Part shown: in pieces, positions 1-52,993 of the stretch | Layout: each line of letters starts with the position of its first letter | Position numbering within the stretch: the first letter of the stretch is position 1 | IMG/VR virus record: IMGVR_UViG_3300048834_000646 | Location: 1-52,993 of that record | Length of the DNA stretch: 52,993 nucleotides | Origin: a virus | Taxonomy: Duplodnaviria; Caudoviricetes | Strand: one strand, 5' to 3' | Notes under the pieces: generated by a model | What the model was told of the DNA's origin: nothing | Databases searched by the model: none | What the model saw: the letters and a program-made list of their open reading frames with translations, nothing else | Position numbers and translations under genes: made by a program

Positions 1-23
1 CTCCCGGGCGGTCGCCTCTTTCA
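1..23. repeat. Terminal direct repeat, left copy (23 bp)
   Basis: CTCCCGGGCGGTCGCCTCTTTCA is identical to 52970-52992; the next base differs (G vs T). Confidence 0.95.
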
Positions 24-37
24 GGGAGAGTACTCGG

Positions 38-427
38 ATGGGACAGAACGGGAAGCCGGATCTGGACGCGGCGACGCTTGCCGCGCACGGGCAGCTCGCC
101 ATGCAGCAGCTGCTCAACCAGGCGGCCGGCCAGCGCTACATCGATCATCGCAACGTGATGCAGGCCGCGGTCAACCTGCTCGAGTCGATCGACCTGCCGA
201 TGATCATCACGGTGACGGCCGCGCGGCTTCGCCAGATCGAGGAGGGCGGCGGGGACGCGGCGGATATTGCGATCGAGAAGATGGCGCTGGTCGTGGCGCG
301 ATCGCTCCTGAGCGCGCAGCAGAGCTGCCGGCGCGCGCACGACGCGGCCGCGGCGCGCGCGGCCTCCGGGATCGAGACACCGGCGGGCGGAGCGGAAGGC
401 GAGGGCGGCCGGATCGTCCTCCTGTAG
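38..427 (+). CDS. hypothetical protein
   Basis: 129-aa ORF, GGGAG upstream, GC3-rich codons. Confidence 0.7.
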   Translation: MGQNGKPDLDAATLAAHGQLAMQQLLNQAAGQRYIDHRNVMQAAVNLLESIDLPMIITVTAARLRQIEEGGGDAADIAIEKMALVVARSLLSAQQSCRRAHDAAAARAASGIETPAGGAEGEGGRIVLL

Positions 428-501
428 CGACTGCTTGTGCCGCGCCGAGCCGCCCTGTACTTTCTCCTCACCCGTCACGCTTTCCCGGAAGAGGTCACGC
501 C

Positions 502-708
502 ATGCCCGAGCAGTGCAAGCGGTGCCGCAAGCACCGGACGGAGGCCAAGCTCGACCGCCTCCTGACGACTACGGCGCAGATCCTCGAGCTGTCCATGTCG
601 CTCGTGGAGTTGGCCCTGGAAGACGACGCGGAGCTGGAGAAGATCGAGGCCATGCGAAACCAGCTGCGCTCACGCCGGGAGAAACTGGCTGCAGCCATAG
701 CGAGTTGA
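502..708 (+). CDS. hypothetical protein (N-terminal CxxC, coiled coil)
   Basis: GAGG RBS; CKRC motif followed by an amphipathic helix. Confidence 0.65.
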   Translation: MPEQCKRCRKHRTEAKLDRLLTTTAQILELSMSLVELALEDDAELEKIEAMRNQLRSRREKLAAAIAS

Positions 709-757
709 CGCAGTACCCCGCAGGATCCTTTTCACCATTCGCTCAGGGATACACACC

Positions 758-1066
758 ATGACCGGACCACGCCCGACCCCGCGGCTCGATGCCCTCACGG
801 CCGAAGTCGCCGCCACCACCACCGTTGAAGATTCGGTGCTCCAGTTCATCGACGGCCTGCAGGAGCAGCTCGCGGAAGCGATCGCCTCCGGCGATCCCGT
901 CGAGCTCGAGAACCTCACGGCCGCCCTCGCGACGAAGCGCGAAGCGATCGCCGCGGCCATCTCGGCCGAGACGCCGTCGTCCGGCGACGGCACCACCGGC
1001 AGCGGTGATACCGGCAGCGCCAGCCCGGGCACCGGCCCGGTGGACGAGGACGGCGACGAGGGCTAA
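758..1066 (+). CDS. hypothetical coiled-coil protein with acidic Gly/Ser tail
   Basis: AGGGA RBS; typical codon usage. Confidence 0.75.
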   Translation: MTGPRPTPRLDALTAEVAATTTVEDSVLQFIDGLQEQLAEAIASGDPVELENLTAALATKREAIAAAISAETPSSGDGTTGSGDTGSASPGTGPVDEDGDEG

Positions 1067-1091
1067 CCTCGGCGCAGGGCTTTGAGGGACA

Positions 1092-1134
1092 GACGAAGCG
1101 CCGATCTCCGCAGTCCGGAGGTCGGCGCTTTGTC
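1092..1134. terminator. Hairpin between convergent genes, probable bidirectional terminator
   Basis: GACGAAGCGCCGATCTCCG / CGGAGGTCGGCGCTTTGTC: 19-bp stem with two G-U pairs, 5-nt loop. Confidence 0.75.
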
Positions 1135-1152
1135 GTGGTCAGCCGGCGCGGG

Positions 1153-1689
1153 CTAGAAGATCAGGTCGGCGATCGACCACGCGCGCGGCCGCAGCGCGGC
1201 GCGCTGGTAGAGGGGATGGCAGGGCTCCGCCGTGCGCCTGGTGAAGCCGAGCACGAACAGCGGCAGCCCCTCGAGGAGCCGCAGCACCTCATGCACGCGC
1301 GGCCGCTCCGCCCTGGCTCCCCACGCGCAGAGGACCAGACCGGCTGCCCGCGCTTGGGTCTGGATGTGCCAATCGTTGTCGGGCCCGATCACGGCGGCGC
1401 GCCGAAGCGCGTCCGACTGGCCGGGGAGCGTCCGGACGGCCTCCGGATCCGTCGAGCGCAGGGCGTAGAGATTCGTGACGACCAGCGCGGGGTAGCCCCA
1501 CTCGCGAGCGTACCGGAGGCACCGGCGGATCGTCGGATCATCCTGCTCCGCGGTCGCGGTCGACGGATTCAGCATGAGGAAGTTGCAGGGGGCCCCGGGA
1601 GCCCATCGGCGCTCGAGGCGGTAGCGGAGGAGCCCGCAGGGGCTGAAGGCGGCCAGAGAGGCCATAGGGACCGGGGGCGGGGCCTTCAA
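1153..1689 (-). CDS. DUF1643 family protein
   Basis: YRLERRW, FLMLNPSTA, DDPTIRRC, VTNLYALRSTDP, AWG, PCHPLY motifs; 4-bp overlap with the upstream rep gene. Confidence 0.9.
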   Translation of the reverse strand: MKAPPPVPMASLAAFSPCGLLRYRLERRWAPGAPCNFLMLNPSTATAEQDDPTIRRCLRYAREWGYPALVVTNLYALRSTDPEAVRTLPGQSDALRRAAVIGPDNDWHIQTQARAAGLVLCAWGARAERPRVHEVLRLLEGLPLFVLGFTRRTAEPCHPLYQRAALRPRAWSIADLIF

Positions 1690-2321
1690 AGCTCGATACG
1701 CAGCTGGTCATCCGGCAGGACGTGGTCCGGCCGTGAGGGAGCGAGGATCGCGCGCCAATCGCACGCCGTGCCGATGAGCTCCGGCTGGCCGCTTTTTCTC
1801 TCGCGCTTGCGCCCTTCTTCGTTAGAAAACTTAGAAGTCGTTGGTAGATCACCGGTGATCCCCGCCGAGGGATCATCCGTGATCCGCGCGGGGATCATGG
1901 GTGATCCCCGCTCCGCCTTCCGCGGGCGGCTCAGGGTGAGGAGCGTCGCGCTGACCTGTTGGGGAGCCTTGACCCGCTTCATCGAGCCGTGCTCGGGATG
2001 CCGCCAGCGATAGATCGAGGCGCGCTTCACCGGCCCGCGCGACTGCAGCTCGACCTCGAGCCAGCCGCACCGGACGAGCTGCGCGATCGCGCGCTTGATC
2101 GTCGGCACCGAGACGCCGCCCACCTCGGCCAGATCGGCCTGGGAGGGGCGGCACTCGCCGCGCTCGTTCATGTAGCCGCCGATGAGGCCGGCGACGCCTT
2201 TCGTGGTCAGGTGCAGGCGGCGATCGAGGATCAGCTCCCACGGCACGATCGAGGCGGTCCGGCGGTCGTTCAGGGGCGGGACGTAGGGCCGCACGATCGT
2301 GCGGCGCGAGGGGGCCGTCAT
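1686..2321 (-). CDS. Phage replication initiator, N-terminal winged helix (HTH_36-like)
   Basis: CRPSQADLAEVGGVSVPTIKRAIAQLVRCGWL followed by a wing; iterons lie inside the gene. Confidence 0.75.
   Translation of the reverse strand: MTAPSRRTIVRPYVPPLNDRRTASIVPWELILDRRLHLTTKGVAGLIGGYMNERGECRPSQADLAEVGGVSVPTIKRAIAQLVRCGWLEVELQSRGPVKRASIYRWRHPEHGSMKRVKAPQQVSATLLTLSRPRKAERGSPMIPARITDDPSAGITGDLPTTSKFSNEEGRKRERKSGQPELIGTACDWRAILAPSRPDHVLPDDQLRIEL
1793..1910. other. Putative replication origin: three palindromic iterons GATCA-N4-TGATC plus an adjacent AT-rich tract
   Basis: Iterons at 1847-1860, 1871-1884, 1893-1906; AT-rich TTCTTCGTTAGAAAACTTAGAA beside them; inside the rep gene as in lambda O. 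Confidence 0.65.
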
Positions 2322-2474
2322 GGCAGGAGGGGCATGGGAGGTCCGGAAGAAAAGAGTCGCCCTGTCCTGCCTGTGGAGGTGTCCTCAGCGGGCGCTGATG
2401 ACCAGGCGCTTCAGGGCGATTCAGGCGTGGCGGCGAGCTCCTCGGCACGGCTCCAACCGTGCCCCGGGTGCCAC

Positions 2475-2563
2475 AGTATAGCCAAGCCGCGGCCGGGGAC
2501 GCCACCCCGGCTGTGCCGGGGCGCGGTCTACTTGCCAACTAGCGCACCGCCGCTATATATAGC
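2475..2563. promoter_or_regulatory. Divergent promoter region between rep and RHH genes
   Basis: Rightward TTGCCA (2532-2537) followed by the palindrome GCTATATATAGC (2552-2563); leftward -10 TATACT (complement of 2475-2480). Confidence 0.5.
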
Positions 2564-2594
2564 CGCTGGCCCCACCACAGAACCGAGGCAATCG

Positions 2595-3014
2595 ATGGGA
2601 CGAAAGAGGACCGCAACGCGCGAGCGCAGGACGCCCGAGCAGGTCGCGGCGGAAGGAAGCACGATCACGATCGCTGCCGCGTTCCCTCCGGATCTCGCGG
2701 CCCATCTCAAGACGCTGCGCGGGACCACCGGTCGATCGGTCAGCTCGATGATCGTGGAGGCCGTGCGCCTGTGGATGGATCCCCCGGCCAGCGCGGGCCC
2801 GATCGGCAACGGGCCGTCCCCGCGCGCGCTCCCCGACGCAGGGGCCGCGGCCGAGGATCTCGCGGGCCTGTCGCCGGCGGACCGAGAGGCGATCGAGAAG
2901 TATCAGCGCGAGATCGCGGAGGGCGGGTCGGGCTTCACGCCTTCGGCCGACAGCGTGCGGCCGCCGCCGCTCCCCACTCTTCCGGAGATCCCTTGGCAGG
3001 ATCTTCCGCAGTAG
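2595..3014 (+). CDS. Ribbon-helix-helix-like DNA-binding protein
   Basis: GAGG RBS before ATG 2595; TITIAAAFPPDLAAHLKTLRGTTGRSVSSMIVEAVRLWM fits strand-helix-helix. Confidence 0.65.
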   Translation: MGRKRTATRERRTPEQVAAEGSTITIAAAFPPDLAAHLKTLRGTTGRSVSSMIVEAVRLWMDPPASAGPIGNGPSPRALPDAGAAAEDLAGLSPADREAIEKYQREIAEGGSGFTPSADSVRPPPLPTLPEIPWQDLPQ

Positions 3015-3148
3015 CACAAACACAACGCGCCACCGGAGGCCGGTGACGCGCTGCGTCAGGGAAGCACCCACAGGAGAAGCCGTCAGCGCGACACTCGGAG
3101 CCGCGTCGACAGACCAGTATACCTGCTCCGGATTGAGGACCGCAAGAC

Positions 3149-4504
3149 ATGGGAACCACAGGGAACCCCTTCGCTCCCGCAGTGCGCCAGCGACGGCCGA
3201 TGCGTATCGCCGTCACCGGCCCGTCGGGCTCGGGGAAATCAGAAAGCGCGCTGCGGATCGCGCGCCAGATCGTCGGCCCCTCGGGACGCATCGCCGCGAT
3301 CGACACGGAGAACGACGAGCTGCTGCTGTACGCGAACGACCCGGGCATCGGGAGCTTCGATCACGTCTCGTTGCGCCCGCCGTATCACACCTCGAAATAC
3401 CTTGAGCTGATGAGGTTCGCGGTCGACCAGAAATACGACGCGCTCGTCGTCGACTCGATGACGCACCAGTGGGCCGGCGAGGGCGGGATCCTGCAGCGCA
3501 AGGACCTGGCGGACGCGAAGCCGGGAAGCAACCCCTGGGTGAATTGGGGGCCCTTCACGATCGAGCACAACGCCTTCGTCGCCACCCTGCTCAACTATCC
3601 CCTCTGGATCATCTGCACGCTGCGCAGCAAGACCGAGTACACGCAGGAGGGCTCAGGCCGCGGCTCGAAGATCGTCAAGCTCGGGACCGCGCCGATCACG
3701 CGCGAGGGCACCGACTACGAGTTCTCCCTCGTCTTCGACATGGACACCACGCACCACGCGACCGCGATCAAAGGCCGCGGCGCGATCACGGCCAAGTTCG
3801 AGGGGCATCGGCTCGACTTCCGAGATCCGCGCTGGGTGAAGGAGATCCTCGACTGGCAGGCGAGCGCGGAGGAGCCGCCGCCGCCGGTCACCGAGGCGCA
3901 GGTCGCCACGCTGGCCGACCTGGCCAAGGATCCGCTCTGGACCGAGAAGGAGGCCGGGGCGATCCTGAGGAAGGGCTCGCAGCTCCGTCTCGCGAGCGAG
4001 ATGGAGGACTTCCTCGCCGAAGGCGTCGCCGCGCTGGTCGATCGGCGCAGGAAGGCCGGCGGGGAGGAGGGCGAGAGCGAGGCCGAGGACGAGGGAGCCG
4101 GCGAGGGGGAGGATCCCCAGCCGGCCGAGGAGCCGCCGCGGGCGCAGGACGACTTCTCCGAGCCCCCGGCGGTCCTCCTGCAGCAGACGGCCGAGGACGC
4201 GGCGCTCGAGCGGCAGCTCGACGCGGCGCAGGCCGGTGCCGCGGGCGAGGAGCAGCCCTCGCTGCTCCCGAAGGAGCCTGAGGCTGAGCCGGTGCCGAAG
4301 GCGACGCATGCGGTACCGGTCGAGGCCCTCGAGCCGCTCGAGCCGCTCGAGCCGCTCGGCGGCGGATCCGCGCGCGTCGACTGGCGCGGCGTGCTCGGCG
4401 GAAAGGCTCCGACGCCGCCGATCACGGATCCGGTCCCGCTCAAGACCAACCCGCGCCCTTTCGCCCCGGCTCCGGTGAAGGGCGAGGACGATCTTCCTTA
4501 CTGA
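3149..4504 (+). CDS. AAA_24 / Sak4-like ATPase (single-strand annealing) with long acidic C-terminal tail
   Basis: Walker A GPSGSGKS, AIDTE, Walker B LVVDS, WAGEGG; ends GEDDLPY. Confidence 0.8.
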   Translation: MGTTGNPFAPAVRQRRPMRIAVTGPSGSGKSESALRIARQIVGPSGRIAAIDTENDELLLYANDPGIGSFDHVSLRPPYHTSKYLELMRFAVDQKYDALVVDSMTHQWAGEGGILQRKDLADAKPGSNPWVNWGPFTIEHNAFVATLLNYPLWIICTLRSKTEYTQEGSGRGSKIVKLGTAPITREGTDYEFSLVFDMDTTHHATAIKGRGAITAKFEGHRLDFRDPRWVKEILDWQASAEEPPPPVTEAQVATLADLAKDPLWTEKEAGAILRKGSQLRLASEMEDFLAEGVAALVDRRRKAGGEEGESEAEDEGAGEGEDPQPAEEPPRAQDDFSEPPAVLLQQTAEDAALERQLDAAQAGAAGEEQPSLLPKEPEAEPVPKATHAVPVEALEPLEPLEPLGGGSARVDWRGVLGGKAPTPPITDPVPLKTNPRPFAPAPVKGEDDLPY

Positions 4505-4568
4505 CGCCATCCCCGGGCCGCGCGCACCTCCGCGCGCGGTCCCCCGGCGCGTCCGCTCTGGAGCCACT

Positions 4569-5207
4569 ATGTCGTTCCGCGCAGTGTTTTGGGACTTGGA
4601 GACTTCCGGCCTCTCGTTTGAGAAGGGCGCGAAGGTGATCGAGATCGGGGCGCTGATTGTCGAGCCCGATGGGACGGAGGTCGAGCAGTCCTGGCTGCTG
4701 AAGCATCCGGGGCTGCAGCTCTCGCAGGAGATCGTGGATCTCACCGGCATCACCAACGAGCTGCTCGAGGCGGAGGGCCGCGATCCGGCCGCCTGCATGG
4801 CGGAGTTCCTGCCGCTCTTCGATGGCCGGCAGCACGTCACGCACAACGGGCTCCGCTTCGACGTGCCGTTCCTCCTGCACACGGCGCGCGTGACGCTCGG
4901 GCTGACGATCCACGAGGTGGCCGCGCTCTCCGCGGATCTCGATCGCGAGATCCTCGACACCGCCGTGATGTTCAAGGCGCGCAAGCTCCGGGAGGTACCG
5001 CGCCCGGAGGAATCCTTTCACTCCTTCGGCAAGCGGATCATGGCCATTCGCGCGCTGGGCCTGAAATACAATCTGCGCGCCTGCTGCGACTGGCACGGCA
5101 TCGATATCAGCGATCTCCAGCAGCACCGCGCGCTCGGCGACGTGCACGCCACGCGCCGGCTCTTCAACGCCCTCGTGGCGAGCCCGGGCAGCGCCGATGA
5201 GTCGTAA
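4569..5207 (+). CDS. DEDDh 3'-5' exonuclease (DnaQ-like)
   Basis: WDLETSG, HNGLRFD, LDT, HRALGDV motifs. Confidence 0.92.
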   Translation: MSFRAVFWDLETSGLSFEKGAKVIEIGALIVEPDGTEVEQSWLLKHPGLQLSQEIVDLTGITNELLEAEGRDPAACMAEFLPLFDGRQHVTHNGLRFDVPFLLHTARVTLGLTIHEVAALSADLDREILDTAVMFKARKLREVPRPEESFHSFGKRIMAIRALGLKYNLRACCDWHGIDISDLQQHRALGDVHATRRLFNALVASPGSADES

Positions 5208-5586
5208 GCGGAAGAAGGCCCCCGCGCCGGCACGGCGCTGGGTACCGCACAGCGCCACGAACCGGCTCTGGCGCGCGGTGCGCCGGGGGCGCGAGGCCCA
5301 CCGGGACGAGGTCCAGCGTGGCCACGAGGACAAGCTCGCGCGCCTCGTGGCGCTCGGGCAATGCGACGCGCGGCCGCGTGGCCAGTACAGCTGGCGCATC
5401 GTGACGAGGGAGCCGCCGCAGGAGGTGGACTTTTGGTCCCGCACCGGTCGCTGGCGGACGCCGGACGGGAGGCGGGAGGGGCAGGGCTGGCACACGCTGC
5501 TCGCCTTCCTGCGCATCACCCCGAAGAAGCGGAAAACTGTTGCACGTGGAACATCTCACACCAAGGGAGAGACAGGGACGCCATGA
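5197..5586 (+). CDS. hypothetical basic protein
   Basis: Overlap-coupled to both neighbours; VDFWSRTGRW motif. Confidence 0.65.
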   Translation: MSRKRKKAPAPARRWVPHSATNRLWRAVRRGREAHRDEVQRGHEDKLARLVALGQCDARPRGQYSWRIVTREPPQEVDFWSRTGRWRTPDGRREGQGWHTLLAFLRITPKKRKTVARGTSHTKGETGTP

Positions 5587-6224
5587 CGAAGAAGACCACG
5601 AAGAAGAAGAGCGCCGCGCGCCGCGGGGAGATCCCCCTCCGGCCGCCGGTCGGGAAGCTCACCACCGCGGACCGTCGGCTGCTGATCCGCGCGCAGGAGG
5701 ATCTCAGCAAGGTCGTCTCGGCCGCGAAGTCTGCGCTCGAGAAGCTGCAGGCCACCTCGCCGGATCTCTCGCAGATCGCGATCGAGTCGCACCGGCTCGG
5801 GCAGCTCCTCACCGAGTCGCACGATCGCGAGGAATGGACCTTCGATGAGGACCGGCGCGAGATCGCCGTGCAGGCGCTGGTCATCCTCCTGGGCAAGCTC
5901 GACAAGATCCGCGGGGATCAGGTCGCGCTCACGATCCTGCCCAACGACACCGATCACGTCATCACGCACACGAAGGAGCTCGCCGCGCTGATCCATGGCG
6001 CGCCGCTCGGGCTCGAGGAGGACAAGCAGGAGGAGTTCGGTGAGCTGACCGTGCCGGTCGCGCCGGCCGTCGAGGAGACCGAAGACGAGCGGATCGCCCG
6101 CGAGGACGCGGAGTTCCTTGCCGGCGGCCCGCAGCACCGCGCCGGGAGCAAGGCCGCGGAGCCGAGCGATCCCAAGGGGCGTCATGGCATGAAGGTCGAG
6201 CGGGGAGGGCCGATCGATGAGTAG
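5583..6224 (+). CDS. hypothetical protein
   Basis: Start reassigned to ATG 5583 (ATGA overlap, AGGGA RBS). Confidence 0.7.
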   Translation: MTKKTTKKKSAARRGEIPLRPPVGKLTTADRRLLIRAQEDLSKVVSAAKSALEKLQATSPDLSQIAIESHRLGQLLTESHDREEWTFDEDRREIAVQALVILLGKLDKIRGDQVALTILPNDTDHVITHTKELAALIHGAPLGLEEDKQEEFGELTVPVAPAVEETEDERIAREDAEFLAGGPQHRAGSKAAEPSDPKGRHGMKVERGGPIDE

Positions 6225-7212
6225 CGACACCGCCGCAGCTCCGCCGCCGAACAATCCGAGCGTCTACGTCATCGAGGAAGAGGCCCGCCGGCTGGATCTC
6301 CTGCTCGCCGAAAGCGACGGGGAGCTGACGCCGGAGATCGAGGCCTGGTGGGATCAGCACAAGCTGGAAGCCGCGAAGAAGGTCGACCGGATCAGCTCGG
6401 TGCACCGCCGCCTGTCGGCCGAGGTGGGCATGGTCGATGAGGAGATCACCCGGCTGAAGGGACTCAAGGTCGCGAAGCAGAACGCGATCGCCAGCGTGGA
6501 GGAGTTGGTCGACCGGCTCTTCACCGCGCTCGGCGTGTCGGAGATTTCCGGACCGACCGGCGGCACCTGGAAGCGCATCGGCAAGGGCGGCACGCGATCG
6601 ATGGACGGCTCCCGGCTCACCCTCGAGGCGCTGCAGCAGGTCGCGCCGCAGCTGATCGAGCATCCGGCCCCGACCACGCCGCCGGACCGACCGGACACCG
6701 CGCGCGCCCGGGAGATCATGGACGACGCCGCGCGGCGCTTTGCCGCCCGGATGGAAATGGAAGCGGCCAATCGGGGCGAGAAGAACGACTTCAACATCGA
6801 CGCCTATCGGCTGCTGCTCGTGGCGGAGCATATCCGCGAGGAGCGCGAGATGCGGGGAGAGGAGCTGGAGCGCGCGGCCGCGGCGGAGCGGGATCACCAC
6901 GCCTTCGAAGAGACGGTGGGCGAGGAGACGCGCCTGTGGCGCGTGGCGGCGATTGCGGCGATCCCCGGCGACTACGCCGAGGGCGAAGCGCAGCCCAGCC
7001 TGGTCGCGCTGCAGCGCGTGCGGCAGGCGGCCGATTTCGAGGCCGCGAGCGATTGGGAGCTGGTCGTGCACGTGACGCCGGCCGACAGCCCGGGCGACCT
7101 GCCGGCCGGCGCGCGGATCCTCGCGTCGATCGAGCCGCGGGGCTACACCGTCAAGCTCCGCACGCCCAGCCCGAAGCCGTCGAAGAAGCTGCTCGCGAAG
7201 GAGGCGTCCTGA
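6217..7212 (+). CDS. Siphovirus Gp157-like protein with internal insertion
   Basis: LLAESDGELTPEIEA...KKVDRI...EEITRLK coiled-coil N-terminus; LPAGARI-type C-terminus. Confidence 0.65.
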   Translation: MSSDTAAAPPPNNPSVYVIEEEARRLDLLLAESDGELTPEIEAWWDQHKLEAAKKVDRISSVHRRLSAEVGMVDEEITRLKGLKVAKQNAIASVEELVDRLFTALGVSEISGPTGGTWKRIGKGGTRSMDGSRLTLEALQQVAPQLIEHPAPTTPPDRPDTARAREIMDDAARRFAARMEMEAANRGEKNDFNIDAYRLLLVAEHIREEREMRGEELERAAAAERDHHAFEETVGEETRLWRVAAIAAIPGDYAEGEAQPSLVALQRVRQAADFEAASDWELVVHVTPADSPGDLPAGARILASIEPRGYTVKLRTPSPKPSKKLLAKEAS

Positions 7213-7442
7213 TGAGCTTCAGTCACGCGCACCTGAGCCAGCGCGAGAAGATCGAGCGCCTCAGCGCGCTCGCCGGCGCGATCAGCACGAAGCAGGCGGA
7301 GATCGAGGTCCTGCAGCGCGAGCATCGCTCGCTCGAGTGGGATCTCACGCACAACCTCATGCCGAAAACGCGAAAGCGGAAACCGCCGGCGGAGAAGGCG
7401 GAGCCGCCGGCCGCGGCGGATGCAGGATCGGCCGAGGGGTAG
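7212..7442 (+). CDS. hypothetical protein
   Basis: TGATG coupling, GGAGG RBS. Confidence 0.7.
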   Translation: MSFSHAHLSQREKIERLSALAGAISTKQAEIEVLQREHRSLEWDLTHNLMPKTRKRKPPAEKAEPPAAADAGSAEG

Positions 7443-7514
7443 CACGCAGTCTCAGGGAGGCGCAGGACTCTCCCGGCATCCCGCCGGGGGAGCATCACAG
7501 GGAGAAGCGAAACG

Positions 7515-9140
7515 ATGACACAGAAGAGCGACGTAGCGATCGCACCGGCTTTGGCCGAAGTCCCGGCCCTCGCGGCGGAGTTGGAGCAGATCCCGATCGG
7601 CAACCTGAAGGAGTCCCCGCTCAATCCGCGCCAGACGTACGATCGCGCCGAGATGGCGCAGCTGGTGGAGAGCATCCGGACGCACGGCGTGCTCGAGCCG
7701 CTCCGCGCGCGGACGATGGGCGGCGGCCCGCACCTGCTGGTGAGCGGGCACCGCCGGTATCGCGCGGCGAAGGAAGCCGGTCTGTCGGTGGTCCCCGTCT
7801 TCCTCGGGAAGATGACGGACGCGCAGTACCTCGAGCTGCTCACCCTGGGCAACCTGCATCGGAAGGATCTGCATCCGCTCGAGGAGGCGCGCGGATTCGA
7901 GCTCCTGATCAAGGAGCTGCGCTACGACGTGCAGCGCATCGCGGAGCGCGTCGGCCATTCCACCACGCATGTCTACGACCGGCTCAAGCTGCTCAGGCTC
8001 ACGAAGCCCCTGCAGGATCTGTTTCAGGAGGGGCACCTGACGACGGCCCACGCGGTGATCCTCTCGCGCCTTGACGCGGCGAGCCAAGCGCGGGCGCTCG
8101 GCTCCGCGAAGGATCAGTGGCGTAGCTCCGCGATCTTCACCTCGGAGACGCTGCGCGGGCACGAGCCGCTGGCGCTCGAGTCGCGCGGCGCGGATCCGTG
8201 GCACGGCGTGAAGGCCGTCAGCGCGCGCGAGCTGCAGGCGTGGGTCGACAATCATGTGCACTTCAATCCGGCCGCGGAGGATCTCGCGAATCTCTTTCCC
8301 GAGACGCAGCGCGTCCTCGCGGCCGCGAGCACCGGCGACATGAAGGTCGTGCAGATCACGCACGAGCACTATGTGCAGCCCGACGCGCGGCAGGGCAAGA
8401 TCATCGGGCCGCGCTCCTGGAAGCGCGCGGATGGCCAGCTGACGTCGAAGGAGTGCGAGCATAGCGTCGTCGGCGTGATCGCGGCGGGCCCCGGCCGCGG
8501 GGAGGCATTCCGCGTCTGCATTGCGAAGAAGAGCTGCGCGATCCACTGGCGGCAGGAGAAGGCGGAGGCCGCCCGCCGGCAGGCCGATCGCGAGAAGCAC
8601 GGCGGGGCAACGGTCTCGCAGCGGGAGAAGGAGAAGGAGTCGCAGGAGCGTCAGCGCCGCGAGGCGCAGCGCGCCGCGGAGGAGCAGTATCGGAAGAGTC
8701 TGGAGCGGGCACGGCCTGCGATCGTCAAGGCGATCTATGACGTGATCGCGAAGGCCCCGGTCGGCATGACGAGCACAGCCGCGAAGCTCGTGCTGCAGCG
8801 CTGCTCCCATTACGGGGCCAACCGGCCGAAGCTCGCCAAGGCGGGACAGGGAGCCGACGATGTGGTGCGCCTTGCCGCGCTGCAGATCCTGCTCTCGGCC
8901 GCGAACAACTCGTGGTCGCTGCTCCGCGACGGCGGCAAGCAGCTAAAGGAATTTGGCATCGACGTGCGCGCGATCGCGGACGCGGTCACTCCCGCGCCGG
9001 CGCAGAAGGTGAAGGCCGCGAAGAAGGCGAAGCCGGGGGCCAAGGCGAGGCCGGGGGCCAAAGCGAAAAAGGCCGCGGCACCGGCACGCAAGAAGGCGGC
9101 GAAGAAGGCCGCGCCGAAGCGTGGGCGAGGTGCCCGGTGA
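7515..9140 (+). CDS. ParB/Spo0J family protein with histone H1-like Lys/Ala tail
   Basis: PLNPRQ, GVLEPL, SGHRRYRAA, NLHRKDLHPLEEA, HTH IAERVGHS; C-terminal AKKA repeats. Confidence 0.88.
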   Translation: MTQKSDVAIAPALAEVPALAAELEQIPIGNLKESPLNPRQTYDRAEMAQLVESIRTHGVLEPLRARTMGGGPHLLVSGHRRYRAAKEAGLSVVPVFLGKMTDAQYLELLTLGNLHRKDLHPLEEARGFELLIKELRYDVQRIAERVGHSTTHVYDRLKLLRLTKPLQDLFQEGHLTTAHAVILSRLDAASQARALGSAKDQWRSSAIFTSETLRGHEPLALESRGADPWHGVKAVSARELQAWVDNHVHFNPAAEDLANLFPETQRVLAAASTGDMKVVQITHEHYVQPDARQGKIIGPRSWKRADGQLTSKECEHSVVGVIAAGPGRGEAFRVCIAKKSCAIHWRQEKAEAARRQADREKHGGATVSQREKEKESQERQRREAQRAAEEQYRKSLERARPAIVKAIYDVIAKAPVGMTSTAAKLVLQRCSHYGANRPKLAKAGQGADDVVRLAALQILLSAANNSWSLLRDGGKQLKEFGIDVRAIADAVTPAPAQKVKAAKKAKPGAKARPGAKAKKAAAPARKKAAKKAAPKRGRGAR

Positions 9141-9553
9141 GGGCGGCGGCCGACATTCTCTTCCCGCTTTCCAGCGTCGTGTTTCTGGCGCTGGTGCTTT
9201 GGTGGAGACGTGAGACTCGGCGACTGCGCGCAACCTGCGAGGCGACGGGCAGGGATTTCACGCGCCTGCAGCAGATCAACGCGGTGATGGCCGGCGATAT
9301 CATGGGCCAGATGGCGCGCGGGGACGCCGCTCGAGAGGCGCTGCGCGAGGCCTCGCAGGCGTTCCTCTCCGGCCTTCAGATCCAGCGCGACGCATGTCAC
9401 GCGGAGCGTCAGGTCATGGTGCGGGAATACCGCGAGCTGCGGGAGCGCGCAGGCAAGGAGCTCGCGGAGCAGGCCGAGATCATTGGCACCCTCCAGGCGG
9501 AGCTGACAGAGCTCCGCCGCAGGCGGAACATCGCCAGGGTGCAGGGCCGATGA
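9137..9553 (+). CDS. Membrane-anchored coiled-coil protein
   Basis: GTG start overlapping the ParB stop; ILFPLSSVVFLALVLWW transmembrane segment. Confidence 0.65.
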   Translation: MRAAADILFPLSSVVFLALVLWWRRETRRLRATCEATGRDFTRLQQINAVMAGDIMGQMARGDAAREALREASQAFLSGLQIQRDACHAERQVMVREYRELRERAGKELAEQAEIIGTLQAELTELRRRRNIARVQGR

Positions 9554-9930
9554 AGCGGAGCAAGCTGCACGACGATCAGCGGCCGACGGCGTCGTCCCAG
9601 ACCGCCGAGCTGCCGATGTTCGCCACGGTGAAAGCGACCGCGCGCGAGGCGGATCCGGCGTCCTCGCACGACGGGGCCGCGCAGATCAATCGCGAGGGAC
9701 ACGCGAAGGTACAGGGCGCGCGCATCACCGAAGCCCTCGCGGCGATCTGGCCGCGCGGGATGACCTGCGACGAGCTCGACCTGCAGCTCTTCCACGGCGT
9801 CCATACCGCCGGGAAACGGATGACCATGCTCGAGGACGCGCTCTGCGTAGAGCGCACCGACGAGCGACGAATTACGCGCGGGCACGTCCGCGCCATTGTC
9901 TGGAGAGAGCGACGCTATGGCCCTGAGTAA
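9550..9930 (+). CDS. Winged-helix-like DNA-binding protein
   Basis: GMTCDEL...KRMTMLE...VERTDERR...AIVW pattern; ATGA overlap. Confidence 0.6.
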   Translation: MKRSKLHDDQRPTASSQTAELPMFATVKATAREADPASSHDGAAQINREGHAKVQGARITEALAAIWPRGMTCDELDLQLFHGVHTAGKRMTMLEDALCVERTDERRITRGHVRAIVWRERRYGPE

Positions 9931-10126
9931 AGAGGAGCGGATCCTGCGAATCAGCGAGGCCGCGGAAGACGCCTCGACCCTGAGCCACGGCCTCCTGATC
10001 GGCGGGATGCCGGTCGAGGAGGTCCGGCATCACACCTGGATGCTGATCTGGAATCGCCTGCGGGACTGCGGCGTGATCGCGCCGCTACCGCTGCCGCCAG
10101 AGGAGCCGAAGCAGCCATGGGATTAA
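9917..10126 (+). CDS. hypothetical protein
   Basis: GGAG RBS, overlap-coupled. Confidence 0.55.
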   Translation: MALSKEERILRISEAAEDASTLSHGLLIGGMPVEEVRHHTWMLIWNRLRDCGVIAPLPLPPEEPKQPWD

Positions 10127-10671
10127 CCGAGGGGCGGATCCGGATCCCGAAGTGGGGCGACGCCAAGGAGTCCGAGCACCAACGCTGGTGCGTCGCGCTG
10201 CTGGTGGCGCTCGGCTTCGAGTCCCCGATCTATGTGACCGATCAGGGCGTCCGCGTGCTGAAGCATGAGGACGGCTCCGTCAGCGGCGATCCGCGCGGCA
10301 CGCGCACCACGGCCGGCCAGCCCGATATCAGCTATGGCTTCCACCTCGGGCGCGGCCTCCTCGTGATCTTCGAGGTCAAGCCGCCGAAGCGGGCCCGGGC
10401 GCTGGCCGGTCGCCTCGAGCGCGGCGCGAAGAACAAGGCGCAGCTGAAGGAGTATCGCAACGCCGGCGCGCAGCAGCACTTCGGCGCGCTCGCGCGCCGG
10501 CTGGGCGAGGCCGTCCCCGCGATCCGGTATGGGTACGGCTCGCTGCCCGAGCTGCTGGCCTCCCTGCTCGGCCCCTTCACGGTGCCCGAGCTCACCGCGG
10601 CGCTCAAGCGGTGCCCGCTCCCCTTCGATCTGCACGCGGAGGCCTTGGCCCTCATCAGCCGGTCCAAGTAG
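10117..10671 (+). CDS. VRR-NUC-like PD-(D/E)xK nuclease
   Basis: ESEHQ, GQPDI, IFEVK, QQHF motifs. Confidence 0.65.
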   Translation: MGLTEGRIRIPKWGDAKESEHQRWCVALLVALGFESPIYVTDQGVRVLKHEDGSVSGDPRGTRTTAGQPDISYGFHLGRGLLVIFEVKPPKRARALAGRLERGAKNKAQLKEYRNAGAQQHFGALARRLGEAVPAIRYGYGSLPELLASLLGPFTVPELTAALKRCPLPFDLHAEALALISRSK

Positions 10672-10700
10672 GTTCCTCGGGACTCCTTCCCCAGGCTGAT

Positions 10701-11360
10701 ATGTCTCCCGCCGCACCACGCCAGAAGAAAGCCCCTGCCCCGCCGGCCGTCAGTCCCGAGGCCGCGGCGGCGGGGATCCCCGACGCCCTCAAGGGCCGGC
10801 GGATGGCCTTCGAGATGATGAGCCCGAAGCGCTGCAAGCCCAACCCTGACAATCCGCGCCGGATCGATGATGACAACCGGGAGCGCCTGAAGGCGGGGAT
10901 CACGCAGCTCGGCTGGGTGGACCCGATCATCCTGCGCGCCGAGAGCCGCGTGATCCTCGGCGGCCATCAGCGGCACGATATCGCGATGGAGCTCAAGTTC
11001 CCGAAGGTGCCGGTCGTCCTGGTGTACGGGCTCAGCGACTCGGAGGCCGAAGCGGTCACGATCATTCTGAACAACCCCGCCGCGCAGGGCGAGTGGGATC
11101 TCGACAAGCTCACCGCGTCCCTCGGCCGGCTCCGGGATCAGGAGTTCCCCCTCGAGCTGACCGGCTTCGATCGCGCGGCCGCGGACAAGATGCTGGCCGG
11201 CGTGCCGGCGCTGGCACCACCGACCTCCCTCGATCCCGGCGACGGCCGGTACCGCGAGCAATACGGCGTGATCGTGATCTGCGCCGACGCGACCGAGCAG
11301 GAGGCGATCTACAACCGCCTGCAGCAGGACGGCCTCGACTGCCGCGTGGTGGTGACCTGA
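10701..11360 (+). CDS. ParB-like (ParB/Srx N-terminal) protein with small C-terminal domain
   Basis: PNPDNPR, GWVDPI, ILGGHQR, LNN..GEWD; C-terminal YGVIVIC..EQEAIYNRL; start could instead be ATG 10803. Confidence 0.85.
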   Translation: MSPAAPRQKKAPAPPAVSPEAAAAGIPDALKGRRMAFEMMSPKRCKPNPDNPRRIDDDNRERLKAGITQLGWVDPIILRAESRVILGGHQRHDIAMELKFPKVPVVLVYGLSDSEAEAVTIILNNPAAQGEWDLDKLTASLGRLRDQEFPLELTGFDRAAADKMLAGVPALAPPTSLDPGDGRYREQYGVIVICADATEQEAIYNRLQQDGLDCRVVVT

Positions 11361-12514
11361 TGCGCGTCACCGTCCGCAATCGCACCAGCGACTTCAACAG
11401 CTACCGCGCGGCGCGCGTCAAGTCGCTCTTCAACGCCGAGAACGGATGCAACTTCGATCTGGAGGCCGAGCTGCCGATCGAGGAGTCGGACTGGCGCGTC
11501 GGCGCGATCGTGGGACCGTCCGGATCCGGCAAGAGCTCGCTCGGCCGTTTGCTCTGGGGGCCCGAGGCGATGTGGTCGCCGGCGTGGCCGTCCGATCAGC
11601 CGATCATCGACGCGATCGCGCCCGGGGCGGACTTCAACGACGTCACCGCCTCGCTGGCGGCCGTGGGCCTCGGCTCGGTGCCGGCGTGGCTCCGGCCCTT
11701 CCCGATCCTCAGCAACGGGGAGCAGTTTCGCGCGAACCTGGCGCGCGTGATCTGCGACGCGCCGGAGCGCGTCGTCATCGATGAGTTTACCTCGGTGGTC
11801 GATCGGCAAATCGCCAAGTTCGGCGCGCTCGCGTTTCAGAAGGCGTGGCGGCGTACGCGTGGGCAGGCCGTGCTCCTGAGCTGTCACTACGACGTGCTCG
11901 AGTGGCTGGAGCCTGACTGGATCTTTGACACCGCGACCGGCCTCTTCGATAGGGGGTCACTTCGGCGGCCCCGCTTTGATCTCGAAATTTTCGAGACGGA
12001 CTGGCGATATTGGCCCCATTTTGAGCCGCATTACTATTTGACACTGCCGAAGATGATCGCGGCGCGCTGCTATGTGGCCACGATCGACGGCGAGCTCGTG
12101 GCGCACGTCGCGGTCGGTACGAAAAACGTCGGCAAGATGGTCGAGGCGCGCGCCTCGCGGATGGTGGTGATGCCGGAGTTTCAAGGAGCCGGGATCGGGA
12201 TCCGATTCCTGAACGCAGTCTGCGAGCTGCAGCTGCGCGGCGAGGGGAGACTTCCCGGCCGGAAGGTCACGACCATTTTTCACACCTCGCACCCCGGCCT
12301 CTGCGCAGGGCTGCGCCGCGATCGCAAGTGGGCGCAAACGAGCGCGGTCCTCCTCGGCACCAACAAGGCGAAGTCCCGCGCCAGCATCAGCAAGTCGCAG
12401 AAGGTCACGCGACCAGGCGCGCCGATCAATGCAGGGTACGGAGGACACTTCCGCGCGGTGCAGGGATTCCGCTACCTCGGTGCCGAGCGCGCCTGCGCGC
12501 CGCAGGGATCGTGA
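11360..12514 (+). CDS. ABC-type ATPase fused to GNAT acyltransferase
   Basis: GPSGSGKS, LSNGE signature, VVIDEF, SCH; GNAT motif A RMVVMPEFQGAGIG; TGATG coupling. Confidence 0.9.
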   Translation: MRVTVRNRTSDFNSYRAARVKSLFNAENGCNFDLEAELPIEESDWRVGAIVGPSGSGKSSLGRLLWGPEAMWSPAWPSDQPIIDAIAPGADFNDVTASLAAVGLGSVPAWLRPFPILSNGEQFRANLARVICDAPERVVIDEFTSVVDRQIAKFGALAFQKAWRRTRGQAVLLSCHYDVLEWLEPDWIFDTATGLFDRGSLRRPRFDLEIFETDWRYWPHFEPHYYLTLPKMIAARCYVATIDGELVAHVAVGTKNVGKMVEARASRMVVMPEFQGAGIGIRFLNAVCELQLRGEGRLPGRKVTTIFHTSHPGLCAGLRRDRKWAQTSAVLLGTNKAKSRASISKSQKVTRPGAPINAGYGGHFRAVQGFRYLGAERACAPQGS

Positions 12515-13236
12515 CCACGACCGCACCGCTTCGCGTCTACCTCTGCGGCCAGCAGGACTTCGGCCGGCGCACGCTGCAGCTGCTCCTCGCCATGCCGGGG
12601 ATCGAGGTCGTCGGCGTCAGCGCGCCGGAAGTCTCGCGCGCCTCGGGGCGGATCGATCGACTCTGGGATCTCGCGCATGAGCATGCGCTGCCCTGCCTCG
12701 CCGCGGGCCAGCTGCGTGCCGAGCTGCTGCCGGCGCGCACCGACCTGATCATCGCCGCCCACTCGCACGATTACCTCGGCCGCCTGACGCGCGCGCGCGC
12801 GACCCTGGGCGCGATCGGGTATCACCCCTCGCTGCTGCCTCGCCATCGCGGGCGGGATGCTGTTCGCTGGACGCTGAAGATGCGCGACCCGATCGCCGGC
12901 GGCACCGTCTTCTGGCTCGGCGACGCGATCGACGCCGGGGATATCGCGGCGCAGGACTGGTGCTGGGTGCTCCCGGACGACACGCCGGCCACGCTCTGGC
13001 GGCAGCGCCTTGCGCCGATGGGCCTGCGGCTCTTCGCTCGAGTCCTCGCGGACCTACAAGCCCGCCAGATCATCCGGGAGCCGCAGGAGGAGGCCGTGGC
13101 CACCTGGGAGCCCTCGTGGGGCCGGGAGCCCCTCTTCCGGCCGGAGTTGCCCCTCCTCGGGGACGGCGGCCCGGGCCGTCTGGCGGGCTGGACCGTCCGC
13201 CGGGGGGAGGGGGGCTGGCGCGGACCGGTGCCTTAG
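12511..13236 (+). CDS. 10-formyl-THF-dependent formyltransferase family (FDH N-terminal-like)
   Basis: GQQDFG, YHPSLLPRHRG, GGTVFW, DAGDI; GTGA overlap. Confidence 0.9.
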   Translation: MTTTAPLRVYLCGQQDFGRRTLQLLLAMPGIEVVGVSAPEVSRASGRIDRLWDLAHEHALPCLAAGQLRAELLPARTDLIIAAHSHDYLGRLTRARATLGAIGYHPSLLPRHRGRDAVRWTLKMRDPIAGGTVFWLGDAIDAGDIAAQDWCWVLPDDTPATLWRQRLAPMGLRLFARVLADLQARQIIREPQEEAVATWEPSWGREPLFRPELPLLGDGGPGRLAGWTVRRGEGGWRGPVP

Positions 13237-13246
13237 ATATATTTAG
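13234..13246 (+). promoter_or_regulatory. Putative -10 element (TATATT) for the accessory operon
   Basis: AT island TAGATATATTTAG in a GC-rich context, about 70 bp before ATG 13316. Confidence 0.5.
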
Positions 13247-13259
13247 CGGGTAGGCAGGA

Positions 13260-13310
13260 CCGGTCTGCGAGGGCAGCCGGAACAGAGTAAGCCGCGAGGG
13301 CGGCAAGGAG
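13260..13310 (+). repeat. Two GAGG-loop hairpins followed by an RBS
   Basis: CTGC-GAGG-GCAG (13265-13276) and GCCGC-GAGG-GCGGC (13291-13304), then AAGGAG. Confidence 0.8.
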
Positions 13311-13315
13311 TAGAA

Positions 13316-13615
13316 ATGTCGGTCCCCACCAGCAGCATCTCCCAGCGCGACGGCCACGGCAATCTGCACCGGCACACCGACTCGGTAGTCGGCGTCGTGA
13401 TCCCCTACCCGACGGCCGGCACGCCCATCGATCTCCTCGGCCTGAAGCGCGTCCGCGCCACGGTCGACGGCCGCGCGGTCGAGGCCAACTTCGATGGCCC
13501 CGAGGCGCTCGGGGAATCGGTGACCGTCTTCCCGCACGTGATCAACGGCAAGGTCTGGAGCTTCCGGAAGGCCGATCTTCGGCCCTTCCTCACCACCGCT
13601 CGGGGAGGGATCTAA
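13316..13615 (+). CDS. hypothetical protein
   Basis: AAGGAG RBS. Confidence 0.8.
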   Translation: MSVPTSSISQRDGHGNLHRHTDSVVGVVIPYPTAGTPIDLLGLKRVRATVDGRAVEANFDGPEALGESVTVFPHVINGKVWSFRKADLRPFLTTARGGI

Positions 13616-13617
13616 TC

Positions 13618-13881
13618 ATGACGCCGACCGCACAGATGCTCGCCACGCCTGAGAGCCTGACGGAGCTCCTCCGCGAGATCGACACCGCCGCGCACTGCGA
13701 GGGCGTGCATCCCGACGTCCTGTACCGGGAGCTCGGCTGGAGCGAGGCCGATGCCCGGGCCGCCGTGCTCGAGCTGATGGTGGACGCAGACGGGAACGAC
13801 CGCGCGACGGTCAACGTGCCGAGCGCCGAGGCGCAGCAGCTCGCCATCCGTCTGTCCGCGATCCTCGAGTCGCGGGGCTAG
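13618..13881 (+). CDS. hypothetical protein
   Basis: GGAGG RBS. Confidence 0.75.
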   Translation: MTPTAQMLATPESLTELLREIDTAAHCEGVHPDVLYRELGWSEADARAAVLELMVDADGNDRATVNVPSAEAQQLAIRLSAILESRG

Positions 13882-13927
13882 CTGGCCGGGGCTCCGTCTC
13901 GGCCGCTCCAAATCCTGAGGGAGGTGG

Positions 13928-14017
13928 ATGGTGTGGAGATCGACGGTACCACGGGCGCTGACCTTCGCGGTGATTGTGCTGGAAGCGGTGATTCTGATCG
14001 CAGTCGCAGTACGCTAG
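13928..14017 (+). CDS. 29-aa single-pass membrane peptide (not in the ORF track)
   Basis: GAGGGAGG RBS; MVWRSTVPRALTFAVIVLEAVILIAVAVR*. Confidence 0.6.
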   Translation: MVWRSTVPRALTFAVIVLEAVILIAVAVR

Positions 14018-14033
14018 ACCAAGATCCTTACAG

Positions 14034-14052
14034 GCCGCGAGGGCGGCAGGAG
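14034..14052 (+). repeat. GCCGC-GAGG-GCGGC hairpin plus RBS
   Basis: Exact copy of 13291-13304 followed by AGGAG. Confidence 0.85.
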
Positions 14053-14058
14053 CTAGAG

Positions 14059-14418
14059 ATGGGATACACGACTCGGGAAGGGAAGATGAGCGCCGGCGAC
14101 CTCGCGGCGGACCTGACGCGGGACTGCGGAGGGGATCTCGAGGCGGCGGCGGATCGCGCCGAGGTGATGCTCAGGCAGGCGGGGAGCGCCGCCACCTCGA
14201 TCACCGCGCTCCTGCCGGAGGCGGCGCTGATCCTCCGCCGCCGCGCCGACACGATGGGCCGCGTCTCCCTCGCCAGCTCCCACCAGGCCGCGTCGGACCT
14301 TCCGCCGGCCGAGGCCTGCTCCCTCTGCGGGGGCAACGGCCGACTCGGCAGCGATATCCCCTGCCCCGCCGAGTGCCACGCCGCCGAGCCGGCACTCGCC
14401 TCCCGGTCCCACCACTAG
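14059..14418 (+). CDS. hypothetical protein with C-terminal Cys cluster
   Basis: Start reassigned to ATG 14059 after AGGAG; CSLCGGNG...CPAEC. Confidence 0.7.
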   Translation: MGYTTREGKMSAGDLAADLTRDCGGDLEAAADRAEVMLRQAGSAATSITALLPEAALILRRRADTMGRVSLASSHQAASDLPPAEACSLCGGNGRLGSDIPCPAECHAAEPALASRSHH

Positions 14419-14427
14419 CCACCAACA

Positions 14428-14447
14428 TGCCGCGCGTGCGGCAGGAG
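14428..14447 (+). repeat. Variant hairpin TGCCGC-GCGT-GCGGCA plus RBS
   Basis: Same stem with an altered loop, followed by AGGAG. Confidence 0.75.
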
Positions 14448-14454
14448 CACCACC

Positions 14455-14733
14455 ATGGGCAATCCGCGCTTGCAGGAAAAGATCGACCGGCTTCAGGAGA
14501 TCAAGGGCGAGATGAAGGAGCTGCTGGGCGAGGCGTACGAGCTCCTTCGCGACACCAAGGAGTTTGAGCACGCCCGATGCTACTGGATCGCCCATATCAC
14601 CTGCTCGCTCGACGGCGACCATCAGTACCTCGACCGCTCGGCGACGATGCAGGATTCCATCGATGTGCTCCTGGAGGCGCGCGACGAGGACGCGCCGGAG
14701 CCGGCCGCCCAAGGATCGAGCGACCCCGCGTAA
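14455..14733 (+). CDS. hypothetical protein
   Basis: AGGAG RBS. Confidence 0.8.
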   Translation: MGNPRLQEKIDRLQEIKGEMKELLGEAYELLRDTKEFEHARCYWIAHITCSLDGDHQYLDRSATMQDSIDVLLEARDEDAPEPAAQGSSDPA

Positions 14734-14751
14734 CCAGTAGGTCCCCCACGA

Positions 14752-14772
14752 TGCCGCGAGGGCGGCAAGGAG
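14752..14772 (+). repeat. TGCCGC-GAGG-GCGGCA hairpin plus RBS
   Basis: Exact core copy followed by AAGGAG. Confidence 0.85.
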
Positions 14773-14777
14773 TCACG

Positions 14778-14996
14778 ATGGCCACCACCCAGCAGAGCCC
14801 GACCGCCGTACGGCGCGCCGACTGCATCCGGAAGACCACCAACAATATCGGGTGGGCGCTGATGCGCCTCTCGCCGCTGACCGGCGCGCCTGACCTCCAC
14901 GACATTCGCGCCGCGGCGAAGATCCTCGCCTGCGCGGCCGCCGACCTGGCCAAGCTCGCGCCGGATCTCCCGGCCGAGGAGCTGCCGCCATGCTGA
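14778..14996 (+). CDS. hypothetical protein
   Basis: Start reassigned to ATG 14778 after AAGGAG. Confidence 0.75.
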   Translation: MATTQQSPTAVRRADCIRKTTNNIGWALMRLSPLTGAPDLHDIRAAAKILACAAADLAKLAPDLPAEELPPC

Positions 14997-15307
14997 CACC
15001 TCAGGAGGCGGTCTACGCCCTGCCGGCGATCCCGGAAGCGATCCGGGACGCGTTCGCGGACTGGCAGGAGTCGGCCACGGCCGGCGTCCCCGCGGGCGAA
15101 GTCTGCGACTGGATCGACAGCCAGGTCGGCGGCGAGCCGATCGGCCTGACGCCCGACACCGACGAGTACTCGGCGTGGTGGGGTGACTTCTGGCAGCTCT
15201 TCGAGTCCTGGCTCGAGAGCGGCGACACCGAGGAAGTCTGCGACGAGTGCCGCGCGAACGGGCCCAACCGGACCTGCGCCTGCGGCTCCGCCGGGGGTGA
15301 CCGGTGA
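14990..15307 (+). CDS. hypothetical acidic, Trp-rich protein with C-terminal Cys cluster
   Basis: GAGGAG RBS; CDEC...CAC. Confidence 0.7.
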   Translation: MLTPQEAVYALPAIPEAIRDAFADWQESATAGVPAGEVCDWIDSQVGGEPIGLTPDTDEYSAWWGDFWQLFESWLESGDTEEVCDECRANGPNRTCACGSAGGDR

Positions 15308-15597
15308 GGGCCCGCCGAGTTCCGATCGAGACGGTCCGCCCCGGCGCGGTCATCATGCCGCCGGCCCGGGAGCTGTCGCTCTGGATGCGACGCAGGGCGC
15401 GGGAGCGCGGGCTCCTCGAGCCGGCCCTGTACCTCACGGTGCGTGAGGTCGCGGAGGCGACGCCGGACCGGCGCGGCCGATGGCTGATCGTGCGGTGCGA
15501 TCACACGCCGGAGTGGCTCGGCGACTCGCGGCCGTCCGTGTTCAGCTTCAAGGCCCGCCCCGGCACACCGTGGCCGATCCTCGCGGAGGCGACCTGA
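15304..15597 (+). CDS. hypothetical protein
   Basis: GTGA overlap. Confidence 0.65.
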   Translation: MRARRVPIETVRPGAVIMPPARELSLWMRRRARERGLLEPALYLTVREVAEATPDRRGRWLIVRCDHTPEWLGDSRPSVFSFKARPGTPWPILAEAT

Positions 15598-15821
15598 TGG
15601 GGCATCCGGCCACCAAGCGGCGTCGCAAGGCGGTCCCGCTGCCGCACCCTGACTATCTGCCCACCACGCCGCGCGAGCTGGCGACCGTCCGGCTGCAGGA
15701 CGCCGCGCGCTTCCGCGTCTGGTACCAGCAGCGCGGCAAGGAGCTCAGCGCCCTGTGCTCGAGGATCTGCCTGCGCGACGTGCGCGCGCTCCGCGACGCA
15801 AGCGTGGCGGTGCTGCCGTGA
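15597..15821 (+). CDS. hypothetical protein
   Basis: TGATG coupling, GGAGG RBS. Confidence 0.65.
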   Translation: MGHPATKRRRKAVPLPHPDYLPTTPRELATVRLQDAARFRVWYQQRGKELSALCSRICLRDVRALRDASVAVLP

Positions 15822-16150
15822 GTACGCGAGACATGGGCTTCGGCGCATCGCACGCCGACGGCTGCCCGCCGGGGCTGACGCCGCAGGGGATCCGATTCAA
15901 CGACGAGCTCGTGAGCGCGGATGGGATCCGCGTCACGCTGCTCTTCGAGCCGCACAACACCTCCGAGCAGATTCAGGCGGCGCGCAGCTGGTGCCGGAAT
16001 CAGTTCGACGTCGTCGGCCGTGTGGAGCTGCGCACGCTCAGCGCGGTCGAGTGGGAGTGGGAGGGATGGTACCGCCGGCACGGGCTCGACCCGGCCGCGT
16101 ATATCGCATCTGCGTCAGGCTGCACCGCGCTCGGCGGGACCGAGCCCTAA
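15818..16150 (+). CDS. hypothetical protein
   Basis: GTGA overlap. Confidence 0.6.
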   Translation: MSTRDMGFGASHADGCPPGLTPQGIRFNDELVSADGIRVTLLFEPHNTSEQIQAARSWCRNQFDVVGRVELRTLSAVEWEWEGWYRRHGLDPAAYIASASGCTALGGTEP

Positions 16151-16165
16151 CCGGAGAGAATCACT

Positions 16166-16582
16166 ATGCGCCGCGTTATCAGCAACGGATCCAGTCCTGC
16201 GGATCAGGATCTACCCGCACTCTTTGACGTCCTCACGCGGGAGGTACTGGACCCCCGCTTCGAGTCCTATGGCAACTTCGTGACGCCCAACCCCTGCGAG
16301 GGCGTGTGCGTCGGGAAGGATGCCGGCGGCCGCTTTCTCTACGTCGACGGGAAGCCCTTCTATCCGGGACGCAAGGCGGTGCGCTTCTTCGGCAACTTCC
16401 TGCGGGTGGCGCATGTCTTCCAGATCGACACCGACGAGCCGGCGCTGATCAAGCAGCTCACCGAGCTGATCCGCGCCAACCAGGCGACCGAGGCGTACCA
16501 GCGTGCGCGCACGGCGTGCGGCCAGCATCTCCGGGACACCACCGTCGGTGCGCTCGAGACCGATGCCGCGGTGCCCGCCTGA
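16166..16582 (+). CDS. hypothetical protein
   Basis: GGAG RBS; RFFGNF..VF.IDTD motif. Confidence 0.75.
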   Translation: MRRVISNGSSPADQDLPALFDVLTREVLDPRFESYGNFVTPNPCEGVCVGKDAGGRFLYVDGKPFYPGRKAVRFFGNFLRVAHVFQIDTDEPALIKQLTELIRANQATEAYQRARTACGQHLRDTTVGALETDAAVPA

Positions 16583-16827
16583 TGGCGACGCCGACCGAGG
16601 ATCTCTGCGAGCAGCTGAAGGATCTCACCGGCGCGCTGCGGGATCTCACGCGCGCGGTCGACCTGCTCGCGATCGAGCATCCCAACCGCGCCACGTCGGC
16701 CGCCATCCGATCGCGCACCGGCGCGATCGCGCTCACGCTCGAGAAGCTGCAGCGGCGGTCGCTTGATACCAGCCAGGTGCTGCGCACGCTGCAGGACGCG
16801 CGGGCGCAGGCGGGGCGGTCCCGCTGA
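16582..16827 (+). CDS. hypothetical coiled-coil protein
   Basis: TGATG coupling. Confidence 0.65.
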   Translation: MATPTEDLCEQLKDLTGALRDLTRAVDLLAIEHPNRATSAAIRSRTGAIALTLEKLQRRSLDTSQVLRTLQDARAQAGRSR

Positions 16828-17009
16828 TGCGGCTTCGCTTCGTGGGGATCATTCTGCCGCGGCAGGCCGCGGCGAGCACGAGCGCCCTGGCCGATCGCCT
16901 GACGGAGTGGGGGCTCGATCAGGCCTCGCGCCTGCCGAGTACTCGGTGGATCCTCCATCGGGATCTCGGCGCGCGCACGGTGATCATGGAGGCACGCGAT
17001 GGCGAGTGA
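16827..17009 (+). CDS. hypothetical protein
   Basis: TGATG coupling. Confidence 0.55.
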   Translation: MRLRFVGIILPRQAAASTSALADRLTEWGLDQASRLPSTRWILHRDLGARTVIMEARDGE

Positions 17010-17235
17010 GACAGCGAAGGCCGGCGCGATGAGTCGGCGCGCGGCCAAGGCGATGGCGCGGCAGCTCTTCGGCGCGAGCGCGAAGACGGGCATCTCGGTC
17101 GCGGGAGGCGATCCGATCTGCGAGATCTTCCGCACGCGCGAGGACACCGCGCAGCAGGAAGTCCTCGGCCGCGGGATGAGCTGGGCCGAGGCGATGGTCG
17201 ACGCGATCAGCAATCACCGGGAGGAGGAATCATGA
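16999..17235 (+). CDS. hypothetical protein
   Basis: GGAGG RBS. Confidence 0.65.
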   Translation: MASETAKAGAMSRRAAKAMARQLFGASAKTGISVAGGDPICEIFRTREDTAQQEVLGRGMSWAEAMVDAISNHREEES

Positions 17236-17651
17236 CGGACGGCTTCGCGATCTGGAGCTGGGAGCACCGCGCGTGGTGGCGGGCCCGTCGTCAGGGCTAC
17301 ACGCTCAACCCTGCCGACGCGGGGATCTACACCTTCCAGGAGGCCGCGGAGATCGTCGTCGGCCATCGCCCTCCCGGCAGGGAAGTCGCCGTGGATCTGC
17401 ACGCCGCGCTCCGCGGCGCGCCGAGCAATCCCGCGGAGGAGAACCCCGGCCGACGGCCGCCGCTGGCGAAGGAGCGCGTCGACGCGCTGATCCGCGAGCG
17501 CGTCAGGACGAGCGGCCCCATGCTGATGCGGGAGATCGGCTACCTGTCAATCACGCGAAGCGATCTGCGGGAGGATGATGGATCCCTGTCCGCCGTCGAG
17601 GTGCTGCACGCGGATGTGATCGCGGCGCTCGATGCGCGGGAGGCATCGTGA
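17232..17651 (+). CDS. hypothetical protein
   Basis: GGAGG RBS; IWSWEHRAWWR..GYT..AGIY motif typical of small phage ORFs. Confidence 0.75.
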   Translation: MTDGFAIWSWEHRAWWRARRQGYTLNPADAGIYTFQEAAEIVVGHRPPGREVAVDLHAALRGAPSNPAEENPGRRPPLAKERVDALIRERVRTSGPMLMREIGYLSITRSDLREDDGSLSAVEVLHADVIAALDAREAS

Positions 17652-17974
17652 GCGACACGCCGATCGCGCCGCCGGCGGGCGATCTCAACTCCGAGTTCGA
17701 CTCCGAGTTCACCGCGCCCGCCGACGCGGACTTTGTCGCGCGATGGAAAATGGCCGGGGGCCGCGGGCCGAGTGTCGTGCAGGATACCAACGTGCCGCTC
17801 GTGTCGAAGAACGCGGTCGATCGGGAATATCCGCTGGTCCTGGCGCGGATCACCGAGGTGCAGCGCGAGCTCTCGATGCTGACGGCGTATCGTGAAATGA
17901 TCGAGGCGATCGCGGCCGCCGCCGGCGCTCCGCTGCCAGGTGCCGGCAGCACCAAAGCGGGAGGCACGACGTGA
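17648..17974 (+). CDS. hypothetical protein
   Basis: GGAGG RBS, GTGA overlap. Confidence 0.7.
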   Translation: MSDTPIAPPAGDLNSEFDSEFTAPADADFVARWKMAGGRGPSVVQDTNVPLVSKNAVDREYPLVLARITEVQRELSMLTAYREMIEAIAAAAGAPLPGAGSTKAGGTT

Positions 17975-18180
17975 GCAAGCTGCCGAAGGCGCGACGGTCC
18001 AAGGCGCAGCTCGAGCGGCTGGTGGAGCTGCATCGTGTGGCGCGCGAGGTCGTCGGGATGACGCACCGCGCGCTGAAGGGCGTCGGGCCCGCTGACTATC
18101 CTGCTCTGCGCCGCAATCTCTCGGCGATGGATCAACTATCCCACACTCTCGAGGACGATGATGCACAACCCCAGCTCTGA
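17971..18180 (+). CDS. hypothetical protein
   Basis: GGAGG RBS, GTGA overlap. Confidence 0.65.
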   Translation: MSKLPKARRSKAQLERLVELHRVAREVVGMTHRALKGVGPADYPALRRNLSAMDQLSHTLEDDDAQPQL

Positions 18181-18862
18181 CGCCCCCCTGCCCGGGCTCG
18201 CGCCCGCGCCGCGCGCCGCCGAGCGCACCACGGCCACCCGCCAGCCCGAAACGGTTCTGATCGCGTGCCCGAATCACCGCCCAGGGTGGCTGACCGGCAG
18301 GTGTCGCCTCTGCGGGCCGGCCACTGGCGCATACTACGGGCTGCTGCTGGTGCCGATGGCGGCCGGCGAATTTGATCGGCTGATCGGGCCGGCCATGGCC
18401 GCGCTCGAGTCGGCCCTCGCGCGGCTCTTCAAGCTGGGCGAGGTCGACGTCCTGTCCCGGTGCCGCGCGATTCTGAAGGCCCGCGGATATCGGCCGGTGC
18501 CGCTCTCGGAGACTGGCACCGAGCAATGGCTCGCCGAGGATACCGTCCGGCTGCGCGAGGCGTGGCACTACCTGCAGCTCGGCCGACCGATCGACACGCG
18601 GGAGCTCTGCGCGATCGCGCGACGCTTTCAGGCGCGCTTTCAGGAGCAGCTCGCTCGGAGCGAGGATCAGCGCAGCAACATCCTCCGCGCCTTCGGCGAC
18701 GCGATGTACCGGCAGGGCCTCCACCAGTCTGGTGGCCGGCAGGCGGACACCTCCCTGCACGCCGCGGCGGTCAAGGATCGGATCGGCGCGGAGCTCGCGC
18801 TCGAGAAGCTGGACCGGCGAGAGCAGGAGATCCGCCGGGGAGACCGCCATGACGGAGCCTAA
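18158..18862 (+). CDS. hypothetical protein
   Basis: GAGG RBS; CPNH...CRLC possible Zn site. Confidence 0.65.
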   Translation: MMHNPSSDAPLPGLAPAPRAAERTTATRQPETVLIACPNHRPGWLTGRCRLCGPATGAYYGLLLVPMAAGEFDRLIGPAMAALESALARLFKLGEVDVLSRCRAILKARGYRPVPLSETGTEQWLAEDTVRLREAWHYLQLGRPIDTRELCAIARRFQARFQEQLARSEDQRSNILRAFGDAMYRQGLHQSGGRQADTSLHAAAVKDRIGAELALEKLDRREQEIRRGDRHDGA

Positions 18863-19199
18863 GCCCCTGCTCGGCGAGGCCGGCCTCTACCGGCGGCGCT
18901 CGGTGCCATCGACCGCGATCCAGTGGACCGGGGACAATCGGGCGGCGATCCTTGCGCTCGAGCAGGAGGGGAAGATCCCCGCCGTTTCGTGGGAGGTCTA
19001 CGGCGTCATCGAGCGGCTGACGGTCGCCACGGTCGAGCCCGACGCGGGCTGGGTGCCGGTGCCGCTCTGGAGCTGGATCTGCATCAGCTACTCCGGCGTC
19101 GTCACCGTCGTGTCGCACGCGTCCTTCTTCGTGATCTACGAGCCGGCGGCCGCGCCGGTCCCCTCTCCATTTGCGAAGGAGGCCGCCGGTGCTGACTAG
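18849..19199 (+). CDS. hypothetical protein (AIQWTGDN-type phage protein)
   Basis: GGGAG RBS; start reassigned to ATG 18849. Confidence 0.7.
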   Translation: MTEPKPLLGEAGLYRRRSVPSTAIQWTGDNRAAILALEQEGKIPAVSWEVYGVIERLTVATVEPDAGWVPVPLWSWICISYSGVVTVVSHASFFVIYEPAAAPVPSPFAKEAAGAD

Positions 19200-19503
19200 C
19201 CAGGATCGCGCGCTCTTCCCCGGCGTGCTGAACCGACCCGAGATGTACAGCGGCGCGGACGACGAGGGCCTGATCCTCTGGGCCTTCTTCCGCTACCTGC
19301 GCCGGTCCCATCCCTTCCGCTTCGCGGAGATCCGCGCGAGCGCGAGGGGATCCCGCCGCGAGGCGTACCGCTGCACCATTTACGAGCCGGATGACGCGCG
19401 CCGCCCTTATGCCTGCGGCGAGGGCGAGGGCCCGCACCTCGCGGTGCTCGCCTGCCTGAAGGAGTTCCAGACGCGGATCAAGTCGGAAGGGGGCACGCTG
19501 TGA
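19189..19503 (+). CDS. hypothetical protein
   Basis: AAGGAGG RBS before GTG 19189. Confidence 0.65.
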   Translation: MLTSQDRALFPGVLNRPEMYSGADDEGLILWAFFRYLRRSHPFRFAEIRASARGSRREAYRCTIYEPDDARRPYACGEGEGPHLAVLACLKEFQTRIKSEGGTL

Positions 19504-20135
19504 GGACGACGACGCGCCCGATCAGTACCTATCCCGTTCCGGAGACGCCGTCGGCCGAGCGGCGGTACTCGCAGTTCAAGGCCTCGTGGGCGAAGGCGAC
19601 CGAGCTGCTGTATCGCGAGCTCTCGTATCTCGGCGTCACCGAGCTGATCCTCGAGATCGACGTGCATCCGTGGGATCTCCGACAGGACGGGATGCCGCGG
19701 GCCAACGCGCGGCCGCAGGGCCCGCGCGTCGTCGTCTACGCCACGCTGCCGAATCGTGATCTCCGGATCCCCTGCGACACCTTCCGCGATCACGCACACA
19801 ACCTCTACGCGATCGCGCTCACGCTCGAGAAGCTCCGCGCCATCGATCGCTACGGCGTGACCACGCAGGGCGAGCAATACCGAGGCTTCACGGCGCTGCC
19901 GGCCGTCACCTCCGTCACCACGCGCGTGGAGGCCGCCTGGGCAACGCTCGAGCGCGAGGCCGGTCGCGACGGACTCCCGATCGAGCGCGAGAAGCGAACG
20001 CGCGAGGCGATGGATATCCTCTTCCGCGACGCCACGCGTCGCGCCCACCCGGACGCCGGCGGATCGGACGAGCGGATGGCGCACGTCAACCGCGCGCGCT
20101 CCACCATTCAGGAGAGCCTGCTCCGTGACGACTGA
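19500..20135 (+). CDS. Protein with C-terminal minimal J-domain (HPD)
   Basis: RRAHPDAGGSDERMAHVNRA; N-terminal IPCD..NLYAIALTLEKLR..DRYGV. Confidence 0.8.
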   Translation: MRTTTRPISTYPVPETPSAERRYSQFKASWAKATELLYRELSYLGVTELILEIDVHPWDLRQDGMPRANARPQGPRVVVYATLPNRDLRIPCDTFRDHAHNLYAIALTLEKLRAIDRYGVTTQGEQYRGFTALPAVTSVTTRVEAAWATLEREAGRDGLPIEREKRTREAMDILFRDATRRAHPDAGGSDERMAHVNRARSTIQESLLRDD

Positions 20136-20391
20136 AATCAAGTGTGCCTGTTGCGGCCTGCCGTACACTGAGCACGCCCCGGAGCGGCCGGCGATCTGCC
20201 GCCGATGCTACGTCGCGGCCACGGATCTGGCCGGCACGCCGGAACGCACGCGCTGGCTCTATGACGAGTGCGAGAGTCCGGAGTGCGGCAAGCTCCTGCC
20301 GAGCGAGGCGCTGGCCTGCCCGCACTGCCTGACGCCGACCAGCCGCCGTCCCTCCTTTCTCGCGCCGCCGATCACGCGGGAGGAATCGTGA
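20125..20391 (+). CDS. Zn-ribbon protein
   Basis: Four Cys pairs; AGGAG RBS. Confidence 0.65.
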   Translation: MTTEIKCACCGLPYTEHAPERPAICRRCYVAATDLAGTPERTRWLYDECESPECGKLLPSEALACPHCLTPTSRRPSFLAPPITREES

Positions 20392-20912
20392 GGCCGATCT
20401 CGACCGGCTTCGACGGCGAGCGGATCGTCGCGGAAGAGCAGCTCGAGTACTGCCCGCTCCCGGCCTTCGCCTACCTCGACCAGGACGGCACGCCGGTTCA
20501 GCTGATGCGCTACACCTTCACGCCGGCGGAGCGCGCGGCGATCGCGGCCGGCGACGATCTCGCGCTCTCGATGCCCGGGCTCGTCGCGCCGCACTGTCTG
20601 CGGCTCTGGGGTGAGGAGCTGGAGCGGCACGCCGGCGGGGCCGCCCCCGCGAGTCCCGCGTCGGATCCGCACGAGTTCCCGCACCTCGAGGTGGACTTGC
20701 GGCGCGTGATGGATCAGCTGCGCGGGATCCTGCCGCGCGGGATCGGATTCACGGTCATGCTCTTTCACTACGCCAAGCGGAACGGCCTCGCGTACGGCTC
20801 GACCGCGGAGCGCGAGGACGTGCTCGTGATGCTGCTGGAATTTCTCAGGAAGCAGGACGCCGCAATGCTACTCCGCGCCATGCAGCGCGCGGACCAACCC
20901 ACAGGAGGGTGA
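20388..20912 (+). CDS. hypothetical two-domain protein
   Basis: GGAGG RBS before GTG 20388. Confidence 0.7.
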   Translation: MRPISTGFDGERIVAEEQLEYCPLPAFAYLDQDGTPVQLMRYTFTPAERAAIAAGDDLALSMPGLVAPHCLRLWGEELERHAGGAAPASPASDPHEFPHLEVDLRRVMDQLRGILPRGIGFTVMLFHYAKRNGLAYGSTAEREDVLVMLLEFLRKQDAAMLLRAMQRADQPTGG

Positions 20913-21874
20913 TGATGTCAGGGACAGGGAATGCCACGCCCGAGCGCGTGGCCATCGGGAAGCTGAGCCGGGAGGCGCACCTCGATCTGCTGCGATCGAT
21001 GCTCGCCGAGTATGTCGGGCCTGACGACGCGGAGCGGATCATCAACGAGATCAAACCGCCCTTCGTCGTCCTGTACCGCAGGAAGGAGAAGGGACCAATG
21101 CCCACAGCGCTGTGCCCGGGATGCCTGGCGATCGTGCGCGACGTCGAGGGGATGCTTGCCGAGCCGATGCAAGAGTACCTCGAGTCGCACGGCCGCCTGC
21201 CCGAGTGCCAGCATCAGGCGGACGCGGCATCGGAGGCCCCGCGCGAGATCACCCCGGAGGACCTTCGGCTGGCATCGGAGTCGTGTCGCGAGGCCGGGAT
21301 CGATCTCACGCCCCTACTCCGTGCCGCGCACACGATCGAGGCCAAGGACGCGCGCATCGAGGAGCTGACGATCCATCGCGACGCGGCGCGCGACGCCTAC
21401 CTCGACGCGAGCCGCGCGCTGACGTCGGCGCGAAAGGAGCGGGACGCTGCGGTCCTCAGCCAGACCGAGGCGGAGCGGAAGCGGGACTTCTTCCTCGAGT
21501 GCAAGGAGACCGAGATCAAGGAGCTCACCGGCACCTGCCGGGAGGCCGAGGCGAAGGCGCTCGAGAGCCGCCGGCGGATCGAGGCGCTCGAGGAGGCGAT
21601 CAATTGGGCGATGGGATGCGGGACGAGAGCGCAGCCGATATTCCCGGCGGGCCCGGACGCTCGGCGGTACGAGTGGCGGGGCGCGCTGGCGGTGTTGGCG
21701 GGCATGGCGTACGACCCTGCGGTGAGCCGCTATCTGCCCACCCGGCAATTTATGGTCGAGTCGATCGACCTGGGCGAGCTCATCCGCTTCCCCGGCCTGC
21801 GCACGACGGACCGGACGCTCGATGCCGCCGGGGATGGGAACGCCATCCGCCCGACGCCGAAGGGGGATACATGA
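20909..21874 (+). CDS. hypothetical protein with coiled coil
   Basis: AGGAGG RBS. Confidence 0.7.
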   Translation: MMMSGTGNATPERVAIGKLSREAHLDLLRSMLAEYVGPDDAERIINEIKPPFVVLYRRKEKGPMPTALCPGCLAIVRDVEGMLAEPMQEYLESHGRLPECQHQADAASEAPREITPEDLRLASESCREAGIDLTPLLRAAHTIEAKDARIEELTIHRDAARDAYLDASRALTSARKERDAAVLSQTEAERKRDFFLECKETEIKELTGTCREAEAKALESRRRIEALEEAINWAMGCGTRAQPIFPAGPDARRYEWRGALAVLAGMAYDPAVSRYLPTRQFMVESIDLGELIRFPGLRTTDRTLDAAGDGNAIRPTPKGDT

Positions 21875-22131
21875 CGCGGCGGAAGCTGATCCTCCTGATC
21901 CTGCTCTATGCCGTGGGCTTCTACGGCACCGGGGCGCTGCAGGCCTCGCGCGCCTGCCCGCGCGTCGCGCTCTTCCGCTCGCGAGAGGCGGCCGTCGCCG
22001 ATAGTCAGCTGGGCGTCCTCTTCTCCGGGCTCCTGTGGCCGGTCATCCTGCCGATTCTCGCGCTCGATGAGATCCGGGACCGCATCAATCCGGCGCTCCG
22101 GACCTGCCCCGCTGCGGACGGTGCCTCGTGA
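21871..22131 (+). CDS. Small membrane protein (2 TM)
   Basis: LILLILLYAVGF and VLFSGLLWPVILPIL segments. Confidence 0.7.
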   Translation: MTRRKLILLILLYAVGFYGTGALQASRACPRVALFRSREAAVADSQLGVLFSGLLWPVILPILALDEIRDRINPALRTCPAADGAS

Positions 22132-22460
22132 GCGGGCGGGACGCGCTGGCCGAGGCGCTGCTGCGGGCCGGCGTGCCGGAATGGGGGAAGGCGGATCTGC
22201 GCGCCTCGTCCCCCGCGCGCTTTCCTGAGTCGGTCGCCGCGTACGCCCCGCTGATCCTTTCCGTCCTGCTGGCGGATCCGGAGATGATCTGGCGGCTGCC
22301 TCCCGGCGTGAAGCGCATGGCGCTCCGCACCTTCCTCGCGGAGGCGCTGCTGGATCCCGCCAGCTTCACCGCCAGTCCGGACGAGGCCTTCCGCGCTCGC
22401 CTGATGGCGCTCCTGGACGATCTGGCCACGGTGCGGGAGGACGACGCGGATGGCGGATGA
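22128..22460 (+). CDS. hypothetical protein
   Basis: GTGA overlap. Confidence 0.6.
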   Translation: MSGRDALAEALLRAGVPEWGKADLRASSPARFPESVAAYAPLILSVLLADPEMIWRLPPGVKRMALRTFLAEALLDPASFTASPDEAFRARLMALLDDLATVREDDADGG

Positions 22461-22914
22461 GCTGCGCGCGCTTTCGATCCAGCAGCCCTGGGTGAATCAC
22501 ATCCTCTACGACGGCAAGCGCGTGGAGAATCGCAGCTGGTACACGCGCTATCGCGGTCCGCTCTTCCTGCATGCGGCCAAGACCACCGACGGCCCGCTCC
22601 CGGCGCACCGGCACGACTTCGTGCGCTCCGCCCTCTGCGGGCTGGCCACGGTGGTGGACTGCCTGCGCGCCGATCAGACGCTGGCGAAGCATCCCGCGCA
22701 GGAGCCGTGGATCTACGGGCCCTATTGCATCGTGCTGGCCAAGGTCCGCCCGATCCGCCCGATCCTCGCGCGGGGCTACCTGAGTATCTATCCCCTCGCG
22801 TCCCGGCCGTGCCCCGCCGAGGTCATCGAGGCCGCGGCGGCGGAGCTCCGCTCCTATCTCGCCCTTCCCGCAGCACCACCAACCGGAGATGATGATGCAG
22901 CAGATCCGCTATGA
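22450..22914 (+). CDS. ASCH domain protein
   Basis: ALSIQQPW, GKRVENRSW, YRGPLFLHA. Confidence 0.9.
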   Translation: MADELRALSIQQPWVNHILYDGKRVENRSWYTRYRGPLFLHAAKTTDGPLPAHRHDFVRSALCGLATVVDCLRADQTLAKHPAQEPWIYGPYCIVLAKVRPIRPILARGYLSIYPLASRPCPAEVIEAAAAELRSYLALPAAPPTGDDDAADPL

Positions 22915-23266
22915 CGAGCAGGGCCGGCGCGATGACGAGGTGACGCGCGTGGACTCGATCGAGCAAGTACGGCAGGCGATGATCCGCGTCGGGAACCGCG
23001 AGGTGCGCCTGCATCCTCCCGGCTCCACCTTCGACGCGTGGCACAAGGGGAAGCGGTTCCGGTACCGCGTCGACGAGGACGGCAGCCTGTGGCAGGTCAC
23101 GCCGTGGCCCGAGCGGATGCTACGCACGGCGGCGGAGGTCGCGGCCGCCTCGAAGCCGAAGGAGGAGCGCATCGCCGAGCTGCGGCGCGAGATCGCCGAG
23201 CTGATGCGGGACGGATCCTCCAAGGCGCTGCTCCCCGCCCCGGTGGAGGGCACGAGCGATGAGTGA
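22889..23266 (+). CDS. hypothetical protein
   Basis: GGAG RBS. Confidence 0.65.
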   Translation: MMMQQIRYDEQGRRDDEVTRVDSIEQVRQAMIRVGNREVRLHPPGSTFDAWHKGKRFRYRVDEDGSLWQVTPWPERMLRTAAEVAAASKPKEERIAELRREIAELMRDGSSKALLPAPVEGTSDE

Positions 23267-23468
23267 GAGCGTCGGAGAAGCGTTCCCGAAGGAGCAGCAA
23301 CGGCTCCGGGAGCTACTGGCGATTTATCGGGGGCTGGAGGGCGGCGTCGGCGCGTTCGGGGCAGCGGGGATCGAGCAAACGCTGCAGCGTGCCGATCAGG
23401 CGATGGCGAGCGGTGACGTGGTGGCCATCGTCCAGGCGTTTGCGGAGATGCAGGGGTGGCAGGAATGA
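23259..23468 (+). CDS. hypothetical protein
   Basis: GGAGG RBS; typical small helical phage protein. Confidence 0.7.
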   Translation: MSESVGEAFPKEQQRLRELLAIYRGLEGGVGAFGAAGIEQTLQRADQAMASGDVVAIVQAFAEMQGWQE

Positions 23469-24073
23469 CCGCGCCGACGTCCGAGCGCCGCGTGCCGGAG
23501 GAGTTCCTCGCGCGCTATGCCGACCCGAGCGACGCGCTCTCCGATCCGGTGCGGCGTGACCTCGCGCTCGACCTGACCGAGACGCTGCGCATCATCGAGC
23601 GTCGGCGCGTGCACTGCGCCTACTGCGGCGAGGATATCATCGACGTTCGGAATCCGGCCTCGTCGCTGGCGGTGCAGGAGCACATCCTGCAATGCGCGAA
23701 GCATCCGGCCGCGAAGATCGTAGCCGAGGCCGAGGCCCAGGTGGCCACCCTCTCCACCGAGGCGGAGCGGCTGAGGGATCAAGTCGCCACGCAGGCGAAG
23801 GAGTGGTATGCCCGGGTGGCTGATCTCCGCACCGAGGTGGAGCGGCTGACCAAGGAGAAGGCGGAGGCCCTGTCCGTCGCGCTTGAGCTGGATGCCGAGG
23901 TCAAGCGAATCGCAATGGTTGGCGGCACCAAGTCTGCCATTACCGCACGGTCAAAGCTGGCGCTGTCAGGTGTCGGAATGATCCGCCCGCCGCTCGACAA
24001 AATCCGCGCCCGTCTCGCCGCGCTCTCGCTCCCCACCCCCGCCGAACCCGAGGTGAAGAATGACCAGTCCTGA
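23465..24073 (+). CDS. Modular hypothetical protein (Zn finger plus coiled coil)
   Basis: CAYCG...HILQCAKHP; ATGA overlap. Confidence 0.7.
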   Translation: MTAPTSERRVPEEFLARYADPSDALSDPVRRDLALDLTETLRIIERRRVHCAYCGEDIIDVRNPASSLAVQEHILQCAKHPAAKIVAEAEAQVATLSTEAERLRDQVATQAKEWYARVADLRTEVERLTKEKAEALSVALELDAEVKRIAMVGGTKSAITARSKLALSGVGMIRPPLDKIRARLAALSLPTPAEPEVKNDQS

Positions 24074-24830
24074 GTCCCGGCCCCGTGTGGAGGGGGAGGA
24101 TAGCGTCGAGGGTAAGGCGTGGGAGATCATACAGGCGCTCGCCAAGTCGACGGATCTCGTGAGGGAATACGTCGGCGGGCTGACCGCGCGATACAACACC
24201 GCCCTCGCCGAGAACGCTCGCCTCACCGCCGAGGCGGTAATCTGGAAGTCCTCGCTCGAGTGCTGGGGCCGGCATCATCCGTGGTGCTGGCTGGTCACGC
24301 AAGCCGGAGTCGAGGGCGCGTATTGCAACTGCGGCTACAAGGAGGCGCTGACGGGAAAGGACCGGAGCCACCAGGCCGCGCCGATGTCGCCGCACGAGGA
24401 GGAGCAGGTCCGGCGCTTCGAAGCGCGCGTCGCTGCGAACGGTCGCCTCCCCACCCACGCCCCGGAGGCGATGCCACCTGAGCCGAAGTGCCTCACCTGT
24501 GGACTCTATTGCGGCCACGAGATGGTGCCTGAGATCCGGTGTAAGTGCGTGTTCCCTGTTGTGATGCCGCGAGTTGGCAAAGCGCCCCCCGCCCCGGAGG
24601 CCGATCAGAAGCGGCTCGATCGCGAAGGCGAGCTGACCCTCCCGGAGGTGCGCGAGCTGCTGCGCGCGGCCGTCAGTCAGCACGACTCTGCTCGTGCCGC
24701 GGCTCTCCGCTGGAAGCTGAGCGCCCCCTATCTCTGCGAGGTCATGAACGGCACGCGAGATCCGGGGCCGAAGATCCTCCGGCTGCTGGGACTGGAGAAG
24801 CGGACCACCGTCCGCTACGCCCATGTGTAA
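24060..24830 (+). CDS. Modular hypothetical protein with Cys clusters and C-terminal HTH
   Basis: H..WC..CNCG, CLTC; SARAAALRWKLSAPYLCEVMNGTRDPGPKILRLLG is Cro/XRE-like. Confidence 0.65.
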   Translation: MTSPESRPRVEGEDSVEGKAWEIIQALAKSTDLVREYVGGLTARYNTALAENARLTAEAVIWKSSLECWGRHHPWCWLVTQAGVEGAYCNCGYKEALTGKDRSHQAAPMSPHEEEQVRRFEARVAANGRLPTHAPEAMPPEPKCLTCGLYCGHEMVPEIRCKCVFPVVMPRVGKAPPAPEADQKRLDREGELTLPEVRELLRAAVSQHDSARAAALRWKLSAPYLCEVMNGTRDPGPKILRLLGLEKRTTVRYAHV

Positions 24831-25032
24831 GCCGCGGCGATTTCTCGCGCGGTCCCCGCATGTCGGCCCGATCTCCTCGATCCTGATCGAGGTCCATGCC
24901 GTCTTCGACATGGTCACCATCTGGAATCGCGGCGGGAAGGCCGGCCGGCTGTCGCTGATGCGCGGCGACGGGATGGCGCTGGTCGATCTCCTGCTCCCGG
25001 CGGGGCAGCGTGACGAGGTGCCCGATGAGTAA
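24823..25032 (+). CDS. hypothetical protein
   Basis: Overlap-coupled. Confidence 0.55.
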   Translation: MCKPRRFLARSPHVGPISSILIEVHAVFDMVTIWNRGGKAGRLSLMRGDGMALVDLLLPAGQRDEVPDE

Positions 25033-25354
25033 GCGCCCGCCGCCTCCCGACTACAGCACCGCGCCGGCGTCCTGGATCCGCACGCCGCCGCCGCCCAAGG
25101 CCCGGAAGCTCGGCATCTGGCCGCGCCAGAGGCCCGCGCCGGATCCCCTCCGGTGCGAGGCGATCACCGCCACCGGCAGCAACGCCGGCAAGCAGTGCTA
25201 TAACTCCTGGTCGATGCGGTTCGAAGGCGTCGGCTACTGCGACAAGCATCATCCGGTCCGGATGGCCGAGATCGAGGCGCGGCGCATCTATCGCCTGATC
25301 ACCGGACTCGAGCAGATGGGATTCACCGTTCGCGCAACAGGGCGTGCGTCATGA
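25025..25354 (+). CDS. hypothetical protein with C3H Zn motif
   Basis: GAGG RBS; RCEA..QC..YCDKH. Confidence 0.65.
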   Translation: MSKRPPPPDYSTAPASWIRTPPPPKARKLGIWPRQRPAPDPLRCEAITATGSNAGKQCYNSWSMRFEGVGYCDKHHPVRMAEIEARRIYRLITGLEQMGFTVRATGRAS

Positions 25355-25665
25355 AGCGGATCCGCTGCTGGCTCGTGGGCCACGATCCGGATCCCGGCAG
25401 CCTCCTCTTTCAGGGCACCGCGGTCACGATCTGCCGGCGGTGCGATTCCGTGACGCCGCGCCGCGCCACCGGCTGGGGGAAGGCCGGGAGGAGATCCCGC
25501 CCGCGCCTGCCGCGCGCGATCGAGATCGGCATCGTCGTGCTGATCGTGGCGATCCTGCTCCGGATGGCCCTCGACATGAAGGACTGCCAGTCCCGCGGCG
25601 GGACCTCGGTGCGCGGCGTCTTCTGGCTCGTCTGCGTCCCCTCCTCCGGAGCTCCGCATGAGTGA
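25351..25665 (+). CDS. Membrane protein
   Basis: IRCWLVGH, CRRC, TM IGIVVLIVAILL. Confidence 0.65.
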   Translation: MKRIRCWLVGHDPDPGSLLFQGTAVTICRRCDSVTPRRATGWGKAGRRSRPRLPRAIEIGIVVLIVAILLRMALDMKDCQSRGGTSVRGVFWLVCVPSSGAPHE

Positions 25666-25924
25666 CCCTGCAGCGCCAAGCCCCGAGCGCAGGCTCCCCG
25701 CGCTCTTCGAGATCCCCACCGCCGCGCGCTGCGATACCTGCCGCAGCTGCCGCGCGGTCGGCTACTGGATCACCACGGCCAAGGGGAAGCAGATGTTTGT
25801 CGAGGTCGATCACTCCGATCGCCGGCAGGCAGTCCCCGCCCCGGGGCAGCCCGGGAAGGGGCAGTCCCACTTCATCCGCTGCCCCCAGGCCGGCATGTGG
25901 CGCGGGCGGAAGTCCCCGGCCTAG
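25658..25924 (+). CDS. Zn-binding hypothetical protein
   Basis: CRSC...SHFIRCP. Confidence 0.7.
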   Translation: MSDPAAPSPERRLPALFEIPTAARCDTCRSCRAVGYWITTAKGKQMFVEVDHSDRRQAVPAPGQPGKGQSHFIRCPQAGMWRGRKSPA

Positions 25925-26132
25925 CAGGGCTCCACAACCCCCGGCTCCCCCTCCGGAGGCCCTAGCGGGCCTCCCACCCCTCCCTCCGCACTCTCAAGGC
26001 ATCCTCGGGCCGACGCGCCCTCCTCCGGTCCGGCCTACGGGCCGGCCGGCCGCCTCCGTGGGAAGGGTGAGCGAAGCGAGCCCTTCGGGCCGCGTTTTGC
26101 ACATTTCGGGCGCACTTTCGAGCATGGGACGC

Positions 26133-26161
26133 TTTCACCGCGCCCGCGGGGCTGATAGACT
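26133..26161 (+). promoter_or_regulatory. Putative late promoter upstream of terS
   Basis: TTTCAC-N17-TAGACT with extended TG; GGGGCTGATA shared with the capsid promoter. Confidence 0.55.
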
Positions 26162-26235
26162 CAGGCAGGGTTCTGCTAAGCGGCACTCGATCACGCGCCC
26201 AAGGCGCGGGATTGCTCTCCCTCTCCGATGACACT

Positions 26236-26961
26236 ATGACAGCACGGGCAAGCGGCACCAACGCGCGAGGGAAGCATCCCGGCGGCCGGCCATCCAAGAT
26301 CACCCGCAAGCTGATTGAGGAGATCGCATTAGCGGTCGAGCGCGGTAACTACTTCGAGACCGCCTGCGCGATGTACGGGATCTCCCGGGTGACGAAGCTC
26401 GCGTGGCTGCGGCGGGGACGATCTGCCATAGAGGCAGCAGAGAAGGCGGGGGCGGAGGACAAAGAGAAGGGAAAGATTGAACCGCAGGAGAAGCTCTACG
26501 TCGAGTTTCTTTACGCAATAGAAATCGCGCAGGCGCGCGCCGAGGCGCACGACCTCGGGATCGTGACCGGCGCGGCGGTCGGCGGCATGGATCAGGGCGA
26601 GGTGGTCGAGACGCGCAAAGAGGTGCCGGTGCTCGCCCCGGATGGGAAGGCGGTGCTCGGCCCGGACGGGATGCCCCTCCGCACGACCGAGGTGACCACG
26701 ACGCGCAAGCTCAGCAAGACGCTCCCCACCTGGCAGGCCGCCGCGTGGAAGCTCGAGCGTCGGGATCCGGCCCGCTTCGGCCGGCGCGTGGTCGATGTCA
26801 ACAACAAGCACCAGAACCCGGACGGCTCGCCGCTGGCAGGTCGCGAGAAGCGCGTCCGGCTGTACCTGCCGCACAACGGCCGCGAGGCGAGCGCGGTGGT
26901 CGATAGCGCGCCGCCGGCACCGCCGGTCGCACCGCCCACGGCGGCGGAGCCGACGCCGTGA
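26236..26961 (+). CDS. terS: Terminase small subunit
   Basis: GGRPSKIT, HTH ACAMYGISRVT, WQAAAWKLERR..FG; position before terL. Confidence 0.8.
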   Translation: MTARASGTNARGKHPGGRPSKITRKLIEEIALAVERGNYFETACAMYGISRVTKLAWLRRGRSAIEAAEKAGAEDKEKGKIEPQEKLYVEFLYAIEIAQARAEAHDLGIVTGAAVGGMDQGEVVETRKEVPVLAPDGKAVLGPDGMPLRTTEVTTTRKLSKTLPTWQAAAWKLERRDPARFGRRVVDVNNKHQNPDGSPLAGREKRVRLYLPHNGREASAVVDSAPPAPPVAPPTAAEPTP

Positions 26962-27326
26962 CCACGCCCAGGACGGAGCCGATCGCGATCCCGCGTCTCT
27001 GCGAGCCGTGCCGGCGTCATCTCCTGATCGGCTCCCTGAGGCTCGGGCCCGAGGATCCGTGGGCGGCCGCCGAGGCGCTGGCGCAGCTGCTGATGCTGCA
27101 GCGCATCGTCCGCGATCGCGCGGTGCAACGGGCCACCGAGCGCGACGCTGCCCGCCTCGAGCCGTACCTCGCCGAGCGGGGATGCCCGGGCTGCGCGTGG
27201 CCACTCCTCCTGGAGGATGCGATCGGCGTCCTGCTGCGCGGCGTCTCCCACGCGGCCGCGGTGCTGCAGTTCACCGCGCGCGACCCCTACCATCCGGTCC
27301 GCCGGCCGCGCCCCCGGCCCGCGTGA
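26958..27326 (+). CDS. hypothetical protein between terS and terL
   Basis: GTGA overlaps on both sides; CEPC and CPGC. Confidence 0.65.
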   Translation: MTTPRTEPIAIPRLCEPCRRHLLIGSLRLGPEDPWAAAEALAQLLMLQRIVRDRAVQRATERDAARLEPYLAERGCPGCAWPLLLEDAIGVLLRGVSHAAAVLQFTARDPYHPVRRPRPRPA

Positions 27327-28699
27327 CCCTCGACGCCGAGGCCGTGGCCGAGGTGACGCTCGGCCCGCAGCCCGGGCCGCAGGAAGCCTTTCTCTCCAGC
27401 TCGGCCGACGTGGCCATCTATGGCGGGCAAGCCGGCGGCGGGAAGTCCTTCGGGCTCCTGCTCGAGGCGGCGCGCCATATCGAGAACCCGCGCTATGGCG
27501 GCGTCATCTTCCGGCGCTCCAACCCCGAGATCATGAACGAGGGCGGGCTCTGGGATACGTCGATGACGATCTATCCCTCCCTCGGCGGCGTGCCGATCGA
27601 GGGCAAGTCGGAGTGGCGCTTTCCGGAGTGGGGATCCACGATCCGGTTCGCCCACCTCGAGCACGAGAAGTCGCGGCTCAGCTGGGGCGGCTCGCAGGTT
27701 CCCTTCTTCGGCTGGGACGAGCTGACCACCTTCACCGAAAAGCAGTTCTGGTACATGCTGATTCGGAACCGCTCGGACTCCGGCGTCCGGGGCTACATGC
27801 GCGCGACGACGAATCCCGACGCGGACTCGTGGGTCGCGCGCCTGGTGAAGTGGTGGGTCGATCAGGAGACGGGGTACGCGATCCCCGAGCGCAGCGGGAT
27901 CCTGCGCTGGATGCACCGGCAGGGGGATGAGATCCTGTGGGCCGACTCGCCCGAGGAGCTGATCGCCGAGCATCCCGACGCGCTGCCGAAATCCTTCACC
28001 TTCATCCCCAGCTCGATCTACGACAATCCGATCCTGCTGAAGGGCAACCCGGACTATCTCGCCTCGCTCAAGGCGCTGCACCTGATCGAGCGCGAGCGCA
28101 TGCTGCGCGGCAACTGGAAGATCCGCGCGGAGGCGGGCAACGTCTTCAACCGCGACAACTTCGAAGTGATCGCCGCGCTGCCCGCGGGCTGGCGCTACAT
28201 GGTCCGCCAGTGGGACAAGGCGAGCAGCTCGGACGGGGATTGGACCGCCGGCGTCCTGCTCGCTTACTATCCATCGGGCATGTACGTGGTGGTCGACGTC
28301 AAGCGGGTGCAGTTCCGTCCCGGGGCGCGCGAGACCCTGATCAAGAACACCGCCTCGCAGGATGGCCGCGCGACGGTCGTCGGGCTCTTCCAGGATCCAG
28401 CCGCCGCCGGCGTCACGGATCTGCACGCCACCGTCACGATGCTCGCCGGCTACTCGATCGAGCACGCCGTCGTCAGCGGCGACAAGGTCACGATGGCGTC
28501 CCCCTGCGCGGCGCAAGCCGAGGTGGGCAACATCAAGGTGCTGCGGGCGGAATGGAACGAGGACTTCCTCGCGGAGCTGCACGCCTTTCCGACGCGCGGC
28601 ATTCCGGATGACCAGGTCGACGGATTGACCGGGGCCTTCAACACGATCACCCGACTCAAGAGCAAGCTCCCCACGAAGGTTTCCTCCCGAGGCGCATGA
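27323..28699 (+). CDS. terL: Terminase large subunit
   Basis: PQPGPQ, YGGQAGGGKS, GWDE, ATTNP, WDKA, DDQVD. Confidence 0.95.
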   Translation: MTLDAEAVAEVTLGPQPGPQEAFLSSSADVAIYGGQAGGGKSFGLLLEAARHIENPRYGGVIFRRSNPEIMNEGGLWDTSMTIYPSLGGVPIEGKSEWRFPEWGSTIRFAHLEHEKSRLSWGGSQVPFFGWDELTTFTEKQFWYMLIRNRSDSGVRGYMRATTNPDADSWVARLVKWWVDQETGYAIPERSGILRWMHRQGDEILWADSPEELIAEHPDALPKSFTFIPSSIYDNPILLKGNPDYLASLKALHLIERERMLRGNWKIRAEAGNVFNRDNFEVIAALPAGWRYMVRQWDKASSSDGDWTAGVLLAYYPSGMYVVVDVKRVQFRPGARETLIKNTASQDGRATVVGLFQDPAAAGVTDLHATVTMLAGYSIEHAVVSGDKVTMASPCAAQAEVGNIKVLRAEWNEDFLAELHAFPTRGIPDDQVDGLTGAFNTITRLKSKLPTKVSSRGA

Positions 28700-30258
28700 T
28701 GAGCGACACTCCCGATATCAAACTGCCCGAGTACGCGGCCGCCGCGCCGATCTGGAAGCAGTCCCGCGACGCGCTCGAGGGGACGCGCACGATCCGCGCG
28801 GCAGGGGAGGATTACCTCGCGCGCTTCGCCGGCGAGGGCGACGACGTGTTCGCGCTGCGCCTGAGCGGCGCGGTGTTCTTCAACGGCTTTGCGCGGACCA
28901 TCCGCGCCATGACCGGCCTCGCCACGCAGCGCCCGCCGAAGAAGGTCGACGTGCCGGCGATGGTGGTGAAGCACATGGAGCGCATCGATCGCCGCGGGCG
29001 ATCGCTCAACGCCTTTCTCTCGTCGTCGCTGGACGAGCTGCTCGCGATGGGCTGCGGCGGCATCTTCGTGGACTCGCCGGCCGTCCCGATCGGGCAACGG
29101 CCCGTCTCGCTGGCCGAGGAGCAGCGCCGCGGCCTGCGGCCGTACTGGATGTGGATCGCGCCGGAGGACGTCACCTGGATCGACTGGCGGCTCGTCGGCT
29201 CGGCGATGGTCGTCTCGCACTTCGTCCGGCGCGCGGTCGAGAGCAAGCCGGACGGCCGCTTCGGCGTCGTGGAGGCGGAGGTCTATTGGGAGTATGTCGC
29301 GCCGCTCACCGGCCCGGTGCAATGGTTCAAGTGGGAGTGGGTCGAGAAGGAGGCGAAGAAGAGCGCGAAGAAGGGTCCGAAGAAAGAGAGCGTGCCGGAG
29401 CTCGAGCTGAAGATCACCAGCGAGGGGACGCTCTCCCCGCGCCTGAAGGGGATCCCGTTCGCCAGCTGCCCCGTCGGCAAGGGCAAGCACGATTTCTATC
29501 GCGTCTCCCCGCTGCTCGACCTGCTCGATATCAATCTCCGCCACTACCAGACCGACGCCGCGCTGCACTGGAACCTGCTGATGCAGGCGTATGGCGTCTC
29601 CGTGCGCCTGGGCGCGGTGCCGGACCTCAACGGCGATCTGCCGCCGGTGCCGATGGGCCCCTCGGTCATGGTGGACATTCAGAACCCGCAGGGCGACTTC
29701 AAGATCGTCGGCCCGCCGAGCGAGGCCTTCGAGCCGCAGATGCGATCGATGCAGATGGACGTCACCAACATGGCCACGATCGGGCTCGCGTTCATGCAGC
29801 CGACGACGCGCGCGGCCGAGACGGCCGAAGCGCGCCGCCTCGACATGCAGGCGGGGCAGGCCACGCTGCGCGACGTGCTCGAGCTCTTCAAGGACTGCGC
29901 GGAGGCGGCGACCGCGTTTCACGCGCAGATCATCGGCAAGGCCGACAAGGACGGCGAGGGCGGCAGTCTCGAGTTCGCCTTCGACTTCGATGACTCGCTG
30001 CTCTCGGCCGATCTGCTCAACGCCCTCAGCAACATGCAGGTGAAGGGACAGCTCACGCTCCCGACGCTGCTCAAGGCGGTCGCACTCGGCAAGCTGCCCG
30101 AGGACTTCGATCCGGAGGAGGAAGCGATCGCGGTCCAGCTGCAGGGCATCCCCATGCCGGGAGACGAGCCGATCATCCCGAAGAAGCCCGATCCCGCGCC
30201 GAAGGATCCGGCCGCGGTGCCGCCGGCCGAGCCTGACGCGCCGGGGACCGGCGCGTGA
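28696..30258 (+). CDS. Portal protein (DUF4055-like)
   Basis: Follows terL; 520 aa; YL, RPYW, PLLDL..NLRHYQ, ETAEA motifs. Confidence 0.88.
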   Translation: MMSDTPDIKLPEYAAAAPIWKQSRDALEGTRTIRAAGEDYLARFAGEGDDVFALRLSGAVFFNGFARTIRAMTGLATQRPPKKVDVPAMVVKHMERIDRRGRSLNAFLSSSLDELLAMGCGGIFVDSPAVPIGQRPVSLAEEQRRGLRPYWMWIAPEDVTWIDWRLVGSAMVVSHFVRRAVESKPDGRFGVVEAEVYWEYVAPLTGPVQWFKWEWVEKEAKKSAKKGPKKESVPELELKITSEGTLSPRLKGIPFASCPVGKGKHDFYRVSPLLDLLDINLRHYQTDAALHWNLLMQAYGVSVRLGAVPDLNGDLPPVPMGPSVMVDIQNPQGDFKIVGPPSEAFEPQMRSMQMDVTNMATIGLAFMQPTTRAAETAEARRLDMQAGQATLRDVLELFKDCAEAATAFHAQIIGKADKDGEGGSLEFAFDFDDSLLSADLLNALSNMQVKGQLTLPTLLKAVALGKLPEDFDPEEEAIAVQLQGIPMPGDEPIIPKKPDPAPKDPAAVPPAEPDAPGTGA

Positions 30259-31067
30259 GGTACGTCCACCAGACCGACACGGATCCGGATCCGCCGCACG
30301 ACTTCTACCCCTCGCTGTCGGGGAATCGGCCGGGGCAGATGCGCGCCGAGCTGTACGCGCTCTGTCGGCTCCTGCAGCAGCTGGACTGCGCCTCCTGGCT
30401 CGAGGTCGGCTGCCGGGAGGGCGACGCCTTCCACGCGGTCGCCTCGATGCTGCCGCGCGTCTCGCGCGAGGGGGATCCGCGCGCGACGCGCATGGTGGCG
30501 ATCGAGCTGCCCGAGCAGCTGTGGGGCCGGACGGGAACGCTCCCCATGCTCGAGCGCGCCGCCGACGCCGCGCGCGCGCTGGGGCACGAGGTCGCGGTGC
30601 TGGCCCTGAACAGCCAGGACGCGGAGACGGCGCGTCGCGCGGCCGCGCTCGGCCCCTTCGACGCGGTCCTGATCGATGCGGATCACAGCTATCGCGGCGT
30701 GCGTCGGGATTGGGCGCTGTACGGGCCGCTCGCGCGCAAGATCTGCTGCTTCCACGACATTCACGGCGAGGGGCAGACCACGACGGCCGTCGGGCCCAGC
30801 GACGCGCCGCGCGTCGCGATCGAGGTGCCGAGGCTCTGGCGTGAGATTGTCGACGCCGGCGTCTACGCGACGCTCGAGATCCGCGCCCCCGGCTCCAAGA
30901 TGGGGATTGGTGTCGTCTTCATGCAGGACAACGGCGCGCACGTGCTCACGCCGGCAGAGGCCGCGCGCCGCTTCCCGCATCTCACGCCGGCCGAGCTCGC
31001 CGGCACGCTCGCCGCGCGCGTCGATCGCCTGCTCAGCAAGCGCGCCGCGCAGGGCGCAGGGGCATGA
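30255..31067 (+). CDS. Class I SAM-dependent methyltransferase (Methyltransf_24-like)
   Basis: LEVGCREG, FDAVLIDADHSY..V..D, FHDI, V..LW, GIGVV. Confidence 0.88.
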   Translation: MRYVHQTDTDPDPPHDFYPSLSGNRPGQMRAELYALCRLLQQLDCASWLEVGCREGDAFHAVASMLPRVSREGDPRATRMVAIELPEQLWGRTGTLPMLERAADAARALGHEVAVLALNSQDAETARRAAALGPFDAVLIDADHSYRGVRRDWALYGPLARKICCFHDIHGEGQTTTAVGPSDAPRVAIEVPRLWREIVDAGVYATLEIRAPGSKMGIGVVFMQDNGAHVLTPAEAARRFPHLTPAELAGTLAARVDRLLSKRAAQGAGA

Positions 31068-31351
31068 GCGTCTATCGCCGGCCGAGCCAGGCCAAGGGAT
31101 TCACGCTCGTCGTCATGGATAGCGGCGGCCGCGCCTTCTACCGGCTCGAGGACGCCGACGCGATCGACAACGCGATCGACATGGAGCTGGAGCGCGTCGT
31201 CGTCACGAGCCTCTTCGGCAGTCGCGCGCGCCTGAGCCTTGCCTGCGTCGCGCTCGTGCACCGCGTGCTGCCGGAGGAGCTGGAGGCGGAGATCCTCGAA
31301 GACGAGGCCGAGGAAGCGCACCAGAAGGCTGAGGAGATGCGCGGCAAATGA
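31064..31351 (+). CDS. hypothetical protein
   Basis: ATGA overlaps. Confidence 0.65.
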   Translation: MSVYRRPSQAKGFTLVVMDSGGRAFYRLEDADAIDNAIDMELERVVVTSLFGSRARLSLACVALVHRVLPEELEAEILEDEAEEAHQKAEEMRGK

Positions 31352-32292
31352 GCGCCGCCAGCCTCGCCGCGGCAGCCCTTCGGAATGAGGCGCGAGTGCT
31401 GCGCCTGATCCCGTCGCTCCGTACGGCGTGGCTCGCGACCGTCGAGGGGATCCTGCAGAATTTGCGGATGCGCGCCCTCTTCCAGCCGGGGCAGTCGTCC
31501 CGCGTCCTCGAGACGCTGTTCGCGAGCCCGGAGATCGAGGCGCTCTCGCTGGCCGAGCGGGCGACATGGCGCGACGCGTACGCGCAGGCGGGGACCTGGG
31601 CGCAGCGTGATCTGCCGTCCCGCTATGTGCGCGGCCCCTTCGACGTCACCTCGGTCTCGTCGCTGCGCGTGCTGCGGCGCTGGGAGACGCGGATCTTCGA
31701 TCTGCAGCTCGACGTGGCGAAGCAGGGCCTGCATTACGGCAGCGAGCTGGCATGGGTCCGCGGCATGAAGGCCGAGGCGCGCTATCGGCTCGTCGGCAAC
31801 AGCGTCGGGATCGGTCCCACCTCGTGGGATTGGGTGACCAGCTACCGCGACGACCTGCTCGCCGGCGAGGTAGGATCCGCCCGAGGCCGCCGCCTCCACG
31901 ATCAGCGGTACAAGCTGCGCGGGATCCCGAAGGAGGGCCTGTCGGAGGAGGCGGTCGACAACCTGGTGGCGAAGTATGCCAAGCGCGTGCAGCGCTACCG
32001 GGAGAACACCGCGATTCGCACCGCCGGCCTGAACGCCTATCGCGCAGGGCAGCAGGAATCCGTCGAGCAGGCGATCGCGCTGAACGGCGTCAATGCCTCG
32101 CTCTTCCGCCGGCGCTGGATCACGCGCCTCGATGGCAAGGAGCGGCCGACGCATCACGACATGAACGGCGAGCTGGTGGGCATCAACGAGCCGTGGATCG
32201 TGGACGGAGTAGGGCCACAGATGACGCCGGGAGAGGACGAGTTCAACTGCCGGTGTACCGTGGGGTATGTTATCGGAGTTCCCAAGAAGTAG
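31348..32292 (+). CDS. Head morphogenesis protein (Mu gpF / SPP1 gp7-like)
   Basis: RWITRLDGKERPTHHDMNG...FNCRC. Confidence 0.88.
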   Translation: MSAASLAAAALRNEARVLRLIPSLRTAWLATVEGILQNLRMRALFQPGQSSRVLETLFASPEIEALSLAERATWRDAYAQAGTWAQRDLPSRYVRGPFDVTSVSSLRVLRRWETRIFDLQLDVAKQGLHYGSELAWVRGMKAEARYRLVGNSVGIGPTSWDWVTSYRDDLLAGEVGSARGRRLHDQRYKLRGIPKEGLSEEAVDNLVAKYAKRVQRYRENTAIRTAGLNAYRAGQQESVEQAIALNGVNASLFRRRWITRLDGKERPTHHDMNGELVGINEPWIVDGVGPQMTPGEDEFNCRCTVGYVIGVPKK

Positions 32293-32316
32293 GCTCGCCA
32301 CCCATCGAGGAAGATC

Positions 32317-33105
32317 ATGAAAGCGAAGATCGGCACGCTGGAAGACGTCGCAGAGGGCATGCGCGGAGAGTACGAACCGAATCCCGACACGGCCGAGGGC
32401 GGCTTTGTGCTGAAGCTCGAGGGCGCGGAAACGCATCCCTTCAACCTGGGGCTCGTCCAGAAGAACAAGACGCTGATCAAGGCCGAGAGCGACGCGAAGA
32501 AGGCGCTCGAGGCGTACGGCGGTCGGGATCCGGCGCGGATCAAGGAGCTCGAGGACGCGGCCGCGGCCGCGGAGGATGCACGGCTCCGCGCCGAGGGCAA
32601 TTGGGACGCGAAGGAAGCGGCCGTCCGCAAGCACTACGAGGAGACGGTCATCCCGCCGCTGAAGGCGGATCTCGCGCTCGCCGATACCTTCCTCGAGCGC
32701 ACGCTGGTCAGCGATGCGATTCGGTCGGCGGCCGAGGAGGCGGGCTTCCATGCGAACCTGATCGTGCCCTTCGCCTCGCCGCTGGTGAAGAAGGTCAAGG
32801 TCGACGGAGGATTCGCCGCGCGCGTGCTGGCCGCGGATGGCAAGACCGAGCGCATCGACGGCGCGACCGGTCAGCCGTTCACCGTGCTGCAGCTCCTGAA
32901 GGAGATGGCGGCCAAGGAGGATTATCAGCCGCTCCTCAAGCCGACCGGCGCGGACGGTAGCGGCAGCGGGGATGGCAAGGGCGACAAGGGCGTCAAGGTG
33001 CCCTTCGATCCGAAGAAGGCCACGCAGGCGCAGAAGTCGGCCTTCATCCGGGAGCATGGGATCGCCAAGTGGACCGCGCTGATGGAAGGCGCGAGCGAGG
33101 CCTGA
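32317..33105 (+). CDS. Capsid scaffolding protein
   Basis: Coiled coil, GSG linker, KSAFIREHG C-terminus; directly before the capsid gene. Confidence 0.8.
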   Translation: MKAKIGTLEDVAEGMRGEYEPNPDTAEGGFVLKLEGAETHPFNLGLVQKNKTLIKAESDAKKALEAYGGRDPARIKELEDAAAAAEDARLRAEGNWDAKEAAVRKHYEETVIPPLKADLALADTFLERTLVSDAIRSAAEEAGFHANLIVPFASPLVKKVKVDGGFAARVLAADGKTERIDGATGQPFTVLQLLKEMAAKEDYQPLLKPTGADGSGSGDGKGDKGVKVPFDPKKATQAQKSAFIREHGIAKWTALMEGASEA

Positions 33106-33128
33106 TCGAGCGGCCAGAGCGGAGCGGT

Positions 33129-33163
33129 GACGGCGGGCAGGGGCGATCCCCCTGCCCGCGGTC
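33129..33163 (+). terminator. Strong hairpin after the scaffold gene (no clear U tract)
   Basis: GCGGGCAGGGG / CCCCTGCCCGC 11-bp stem. Confidence 0.5.
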
Positions 33164-33179
33164 GTATCCGGTGGCAGGG

Positions 33180-33209
33180 TTGCGCCTCGCTGCCGGGGGC
33201 TGATACTGT
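33180..33209 (+). promoter_or_regulatory. Putative late promoter for the capsid gene
   Basis: TTGCGC...TG-A-TACTGT; GGGGCTGATA shared with the terS promoter. Confidence 0.55.
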
Positions 33210-33213
33210 TTCC

Positions 33214-33403
33214 CCAGGCAGCAGGGAGACGCACCGGCCAAGCCGGACGCCTTGAGCTGCATCATCGAGCAGGGATCGACTGGCCAAGCCATCGCCCGCG
33301 CTCACCTTCCGCTCCGTGCTAAGCGCGGGCAAGGATGCTCCCACTAGATCCCGGCCCGCGCGTTTGCGTTCGTGGCCGTGGACAACCCCCCGACGAGGTT
33401 GCC
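33214..33403 (+). ncRNA. Structured 5' leader of the capsid gene (candidate cis-regulatory RNA)
   Basis: Three YAA triloop hairpins, mutually exclusive stems, RBS-occluding stem; no convincing ORF. Confidence 0.45.
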
Positions 33404-34384
33404 ATGTCCATCGGAAAGAAGACGGATTTCAAGATCTACCATGAGCAGTTCTTCGGCGGCCAGCTCGAAGCCATCGTGCAGATGATCGATGGATTCAACG
33501 CGGCCAGCCGGAATGCGCTCGTGCTGCAGTCGAAGCTGCTCAAGGGCGACTACGCTTACGAGTCCTTCATGAACGACATCACCCTGATCACGCGGCGCGA
33601 TCCGACCAGCGTGGCGACCGCCGACGACACGGCGATGACGCAGGGCGAGATGATCAGCGTGAAGCTGAACCGCAAGATCGGCCCGGTCGCGAACACGATC
33701 GACTCCTTCCGCAAGATCGCCGCGGATCCGGAGCTCTTCTCCTTCATGTTCGGCCAGATGTTCGGCCCGAAGAAGGTGCAGGAGATGCTCAACACCGCGA
33801 TCTCGGCGCTGGTGGGCGCGATCGGCACCACCACGGCCAACATGTACACCGTGCCGACGAACGGCGTCCTCAGCTTCTCCGGCCTGGTGAACGGCCTCGC
33901 CAAGTTCGGGGATCAGTCTTCGCGGATCACCGCGTGGGTGATGCACTCGAAGTCCTACTTCGATCTCGTCGGGCAGGCGGTCACGGACAAGGTCTATGGC
34001 GTCGCCGACGTCGCGATCTTCGAAGGGACCACCGGCACGCTCGGCCGGCCGGTCATCGTCACCGATGCCCCGGCGCTCAAGATCTCGAGCGGCGGCTCGG
34101 TGCCGACCTACACCTACGCGACGCTCGGCCTGGTCGAGGGCGCAGCGGTCGTGGAGGAAAGCGAGGAGCAGGAGATCGAGAGCCAGCTGATCACCGGCTT
34201 GGAAAACCTCGTCATGCGGATTCAGGGCGAGTACGCCTACAACCTCGGCCTCAAGGGCTACAAGTACGACGTCACGAGCGGCGGGCTCAACCCGGATGCG
34301 ACCGCGGTCGCGCTCGGCACCAATTGGGACAAGGCCGTGACGTACGACAAGAACCTGGCCGGCGTCCGGATCATCTCCACCTGA
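33404..34384 (+). CDS. Major capsid protein
   Basis: GAGG RBS before ATG 33404; FNAAS, WVMHSK, LGRPVIVTD, GTNW; position after scaffold. Confidence 0.92.
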   Translation: MSIGKKTDFKIYHEQFFGGQLEAIVQMIDGFNAASRNALVLQSKLLKGDYAYESFMNDITLITRRDPTSVATADDTAMTQGEMISVKLNRKIGPVANTIDSFRKIAADPELFSFMFGQMFGPKKVQEMLNTAISALVGAIGTTTANMYTVPTNGVLSFSGLVNGLAKFGDQSSRITAWVMHSKSYFDLVGQAVTDKVYGVADVAIFEGTTGTLGRPVIVTDAPALKISSGGSVPTYTYATLGLVEGAAVVEESEEQEIESQLITGLENLVMRIQGEYAYNLGLKGYKYDVTSGGLNPDATAVALGTNWDKAVTYDKNLAGVRIIST

Positions 34385-34401
34385 TCGGCGTCAGTTGAAT
34401 C

Positions 34402-35415
34402 ATGATGAAGCGTCCGCATCTCGTCACGATTCCCGGAGGGCGTGGGCCGAAAGGCCTGCGTCCTCCGATGCGGCTGCTCGTCAGCTACACCGCCCCGGGG
34501 ACGTCCCCCTACATCGATGACTTCTGCGCCGGCGCGCGCGCGTCGGGGTGGCGCGTCGTCCATCGCGAGGGCCGGCTGTGGACTGCCGGCTGCGACCTGA
34601 TCGATTGCGACCTGGTCGTCGTCAACGGAACGCGGAGCACGCCGGGAGTGGTCGCGGCGGCCTATCGCGCCGCCGGGATCCCGGTCTGCGTCTACGACCT
34701 GCCGCCCTTCCGCTTTGTGCCGGGAGCGTGGGCCGGTCTCTTCCGGGATCTCGCGGGCAACCCCTTCCTCCCCGCGGCGGGCCTGCCCGACCGTCTGAGC
34801 GCGTTTCCCCTGCCGCCGCGGCTCTCCCCCTCCCTCAAGGGGCCGTTGGTGCTCGTGGGGCAAGTGGCGACCGACAGCTCCCACCGGATCACGCCCGCGG
34901 AGTATCAGGCGTGGCTCCGCGACGCGGCCGCGGCGCTCGACGCGTCCGGGCAGCCGTGGGTCTACCGGCCCCATCCGAAGCAGTCGCAGCCCCTGCTCGA
35001 GCTGGCGGACTATCGCGCCTGCCCGATGAACGAGACGATCCCGCAGATGCTGCTTTGGGCCCGCGGCGTGATCTGCTGGGGCTCGACCGTGCAGTACGAG
35101 GCGCTCTATCATCGCGTCCCGGTGTCGATCGGCGTGCGCGGGGACGCGCTCCTTCCCGCCCCGCGCTCCGACGCCGAGGCCGATGCAATTCTGCAGGCCG
35201 TCGGCTGGAATCAGTTCAGCCCGGACGAGCTGCGCTCGGGACTGGCGATCGGGATCCTGACGGACGGCCCGCCGATCGCGCCGGCCGCCGAGCCCGCGGC
35301 CGAGGAGATTCCGATCGCGGATCCGGATCCGGCCGAGGATACAGCGGGGCCAGCAGCAGAAGCGCCGCGCACCAGCGCGCCGCGCCGGCAGCGTAGTCAG
35401 CGGAGGTCTGCGTGA
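34402..35415 (+). CDS. Capsule-synthesis (KpsS/KpsC-like) glycosyltransferase-fold protein
   Basis: LVGQVATDSS, YRPHPK, GSTVQYEAL..VPV, NQFSPDELRSG; low-complexity C-terminal tail. Confidence 0.75.
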   Translation: MMKRPHLVTIPGGRGPKGLRPPMRLLVSYTAPGTSPYIDDFCAGARASGWRVVHREGRLWTAGCDLIDCDLVVVNGTRSTPGVVAAAYRAAGIPVCVYDLPPFRFVPGAWAGLFRDLAGNPFLPAAGLPDRLSAFPLPPRLSPSLKGPLVLVGQVATDSSHRITPAEYQAWLRDAAAALDASGQPWVYRPHPKQSQPLLELADYRACPMNETIPQMLLWARGVICWGSTVQYEALYHRVPVSIGVRGDALLPAPRSDAEADAILQAVGWNQFSPDELRSGLAIGILTDGPPIAPAAEPAAEEIPIADPDPAEDTAGPAAEAPRTSAPRRQRSQRRSA

Positions 35416-35933
35416 GCTTCACCCTGGTTGCAACGCCGGGAGCCGACGACGCGAATTCCTATCAGGAGCTCGCGGCGTTCAAGCTCTTCCTTGAGAGCTA
35501 CCCTTGGGCCCCGACGAAGACGGATCCCCAATGGAATCAGCTGCTCGCGCAGGCCGCGCGGCTCATCGATCGATTCCGCTATCTGGGCACGCCGAGCTTC
35601 CCGGGCGTGCAGGCGCTGGCGCATCCCCGCGAGTACCTGCCGATCGCGGACAGCGACGGCACCTACTACGACCCCGCCGCGATCGCGGTGCCGGTCGTCC
35701 GCGCCCAGGCGGAGCTCGCGATCTGGCTCGGGCAGAGCGACGCGGATCCGATCGAGCCGACCGGCCTCGAGGAATTCACGGAGGTGAAGCTCGGCCCGCT
35801 CGCGGTGAAGATGGCGGAGATGCCGCTCGCGCAGCTCAAGCCGATGATCCCGCCGAGCATCATGATGCTCCTGAGCCCGCTGATGAGTTCCTCCAGCGTG
35901 CCCGGGTTTCGCCGGATCGTGCGGACCGCATGA
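35412..35933 (+). CDS. Head-tail connector/adaptor
   Basis: ANSY, QALAHPR, AQAELA, VKLGPL; position. Confidence 0.8.
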   Translation: MSFTLVATPGADDANSYQELAAFKLFLESYPWAPTKTDPQWNQLLAQAARLIDRFRYLGTPSFPGVQALAHPREYLPIADSDGTYYDPAAIAVPVVRAQAELAIWLGQSDADPIEPTGLEEFTEVKLGPLAVKMAEMPLAQLKPMIPPSIMMLLSPLMSSSSVPGFRRIVRTA

Positions 35934-36310
35934 GCGCGCTCACCGGCAAGCTCGCGCGCATCGCGCTCAAGCTGGTCACCAAGTTCGGTGGTCCGATCAC
36001 GATCACGCGCAACGCGACGGGCACCTACGTCCCGGCGACCGACAGCTTCTCGAGCGGGCCAACGACCGCGTCGATCACCGGCAAGGGCTTCGCCGCCACC
36101 GAGGACCGGCTCAAGCTGGATCCGCGAGGAGACTTCGCGACCTCTGAGGTGCTGCTGCTCCTGGCCGCGGATCCGACGTGGACCTTCACGCCGAACGAGA
36201 TCGGGCTGCGCACCACGTGGGCGGGCCGCGGGTGGCGCGTCGATCGCGCGGCGCAGATCAATCCGGAAGGCGCGCAGGTCGTGCTCTGGCTGGTGGGGCT
36301 GGCGCAGTAA
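35930..36310 (+). CDS. Head closure protein
   Basis: LVTKFG..ITI, YVPAT; ATGA overlap; position. Confidence 0.7.
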   Translation: MSALTGKLARIALKLVTKFGGPITITRNATGTYVPATDSFSSGPTTASITGKGFAATEDRLKLDPRGDFATSEVLLLLAADPTWTFTPNEIGLRTTWAGRGWRVDRAAQINPEGAQVVLWLVGLAQ

Positions 36311-36714
36311 TGTCGCGCAATGTGGACGACTCGCAGTGGGACGGCGTGATTGCCGACTTCGCCGCGCGCGTCGAGCAGTTCGGGCCGGACTACGTCTTCG
36401 GCGTCGCGATCAAGGCGCACGAGCGCATCAAGGAGCGCACGCCGGTCGGGGACGGGCCCCTCGCCGGCACCGCGAAGAACAGCTGGCAGCTGACGGCCGA
36501 GGCGGCGGGCGTGTACGAGATCACTACCGACGTGGTGTACATGCCGGTGCTGGAGTTCGGCGAGTACCCCGGCGTCGGGCCGCGCACGGTGCAGACGCCG
36601 GAGGGGATCTTCTCCTCGCAGGCCCCGGCCGGAATGTTCCGCATCACCGCGCAGGAGCTGCCGGCGATCGCGGATGAGGCCGCCGCCGAGCTCGCGCGAG
36701 CGATCGAGGGATGA
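36310..36714 (+). CDS. Neck/tail-completion protein (HK97 gp10-like)
   Basis: RTPV..G..KNSW, Y..VLEFG, SSQAPAGM. Confidence 0.8.
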   Translation: MSRNVDDSQWDGVIADFAARVEQFGPDYVFGVAIKAHERIKERTPVGDGPLAGTAKNSWQLTAEAAGVYEITTDVVYMPVLEFGEYPGVGPRTVQTPEGIFSSQAPAGMFRITAQELPAIADEAAAELARAIEG

Positions 36715-37163
36715 CGACGCGCCGGCAGGTCAAGGCGGGGCTGCGGGGCTGCCTGGTCGCGGTCAGCGGCCTGCCGCCGGCGGCGCGGCGCAAGTGGCAG
36801 AACCGTGACTTCAAGCCGCCCGCGGTACCGACCGACGTCGAGGGCACCGGGGCAAACTTCGTCTGGGTCGAGGACGCGTTTCTGTACGGAGCCAGCACCC
36901 TCCGCGAGCTGAATTCCCGGACGCGCACGCGGCGCACGGAGATCTATCAGATCTCGCTGCGGGCTCCGCGAGACTTCGGGACGAACATCCTCGATGATCT
37001 CGCCGACGCGATCGAAGACGCGTTCCGCGCCGCCACGATTCTCGGCGATCCGGGCAACGAGGCGACCGCGCTCACGATCAACGACGTAGGTGTGGGCCCT
37101 CCTCTCGAGGAGACAACATGGTGGCATCTCCCGGTGTCCATCTTTTTCCAGTACGACCACTGA
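36711..37163 (+). CDS. Tail terminator protein
   Basis: WQNRDFKPP, YQISL, WWHLPVSI; position before tail tube. Confidence 0.75.
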   Translation: MTTRRQVKAGLRGCLVAVSGLPPAARRKWQNRDFKPPAVPTDVEGTGANFVWVEDAFLYGASTLRELNSRTRTRRTEIYQISLRAPRDFGTNILDDLADAIEDAFRAATILGDPGNEATALTINDVGVGPPLEETTWWHLPVSIFFQYDH

Positions 37164-37180
37164 ACGCAGAGGGGTGAACC

Positions 37181-38086
37181 ATGGGACGTCAACGCTCGAT
37201 CATTGGCCTTCGATACGCCGCGCAGCCCACTCCGCTGACCGCGCCGACCACGGGCTGGAAGGGACTCCGCTTTACCGGCGAGTCGATCAAGACGGATACG
37301 CAGGTGGTCCGCTCGAACGAGATCGTGGGCAGCCGGGAATCGTCCGGCGCGCTGCGCGTCGGCCAGACCGGCGGCGGCGGGATCAATCTCGAGTGGCACT
37401 ACGAGACGTTCGATGACTTCCTCGACTTCGCGCTCGGCGGCGGCTGGGTCAGCGACGTGCTGACGGTCGGCCCGGACCCGTCGCTCTTCGCGGTCGAGAA
37501 GGCGTGGGGCGACCTGGCCACGCCGAAGTTCGACCTGTACACCGACTGCCAGATGACCGGCTTCACGATCGAGGCGACGCTCGGCGGCATCATCACCGGC
37601 GGGTTCACCTTCGTCTCGAAGGGCGGCGTGATCGGGACCGCGAAGGCCGCGTCGGGCTCCGTGGCCGCGGTCAACGCGAATCCGATCTGGACCTCCACCG
37701 ACTGGATCCGCGCGATCGCCGAGGGCGGCGCACCGATCAGCGGCATCACCTCGTTCAAGCTGCAGGCGCAGATCGCGTCGCGCACGCAGGGCGAGCTCGG
37801 CACGCCGGACGTGACCGGCACCGCGGCCGGCGAGTTCGTGCTGACCGGCTCGCTCACGCAGTATCTCTCGGACACCGCGCTGGTGGCCAAGGCGCGCGCC
37901 TTCACCGATTCCTCGCTCTCGGTGGAGCTGGGTGGCGTCTCCGCGAAGAAGTATGTGATCGACATCCCCGCGATCAATTACCAGACCGACTCGGAGCTTG
38001 CGGGCGGCAAGGGTCAGGATGTATTCGTGGAGACCCCCTGGGAGGCGAAGGGGCCCGGGACTCTCACCATCACACGGACGGCCTGA
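37181..38086 (+). CDS. Major tail tube protein
   Basis: LRFTGESI, SNEI, GGGIN.E; position. Confidence 0.85.
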   Translation: MGRQRSIIGLRYAAQPTPLTAPTTGWKGLRFTGESIKTDTQVVRSNEIVGSRESSGALRVGQTGGGGINLEWHYETFDDFLDFALGGGWVSDVLTVGPDPSLFAVEKAWGDLATPKFDLYTDCQMTGFTIEATLGGIITGGFTFVSKGGVIGTAKAASGSVAAVNANPIWTSTDWIRAIAEGGAPISGITSFKLQAQIASRTQGELGTPDVTGTAAGEFVLTGSLTQYLSDTALVAKARAFTDSSLSVELGGVSAKKYVIDIPAINYQTDSELAGGKGQDVFVETPWEAKGPGTLTITRTA

Positions 38087-38502
38087 TGAGCTTCAACCTG
38101 ACCAAGCAGTTCGGGACGGATCCCGATACTGAAATCAACGGCTACCGCTTCGAGCTGGGCGGCGGAGCCTTCATCCTGATCGCGCGCGAGGACAATCCGT
38201 TCTACCAGCAGGTGATGCGGGACGTCCTCGAGCCGTACACCGCGATCATCGGCAAGATGGAACCGGCCGAGTTCGACAAGCTCCTCGTGAAGGGCCTCGC
38301 CAAGGGCATCATCCGCGGCTGGGGCGGGCTCACGGAAGGCGAGGATGATACGCCGGTCGGCGAGTACTCGCCGGAGAAGGCGGAGGCGCTGCTGCTGCAG
38401 CCTGGCGACTTCCGGAAGACCATCGAGGGGATTTCGAAGCAGGTCCGCTTCTACCGGCAGGCCAACCTGACCGCGACCAAGGAGACGCTGGGAAACGAAT
38501 AG
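38086..38502 (+). CDS. Tail assembly chaperone (G-like)
   Basis: IRGWGGL, YSPEKAEALL; TGATG coupling; ends in a slippery site. Confidence 0.85.
   Translation: MSFNLTKQFGTDPDTEINGYRFELGGGAFILIAREDNPFYQQVMRDVLEPYTAIIGKMEPAEFDKLLVKGLAKGIIRGWGGLTEGEDDTPVGEYSPEKAEALLLQPGDFRKTIEGISKQVRFYRQANLTATKETLGNE
38490..38496 (+). other. -1 programmed frameshift slippery site G GGA AAC
   Basis: X XXY YYZ heptamer just before the stop; the -1 frame is open into the 38511-38840 ORF. Confidence 0.85.
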
Positions 38503-38840
38503 TCTGGGAGATGGAGTGGGGGCCGTTCCTTGAAAAACTGGCCGGCCCCATCTCCCGCGGTGAGTGTGTTTTCTGGAACGAGCAGCCGGTCGTCCTCGCC
38601 CAAGATCGCTGGCTGCTCGGGGCCTTTCGAGATCTCAACACTTGCCGCACCGTCGGCGTTCGCGATGGCCTGATTCCATGGACGGCCATCGATGCCTATG
38701 CGAGGCGCTATCGCATCGTCGGCGAAGACTTCGAGACCCTGGCCGCGGTGATCCGGCACATGGACCTCTGCTGGATGGAATTCCATAACGAGCGCTCCGC
38801 GAAGGAAGAGGAGCCGGAGCCCGAAGACGATGCCAGCTAA
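38496..38840 (+). CDS. Tail assembly chaperone, frameshift extension (T-like)
   Basis: AFRDLNTCR, IPWTAIDAYA, IRHMD motifs; -1 frame. Confidence 0.8.
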   Translation, partial: RIVWEMEWGPFLEKLAGPISRGECVFWNEQPVVLAQDRWLLGAFRDLNTCRTVGVRDGLIPWTAIDAYARRYRIVGEDFETLAAVIRHMDLCWMEFHNERSAKEEEPEPEDDAS

Positions 38841-41800
38841 CGTCGCAACACTCAGACTCACGATCGACGGCTCCGGAGCTATCTCCGGAGTCTCGTCGTT
38901 TTCGGATGCCGCGCGCGGCGCGACGGCCGCCGGCGAGGAGGTGAAGACCAGCGCGATGGAGGTACAGGCGGCCGTCGACGCGATGGGCCGCTCGCAGACG
39001 GAAGTCGCCGCCGCGATCGACAAGGAGTCGGCCGCGCTGGCGCAGGTCAGTACCGCGCTCGCCGGGACCGCGCAGGCGCAGGAGCAGTTCAACCTGGCCA
39101 CCGAGAGCGGCCGCGCGGCCCGGGACGCGTATTTCGAGCAGCTCGATCGCGAGGTGGCCGCGGAGAACGCCGCACGGCAGGCCGTCGAAGCGCACATGCA
39201 GGTGGTCAACGCGCAGACGCGGGCCACGCAGGAGCGCGGGCGGGCGGAGGCCGAGGCGTGGGTGCAGAGTCTCAAGTCGGCCGAGGCGACGCAGGTCGCG
39301 ACCGAGGCGGAGCAGAAGCGCCTTGCCTCCTACCAGAAGCTGGTCGCGAGTACTGAGAAGTCGATCGTCGGCCTGAAGGAGGAGCTCGCGCTCGCGCAGG
39401 CGAACGCGGCCGGCAACCTCGAGGAGGCCGACGCGATCATCGCCTCGGCCAACGCGCGGCGCGCCGAGATCGAAGTGCAGCGGCTGTCGATCGGGCGCAA
39501 CGCGGATGAGATCGCGCAGATCAAGCTGATCGTGGCCGAGAAGCAGCGGCTCGTCACCTCGCTGCAGCAGACGCAGAATGCCTCGAGCGGGACCGCCCTC
39601 ACGAATGGGAAGCTCCGCTCCTCCCTCACCTCGCTGCTCACGACGGTGGCCGGTGTCCCGGGCCCGGTGGGGCAAGTCGCGAGCAGCCTCTCCTCGATGG
39701 CGATCGGTGGCGTGGTCACGGTGGGCCTCCTCGCGGGGCTCACGGCGATCAGCTACCTCTACGAGAAGCTGACGGCCAACTCCCGCAAGCTGCGCGAGGA
39801 AACCGAGCGGCTCACCAAGTCCCTCAGCGAGCAGGCACAGGAGCAGGCGGGGCTCAAGGCGCTCAGCGATCGCGCGCTCCTGCTCAAGCAGGTCGAGTCG
39901 GCGCAGCTAAGCCTGTCGCGTGCGCAGGCCCGCGAGTCGCGGCCGGTCGAGTTCAACCCGCGCACCGACCTGCCGGTCAGCCGGGGGTACGGCCCCAGCC
40001 TCGCCGACGCGGAGAAGAAGGCGGCCGAGGCCGCCGAGGTCCTCGCGCAGTTCGATCGGAACGCGTCGGCGCAGCTGATCGGCTCCACGCAGGCCCTCGC
40101 GGTCGCCCGCGCGAAGGCGACCGGGGATCTCACGAAGATCGAGGCGGCGCAGCGCGCGGCCGCCATTGCCTCGCTCGAGGCGCAGATCAATGCCACGCAG
40201 GGCCTGACCGTCGCGCAGAAGGAGTATCTGCGCGTCACCGGCCTCGCCACGATCGAGCTCGACCTGCAGGCGGTGGCCACCGAGAAGGCACGCGCGAGCA
40301 GCGACGCGCGGCGGGCCCAGCTGGCGCAGGTCCGCACGGCCGAGTTGGACGCGGCGATCGCCCTGGCGGATGCGGCGAAGGACTACGACGCCAAGCAGCG
40401 GGCGCAGGCGGCCAAGACCGCGTTCGAAGTGAGTCAGCAGCTGATCGGCATGGACCACCTGAACGCGGCCGAGAAGGAGCGCTATCGGCTCGCGCGCCTC
40501 TCCGGGGACGCGATCGCCACGCAGGCCGAGAACACGCGGCGCACGGAGGAGGTCGAGAAGAAGCGGCTGACCACGCTCAAGGCCTCCTTCGATTCCGAGC
40601 GGTCGCTGCAGGAGCTGGTCGACAAGGGCGCAACGCTCCGGAGCCAGCTGAATCAGAGCGACCTGGCGCAGGCGCAGACGGCGCTCGAGATCCGGCATCG
40701 CGCGGAGCAGGCGGCGCTGAAGGAAGCGGCCGCGCTGGACCCGATCATCGCGGCCAACATCGAGATCCGGCAGACTCAGCTCGACGTCAATCAGGGCCTC
40801 GAGCGGCAGCTCCTGCAGCGCGACGTGCTCGCCCGCACCGCGCAGGAGGCGAAGGATCTCGCCGACCTGCAGTATCAGGGCGATCAACTCGCCCTCGCGC
40901 TCGCGGGGAAGTCGTACGAGGCCGAGGTGCGCGCGATCGACGCGACGTACAAGCACGCCGTCGCCGCGCTCGACTTCGCCAGGGCGCAGGGGACGATCAG
41001 CGAGGGGGCCTATCAGGCGCAGCTGGCGCAGCTCAAGCACAACCAGTCGCTCGAGCAGACGCAGGTCGAGTACAAGGCGCTCGGGGGCATTGCCGATCAG
41101 GTGCTCAGCGGTCTCTCGAGCGCGACCGACGATCTCTTCCGGGATCTGCTCTCGGGCGGTACCGACGCCTTCGCCAAGCTCGCCGAGAGCATCCTCGGCA
41201 CGGTGCAGCAGCTCGCGATCGACCTCGCCAAGATCGGCCTGCTGCGGGCGCTGGTCGGTGGCGACACGGCCGGCCAGTCGCAGGAGGAGCTGGTCAAGCA
41301 GCTCAGCGGGAAGCTGACCAAGGTGCTGGCCGATGTGCAGAAGAAGATCGGCAAGGAGGGCGTCGGCGCGATCGCCGGCGCGGCGGTCGGCTTCGGCGTC
41401 GGCTCCTCGACCGGCAGCCCGCTCGCCGGCGGCCTCTCGGGCGCGGCAACAGGCCTCGCGGTCGGCGGCCCCGTCGGCGCGATCGTCGGTGGCATCGGGG
41501 GCATCGTCGGCGGCCTGCTGGGGCACGCGAATTCGATCAAGCAGATCCAGAAGACCTACGACACCGCGACGAAGAATTTCGAGCGCTCGCTCGATGAGTT
41601 CGTCAAGGGGCTGACCGGCGTCTATGACGGCTATATCGGCCAGCAGAACCGCCTCAAGGATGCGGTCGCGGCGCAGGGGGATCAGGCGCTGCGCGTCTTC
41701 GATCTCTCGCTGCTCTCGCGCGATCTCGAGAAGTTCGGCGTCGACTACGCGGATCTCTCCAAGATCCTGAAGGAGGAGGGGGTCGAAGGGATCAAGCGCG

Positions 41801-42909
41801 TGCGAGATCTCTTCGCGGGATCGGTCAAGTCCACCAAGGACATCGACATCCTGATCGCCGAGCTGGAGAAGCTCGGCGGCGGGGCGACCGAGGCGGCCGA
41901 CAAGCTCGCGGCGGCGGAGTCCGCGCGGCAGACGCGCATCTCGCAGGATCTCGAGTCGCAGCTGAGCCAGGCCAAGCTGCGCGGCACCGAGGATCCGGCC
42001 GCCCAGCGCGCCCTCGAGGATCGCCTGCAACAGCTCGCGCAGGAGCGGCGCTACATCGAGGCGACCGCGGAGCTCTACACCGAGCAGCAGCTCGCCACGC
42101 TCCGGCTCCTCGACGCCGAGGAGACGCTGGCCACGCAGCGCGAGCGCGCGGCCGAGGATCAGCAGGCGCAGGCGGCCGCCGAGCGGACCGCCCGGGACTT
42201 CTCGCTGGATCTCCTGCAGCGCGAGGCGGCGCTGTCGCAGGACGCCGACCAGGCGAAAGCGGCCGGGATCGCGATCCTTGCCGCGCGGCAGCAGGACGAG
42301 GCGGCCGCCGCGCAGAAGCTGCTCGATGCCGGCACGCTCACGCAGGAGCAGTTCGAGCGCCTTGCCGCGGTCATGAGCGGGGAGATGATCGCCGCGCTGA
42401 ACAGCACGAGCGGGGCGATCGACCAGATCGCCACGGCCGCGCAGATTCTGAGCGACAACGCCTCGGCCCTGAGTCAGCAGTTCGATGTCTTCGGGACGGA
42501 TCTGGACGAGCAGGTACGCCAGCTGGGCGAGCTCTACGGATTCCAGGGGAAGTCGATCGAGGATCTGCAGGCGCTGTACACCAAGGTGACGCCGGGGGAG
42601 GCAATCTCCGAGGAAGCGAAGACGCTCAACGACGAGATTGCGCGGTTCATTACCTTGCAGCGGCAGGCCGATGCGGCCAACACCGTGAACGCCGGCACGG
42701 CCGACACGGCGCGTACCGCGCGGGCCACCTCCCCGACCGGAAACGTCATCAATGGCAATGTGGCCGTGAGCATCACGATCAACACCACGAGCAACGAGCT
42801 GAACGATCCGGAGCGCTCGGCCGAGGCGATCGCGACGCGCGTGAACCGGATCCTTGGTGGCCGCCTCTCGCTTGAGCGCCGCGCGCGCGGCTTGTCGCTG
42901 ACGGTATGA
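38830..42909 (+). CDS. Tape measure protein
   Basis: 1359 aa, Ala/Gln/Glu helical, Gly-rich hydrophobic patches; follows the chaperones. Confidence 0.92.
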   Translation: MPANVATLRLTIDGSGAISGVSSFSDAARGATAAGEEVKTSAMEVQAAVDAMGRSQTEVAAAIDKESAALAQVSTALAGTAQAQEQFNLATESGRAARDAYFEQLDREVAAENAARQAVEAHMQVVNAQTRATQERGRAEAEAWVQSLKSAEATQVATEAEQKRLASYQKLVASTEKSIVGLKEELALAQANAAGNLEEADAIIASANARRAEIEVQRLSIGRNADEIAQIKLIVAEKQRLVTSLQQTQNASSGTALTNGKLRSSLTSLLTTVAGVPGPVGQVASSLSSMAIGGVVTVGLLAGLTAISYLYEKLTANSRKLREETERLTKSLSEQAQEQAGLKALSDRALLLKQVESAQLSLSRAQARESRPVEFNPRTDLPVSRGYGPSLADAEKKAAEAAEVLAQFDRNASAQLIGSTQALAVARAKATGDLTKIEAAQRAAAIASLEAQINATQGLTVAQKEYLRVTGLATIELDLQAVATEKARASSDARRAQLAQVRTAELDAAIALADAAKDYDAKQRAQAAKTAFEVSQQLIGMDHLNAAEKERYRLARLSGDAIATQAENTRRTEEVEKKRLTTLKASFDSERSLQELVDKGATLRSQLNQSDLAQAQTALEIRHRAEQAALKEAAALDPIIAANIEIRQTQLDVNQGLERQLLQRDVLARTAQEAKDLADLQYQGDQLALALAGKSYEAEVRAIDATYKHAVAALDFARAQGTISEGAYQAQLAQLKHNQSLEQTQVEYKALGGIADQVLSGLSSATDDLFRDLLSGGTDAFAKLAESILGTVQQLAIDLAKIGLLRALVGGDTAGQSQEELVKQLSGKLTKVLADVQKKIGKEGVGAIAGAAVGFGVGSSTGSPLAGGLSGAATGLAVGGPVGAIVGGIGGIVGGLLGHANSIKQIQKTYDTATKNFERSLDEFVKGLTGVYDGYIGQQNRLKDAVAAQGDQALRVFDLSLLSRDLEKFGVDYADLSKILKEEGVEGIKRVRDLFAGSVKSTKDIDILIAELEKLGGGATEAADKLAAAESARQTRISQDLESQLSQAKLRGTEDPAAQRALEDRLQQLAQERRYIEATAELYTEQQLATLRLLDAEETLATQRERAAEDQQAQAAAERTARDFSLDLLQREAALSQDADQAKAAGIAILAARQQDEAAAAQKLLDAGTLTQEQFERLAAVMSGEMIAALNSTSGAIDQIATAAQILSDNASALSQQFDVFGTDLDEQVRQLGELYGFQGKSIEDLQALYTKVTPGEAISEEAKTLNDEIARFITLQRQADAANTVNAGTADTARTARATSPTGNVINGNVAVSITINTTSNELNDPERSAEAIATRVNRILGGRLSLERRARGLSLTV

Positions 42910-45900
42910 GCCTCTCGCGGACGCCCTTCATCTCGATTCGCAATGACACCATTGCGCGGCCGGGATCGAAGCGCCTCGTCGACGTCGGCGGTACCAGCGC
43001 GGAGGAGCGACGCCGCGGCGGCGCGGGCCGGATCGCCTGTCTCTATGGCGAGACGGAGGATGGCACCGGCGGCTGCACGCTCACGGTCCCCAGCAGCTCC
43101 AACGCGCTCACCGCGCTGGCCGTGCGCAACGTGATCCATATTCGGGACGGCGCGCGCCGCGCCTACGAGTACCGGATCCTGTCCCTGAGCGACTCCGCCA
43201 CCGGCGACGCGGTGACCGCGACCGCGGTGCCGATCCTGCAGGACCTGGCGGATATCACCCTGACCACGCTCGTCGGTACCGCGCGGACGAGCCGCATCAG
43301 CGGGATCAAGTCGCCCGAGGGCTGGTGGAATGAGCTGATCCTCCCGGAGCTGCTCCGCCGCGGCATTAATTACTTCACGCTCAGCACCGTCAGCGTGGAC
43401 GGAGCCTTCCCCTTCGACTTCAGCGGCAAGAAGGCGCTCTGGCTCCTGCGGCAGATCGTGCAGAATACCGAGCACTCCGTTCGCGCGGTGCTCTCGCCGG
43501 ATCTCTCGACCTATCTCGTGACGATGAGCTTCCCGACGCCGGCCGTGCGGATCCCGGTCGTGGTCGGTGGCGACGTGATCGCGCTCGATCGCGATATCCT
43601 CGGCTCCGAAATCGAAACGATCGTCGTCCCCTACGGCGCAACGGCCGGTGGCGATCCCGCGCCGGCGGGCATCGAAGGCGTGCCCTGGCTGCTGCAGAAT
43701 CCGGATGGGGCCACGGCGGAGATCATGGATCCCGACGTCGCCAGCGCGTCCTTCGCGATCGAGGACGATCAGTTCGTCGGCGACCCCGAGGATCCGCCGG
43801 TGGGCATTGCCTATCCGGACAAGGCGCTCGCCGGCGGCTGGCCGCCGCAGACCATCGCCGCCGCCGGCAGCGATCCCGCGCGCGTCGTGGAGACGCTCCG
43901 CGTCGGCGAGTACCTCTACTCCGTGTTCCGCTGCGGGACTGGCGTCGCCGGCGAGGTGCACAAGGTCAACGCGCTGACCACGGCGGACGAGCTGACGATC
44001 CCGGTCGGGCTGCAGCCGGGGGGCGCGATCTATCTCCCCGGGCCCTCGGTGCTGGTGGTGAGCTGTACGGAGTCCGACACGCTCGATGTGATCGACGCGG
44101 CGACGGATACGGTGGTCGGATCCCTGGTCGGCATCCCGTCACCGACGCGCCTCTACTACGACGCGGCAAGGGACGCGATCATCGTCCTGACGGCTGGCGG
44201 CGCGATCTATATCCTGCGACTCTCGCCCGCCACCTTCCTGTACGAGTTTCCGCTTGGCGTCATCGGGGAGCTCGTCGTTGCGGAGGTGCCGGAATCCGAG
44301 CTCGCCCCGAGACTCTCGATCGTGACTGAGTTCCCGCTCGGCATTGTGGGCGAGCTGCTTGTCTCGGAGGTGCCCGAGGCGACGGTGGCCTCGAGTATTG
44401 CCGTGGCGCGGATCTCCGGGCTCGGGGCCACCGACGCGGTGATCGCCGAGGACCGCCTGTGGTGCGTCAACGCGGCCGACCTCGATCTCTCGAGCGTGGA
44501 TCTGGTCACCGGGACGCTCGTCGCCACCACGACGCTGATCACCCTGCTTGAGACCGGCGACGAGCCCGAGGCGTGGGCGCTGATCGGATACGACGCGGCG
44601 AGCGATCAGCTCTTCCTCGTCGGGACCAATCCCTCGGGCAACAAGTGGTCGCTGGCGATCGTGGATCCGGCGGTGCCGGCAGTCCTGGTGGAGTCGCGGC
44701 CGGATACCGTCACCTACTCCCGGCCGACGCGCATCACGGCGTGGGGCGGCAAGGTGTTTCTCCCGCGCGAGGACGCGAAGTATCTCCTCCTGAGCGGCGT
44801 CGACGGCAACGTGCTCGGCGCAGGATTGTTCTGCGGCGGCACGGTGGATCTCACCAGCGCGAGTCTGCTCGATGACGAGGGATGGATGGTCGTCGGCGAC
44901 ACCGGCTCCCGGCTCCATCTGTGGGACTTCCGCACCGGCTGCGCGCTGGTGCTCCGGAAGATCGTCGGCGTCGAGGCCAGCGCCTCGCGCGTCACGCTGG
45001 CGAACGGGCACCTCGGCCCGCTCCGCGAAAATTTCCCCGTCTTCATGATGGAGAACGACGGCACCACCATGGTGGAGCTCTGGTCGCCGACGGCCGTGCG
45101 GATCTACGGTCCGCTGAGCTATCCCGAGGGCTCGCCCTTTCGCGGCGAGCGCAATCTCGTCATGCGGCCGGTGCCGGAAAACTTCGAGAGCGCGATCGGC
45201 GTCCTCGGCAACGTCCTGCTCGATGAGACGACGCCGGGAGACATGGAGTCGCGCTGGCACGATCCCGACAGCCAGGTCGATACGGTGGTCGTCCGCCACG
45301 CCTATACCGCGCCGGCCAACGTCTCCGGCTTCGACGTCGACCTGAGCGCGGCCGGATTCACCGAGCCGGACACCTCGGGCATCACCGCTTTCGAGTACAC
45401 CGGCGGCGACCCCGCGCGGTACTTCGTCTGGAATACGTACGGCGGCGTGCTCCCGAAGAGCGGCAGCTCCGACACGGCGATCGCGCGGCTGAATGCGGAC
45501 CTCGTAGACAAAGGCTTCCACGCGAAGATGGACCTTTATCACCTGGCGATTGACGGGCCCAGCGACACGCTCTGCCTCGTCTTCAACTGCATCGATACGG
45601 TGCTCGGGAGCTGGGGCAACGACGACTGCCTGCGCTTTCGCTGCGGGCGCTTCGGCAGCGGCGCGGTCGAGCTCTCGCTCGAGCAGATCGCCCCGGGCGG
45701 GGCCGTCTCCGTCCTGGGGGATCCGAACATCATCAACGTGTCGTTTCCGCTTTCGAGCTCGATGACCATCGGCGTGCGTGTGGATCCGGTGACCTATGCC
45801 GTAACGACCTACTACGACGCCGGGGCCGGCGAGGTCGCGGGGCCGAGCGGCGTCGTGCCGGTGGGCATGCGCGGGGACCATCACCGCCGGATGGGGCTCT

Positions 45901-47009
45901 ACAGTATTCGCCAGAACGCCGGCTCCGGCTTTCAGATGGGCAACTTTCACATCTACTACGATGAGCCGGTGCTGTACACGCCCGCCGCGAAGACGGTCGG
46001 CAAGCTGGTGACGGGGTTCAACTGGGACTCGTGGGGCTACGACTACGCGGATCTGCAGGTCAAGGAGTTCCCGCCCAACTATGTCTTCAATCCCGGCGAC
46101 TTCCTGATCCTCGTGAAGTCGAGCGGCAACATCGTCACGGCCGTGCGCTCGCGCGTCGTCACCGATGCGGCCGGCACCGCGACCGTGAAGACGCAGGTCA
46201 ACGGCGGGCAGTCGCGCGGCCTGAGCTCGGGGAACGATCTGGCGATCTGCTACCGCCGGCATCCGAACGATCAGCGGGCGCTCAGCTCGGAGTGGTTCGT
46301 CTGGTCGAACATCGGCGGCAGCGTGCCCGAGTACACCTTCGACGTGCTGATCCCGCCGACGCCGCGGCCCGGGGCCTCGCTCTACTTTGCGATCGAGGCC
46401 TATCTCCGCGCGCCGGCGGTCGACTATCCCGAGCCGATGCACGCGGTGCTCGTGGCGTACGGCACGCCGACGTATCCCACGCCCAGCCTGCCCCTGCTCG
46501 ACGCCGATTTCGTCGCGACCGCGGAGCAGCTCACGGTCAGCCCCTACTATGCCGGCGACGCGTGGCGCGACGTCTCGTGCGTGCTGCCCTGCGCGGCGCT
46601 GCCGGCGGACTCGTACGGGCACGGCTGGTACACGCTCAGCCTGCGGAAGAATCCCGCGGTGCTGTATATCCGCCGGATCTCGATCTATTGGGGATTCGAG
46701 GGCGTGCCGGCCTTCGGCTACGGCAACGGCGTCAGCGGGATCTGGGGCGTCGGCATGCTGGCGCTGTTCAACAAGAGCGAGCCGGGGATCGCGTACCGCG
46801 TCCAGTCCAAGGAGGCGACCCCGCAGATCGAGCTGGGGAGCGAGCTGATCCTCACCGACCTCGCGCGCAACATCGTCAACGCGCGGCCGCGCGTCGTGAG
46901 CTGGCAGCGCGAGCTCGAGGCCGGCGATGCAGACTTCCACCTCCCGACGTATGAGCTTGAAAACCGCAGCCGGTCGCTGATCCGCGAGATCGCAGCGATG
47001 GGAGGATGA
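42906..47009 (+). CDS. Tail tip hub (Tal-like) with large inserted beta-propeller/beta-sandwich region
   Basis: N-terminal ALWLLRQI...IETIVVPYG and C-terminal IELGSELILTD hub motifs; YVTN-like IPVG..VIDAATDTVV. Confidence 0.7.
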   Translation: MSLSRTPFISIRNDTIARPGSKRLVDVGGTSAEERRRGGAGRIACLYGETEDGTGGCTLTVPSSSNALTALAVRNVIHIRDGARRAYEYRILSLSDSATGDAVTATAVPILQDLADITLTTLVGTARTSRISGIKSPEGWWNELILPELLRRGINYFTLSTVSVDGAFPFDFSGKKALWLLRQIVQNTEHSVRAVLSPDLSTYLVTMSFPTPAVRIPVVVGGDVIALDRDILGSEIETIVVPYGATAGGDPAPAGIEGVPWLLQNPDGATAEIMDPDVASASFAIEDDQFVGDPEDPPVGIAYPDKALAGGWPPQTIAAAGSDPARVVETLRVGEYLYSVFRCGTGVAGEVHKVNALTTADELTIPVGLQPGGAIYLPGPSVLVVSCTESDTLDVIDAATDTVVGSLVGIPSPTRLYYDAARDAIIVLTAGGAIYILRLSPATFLYEFPLGVIGELVVAEVPESELAPRLSIVTEFPLGIVGELLVSEVPEATVASSIAVARISGLGATDAVIAEDRLWCVNAADLDLSSVDLVTGTLVATTTLITLLETGDEPEAWALIGYDAASDQLFLVGTNPSGNKWSLAIVDPAVPAVLVESRPDTVTYSRPTRITAWGGKVFLPREDAKYLLLSGVDGNVLGAGLFCGGTVDLTSASLLDDEGWMVVGDTGSRLHLWDFRTGCALVLRKIVGVEASASRVTLANGHLGPLRENFPVFMMENDGTTMVELWSPTAVRIYGPLSYPEGSPFRGERNLVMRPVPENFESAIGVLGNVLLDETTPGDMESRWHDPDSQVDTVVVRHAYTAPANVSGFDVDLSAAGFTEPDTSGITAFEYTGGDPARYFVWNTYGGVLPKSGSSDTAIARLNADLVDKGFHAKMDLYHLAIDGPSDTLCLVFNCIDTVLGSWGNDDCLRFRCGRFGSGAVELSLEQIAPGGAVSVLGDPNIINVSFPLSSSMTIGVRVDPVTYAVTTYYDAGAGEVAGPSGVVPVGMRGDHHRRMGLYSIRQNAGSGFQMGNFHIYYDEPVLYTPAAKTVGKLVTGFNWDSWGYDYADLQVKEFPPNYVFNPGDFLILVKSSGNIVTAVRSRVVTDAAGTATVKTQVNGGQSRGLSSGNDLAICYRRHPNDQRALSSEWFVWSNIGGSVPEYTFDVLIPPTPRPGASLYFAIEAYLRAPAVDYPEPMHAVLVAYGTPTYPTPSLPLLDADFVATAEQLTVSPYYAGDAWRDVSCVLPCAALPADSYGHGWYTLSLRKNPAVLYIRRISIYWGFEGVPAFGYGNGVSGIWGVGMLALFNKSEPGIAYRVQSKEATPQIELGSELILTDLARNIVNARPRVVSWQRELEAGDADFHLPTYELENRSRSLIREIAAMGG
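44244..44378 (+). repeat. Two degenerate 17-codon repeats in the tail tip gene
   Basis: EFPLGVIGELVVAEVPE / EFPLGIVGELLVSEVPE, 84-nt period. Confidence 0.85.
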
Positions 47010-47013
47010 TGAG

Positions 47014-47802
47014 ATGAGCGATGCCCGCGTGACCGTCAATCGGAAGCCCCTCGAGGCGTTCGGGCTCGTCCCGATCAACCTGGAGGAGTGGCTCAGCGCC
47101 CCCAGCGTCACCTACGGGACCGTCGTGCCGGCCGGCCGGATGGGATCGATCGCGACCGTCGCCGGCGCGAGCTACGCACCGCGCCCGCTCATGCTCGGCG
47201 TGCGGACGAATTCCGCGACCACCGACGAGGAGGCGCGCGCGATCCTCGACGCGTGGTACCTCCACTGTCAGGGGATGCTCGAGATCTGCATCCAGGACGA
47301 CCCGAGCAAGGTCTGCTATGGCCTCTTCGAGGCATCGGCCGGCGGCGTGGAGGGGATCAAGCTGCTCAGTCCGAAGCTCACCACGATCGGCAAGATCACG
47401 TGTCACGACCCCTTCTGGTACCGGCCGGCTCCGACCTCCTTCGGGGCCGCGGCCGGCACGCGCGTCGTGGTCCCGGTCGGCAGCGCGACCTCGCGGCTCC
47501 ATCTCGCGATCGCCGGCCCGTACACCGATCCGATCCTGATCCTGCGCAATCGCTCGGGGACCGAGATCGATCGCATGCCCTTCACCGATACCGCGGCCGA
47601 CAGCTCGATCTTTCTCGACCTCGACTTCGATCGGCAGCAGCTCGATCGCTATGTGGCCGGCGTGCGGTCGGCCCCCAACAATGCGTACGAGCTGCTCGAT
47701 CCCGAGCACTCGTTCTTCGTGGTCGACCCGCTCGATGGCGCAACGCTCGAGGTCACGAGCGGCGGCCTCACCGGTCTGGCCTGGGAGGCGTTCCTCGTAT
47801 GA
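47014..47802 (+). CDS. Distal tail protein (Dit-like)
   Basis: FGL, PAGRMG, YAPRPL, DDPSKVCYG, TCHDPFWY. Confidence 0.75.
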   Translation: MSDARVTVNRKPLEAFGLVPINLEEWLSAPSVTYGTVVPAGRMGSIATVAGASYAPRPLMLGVRTNSATTDEEARAILDAWYLHCQGMLEICIQDDPSKVCYGLFEASAGGVEGIKLLSPKLTTIGKITCHDPFWYRPAPTSFGAAAGTRVVVPVGSATSRLHLAIAGPYTDPILILRNRSGTEIDRMPFTDTAADSSIFLDLDFDRQQLDRYVAGVRSAPNNAYELLDPEHSFFVVDPLDGATLEVTSGGLTGLAWEAFLV

Positions 47803-48518
47803 GTCCACTGCCCGCGTATCGCAACCGCCTCAGCCGGCAGAACCGATTCCTCTTCAGCTGGTCGGCCGACGACGGCGAGGCCACCTACTCGCGCTCCGGC
47901 CAGATCGGCGTCCTCGCGCGCGCGTCGGCGGGTTCCGTCGTCACGTCGACCGGCACCGCCGCGGTGGCGCAGGGGCAGCCGCGGTGGCTCTCCACGGCCA
48001 AGGGGGCCGCGCTCCTCCTGAAGCCCACGGACGAGACGCTGACCTTCGACTGCGAGTGGCTGCAGCAGCCCCTCTCGCTCTACGTCGCGGGATACATTCA
48101 GCAGCCCACCGACGGCACGACCGCCACGCGGCGAGTCTTCCGCCTGGGCAGCGGGGTCGCGCCCTCGGTGGATCTGATCGCGAAGGTGGCGAGCGGCGAC
48201 TGCGAGGCGGTCTATGTTGACGGGGCGAGCGCGCCGGCCTCCAGTCTGACCTCCGGCAATCCCGTGCTCGGCGATTACGTCGAGCTGCTGCTCGTGCTCG
48301 ATGCGGCGCGGAAGATCCAGCTCACGCGCGCGATCAACGAGGGGGCCGCGCAGGTTGGCGCATTGAGCGCCGCCGGCGCAGCGTTCGCCGGCGGGTATGC
48401 CGGCAGCCGGCTCCGCTTCGCGGACGGCAGCGTGGCGGCAGCCTTCGCGTATCGTCAGGTGCGCATCGCCGCCGGCTCCGCCATGACGCTGGACGACGCG
48501 CGGACGGATAACGCATGA
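47799..48518 (+). CDS. Minor tail protein, beta-sandwich-like
   Basis: ATGA overlap; RAS..PR..LLL N-terminal pattern; beta-rich. Confidence 0.6.
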   Translation: MSPLPAYRNRLSRQNRFLFSWSADDGEATYSRSGQIGVLARASAGSVVTSTGTAAVAQGQPRWLSTAKGAALLLKPTDETLTFDCEWLQQPLSLYVAGYIQQPTDGTTATRRVFRLGSGVAPSVDLIAKVASGDCEAVYVDGASAPASSLTSGNPVLGDYVELLLVLDAARKIQLTRAINEGAAQVGALSAAGAAFAGGYAGSRLRFADGSVAAAFAYRQVRIAAGSAMTLDDARTDNA

Positions 48519-48940
48519 TGCCGCCCGACGCCGCGGCCGCGCAGATCTTCGGCGATACGGTGATCACGTCCCTGATCACCGGCGGCATTATTGGCGGGCT
48601 GATCCTCTGGCGCAGCAACGCGGTCAACGCGGCACGCTTCGATGACTTCAAGGCCGCCTACAAGGAGATGCGCGAGGAGGAGCGCGAGCAGCGGCACGAG
48701 GATCTCGCCGGCCTGAAGCAGTCCCTCGATGGCATGGGCTCGCGCGTCTCCACGCTGACCGAGTACGTGACGCTGGTGCGCGGAGTGATGACCGGCGTCG
48801 ACGGCAAGAACGGGATCCGGAGCGAGGTTCGGGATCTCAGGGTCCGCGTCGCCGCGATCGACACGCGCGTGACGCGCGTCGAGATGACGACCGGCGAGAC
48901 GACCCGCCGAGTTGATGGGATGGACAGGAACGACAGGTAA
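48515..48940 (+). CDS. Membrane-anchored coiled-coil protein (lysis region)
   Basis: TM VITSLITGGIIGGLILW followed by heptads. Confidence 0.65.
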   Translation: MMPPDAAAAQIFGDTVITSLITGGIIGGLILWRSNAVNAARFDDFKAAYKEMREEEREQRHEDLAGLKQSLDGMGSRVSTLTEYVTLVRGVMTGVDGKNGIRSEVRDLRVRVAAIDTRVTRVEMTTGETTRRVDGMDRNDR

Positions 48941-48970
48941 GACCGCACGCTCACTCTCAGGAGGCTTCCG

Positions 48971-49501
48971 ATGAACCGCTCGCTCCGCTCGCTCGCCCTC
49001 GCCGCCCTGCTGCTGGCCGGCCTCACCGCTCCCCCCGCGCTCCGCGCGCAGGAGGGGAGCACCTCGCTCCTGCTCCTGACCTCGCTCCCGATGCAGGAGC
49101 TGCCGCCGGTCCTCGACACGATGCCGGTGGTCCCGGATACGGTCGTGACCCCGCCCGACTCGGTCGCGGCCGGCGTGGTGCTCCCCGCCATGCCGTTCAG
49201 CCTCGCGTGGCTGAAGCAGTTTGTCGTGATCAATCAGCTCTGGTGCGCCATGTTCCTCACCTCGGCCATGCTCTTTGCCTTCGCCAAGTACTGGCCGGGA
49301 TTCGCGGGGATCTCCGACGCGGCCACGATCGTGGTGCAGCTGATCATCGGGTGGCTGCTCTCGTACGCCGTCACCAGCTGGGGCGGGAAGCCCGACGCCG
49401 AGATCAACGCGCTGATCACGACAGGCATGTCGGCGATCGCGTCCGGCTACATCTTCCGCCTCGGGAAGAAGCAACCAGGCAACAGCGCGCCACCGAAGTA
49501 A
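48971..49501 (+). CDS. Holin-like membrane protein with N-terminal signal peptide
   Basis: AGGAGG RBS; signal ending ALRA-Q; three C-terminal hydrophobic helices and a basic tail; adjacent to the endolysin. Confidence 0.55.
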   Translation: MNRSLRSLALAALLLAGLTAPPALRAQEGSTSLLLLTSLPMQELPPVLDTMPVVPDTVVTPPDSVAAGVVLPAMPFSLAWLKQFVVINQLWCAMFLTSAMLFAFAKYWPGFAGISDAATIVVQLIIGWLLSYAVTSWGGKPDAEINALITTGMSAIASGYIFRLGKKQPGNSAPPK

Positions 49502-49520
49502 CCCCCGGCCTTCCCTTAGA

Positions 49521-49553
49521 GCCTCTGCCCGCGCGCCCCGCGCCGGCAGAGGC
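49521..49553 (+). promoter_or_regulatory. Hairpin immediately upstream of the endolysin RBS
   Basis: GCCTCTGCC / GGCAGAGGC 9-bp stem. Confidence 0.45.
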
Positions 49554-49567
49554 ATTGGAGTTTTCTG

Positions 49568-50092
49568 ATGTCGTACGCAAGCGCCCTCGCCTTGACCCTC
49601 GAGATCGAGAAGCTGTGGTATGCCGGCGACCGGCCGAGCGATCCGAACCCGACGATGAAAGGCGTCACGCAGAACCGCTACAACAAGTTCCGGAAGGAGA
49701 ACAGCCTCCCTTGGCGCTCGGTGCGCGAGATCGAGGAGAAGGAGCTGCAGGCGATCTATTACACCTATTGGGTCGCGGCGCACTGCGCGGAGCTCGGCCC
49801 CCTGGCCGCGACGGTGGTCTTTGATCACGCGGTGAACGCCTCACCGGAGGCGGCGATTCGCGTCATGCAGGCCGTGACCGGCGTCGCGACGGACGGTCGC
49901 TGGGGACCGAAGACGGCCGCGGCCGTGCAGGGCTGGGTTGGCGAGGACGTGTCCTTCGCGACGGCCCTCTGCTGGGCGCGCCTCGATCACTACTATCGGC
50001 TGGCGCTCAGCCCGCGCCTCCGGCCGAATCTGACGAGCTGGCTCGATCGCGTGCGGAAGCTCTACAAGGTGCTGGAGCTCGCCCCGCGGTGA
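49568..50092 (+). CDS. Endolysin, glycoside hydrolase family 108
   Basis: DP..TMKGVT, AIYYTYW, VFDHAVN, DGRWGPKT, SWLDRV. Confidence 0.85.
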   Translation: MSYASALALTLEIEKLWYAGDRPSDPNPTMKGVTQNRYNKFRKENSLPWRSVREIEEKELQAIYYTYWVAAHCAELGPLAATVVFDHAVNASPEAAIRVMQAVTGVATDGRWGPKTAAAVQGWVGEDVSFATALCWARLDHYYRLALSPRLRPNLTSWLDRVRKLYKVLELAPR

Positions 50093-50295
50093 GCGCCTCC
50101 CTCGAGCCGCCGATGCGCGCCCGGGCCCGGGCGCTGATGGCCGAGTACGGCGGCGACTTCACCGCGGCCGAGAAGCGCTGCGCCTTCGAGAAGTTGCTCG
50201 CGGCGACCGAGGGGAACGATCTTCTGTACGAGGAATGGGACGTCCTGCTTTTCAACCTGCACCGGCTCTTCGGTGCACCAACCATGATCGGGTGA
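50089..50295 (+). CDS. hypothetical protein
   Basis: GTGA overlap. Confidence 0.55.
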   Translation: MSASLEPPMRARARALMAEYGGDFTAAEKRCAFEKLLAATEGNDLLYEEWDVLLFNLHRLFGAPTMIG

Positions 50296-50300
50296 CACTC

Positions 50301-50801
50301 ATGCGTAGCTCCCTCGGAATGCTGCTCCTCCTGGTCGCCTGCTCCCATTCGCCTCGGCCCCCCATCCCGCGGCCGCCCGCGCCGCAGCCGCCGCCGCCGG
50401 CACCGCTCCCGCCGTCCCCGCCGCCGGTCCCGACCGCGTATGACTCGGTCGCGCCGATCCTGCTCACCGTGCCGGCCGGCGTCGGGGCGGTCCGCGTCGA
50501 GTTCGGCTATCTCGAGCGCGTCGACTCGGTCCGATGGAATCTCGACCGCGTGTTTCTCGGGACCGAGAGCGGGCCGGCAGGATCCGGCGCGCCGCGCGCC
50601 GGCGGGCTGGTGGCGATCACCGGTCCGCCGCTTGATACGCTGGGCTGGGTGTACATGCGCGAGACGCTGCGGCCGGCCGATCTTCGGCTGACCGCGCAGG
50701 AGGCGACCGCGGATTCCACCGGCGGCTATCGCCCCGCGCCGACGAAGGGGATCCTCTTGCGAGTTGGCGCGGCGCGCCGCGCGCCGCGGCTCGAGCAGTG
50801 A
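50301..50801 (+). CDS. Pro-rich lipoprotein (possible o-spanin analogue)
   Basis: MRSSLGMLLLLVA-C lipobox followed by a poly-Pro linker. Confidence 0.6.
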   Translation: MRSSLGMLLLLVACSHSPRPPIPRPPAPQPPPPAPLPPSPPPVPTAYDSVAPILLTVPAGVGAVRVEFGYLERVDSVRWNLDRVFLGTESGPAGSGAPRAGGLVAITGPPLDTLGWVYMRETLRPADLRLTAQEATADSTGGYRPAPTKGILLRVGAARRAPRLEQ

Positions 50802-51523
50802 CCACGGAAGACGCGCGCCCGCCGCGGCAGGGGTTCCTTGCCGGCACGGTGCCGGTCTGGCTGCTGCTGCTCTTCCTGCTGGCGCTCCTCGGCCTGGGCA
50901 TCGCGCTGGCCCTCGAGTCCGCCGCGGCGCGTCGCAACGGCCTCGCCGCGGACTCGCTGGTGGCGGCGCGCGACACCACGCGCCTCGTGGCCCCGCTGCG
51001 CGGGCAGATCGCAGGGCTGGCGGCAGAGCGGGCGGTCTGGCAGCGCCGCGCGATTCAGGCGGAGCTCGCGGCCGACTCGCTCGATCGCAAGCTGAAGCAG
51101 CGGCCGAAGGCGGCGGCCGACGTCGCGGTGGTGGTGCGCGTCGACACGCTCCGCGACACGACCGTCGTCCGCCGGGATGACGCCGACACACGGATGGCCA
51201 GCTTCCACCAGTACCGCGCGCCCTTCCGGATCTGGTCGGACGTCACGCTGCCGGCGACGGGCCCGGGATCACTCGAGACGATCGTCCTGATGGACTCCCT
51301 GAATCTCATCGCCCGCGTGATCTGCGGTGCGTCGCAGAACGGCATCACGCCGGCGACGATCGAGATCCGCGGCCCCGCCTGGGCCGGGATCGGCATCCGG
51401 CAACCGCAGACGGATCCCGGCGTCTGCAATCCCCGCCGGGATGTCTCGGTCGGCTTGCGCGTGCCGGCATGGACCCACGTCATTACCGCGGTGCTCTTTT
51501 TCTTCTTCGGCCTTCAATTCTGA
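50798..51523 (+). CDS. Spanin-like protein with hydrophobic N- and C-termini
   Basis: TM WLLLLFLLALLGLGIALAL, coiled coil, C-terminal ITAVLFFFFGLQF. Confidence 0.55.
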   Translation: MTTEDARPPRQGFLAGTVPVWLLLLFLLALLGLGIALALESAAARRNGLAADSLVAARDTTRLVAPLRGQIAGLAAERAVWQRRAIQAELAADSLDRKLKQRPKAAADVAVVVRVDTLRDTTVVRRDDADTRMASFHQYRAPFRIWSDVTLPATGPGSLETIVLMDSLNLIARVICGASQNGITPATIEIRGPAWAGIGIRQPQTDPGVCNPRRDVSVGLRVPAWTHVITAVLFFFFGLQF

Positions 51524-51533
51524 GAGGTATGCC

Positions 51534-51890
51534 ATGTCCGGATCCACCAAGCAGGTCAAGCCCATGGACAAGCCGGCGAACGAGCCGCCGCCGCCGCCTC
51601 AGGGACCGCAGGAGGGACACGCGGTCACGCGGCACGACGCGCGCTTCGAGATCATCGGCTTTCGCGATCGGAACCGGATCGCGATTCTGATGACGCACCG
51701 CTCGGTCGGCGGGCCCTCGTCCAGCGACGCGATCCGCACGCAGGACCTGATCCCGGTGCAGACCGAGGCCGGCGACGACGTCCCGGGCGAGTGGCGCGTG
51801 GCCACGCCGACCGAATTTGCCGCGGCCGTCGACGCCGCCGCGATCGCGGACGCCGCGCCGGCGGACGTGCCCAGCACCGACAAGACCTGA
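51534..51890 (+). CDS. hypothetical protein
   Basis: GAGG RBS before ATG 51534. Confidence 0.65.
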   Translation: MSGSTKQVKPMDKPANEPPPPPQGPQEGHAVTRHDARFEIIGFRDRNRIAILMTHRSVGGPSSSDAIRTQDLIPVQTEAGDDVPGEWRVATPTEFAAAVDAAAIADAAPADVPSTDKT

Positions 51891-51901
51891 GGGCCTGACC
51901 G

Positions 51902-52906
51902 ATGCCGACGCCGACGTTCAAGGACCTCGTGCAGGAGACGAGCACGACCACCGGGACCGGGACGTACGATCTCGACGGCTCGGCTCCGACAGGCAAGCGC
52001 AGCTTCATCGCCGCGGGCCTCGATACGGAGACGGTCACGTATCTCGTGACCGATGGCGTCGATTGGGAGATCAACGAGGGCGTCGTCGCGGCGGGCTCTC
52101 CGCCGACGCTGACGCGCGGGACGCTGCTGGATTCCTCGACCGGATCCGCGATCGACTGGCCGGGTGGGACGCTGCGCGTGGGGCTGGTGCTGACCTCGCG
52201 CGATATCGCGACGGCGCTCGCCGGCGTGGGCGGCGGCGGGGGACTCCCCTTTCCGCTTTCCGCCCCGGCCTCGCCCTCCGCCTTCGACGAAGAGTTCACC
52301 GGGGCCAGCCTCGACGCCAAGTGGACCGTCATGAACAGCATGACGGCTAGCGGGAGCACCATCCAGTACAATTTCGACGGCACCTGGCTCTTGATTCCGA
52401 TGGTGGCCAACTCGACAGAGACCGCCCGACGCTACCGGATCCGGCAGACGATCAGCGGGATTCCGGCGGCGACGGAGTTCACGATGGTCGCTCGTATCGC
52501 GCTCGCCTCGTTCCCGTCGCTGAACGCAGCGATCACCCTGTCGTGGGGTGACAACGCGGCCTATAACACCGGCAACGCCTGTCTGGTGCGCCTCGACGTG
52601 GACAGCACGAATTTCCGCATTGGGGCCTACACAGTCGGGTTCACCGAGGTGACGGCCAACATCCCGCTCGGCGCGTCCCAGGTCTACATCGGATTCCGGC
52701 GAGACGAGGACAACATCTTCGACTGCTTCTGGTCGCTCGATGGGATCGGCTGGCGGCTGCTGTGGGGGGCCTCGACGCGCAACTACGCCTTCACGAATCT
52801 CTTCCTCGACATGAATGGGGCAACCAGCGGGAACACGGTCAGCATGATGGGCGTGGATTTTATTCGGGTGAACGACGCCCGCTTCTACCTTCCGCGCAAC
52901 GACTAG
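51902..52906 (+). CDS. Tail fibre / receptor-binding protein with ConA-like C-terminal domain
   Basis: N-terminal DLVQETSTTTGTG, WEINEG, LTRGTLLDSS; GGGGG hinge; FDEEF..LDAKW, FWSLDGIGW, VDFIRV. Confidence 0.7.
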   Translation: MPTPTFKDLVQETSTTTGTGTYDLDGSAPTGKRSFIAAGLDTETVTYLVTDGVDWEINEGVVAAGSPPTLTRGTLLDSSTGSAIDWPGGTLRVGLVLTSRDIATALAGVGGGGGLPFPLSAPASPSAFDEEFTGASLDAKWTVMNSMTASGSTIQYNFDGTWLLIPMVANSTETARRYRIRQTISGIPAATEFTMVARIALASFPSLNAAITLSWGDNAAYNTGNACLVRLDVDSTNFRIGAYTVGFTEVTANIPLGASQVYIGFRRDEDNIFDCFWSLDGIGWRLLWGASTRNYAFTNLFLDMNGATSGNTVSMMGVDFIRVNDARFYLPRND

Positions 52907-52952
52907 GCGCTGTAGCATCCCTGCGCGGAGCTGAGGGGCAAGGGTAGCTTTC

Positions 52953-52990
52953 CGACCGCCCGGGAATTCCTCCCGGGCGGTCGCCTCTTT
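52953..52990 (+). terminator. Intrinsic terminator after the fibre gene
   Basis: CGACCGCCCGGGA / TCCCGGGCGGTCG 13-bp stem followed by CCTCTTT. Confidence 0.7.
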
Positions 52991-52992
52991 CA
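52970..52992. repeat. Terminal direct repeat, right copy (23 bp)
   Basis: Identical to 1-23. Confidence 0.95.
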
Positions 52993-52993
52993 T

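What the first reader, a model, noticed from the sequence alone, without database searches (positions are those of the whole stretch)
10701..13236. ParB / ABC-ATPase-GNAT / FDH-like formyltransferase operon: candidate DNA base-formylation system
Seen: three translationally coupled genes (TGATG and GTGA overlaps) encoding a ParB-like protein, a soluble ABC ATPase fused to a GNAT, and a formyltransferase. The formyltransferase reads GQQDFG...IGYHPSLLPRHRG...WTL...GGTVFW...DAGD. It lacks the Asn of the N-x-H motif of Fmt/PurN/ArnA and lacks the tRNA-binding C-terminal domain. Known: this pattern resembles the N-terminal domain of 10-formyl-THF dehydrogenase (ALDH1L1), which passes formyl to a phosphopantetheine thiol; GNATs use acyl-CoA; Mu Mom is a GNAT-fold DNA modifier; ParB-like domains often accompany phage DNA-modifying enzymes. 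Inference: the enzyme could charge CoA (or an amine) with formyl, and the ATP-driven GNAT could transfer it to DNA bases, giving an uncharacterised anti-restriction modification. Similar gene clusters may have been predicted in other phages, but I know of no established chemistry for them.
Basis: partly seen in the sequence, partly recalled or inferred. Interest (0 to 1): 0.85.

Follow-up and report, generated by a model that had tools for sequence, protein, structure and literature searches.

The report
Phage ParB, ABC-GNAT, formyltransferase module
A three-gene phage operon found in over a hundred phage genomes joins a ParB-like adaptor, an ATP-driven acetyltransferase-type enzyme and a formyl-donor enzyme; it probably puts a still unknown chemical mark on phage nucleic acid.

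Summary
Three overlapping + strand genes in a 53-kb phage record encode A (10701-11360; ParB_N domain plus a 35-aa C-terminal domain, CTD), B (11360-12514; soluble ABC ATPase fused to a GNAT) and C (12511-13236; single-domain formyltransferase).

In 137 related loci:
- The CTD lies directly upstream of B in 127 of 129 testable loci. It is fused to ParB_N in 95 of 122.
- C follows B only in one clade of B (47 of 56 loci against 0 of 63).

C is FDH-like. The family profile scores 175 bits on the ALDH1L1 N-domain against 110 bits on Fmt. It lacks the Asn of N-x-H in 74 of 74 members and keeps His, Ser and Asp. FDH and HypX, the two relatives that pass formyl to a pantetheine thiol, also lack that Asn. 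HypX is proposed to make formyl-CoA.

No permease partner, DpdA or DNA methylase was found.

Best reading (about 0.4): a ParB-tethered, ATP-gated N-acyl/formyl transferase that marks phage nucleic acid, most likely DNA, with C supplying formyl-CoA. The target and product are inferred, not shown. No function is in print in the searches run.

The parts
10701..11360 (+). Gene A, 219 aa: ParB_N-type domain plus C-terminal mini-domain. The start may instead be ATG 10803.
   Evidence: AF2 model pLDDT 87.5. Foldseek best hits are pNOB8 ParB-N, Noc and ParB. Homologues align from Met35.
10800..11195 (+). ParB/Srx-fold domain of A (aa 34-165), with the motifs N51-P-R53 and G88-H-Q-R91.
   Evidence: Pfam ParB_N covers aa 37-124. 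phrog_498, a ParB-DNA methyltransferase family, matches at E 8e-31. PADLOC MTase_II N-terminus matches at E 3e-22. G88 is invariant; N51 and R91 are at least 90% conserved.
11247..11357 (+). C-terminal mini-domain (CTD, aa 183-219; strand-helix-strand). This is the constant partner of gene B.
   Evidence: phrog_28816 E 3e-10. Found upstream of B in 127 of 129 loci. The representative library holds 3373 proteins with it, and the domain is C-terminal in 149 of the 150 listed. pLDDT is about 94.
11360..12514 (+). Gene B, 384 aa: soluble ABC ATPase fused to a GNAT acyltransferase.
   Evidence: phrog_11143 matches over the full length, E 4e-146. AF2 pLDDT 90.2. VIA Z is about 15 for each domain.
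11360..11965 (+). ABC ATPase domain (aa 1-202). Motifs: Walker A G52-K58 (11513-11536), signature L117-S-N-G-E-Q122 (11708-11725), Walker B plus catalytic D141-E142 (11780-11785), H-loop H176 (11885-11887).
   Evidence: Invariant or at least 90% conserved columns in 76 sequences. NBD folds match at Z 13-15.
11975..12487 (+). GNAT domain (aa 206-376). The acyl-CoA motif Q275-G-A-G-I-G280 lies at 12182-12199. Clade-specific residues are H249, H308 and the loop G359-Y-G-G-H363. pI is about 10.
12511..13236 (+). Gene C, 241 aa: FDH/HypX-like formyltransferase catalytic domain. G103 (12817-12819) replaces the Asn. H105 is at 12823-12825, followed by S107, and D141 is at 12931-12933. The tail after about aa 203 is low-complexity and not conserved.

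Best explanation
The operon is a self-contained phage module built around an ATP-gated N-acyltransferase.

Shown:
- Gene B is a complete, hydrolysis-competent ABC ATPase fused to a complete GNAT with an intact acyl-CoA motif. It has no membrane partner.
- It is almost always preceded by a 35-aa C-terminal domain. That domain is usually fused to a ParB_N domain of the kind found at the N-terminus of phage DNA methyltransferases.
- In one clade, B is followed by a formyltransferase whose closest relatives pass formyl from 10-formyl-THF to a pantetheine thiol.

Inferred:
- The CTD docks the ParB-like adaptor onto B.
- The adaptor brings B to DNA or opens the DNA for it, as the ParB-like activator does for phage thymine dioxygenases.
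- ATP-driven dimerisation of the ABC domains gates the two basic GNAT domains.
- The GNAT acylates an exocyclic amine of a base in phage DNA after replication.
- In the clade to which this window belongs, gene C charges CoA with formyl (as proposed for HypX), and the GNAT uses formyl-CoA. That GNAT carries three extra conserved histidines.
- The mark would shield the DNA from host nucleases.
For: Genes and motifs:
- Overlapping genes.
- ABC and GNAT motifs are invariant across 76 homologues.
- Both domains of B are modelled with high confidence, with Z about 15 to NBDs and to GNATs.

Against a transporter role:
- Only 2 of 124 loci have a neighbour with 4 or more TM-like segments within 3 genes.
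- All ABC-transporter NCBIfam scores fall far below their cut-offs.

Synteny:
- The CTD lies upstream of B in 127 of 129 loci, and ParB_N shares its frame in 95 of 122.
- C lies directly downstream in 47 of 56 close-clade loci and 0 of 63 distant-clade loci.

The ParB domain and DNA:
- The ParB domain of A is most like the N-terminus of ParB-DNA methyltransferases (phrog_498, E 8e-31; PADLOC MTase_II, E 3e-22).
- ParB folds are often fused to DNA methyltransferases in phages (PMC12704722, passages).
- A phage ParB with an NBD and a CTD but no DNA-binding domain activates a DNA thymine dioxygenase on dsDNA (PMC13229309, abstract and section 9).

Gene C:
- The family profile scores 175 bits (E 1e-50) on FDH N-domains against 110 bits on Fmt.
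- Asn is present in 0 of 74 members, His in 72, Ser in 74 and Asp in 73.
- FDH passes formyl to a 4'-phosphopantetheine arm (PMC8748788, passages).
- HypX is proposed to make formyl-CoA with the same His/Asp machinery (PMC6802093, passages). C. necator HypX reads V-V-H at the motif.

Other points:
- The GNAT domain has pI 10.0.
- H249, H308 and the GYGGH363 loop are confined to the clade linked to C.
- The module is phage-borne: 61 of 50,697 phage records against 3 of 72,556 plasmid records.
- It sits where DNA-modifying genes often sit. It lies just upstream of terS/terL in at least 59 of 91 loci and after the tail-fibre genes in Mu-like phiE255.
Against: - No result here identifies the substrate or the product.
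- The nearest GNAT structures are generic. They are small-molecule and protein N-terminal acetyltransferases (RimI, Naa50, NatA) at tied Z values. Neither TmcA nor Mom appears among the 50 rows shown.
- The ParB_N part is missing in about a quarter of loci, and DUF5131 replaces it in L046. DNA tethering therefore cannot be obligatory.
- Most family members lack C, so formyl transfer is at best a clade-specific variant.
- N-formyl and N-acyl groups on base amines are chemically labile, and I know of no GNAT that uses formyl-CoA (recalled, not tested).
- The lack of Asn may have reasons other than a thiol acceptor. The pattern rests on two thiol-directed and two amine-directed reference enzymes.
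- The window holds no other DNA-modification gene that would give context.
Confidence: 0.4

Rival explanations
1. Two-step hypermodification. The ABC-GNAT first attaches an amine-bearing acyl or aminoacyl group to a base, or another enzyme supplies an amine. Gene C then formylates that amine directly from 10-formyl-THF, as PurN does with GAR and as DpdN is predicted to do with dPreQ1. Formyl-CoA plays no part.
For: - Most members of Formyl_trans_N formylate amines (hit lists).
- A formylated amine (fdPreQ1) exists in phage DNA, with a PF00551 enzyme predicted to make it (PMC10516641, passages).
- C is an add-on found in only one clade, as decorating enzymes usually are.
Against: - C's closest relatives by 65 bits are the thiol-directed FDH N-domains.
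- The Asn present in the amine-directed Fmt and PurN is absent in 74 of 74 members.
- No DpdA/TGT is present in the window.
Confidence: 0.15
2. Protein target. The ABC-GNAT acylates (and, with C, formylates) an N-terminus or a lysine of a phage or host protein, for example a packaging, virion or host defence protein. The ParB-like protein acts only as an NTP-dependent regulator or scaffold.
For: - GNAT neighbours include RimI (Z 13.9), Naa50, Ard1 and NatA (Z 13-13.6).
- The module is adjacent to terS, terL and portal genes in most loci.
- ParB_N is dispensable in a quarter of loci.
- Soluble ABC ATPases such as the Mcr A2 component, PhnK/L and SufC-like proteins act on protein complexes (rows).
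Against: - Those Z values are tied with small-molecule GNATs.
- The module also occurs far from packaging genes, both in this window (TerL at 26795) and in Mu-like phages.
- The ParB domain type is the one fused to DNA methyltransferases.
Confidence: 0.2
3. RNA or aminoacyl-tRNA target. The GNAT blocks or marks tRNA, aminoacyl-tRNA or rRNA in an ATP-dependent way, like TmcA or the GNAT toxins, and C acts on Met-tRNA or a related amine. The result would be takeover of translation.
For: - Fmt is the second-closest family to C.
- TmcA-type enzymes show that an ATPase plus a GNAT can acetylate a nucleobase (recalled).
- The GNAT is basic.
Against: - C lacks the tRNA-binding C-terminal domain and scores 53.5 against the Fmt cut-off of 201.5.
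- Nothing in the neighbourhoods concerns translation.
- The ParB type points to DNA.
Confidence: 0.12
4. The database annotations are right. B is the ATPase of an ABC transporter and C is an auxiliary purine-biosynthesis PurN, that is, metabolic morons. A variant is that the module acts on a small molecule, such as a nucleotide or a defence signal.
For: - Records name B as an ABC transporter and C as 'cyanobacterial phosphoribosylglycinamide formyltransferase'.
- The 2010 phiE255 paper suggested import or export (PMC2920897, passages).
- Small-molecule GNATs top the fold list (1y9k, Z 15.1).
Against: - There is no permease neighbour (2 of 124 loci).
- PurN scores 37.2 against a cut-off of 150.1, and every transporter model falls far below its cut-off.
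- B is fused to a GNAT and tightly linked to a ParB-type protein.
Confidence: 0.1

Closest known systems
N-terminal (hydrolase/formyl-transfer) domain of 10-formyl-THF dehydrogenase, ALDH1L1/FDH
   Same: It is the best match of gene C, both singly (E 6e-23) and as a family profile (E 1e-50, 175 bits, covering the whole domain). The H-P-S-L-L-P-R-H-R-G block is shared. His, Ser and Asp are kept. There is no Asn two residues before the His (alignment).
   Different: FDH carries a carrier domain and an aldehyde dehydrogenase domain in the same chain and is eukaryotic. C is the catalytic domain alone, phage-borne, and coupled to a GNAT rather than to a carrier protein.
HypX/HoxX N-terminal domain (proposed N10-formyl-THF:CoA formyltransferase of [NiFe]-hydrogenase maturation)
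   Same: It belongs to the same Formyl_trans_N fold family (6j1f, E 6e-15 to the profile). It uses His/Asp catalysis, lacks the Asn (V-V-H in C. necator HypX), and its acceptor is the thiol of free CoA (PMC6802093). This is the chemistry proposed here for C.
   Different: The relationship is distant: pairwise BLAST gives E 0.018 for the best segment, which lies outside the catalytic core, and 0.22 for the segment spanning the His motif. HypX has Asp80 in place of the Ser. It is fused to an enoyl-CoA-hydratase-like decarbonylase, so its formyl-CoA ends as CO and not in an acyl transfer. The authors state that direct experimental proof of formyl-CoA formation was not yet available.
ParB-dependent phage thymine dioxygenases (5mYOX176 with ParB176)
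   Same: A phage ParB-like protein has an N-terminal NTP-binding domain and a short C-terminal domain but no DNA-binding domain. It is encoded next to a DNA-base-modifying enzyme and is needed for that enzyme to act on dsDNA (PMC13229309).
   Different: The enzyme partner there is an Fe/2OG dioxygenase, not an ABC-GNAT. Homology between the two C-terminal domains was not tested. Here the CTD also exists without ParB_N.
ParB_N-DNA methyltransferase fusions of phages and plasmids (phrog_498; PADLOC MTase_II PDLC03229)
   Same: The ParB domain of gene A matches their N-terminal domain better than it matches partition ParBs.
   Different: In those proteins the modifying enzyme is fused covalently and uses SAM. 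Here the enzyme is a separate protein, and the link would be the CTD. No methyltransferase is present in the window.
TmcA/NAT10-type ATP-dependent cytidine N4-acetyltransferases (recalled)
   Same: They follow the same logic: a P-loop ATPase joined to a GNAT that acylates the exocyclic amine of a base in a nucleic acid, using acetyl-CoA and ATP hydrolysis.
   Different: Their ATPase is helicase-like, not an ABC, and their substrate is RNA. No TmcA chain appeared among the 50 rows shown, which does not exclude a relationship. The comparison rests on recall, not on a test.
Phage Mu Mom (GNAT-like adenine modifier; recalled) and DpdN (predicted dPreQ1 formyltransferase)
   Same: Mom shows that a GNAT-fold enzyme can modify phage DNA. 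In Mu-like phiE255 the module sits at the end of the late operon, much as mom does in Mu (recalled). DpdN shows a PF00551 enzyme linked to a formylated base in phage DNA.
   Different: Mom has no ATPase, ParB or formyltransferase partner. DpdN depends on the 7-deazaguanine pathway, which the window lacks. In addition, C found no Flavobacterium phage record at E 1e-5.

Membership tests
ABC ATPase superfamily | Walker A, ABC signature (LSGGQ-like), Walker B with catalytic Glu, H-loop, and an NBD fold | tested here: met
   G52/S54/G55/G57/K58, L117/S118/G120, D141/E142 and H176 are invariant or at least 90% conserved in 76 sequences. NBD chains match at Z 13-15 over 175-188 residues. Pfam ABC_tran scores 28.7 against a cut-off of 25. 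The Q-loop was not assessed.
ABC transporter (as annotated in public records) | A membrane permease partner encoded nearby, and a score above an equivalog cut-off | tested here: not met
   Only 2 of 124 loci have a neighbour within 3 genes with 4 or more TM-like segments. The best NCBIfam transporter model, FtsE, scores 36.3 against a cut-off of 264.85.
GNAT acyl-CoA N-acyltransferases | GNAT fold and the acyl-CoA pyrophosphate-binding motif Q/R-x-x-G-x-G/A | tested here: met
   Q275, G276, G278 and G280 are invariant. 1y9k matches at Z 15.1, rmsd 2.9 A, 136 residues aligned, over model residues 206-376. Acetyltransf_7 and Acetyltransf_1 score above their cut-offs.
Formyl_trans_N (PF00551) | Pfam gathering score, and a His/Ser/Asp catalytic set | tested here: met
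   Score 61.8 bits against a cut-off of 26.1. His is present in 72 of 74 members, Ser in 74 of 74 and Asp in 73 of 74.
Methionyl-tRNA formyltransferase (Fmt, TIGR00460) | Equivalog cut-off, Asn of N-x-H, and the C-terminal tRNA-binding domain | tested here: not met
   Score 53.5 against a cut-off of 201.5. Gly replaces the Asn. Pfam finds only Formyl_trans_N, and the protein is 241 aa long.
GAR transformylase PurN (TIGR00639) | Equivalog cut-off, and the Asn of N-x-H | tested here: not met
   Score 37.2 against a cut-off of 150.1. The Asn is absent.
10-formyl-THF dehydrogenase (ALDH1L1) | Three-domain chain: formyl-transfer N-domain, 4'-PP carrier domain and ALDH domain | tested here: not met
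   Only the N-domain is matched (query 8-202 to chain 24-225; profile 1-196). C ends at residue 241. C works like the N-domain but is not a member of the full enzyme family.
Canonical partition ParB (TIGR00180) | ParB_N plus an HTH DNA-binding domain plus a dimerisation domain, and the model cut-off | tested here: not met
   Score 25 against a cut-off of 58.45. The AF2 model shows ParB_N, a linker and a 35-aa CTD, with no HTH domain. ParB_N itself is met, at 29.5 against 26.3.
DpdN / 7-deazaguanine DNA modification | Co-encoded DpdA (TGT family) and the preQ pathway | tested here: not met
   No TGT match in the record at E 0.01, while the control rang in 14 of 14 genomes. The record is estimated to be 77% complete, so a gene on the missing part is not excluded.
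TmcA-like ATP-dependent nucleobase acetyltransferases | Helicase-type ATPase, GNAT and an RNA-binding domain | tested here: inconclusive
   The ATPase here is an ABC, not a helicase type. No TmcA chain appears among the 50 rows shown, which does not exclude a relationship. No direct comparison was run.
Mom-type DNA modifiers | Mom-like GNAT core acting on adenine in DNA | not tested
   No Mom sequence or model was compared. Only 4 PHROG families matched B at E 0.01, and none was named as Mom.

The most novel reading that the evidence does not exclude
A widespread, phage-specific writer of a previously unknown N-formyl (in other clades N-acyl) mark on DNA bases. An FDH/HypX-like enzyme makes formyl-CoA on the spot. 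An ATP-gated ABC-GNAT dimer with a clade-specific histidine cluster transfers the formyl group to an exocyclic amine. A ParB-like adaptor, held through a 35-aa docking domain, loads the enzyme on double-stranded DNA. This would be the first GNAT known to use formyl-CoA and the first DNA-modifying enzyme driven by an ABC ATPase.
Probability: 0.15. Interest if true: 0.9.

Novelty: new variant of a known kind. Interest (0 to 1): 0.66.

Why it matters
The family is large and uncharacterised.
- 3,373 representative clusters carry the docking domain.
- Cultured carriers infect Gordonia, Burkholderia, Pseudomonas, Porphyromonas, Streptococcus, Lactococcus and Leptospira.
- Public records still label the genes as 'ABC transporter', 'PurN', 'tRNA-methyltransferase' or 'acr candidate'.

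If the module writes a mark on DNA, several things would follow:
- a new base modification and a new way to escape restriction;
- a second biological use for formyl-CoA;
- a new role for soluble ABC ATPases;
- a second example of ParB-like proteins serving as loaders of DNA-modifying enzymes.

Such a mark would also affect sequencing and cloning of these phages. Even if the target turns out to be a protein or RNA, the tightly linked pair of mini-domain and ABC-GNAT is a well-defined two-component system that can be tested directly.

Tried and rejected
- Complex prediction of B (alignment A1) with the CTD (alignment A2): score 0.00, no verdict. This is no evidence either way.
- PADLOC gave no defence-system match for B or C beyond P-loop fragments.
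- Foldseek against BFVD gave only one full-length relative (Leptospira phage LE4 'GNAT', TM 0.78) and generic ABC or GNAT proteins.
- The Protein Atlas returned only the family's own clusters, mostly viral.
- Longer forms of B (14 proteins, 8 of them scanned) showed inteins, duplicated P-loop domains and a probable run-on into a terminase, but no informative fusion.
- An ASCH protein lies next to the module in S. pyogenes prophage 315.4. It was not found in any of the fetched loci by tblastn, so the lead towards N4-acylcytosine was dropped.
- Promoter and terminator scan: 0 promoter-like sites and 1 terminator-like site inside B, which is chance level.
- Sequencing runs: 5 listed, all holding under a tenth of the words and kept as contigs, with no RNA holder listed and no long-read raw data.
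- Literature: ten searches found no paper that assigns a function to the module.
- The 2020 classification of ABC ATPases by Krishnan et al. (cited in PMC12839542) is not held, so it may already list this family.
- Supplementary tables of PMC10516641 could not be opened. They list 15 phages that carry a DpdN-like protein but no deazaguanine genes, and these may include this family.
- Coordinate slips: searches returned stop-codon errors. They were corrected.


Full report
**What is there**

The window is a linear IMG/VR virus record of 52,993 bases, about 69% G+C, estimated 77% complete. It carries recognisable phage genes:
- a Sak4-like ATPase;
- a DNA polymerase exonuclease subunit;
- a Gam-like protein;
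- a large ParB-like protein (7515-9140);
- TerL (26795-28699), portal (28696-30258) and major head protein (33335-34384).

A runs 10701-11360, B 11360-12514 and C 12511-13236. The overlaps are TGATG and GTGA.

Pfam gives ParB_N for A, ABC_tran plus GNAT families for B, and Formyl_trans_N alone for C, all above their cut-offs.

PHROGs adds three points:
- B matches phrog_11143 (unknown function) over its full length (E 4e-146).
- C matches phrog_9240 (E 6e-53).
- The last 35 residues of A match a separate 54-position family, phrog_28816 (E 3e-10).

The start of A is uncertain. Homologues align only from Met35 (ATG 10803), and the first 34 residues are Pro/Ala-rich.

**The module in other genomes**

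tblastn finds B in 61 of 50,697 phage records, and 36 of these cover at least 80% of it. By the first word of the record name, the commonest are Gordonia, Streptococcus, Porphyromonas, Aeromonas, Leptospira and Burkholderia phages. Pseudomonas, Lactococcus and Oenococcus phages also appear.

C occurs in only 16 phage records. B occurs in only 3 of 72,556 plasmid records.

Gene order in cultured phages:
- phiE255 and Komp_PAO1_1 read small ORF, B, C after the tail-fibre assembly gene.
- Gordonia phage Axumite reads ParB-like, B, C, terminase as genes 1-4.
- A Porphyromonas phage reads a 42-aa 'acr candidate', B, then a short formyltransferase.

I fetched 57 loci from one-genome-per-species contigs. 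I also fetched 80 loci from viral contigs; these were the best 80 of 172 matches.

Counts use profile HMMs built from my alignments:
- The CTD lies within 1.3 kb upstream of B in 127 of 129 loci that have at least 250 nt upstream. After collapsing B at 85% identity this is 70 of 72. The misses are L049 and L054.
- A ParB_N domain lies in the same open frame as the CTD in 95 of 122 loci with at least 800 nt upstream (48 of 66 non-redundant).
- Elsewhere the CTD is a free protein of 36-84 residues. In L046 it is fused to DUF5131.

C lies directly downstream of B in 47 of 56 loci where the ABC part of B is at least 55% identical to the window's (23 of 27 non-redundant). It lies downstream in 0 of 63 of the more distant loci (0 of 41 non-redundant).

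Loci without an intact B frame (L102, L103), or without an ABC match (L060), were left out of these counts.

Searching 1.84 billion representative proteins with the CTD profile gave 3,373 proteins at E 0.001 and 718 at E 1e-10. In 149 of the 150 listed, the domain is at the extreme C-terminus of a protein of 40-237 residues.

The core of the system is therefore CTD plus ABC-GNAT. ParB_N is a frequent N-terminal addition to the CTD protein, and the formyltransferase is a clade-specific third component.

**Position in phage genomes**

One BLAST-linked TerL cluster (representative: phrog_2, E 2e-52) lies downstream of B in 59 of 91 loci that have at least 3.5 kb downstream. In 80 of the cluster's 83 members TerL starts 28-1914 nt after B, and in the other 3 it lies upstream. 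TerS-like ORFs lie between B and TerL. Other terminase families, as in Axumite, are not counted, so the true fraction is higher.

In this window and in the Mu-like phages the module is far from the packaging genes. It therefore moves as an autonomous unit.

**Gene B**

Across 76 homologues the following are invariant or nearly so:
- the Walker A residues;
- L117-S-x-G120 of the signature;
- D141-E142;
- H176;
- the GNAT motif Q275-G-x-G-x-G280.

The AlphaFold2 model has pLDDT 90.2. It shows an NBD (residues 1-202) and a full GNAT (206-376) with an inserted basic helix and loop.

VIA-align gives Z about 15 to transporter-type NBDs and to generic GNATs:
- 1y9k: Z 15.1, rmsd 2.9 A, 136 residues aligned;
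- RimI 5isv: Z 13.9;
- Naa50, Ard1 and NatA: Z 13-13.6.

These values are tied, so the fold does not name the substrate.

There is no permease partner: only 2 of 124 loci have a neighbour with 4 or more TM-like segments. All transporter models score far below their cut-offs. The 'ABC transporter' label is therefore wrong.

The GNAT half has pI 10.0 and the ABC half 5.1.

Residues H249, H308 and an inserted G-Y-G-G-H363 loop are 100% conserved in the clade linked to C. In the other clade they are replaced or absent. From GNAT topology, H308 on strand 5 and H363 before strand 7 should lie near the acyl-transfer site. This placement is an inference, because no coordinates were available to me.

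**Gene C**

The single sequence hits ALDH1L1 N-domains at E 6e-23 and Fmt at 7e-13.

A profile of 33 family members gives:
- ALDH1L1 N-domains: E 1e-50 (175 bits), covering the whole domain;
- Fmt: E 1e-30 (110 bits);
- sugar formyltransferases and ArnA: about 78-87 bits;
- PurN: about 55-62 bits;
- HypX/HoxX: 58 bits.

In 74 phage-type sequences the residue two before the catalytic His is G in 66, I in 6, Q in 1 and V in 1. It is never N. His is kept in 72, Ser in 74 and Asp in 73. E. coli Fmt and PurN have N at that place.

Two relatives also lack the Asn:
- FDH reads I-Y-H (alignment). Its N-domain hands formyl to the 4'-phosphopantetheine thiol of its carrier domain, and in vitro it needs sulfhydryls (PMC8748788, passages).
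- C. necator HypX reads V-V-H. Its N-domain is proposed, from structures, to pass formyl from N10-formyl-THF to bound CoA and so give formyl-CoA. The authors note that direct proof is lacking (PMC6802093, passages).

The two known thiol-directed members thus lack the Asn, and so does the phage family. That correlation is my inference from four reference enzymes.

C has no Formyl_trans_C domain, and its tail after residue 203 is not conserved.

**Gene A**

The model has pLDDT 87.5. It shows a ParB/Srx fold (residues 34-165), a disordered linker, and a confident strand-helix-strand CTD whose strands have no partner within the chain.

Foldseek finds pNOB8 ParB-N, Noc, ParB and KorB, and more weakly sulfiredoxin.

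The ParB part is closest to the N-terminal domain of ParB-DNA methyltransferase fusions (phrog_498, E 8e-31; PADLOC MTase_II, E 3e-22). It scores below the cut-off for partition ParB.

Two recent papers bear on this:
- A survey reports ParB folds frequently fused to DNA methyltransferases in phages, and notes varied NTP specificity (PMC12704722, passages).
- A phage ParB with an NBD and a CTD but no DNA-binding domain is required for a thymine dioxygenase to act on dsDNA (PMC13229309, abstract and section 9).

**How it most likely works**

Shown: the enzymes are intact, they are tightly and specifically linked, and they are phage-borne.

Inferred: the CTD docks the adaptor to B; the adaptor gives access to DNA; ATP-dependent NBD dimerisation gates the GNAT pair; the GNAT N-acylates a base; and in this clade C supplies formyl-CoA.

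I put about 0.4 on the general reading of a ParB-tethered, ATP-gated acyl/formyl transferase acting on phage nucleic acid, most likely DNA. I put about 0.15 on the full formyl-CoA-to-DNA scheme.

The rivals are a protein target, an RNA or aminoacyl-tRNA target, direct formylation of an amine by C, and a small-molecule or metabolic role. None is excluded. They are weighed in their own sections.

**Limits**

- No tool here can see a modified base.
- The complex prediction gave no verdict.
- No DpdA, N6/N4 methylase or C5 methylase is present in the record, which is incomplete.
- Ten literature searches found no functional study. One relevant classification paper and the supplements of another could not be read (see Tried and rejected).

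**Verdict**

The module is an undescribed variant of ParB-assisted phage modification systems and merits an experiment.

Noticed in passing
window 7515-9140 (+): A second, larger ParB-like protein (541 aa) lies 1.5 kb upstream of the module. It matches phrog_4715 at E 2e-31 and has a Lys/Ala-rich C-terminal tail. The phage therefore carries two different ParB-fold proteins.
   Followed up: partly
proteins P0392, P0393 (homologues of gene B): Some ABC-GNAT homologues are interrupted by inteins. P0392 has Intein_splicing. P0393 carries homing-endonuclease families in the precomputed Pfam list (names recalled).
   Followed up: partly
L046:5243-6007: In an Ignavibacteriales contig the CTD is fused to a DUF5131 domain (PF07505, E 3e-54) instead of ParB_N. 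The docking domain can therefore recruit a different partner.
   Followed up: partly
window 12104-12106, 12281-12283, 12434-12451 (B residues H249, H308, G359-F364): Two histidines and a GYGGHF insert, which holds a third, are fully conserved only in the B clade that is followed by the formyltransferase. This could be a metal or catalytic site tied to the clade's chemistry.
   Followed up: partly
L141 (S. pyogenes prophage 315.4) 4010-5079: The B homologue is annotated as two ORFs (225 aa ABC plus an 89-aa ORF), and tblastn matches it in two pieces. It may be frameshifted or decayed. An ASCH-domain gene follows it.
   Followed up: partly
L087, L090-L098, L116: Close-clade loci keep the histidine signature of B but have no formyltransferase downstream. 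A 69-73-aa ORF follows B in 8 loci; the cluster representative is in L098. Whether a formyltransferase lies elsewhere in those genomes is unknown.
   Followed up: no
protein P0396 and Atlas row 24: ABC-GNAT relatives occur in eukaryotic algae (Emiliania huxleyi, 876 aa; a Chlorophyta cluster). These may be of viral origin.
   Followed up: no
L142 3876-4004 (Porphyromonas phage): The free CTD mini-protein is annotated as an 'acr candidate'. Its constant pairing with the ABC-GNAT argues that the label is a by-product of its small size and acidity.
   Followed up: partly
window 38830-42909 and 42906-47009 (+): Two very long adjacent ORFs (1359 and 1367 aa) lie in the structural region. The first has no PHROG match at E 0.001.
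   Followed up: no
L085 and L101 (His to Pro), L102 (Asp to Gly), L008 (internal stop): A few formyltransferase copies have lost a catalytic residue or carry a stop. This suggests occasional decay of gene C while B stays intact.
   Followed up: no

Follow-up and report, generated by a model that had tools for sequence, protein, structure and literature searches.

The two large intergenic gaps in the late region of this siphovirus carry five small hairpins, a non-random, strand-specific set in which the loop stays fixed while the stems covary. The genome (record IMGVR_UViG_3300048834_000646; 52,993 bp, 70% GC), whose whole length is called the window here, has two such gaps, one 5′ of the small terminase gene (terS) and the other 5′ of the major capsid gene (Table 1), and three wastewater sequencing runs hold small shares of the window as short contigs identical to it. 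We tentatively propose that, as RNA, the hairpins are recognized by a single trans-acting factor, through which both late transcripts are regulated together. According to this proposal, the gaps would each control a late transcription unit, the first unit comprising terS-terL-portal-methyltransferase-MuF-scaffold and the second the capsid gene and the genes after it. In each gap, hairpins ending the upstream unit would be followed by a promoter of the housekeeping type whose -10 is extended (TGnTAnnnT) and then by an untranslated leader, with two small hairpins in leader 1 and three in leader 2, their stems different and their tip always C-YAA-G. These hairpins would dock one RNA-binding factor, phage-encoded or host, which would set the translation or lifetime of both messages; promoter, transcript, factor, and effect alike are our inference from the sequence.

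Table 1. Late-region features of the window, in order of position.
Feature	Positions	Strand	Remarks
GC-rich hairpins 25955-25974, 26025-26045, and 26072-26087, with the gap's only T4 run (26095-26098)	25955..26098	+	Terminator-like end of the upstream gene block
Promoter-like site 1: TTTCAC, 17 nt, TGATAGACT (extended -10-like)	26133..26161	+	Includes 10-mer 26148-26157
CAGGCAG (at 26162) / GCAGGG words	26162..26172	+	Likely 5′ end of leader 1
H1, CUGC-UAA-GCGG	26173-26183	+	4 pairs, 1 G-U
H2, C-CAA-G, core 26194-26208, 6 pairs	26188..26214 (extended helix)	+	-15.7 kcal/mol in context
Box GGAUUGCUCUCCC, directly 3′ of the last hairpin of leader 1	26209..26221	+	Counterpart at 33333
terS, small terminase gene	26236..26961	+	phrog_4102, E 1e-25
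GC-rich hairpin, 11 pairs, directly 3′ of the scaffold stop	33133..33159	+	Terminator-like, without a U run
Promoter-like site 2: TTGCGC, 18 nt, TGATACTGT	33180..33209	+	Includes 10-mer 33196-33205
CAGGCAG (at 33215), then GCAGGGA, first CANGGA word	33215..33227	+	
H3, CCGGC-CAA-GCCGG	33234-33246	+	5 pairs
GCAGGGA, second CANGGA word	33269..33275	+	GCAG pairs with CUGC 33257-33260 in the local fold
H4, UGGC-CAA-GCCA, core 33281-33291	33277..33294	+	CGA/UCG extension, one bulged C
H5, C-UAA-G, core 33316-33326, extending to 33313-33329 (7 pairs)	33305..33334 (including outer pairs)	+	
Major capsid protein gene, SPP1 gp13-like	33404..34384	+	PF20036, E 1.5e-95

All five loops are 3 nt long, read YAA, and are closed by a C-G pair. 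Adjacent to the closing pair, four hairpins have G-C and one has C-G, and the fourth pair of the stems is C-G, U-A, or G-C. A 9-mer is common to H1 and H5, and another to H3 and H4; the stems are therefore not five independent inventions, and about three independent stem types account for all five hairpins. In both couples, the first pair outside the common 9-mer shows a double compensating change, and there is some circularity in counting covarying pairs, given that the hairpins were selected by their inner four pairs. H2, H3, H4, and H5 are predicted to fold as such both alone and in context. H1 is the weakest of the five, its predicted local fold being a different one, and GGCAG near the 5′ end of leader 1 can pair with CUGCU in competition with it. 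Taken as wholes, the leaders fold no more stably than their shuffles (z scores of 0.64 and -1.58). A search of Rfam returned no match at gathering score for the whole window, and likewise none for the two gaps, where only miRNA and IRES noise (E of 0.1 or more) appeared beyond that score.

To judge chance, a CYAAG word was counted as paired when it closed a stem of four or more pairs, with G-U allowed. The window holds 78 CYAAG words (+ strand, 66; - strand, 12), and such a stem is closed by 5/5 of those in the leaders versus 1/61 elsewhere on the + strand and 0/12 on the - strand, a restriction with a hypergeometric probability of 6/C(66,5), or about 7e-7. Paired C-YAA-G is thus restricted to both leaders and one strand, the window's sixth paired case being a weak one within the scaffold gene (33062-33072). 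Across 43 control phage loci (512,450 bases), 40 of 959 CYAAG words were paired, and no two of these lay less than 300 nt apart. When both leaders were shuffled (n = 3,000), the largest group of same-class triloops had three members, in 9 shuffles, and a group of five arose in 0/3,000. A covariance model scored the five hairpins at 17.3 to 20.3 bits, as expected by construction because they are its training set, and the next match in the window at 13.6 bits; in 662 kb of control loci, two matches reached 17.3 bits or more. A scan for at least three identical triloops within 250 nt returned 28 groups in 1.45 Mb, mostly derived from low-complexity or tandem repeats, and this count was therefore not used as evidence.

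The same words could in principle act at the level of DNA, with GCYAAGC serving as the site of a DNA-binding protein or with a hairpin forming by extrusion in single-stranded DNA. Of the five cores, four do read GCYAAGC, and the elements stand near promoter-like sites. However, H2 reads CCCAAGG, with the pair flipped and the letters not kept, all five elements lie on the coding strand, and the mirror C-TTR-G closes a hairpin in none of its 12 occurrences. GCYAAGC is not enriched in the window either (16 observed versus 12.5 expected); 11 of its 15 + strand copies fall outside the leaders, and the one inspected (at 2481) closes no hairpin. In the Pfam and PHROGs scans, neither a virion RNA polymerase nor another enzyme that reads hairpins was found. 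We regard a DNA-level signal as very improbable.

The case for two transcript starts comes from the promoter-like sites. TGnTAnnnT (TGNTANNNT) occurs three times on the + strand of the window, with one site in each gap 5′ of the hairpins, and these two are the only such sites of the late region. Their -35-like words agree with TTGACA at no more than 3/6 positions, at spacers of 17 and 18 nt, and a consensus promoter scan called neither gap site. The 10-mer GGGGCTGATA, with both strands scanned, has exact copies only at these two places, but this sharing lacks significance, as a common word of 10 or more also arises in 25% of shuffled pairs. The preliminary description, which placed the 10-mer, CAGGCAG, and all five hairpins exactly where we find them, had read a shared late-promoter motif here; the rarity of the extended -10-like sites agrees with that reading, although the 10-mer alone is weak. 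The comparison of both motifs with shuffled sequence that it called for puts the hairpin set beyond chance but leaves the 10-mer within it. The GCAGGG that it reported ahead of three hairpins precedes H1, H3, and H4, at 2, 7, and 6 nt, respectively.

Colinear words common to both gaps are GGGGCTGATA, CAGGCAG, TGCTAAGCG, GCGCGGG, and GGAT(T)GCTC, the last of which has three copies on the + strand, two of them directly after H2 and H5. This word set, like the 9-mers within the two hairpin couples, would fit an RNA structure that needs no protein, in which the hairpins only stabilize or insulate the 5′ ends and the matched loops are the legacy of a duplicated promoter-leader module. The same history is suggested by the gap between scaffold and capsid genes, which at 298 nt looks like an insertion when compared with the 11 to 113 nt of 15 relatives, and it would agree with the binding protein not being found among the scanned ORFs. 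However, the gaps fail to align beyond short words (a local score of 25 was equalled by 71/300 shuffles), and the loop letters are kept in 5/5 hairpins while the changes beside the shared words are compensatory. Moreover, stability does not call for one loop sequence, and H1 and the core of H4, with only 4 pairs each, are marginal by themselves. On balance, structure and duplication alone seem a rather unlikely explanation.

The surroundings of the leaders also bear on how they might work. Every hairpin of the terminator-like stretch ahead of promoter-like site 1 falls outside the terminator rule, and the terminator scan makes no call at the hairpin behind the scaffold stop; within 25500-34000, terminator-like calls were made at 28850 (+ strand) and, as two overlapping calls, at ~26540 (- strand), with no others. 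X which would suit processive antitermination, either nut-like (phage factor plus Nus) or put-like (RNA alone), loaded after each late promoter. The C-YAA-G hairpins start ~5 to 20 nt after the likely start sites and, with GCAGGG words ahead of three of them, would be placed for such loading. In lambdoid phages, the nut site consists of boxA, a spacer, and a boxB hairpin bound by N, boxA reading CGCUCUUA in lambda and UGCUCUUUA in rrn operons, and the order of hairpin and then boxA in the rrn leader resembles that of H2 or H5 and then UGCUC (PMC2724277). The phage elements are like nut sites in being small hairpins just after a promoter-like site, with a fixed loop and free stems, at one site per unit start, and in having a short linear word nearby (GCAGGG before, UGCUC after). 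They are unlike nut sites in their loops of 3 nt (5 if the closing pair opens), which begin with a pyrimidine, in their number, two in leader 1 and three in leader 2, the latter being foreign to nut, and in standing before late structural genes rather than early ones, with no terminator-like site found downstream within the leaders.

Further points against antitermination are that boxA is absent from both leaders (none of the 13 + strand copies of YGCTCTT falls in them) and that neither an arginine-rich N-like gene nor an antiterminator family was found by Pfam or PHROGs among the scanned ORFs. The leader words nearest to boxA are UGCUCUCCC and UGCUCCCAC and, by position, TGCTCTCCC at 26213 and TGCTCCCAC at 33336. 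A copy of AGCGGCAC at 26179, a word that stands 5′ of boxA in E. coli rrn (PMC2724277), was set aside as chance, as it occurs five times on the + strand and three times on the - strand. We therefore consider antitermination clearly unlikely. Of the protein-bound RNA element put forward at the outset, the fixed-loop, stem-varying set in leaders 3′ of TGnTAnnnT sites stands, and the nut-like form of it lacks two defining features, boxA in the leaders and an arginine-rich N-like protein among the scanned ORFs.

As to the factor itself, no RNA-binding protein was recognized by Pfam or PHROGs among the ORFs scanned. The earlier observation that no Q-type or N-type regulator or sigma factor is encoded holds for Pfam and PHROGs, with one weak PHROG "sigma factor" match (23456-24073, E 6e-4) that overlaps a coiled coil matching many coiled-coil Pfam families and was rejected. 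The sole Arg-rich ORF (23263-23559) was likewise dismissed as an N-like gene, its frame being non-coding by codon-position GC. Proteins of 88 and 256 aa led, in atlas and homologue searches, only to phage families without a name. The nearest homologues known as proteins alone are 54-73% identical, and one is encoded on a contig of 33.5 kb.

Rather than the loops, the purine-rich words might be the functional part, with CANGGA or GCAGGG boxes acting as Csr/Rsm-type or Shine-Dalgarno-like standby sites that the hairpins present or hide. In targets of Csr/Rsm proteins, GGA is present several times, both in the loops of hairpins and across the Shine-Dalgarno word. Leader 2 does contain three CANGGA words (33222, 33270, and 33330) versus 0.22 expected, a number reached in 0/2,000 shuffles; five of the 46 + strand copies of GCAGGG lie in the gaps; and in both leaders GCAG pairs with a nearby CUGC, in leader 1 at the expense of H1. 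However, leader 1 is without CANGGA and has one GGA, pairing rather than looping is predicted for the third CANGGA, which falls within the outer CCUU/AAGG pairs of H5, and the Shine-Dalgarno word of the capsid gene (GAGG, 6 nt 5′ of the start) is without GGA. The fixed YAA loop would also be left unexplained, and we judge such boxes highly unlikely to be the signal.

If one factor binds these hairpins, as we tentatively propose, its most likely control points are H2 and H5, because they are gene-proximal, the strongest, and abut a shared box with a start-type codon. The extended H2 covers a Shine-Dalgarno-like AAGG and a TTG at 26212 that is in frame with terS and is a possible start. This coverage agrees with the translational operator envisaged in the preliminary description; against it, terS begins at ATG 26236, 27 nt after H2, in the gene call of the source. 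H5 is followed by an ATG at 33335, inside the shared box GGAUGCUCCC, and third-position GC is 0.57 in 33335-33403 versus 0.93 in the capsid gene. Between H5 and the capsid ATG lie ~70 to 75 nt; therefore, direct occlusion of the capsid start by H5 is impossible.

Relatives were sought with the capsid protein in contigs of viral, genomic, and metagenomic origin, and also with terS, terL, and an alignment of the Cys/His-rich protein. Identity to the nearest proteins does not exceed 58%, and none of the relatives found carries the leaders, which leaves no covariation to compare across genomes; at 90% identity, terS and the capsid protein each stand as singletons in a collection of 15 billion proteins. 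Searching phage records by megablast and blastn with the late region and each of the gaps returned nothing, or chance coding matches with E values of 0.08 or more. The cultured relatives inspected from the same capsid family (phiHSIC, Tunturi_4, Eidolon, and VPv64) have no such leader, and matched loops of any sequence were not found ahead of the relatives' capsid gene. Three sets of candidates were rejected: (i) the promoter word with CAGGCAG was met at 23 loci in viral contigs, all unrelated and of lower GC; (ii) two GGCYAAGCC cores gave 85 matches in viral contigs, 80 of them at a multiple-of-3 spacing and thus coding repeats; and (iii) two A-TCT-T hairpins of locus L007 proved to lie within the scaffold gene, not in a capsid leader.

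Hairpins read by a protein are known from other settings. The ANTAR target consists of two hairpins with stems down to 3 pairs and a variable linker, read by one dimeric protein. Its loops are hexaloops in which position 1 is A and position 4 is G, and its second hairpin competes with a terminator (PMC3369931). The phage elements are like this RNA in being small hairpins with conserved loop residues and in tagging several leaders with one motif, and unlike it in having YAA triloops without a terminator after them; the ANTAR domain (PF03861) was not found among the scanned phage ORFs. The coat-protein operator of ssRNA phages is a short, loop-recognized hairpin that includes or abuts a start codon, through which a virion protein throttles another gene (PMC3561173). 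A short hairpin with a fixed loop is common to both, the overlap with a start codon being uncertain here. The operator belongs to an RNA genome, is single, and is bound by a dedicated coat fold, whereas this siphovirus has a dsDNA genome and five hairpins divided between two leaders. In Q-beta, the operator has a three-base loop. The scaffolding protein of P22 regulates its own synthesis post-transcriptionally. In the present phage, the scaffold gene closes one tagged unit while its partner, the capsid gene, opens the other, an arrangement that would suit such feedback on late mRNA by a head-assembly protein. However, nothing links the scaffold protein here to the hairpins, and we know of no RNA target of this hairpin kind in P22 scaffold autoregulation.

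Control of late genes in tailed phages has mostly been described in terms of promoters and antiterminators, and to our knowledge little has been established outside a few model phages about how the widely differing amounts of packaging enzyme, scaffold, and capsid are set post-transcriptionally. A broader reading, which we find rather doubtful, is that hairpin arrays with one loop per phage, the loop differing between phages, may mark the leaders of virion genes, supplying the RNA part of a widespread regulator system not yet described. Under it, a fast-evolving RNA-binding regulator would set packaging, head, and tail output, and the C-YAA-G phage would be its high-GC example, with the terminase-to-scaffold and capsid units tagged. 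If the proposed role of the hairpins is true, a loop-specific tag on both late leaders would offer a concrete, mutable handle on post-transcriptional dosage.

The 52,993 bases of the window make up an entire IMG/VR virus record (completeness estimate 77%), with a GC content of ~70% along its whole length and almost all genes on the + strand. By the codon-position GC profile, the two largest non-coding stretches of the late region are 25925-26235 and 33106-33403, and these are the two gaps singled out in the preliminary description, both with a GC of 0.70, equal to the genome value. Directly after the capsid gene lies a 337-aa ORF without a family match (34402-35415), a position that could be expected to hold a decoration or protease-like gene.

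Late-region genes and leader hairpins (leader 1 precedes terS; leader 2 precedes the capsid gene)
Feature	Coordinates	Strand	Remarks
H1, leader 1	26173-26183		C-YAA-G hairpin
H2, leader 1	26194-26208		C-YAA-G hairpin
Small terminase (terS)	26236-26961	+	phrog_4102
Large terminase (terL)	26795-28699		
Portal	28696-30258		
Methyltransf_24-type methyltransferase	30255-31067		inside head-assembly operon, after portal
95-aa ORF			between methyltransferase and Mu F-like gene
Mu F-like head protein			between 95-aa ORF and scaffold gene
Scaffold protein	32317-33105		
H3, leader 2	33234-33246		C-YAA-G hairpin
H4, leader 2	33281-33291		C-YAA-G hairpin
H5, leader 2	33316-33326		C-YAA-G hairpin
Major capsid protein, SPP1 gp13-like	33404-34384	+	PF20036, E 1.5e-95
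Adaptor, tail terminator, tube, chaperone genes			downstream of capsid gene
Two very long ORFs	38830-42909, 42906-47009		no family match

The window contains 78 CYAAG words, and stems of at least 4 pairs form around only 6 of them: H1-H5 and a weak hairpin, with two G-U pairs, inside the scaffold gene. Paired words make up 5/5 in the two leaders versus 1/61 elsewhere on the + strand and 0/12 on the - strand (hypergeometric probability ~7e-7, calculated from these strand and leader counts). In 43 control terL loci (512,450 bases), 40 of 959 CYAAG words were paired, no two within 300 nt. Across 3000 shuffles of the two leaders, triloop hairpins were about as numerous overall (mean 4.4 versus 6 observed), but those of one loop class never exceeded 3 versus 5 observed, a test that takes the post-hoc choice of loop into account. 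R1, a covariance model built from H1-H5, scores these at 17.3-20.3 bits by construction, since they are its own members; the next window match reached 13.6 bits, and 662 kb of control loci gave only two matches of at least 17.3 bits, both isolated. Under a looser criterion, groups of three identical triloops in a 250-nt span are not rare at genome scale (28 groups in 1.45 Mb), and this measure carries no weight here. The hairpin set noticed in the preliminary description, whose coordinates for the 10-mer copies, CAGGCAG and the hairpins were all correct on recheck, exceeds shuffles, controls and the rest of the window; the observation is real, not chance.

Pairing covers 80% of cells in the H1-H5 alignment (shuffles, 56%), and two-sided changes affect 6 of its 7 pairs, a covariation count that is partly circular because the inner four pairs were the selection rule. 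More telling is the compensatory change beside shared words: TGCTAAGCG is common to H1 and H5 and GGCCAAGCC to H3 and H4, and within each couple the base pair immediately flanking the shared word differs at both positions while still pairing (C-G to G-C; C-G to U-A). The second pair is reversed in H2 (G-C to C-G). In predicted folding, H2, H3, H4 and H5 fold as drawn, alone and in context, with H2 extended to 26188-26214, H4 by CGA/UCG with one bulge, and H5 to 33305-33334; H1 loses to GGCAG-GGUU-CUGCU. A site acting at the DNA level is regarded as highly improbable. Taken whole, the leaders fold no more stably than their shuffled versions (z 0.64 and -1.58). The word AAGCGGCAC occurs twice on the + strand, at 26178-26186, where it forms the H1 3' arm and flank, and at 26250-26258 (14 nt into terS), and in the whole-leader fold the 5' arm of H1 pairs with the second copy. 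Separately, an 8-pair hairpin (2984-3006) at the 3' end of an early ribbon-helix-helix (RHH)-like gene (2595-3014) has a 7-nt loop, CUUGGCA, complementary to the GCCAAG of H3 and H4; the + strand of the window has just 12 copies of CTTRG, and the match could reflect an antisense or kissing interaction with H3/H4, or chance.

The window has just two copies of the 10-mer GGGGCTGATA, one per gap, with CAGGCAG 4 and 9 nt downstream; by itself the 10-mer is weak evidence, because 25% of 1000 shuffles of the two gaps share a word of at least 10 letters. Both strands of the whole window together have only 6 copies of TGNTANNNT, and two of its three + strand occurrences lie in the gaps (TGATAGACT at 26153, TGATACTGT at 33201), each the sole TAnnnT of its gap, with -35-like words upstream (TTTCAC at 17 nt and TTGCGC at 18 nt, respectively). 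For the proposed shared late-promoter motif, a putative promoter is better supported by the rarity of TGNTANNNT than by the 10-mer, and a sigma-70 consensus rule called neither site. GC-rich hairpins upstream of each promoter-like site (strongest 33133-33159, 11 pairs) look like ends of the preceding transcription unit; they have no U runs and were not called by the terminator scan. At 25929-25990, immediately behind the final gene that precedes the terS gap, a strongly C-rich, G-poor tract could act as a Rho loading site that terminates the upstream block.

The gaps do not align end to end (score 25, matched by 71/300 shuffles). Their colinear shared words (GGGGCTGATA, CAGGCAG, TGCTAAGCG, GCGCGGG and GGAT(T)GCTC) suggest a common origin for both in a single promoter-leader module that gained large insertions, and it is conceivable, if rather unlikely, that the hairpins are protein-independent RNA structure left by duplication. 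GCAGGG has 5 of its 46 + strand copies in the gaps, and leader 2 holds three CANGGA words, a number reached in 0/2000 shuffles; purine-box control is considered improbable.

Fixed loops with free stems, in leaders just after promoters, resemble lambdoid nut boxB (PMC2724277) and the ANTAR dual hairpin (PMC3369931), and also ssRNA-phage operators (PMC3561173), where start-codon overlap of our hairpins is uncertain. Unlike nut sites, the leaders hold no boxA (consensus from PMC2724277), and no N-like protein was recognised among the ORFs scanned, so the nut-like reading of the preliminary description is not upheld and an antitermination signal is unlikely. Unlike ANTAR targets, they show no hexaloops with A1/G4 (as defined in PMC3369931) and no called competing terminator. 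On these features, membership in nut and ANTAR fails.

In none of the ORFs scanned did Pfam or PHROGs recognise a sigma factor, an antiterminator or an RNA-binding domain, in agreement with the preliminary description's lack of a Q/N-type regulator or sigma factor; the one weak hit, 23456-24073 as a sigma factor (PHROG E 6e-4), falls on a coiled coil and was rejected. A 98-aa arginine-rich ORF (23263-23559), overlapping a 67-codon gene of coding-like composition (23259-23462), was dismissed as N-like because it lies in a non-coding frame. Unassigned genes border the terS gap on its upstream side, all candidate readers by position only: a 256-aa protein, in which a Cys/His-rich module is strongly conserved and the C-terminal segment looks, by eye, helix-turn-helix-like; ORFs of 69, 114 and 104 aa; and an 88-aa four-cysteine member of a widespread unnamed phage family. 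The adjacent genes 23456-24073 and 24060-24830 seem to be halves of a module that is a single protein in four database homologues. What they share is a TAPT-ERRV word at the N terminus, a coiled coil and a Cys/His-rich block that is almost invariant (WKSSLECWGRHHPWCW...CNCGY); the extra C-terminal 90 residues are confined to the copy in the window. In the early divergent region, the -10-like words CAGTATAGC and CAGTATACC, unlike the late TGATA sites, and the perfect palindrome GCTATATATAGC (sites 2472-2483, 2552-2563, 3115-3123) look like a putative operator/promoter set between an HTH_36 gene (-) and the RHH-like gene (+).

In each leader the last and strongest hairpin (H2, H5) is directly followed by a GGAU(U)GCUC box containing a start-type codon. 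In leader 1 this is TTG 26212, which shares the terS frame and has AAGG 7 nt upstream, inside H2 (loop and 3' arm); the gene call of the source starts at ATG 26236, which, unlike most window genes, has no Shine-Dalgarno word. The translational-operator proposal has some support, in that extended H2 takes in TTG 26212 and AAGG, but overlap with the true start is uncertain. In leader 2 the codon is ATG 33335, which lies at the base of H5 within the shared GGAUGCUCCC box and is in the capsid reading frame; the stretch 33335-33403 (23 codons) is probably non-coding, because third-position GC is 0.57 versus 0.93 in the capsid gene. The capsid start was taken as 33404 because relatives' proteins align from residue 1 there, and it is conceivable that ATG 33335 gives a minor extended capsid form or has a coupling role.

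Best identity was 58% for both the capsid protein (viral, genome and metagenome contigs) and terL; the best cellular capsid match (47%) comes from a Longimicrobiales MAG, at a prophage-like locus. A terS homologue search gave nothing useful, and at 90% identity terS and the capsid protein each cluster alone. Searches at the DNA level, scans for patterns and Rfam likewise returned nothing. The scaffold-capsid gap is 11-113 nt in 15 relatives (phiHSIC 11 nt, Tunturi_4 74 nt, Eidolon 55 nt) versus 298 nt in the window; six loci fall outside this count (L006, L017 and L019, contigs already counted; L016, no upstream DNA; L022, partial; L013, an unrelated terS match). None of the cultured members of this capsid family that were inspected has leaders with matched triloops. 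Elsewhere, the relative L007 (capsid 51% identical) has two perfect 6-pair A-TCT-T-tipped hairpins 57 nt apart (2387-2401, 2444-2458), inside the 3' end of the scaffold gene rather than a leader, and L047, a terL relative (41% GC), has five tandem 56-nt units, each with a 7-pair C-TCG-G hairpin (reverse strand, ~13856-14100). Because there is no close relative and relatives' gaps are short, the capsid leader is, on present comparisons, apparently lineage-specific. Our tentative reading, favored over the others at less than even confidence, is that the hairpins are a shared RNA tag: one putative trans-acting factor would read the C-YAA-G hairpins in both late leaders and so set the translation or stability of both late units.
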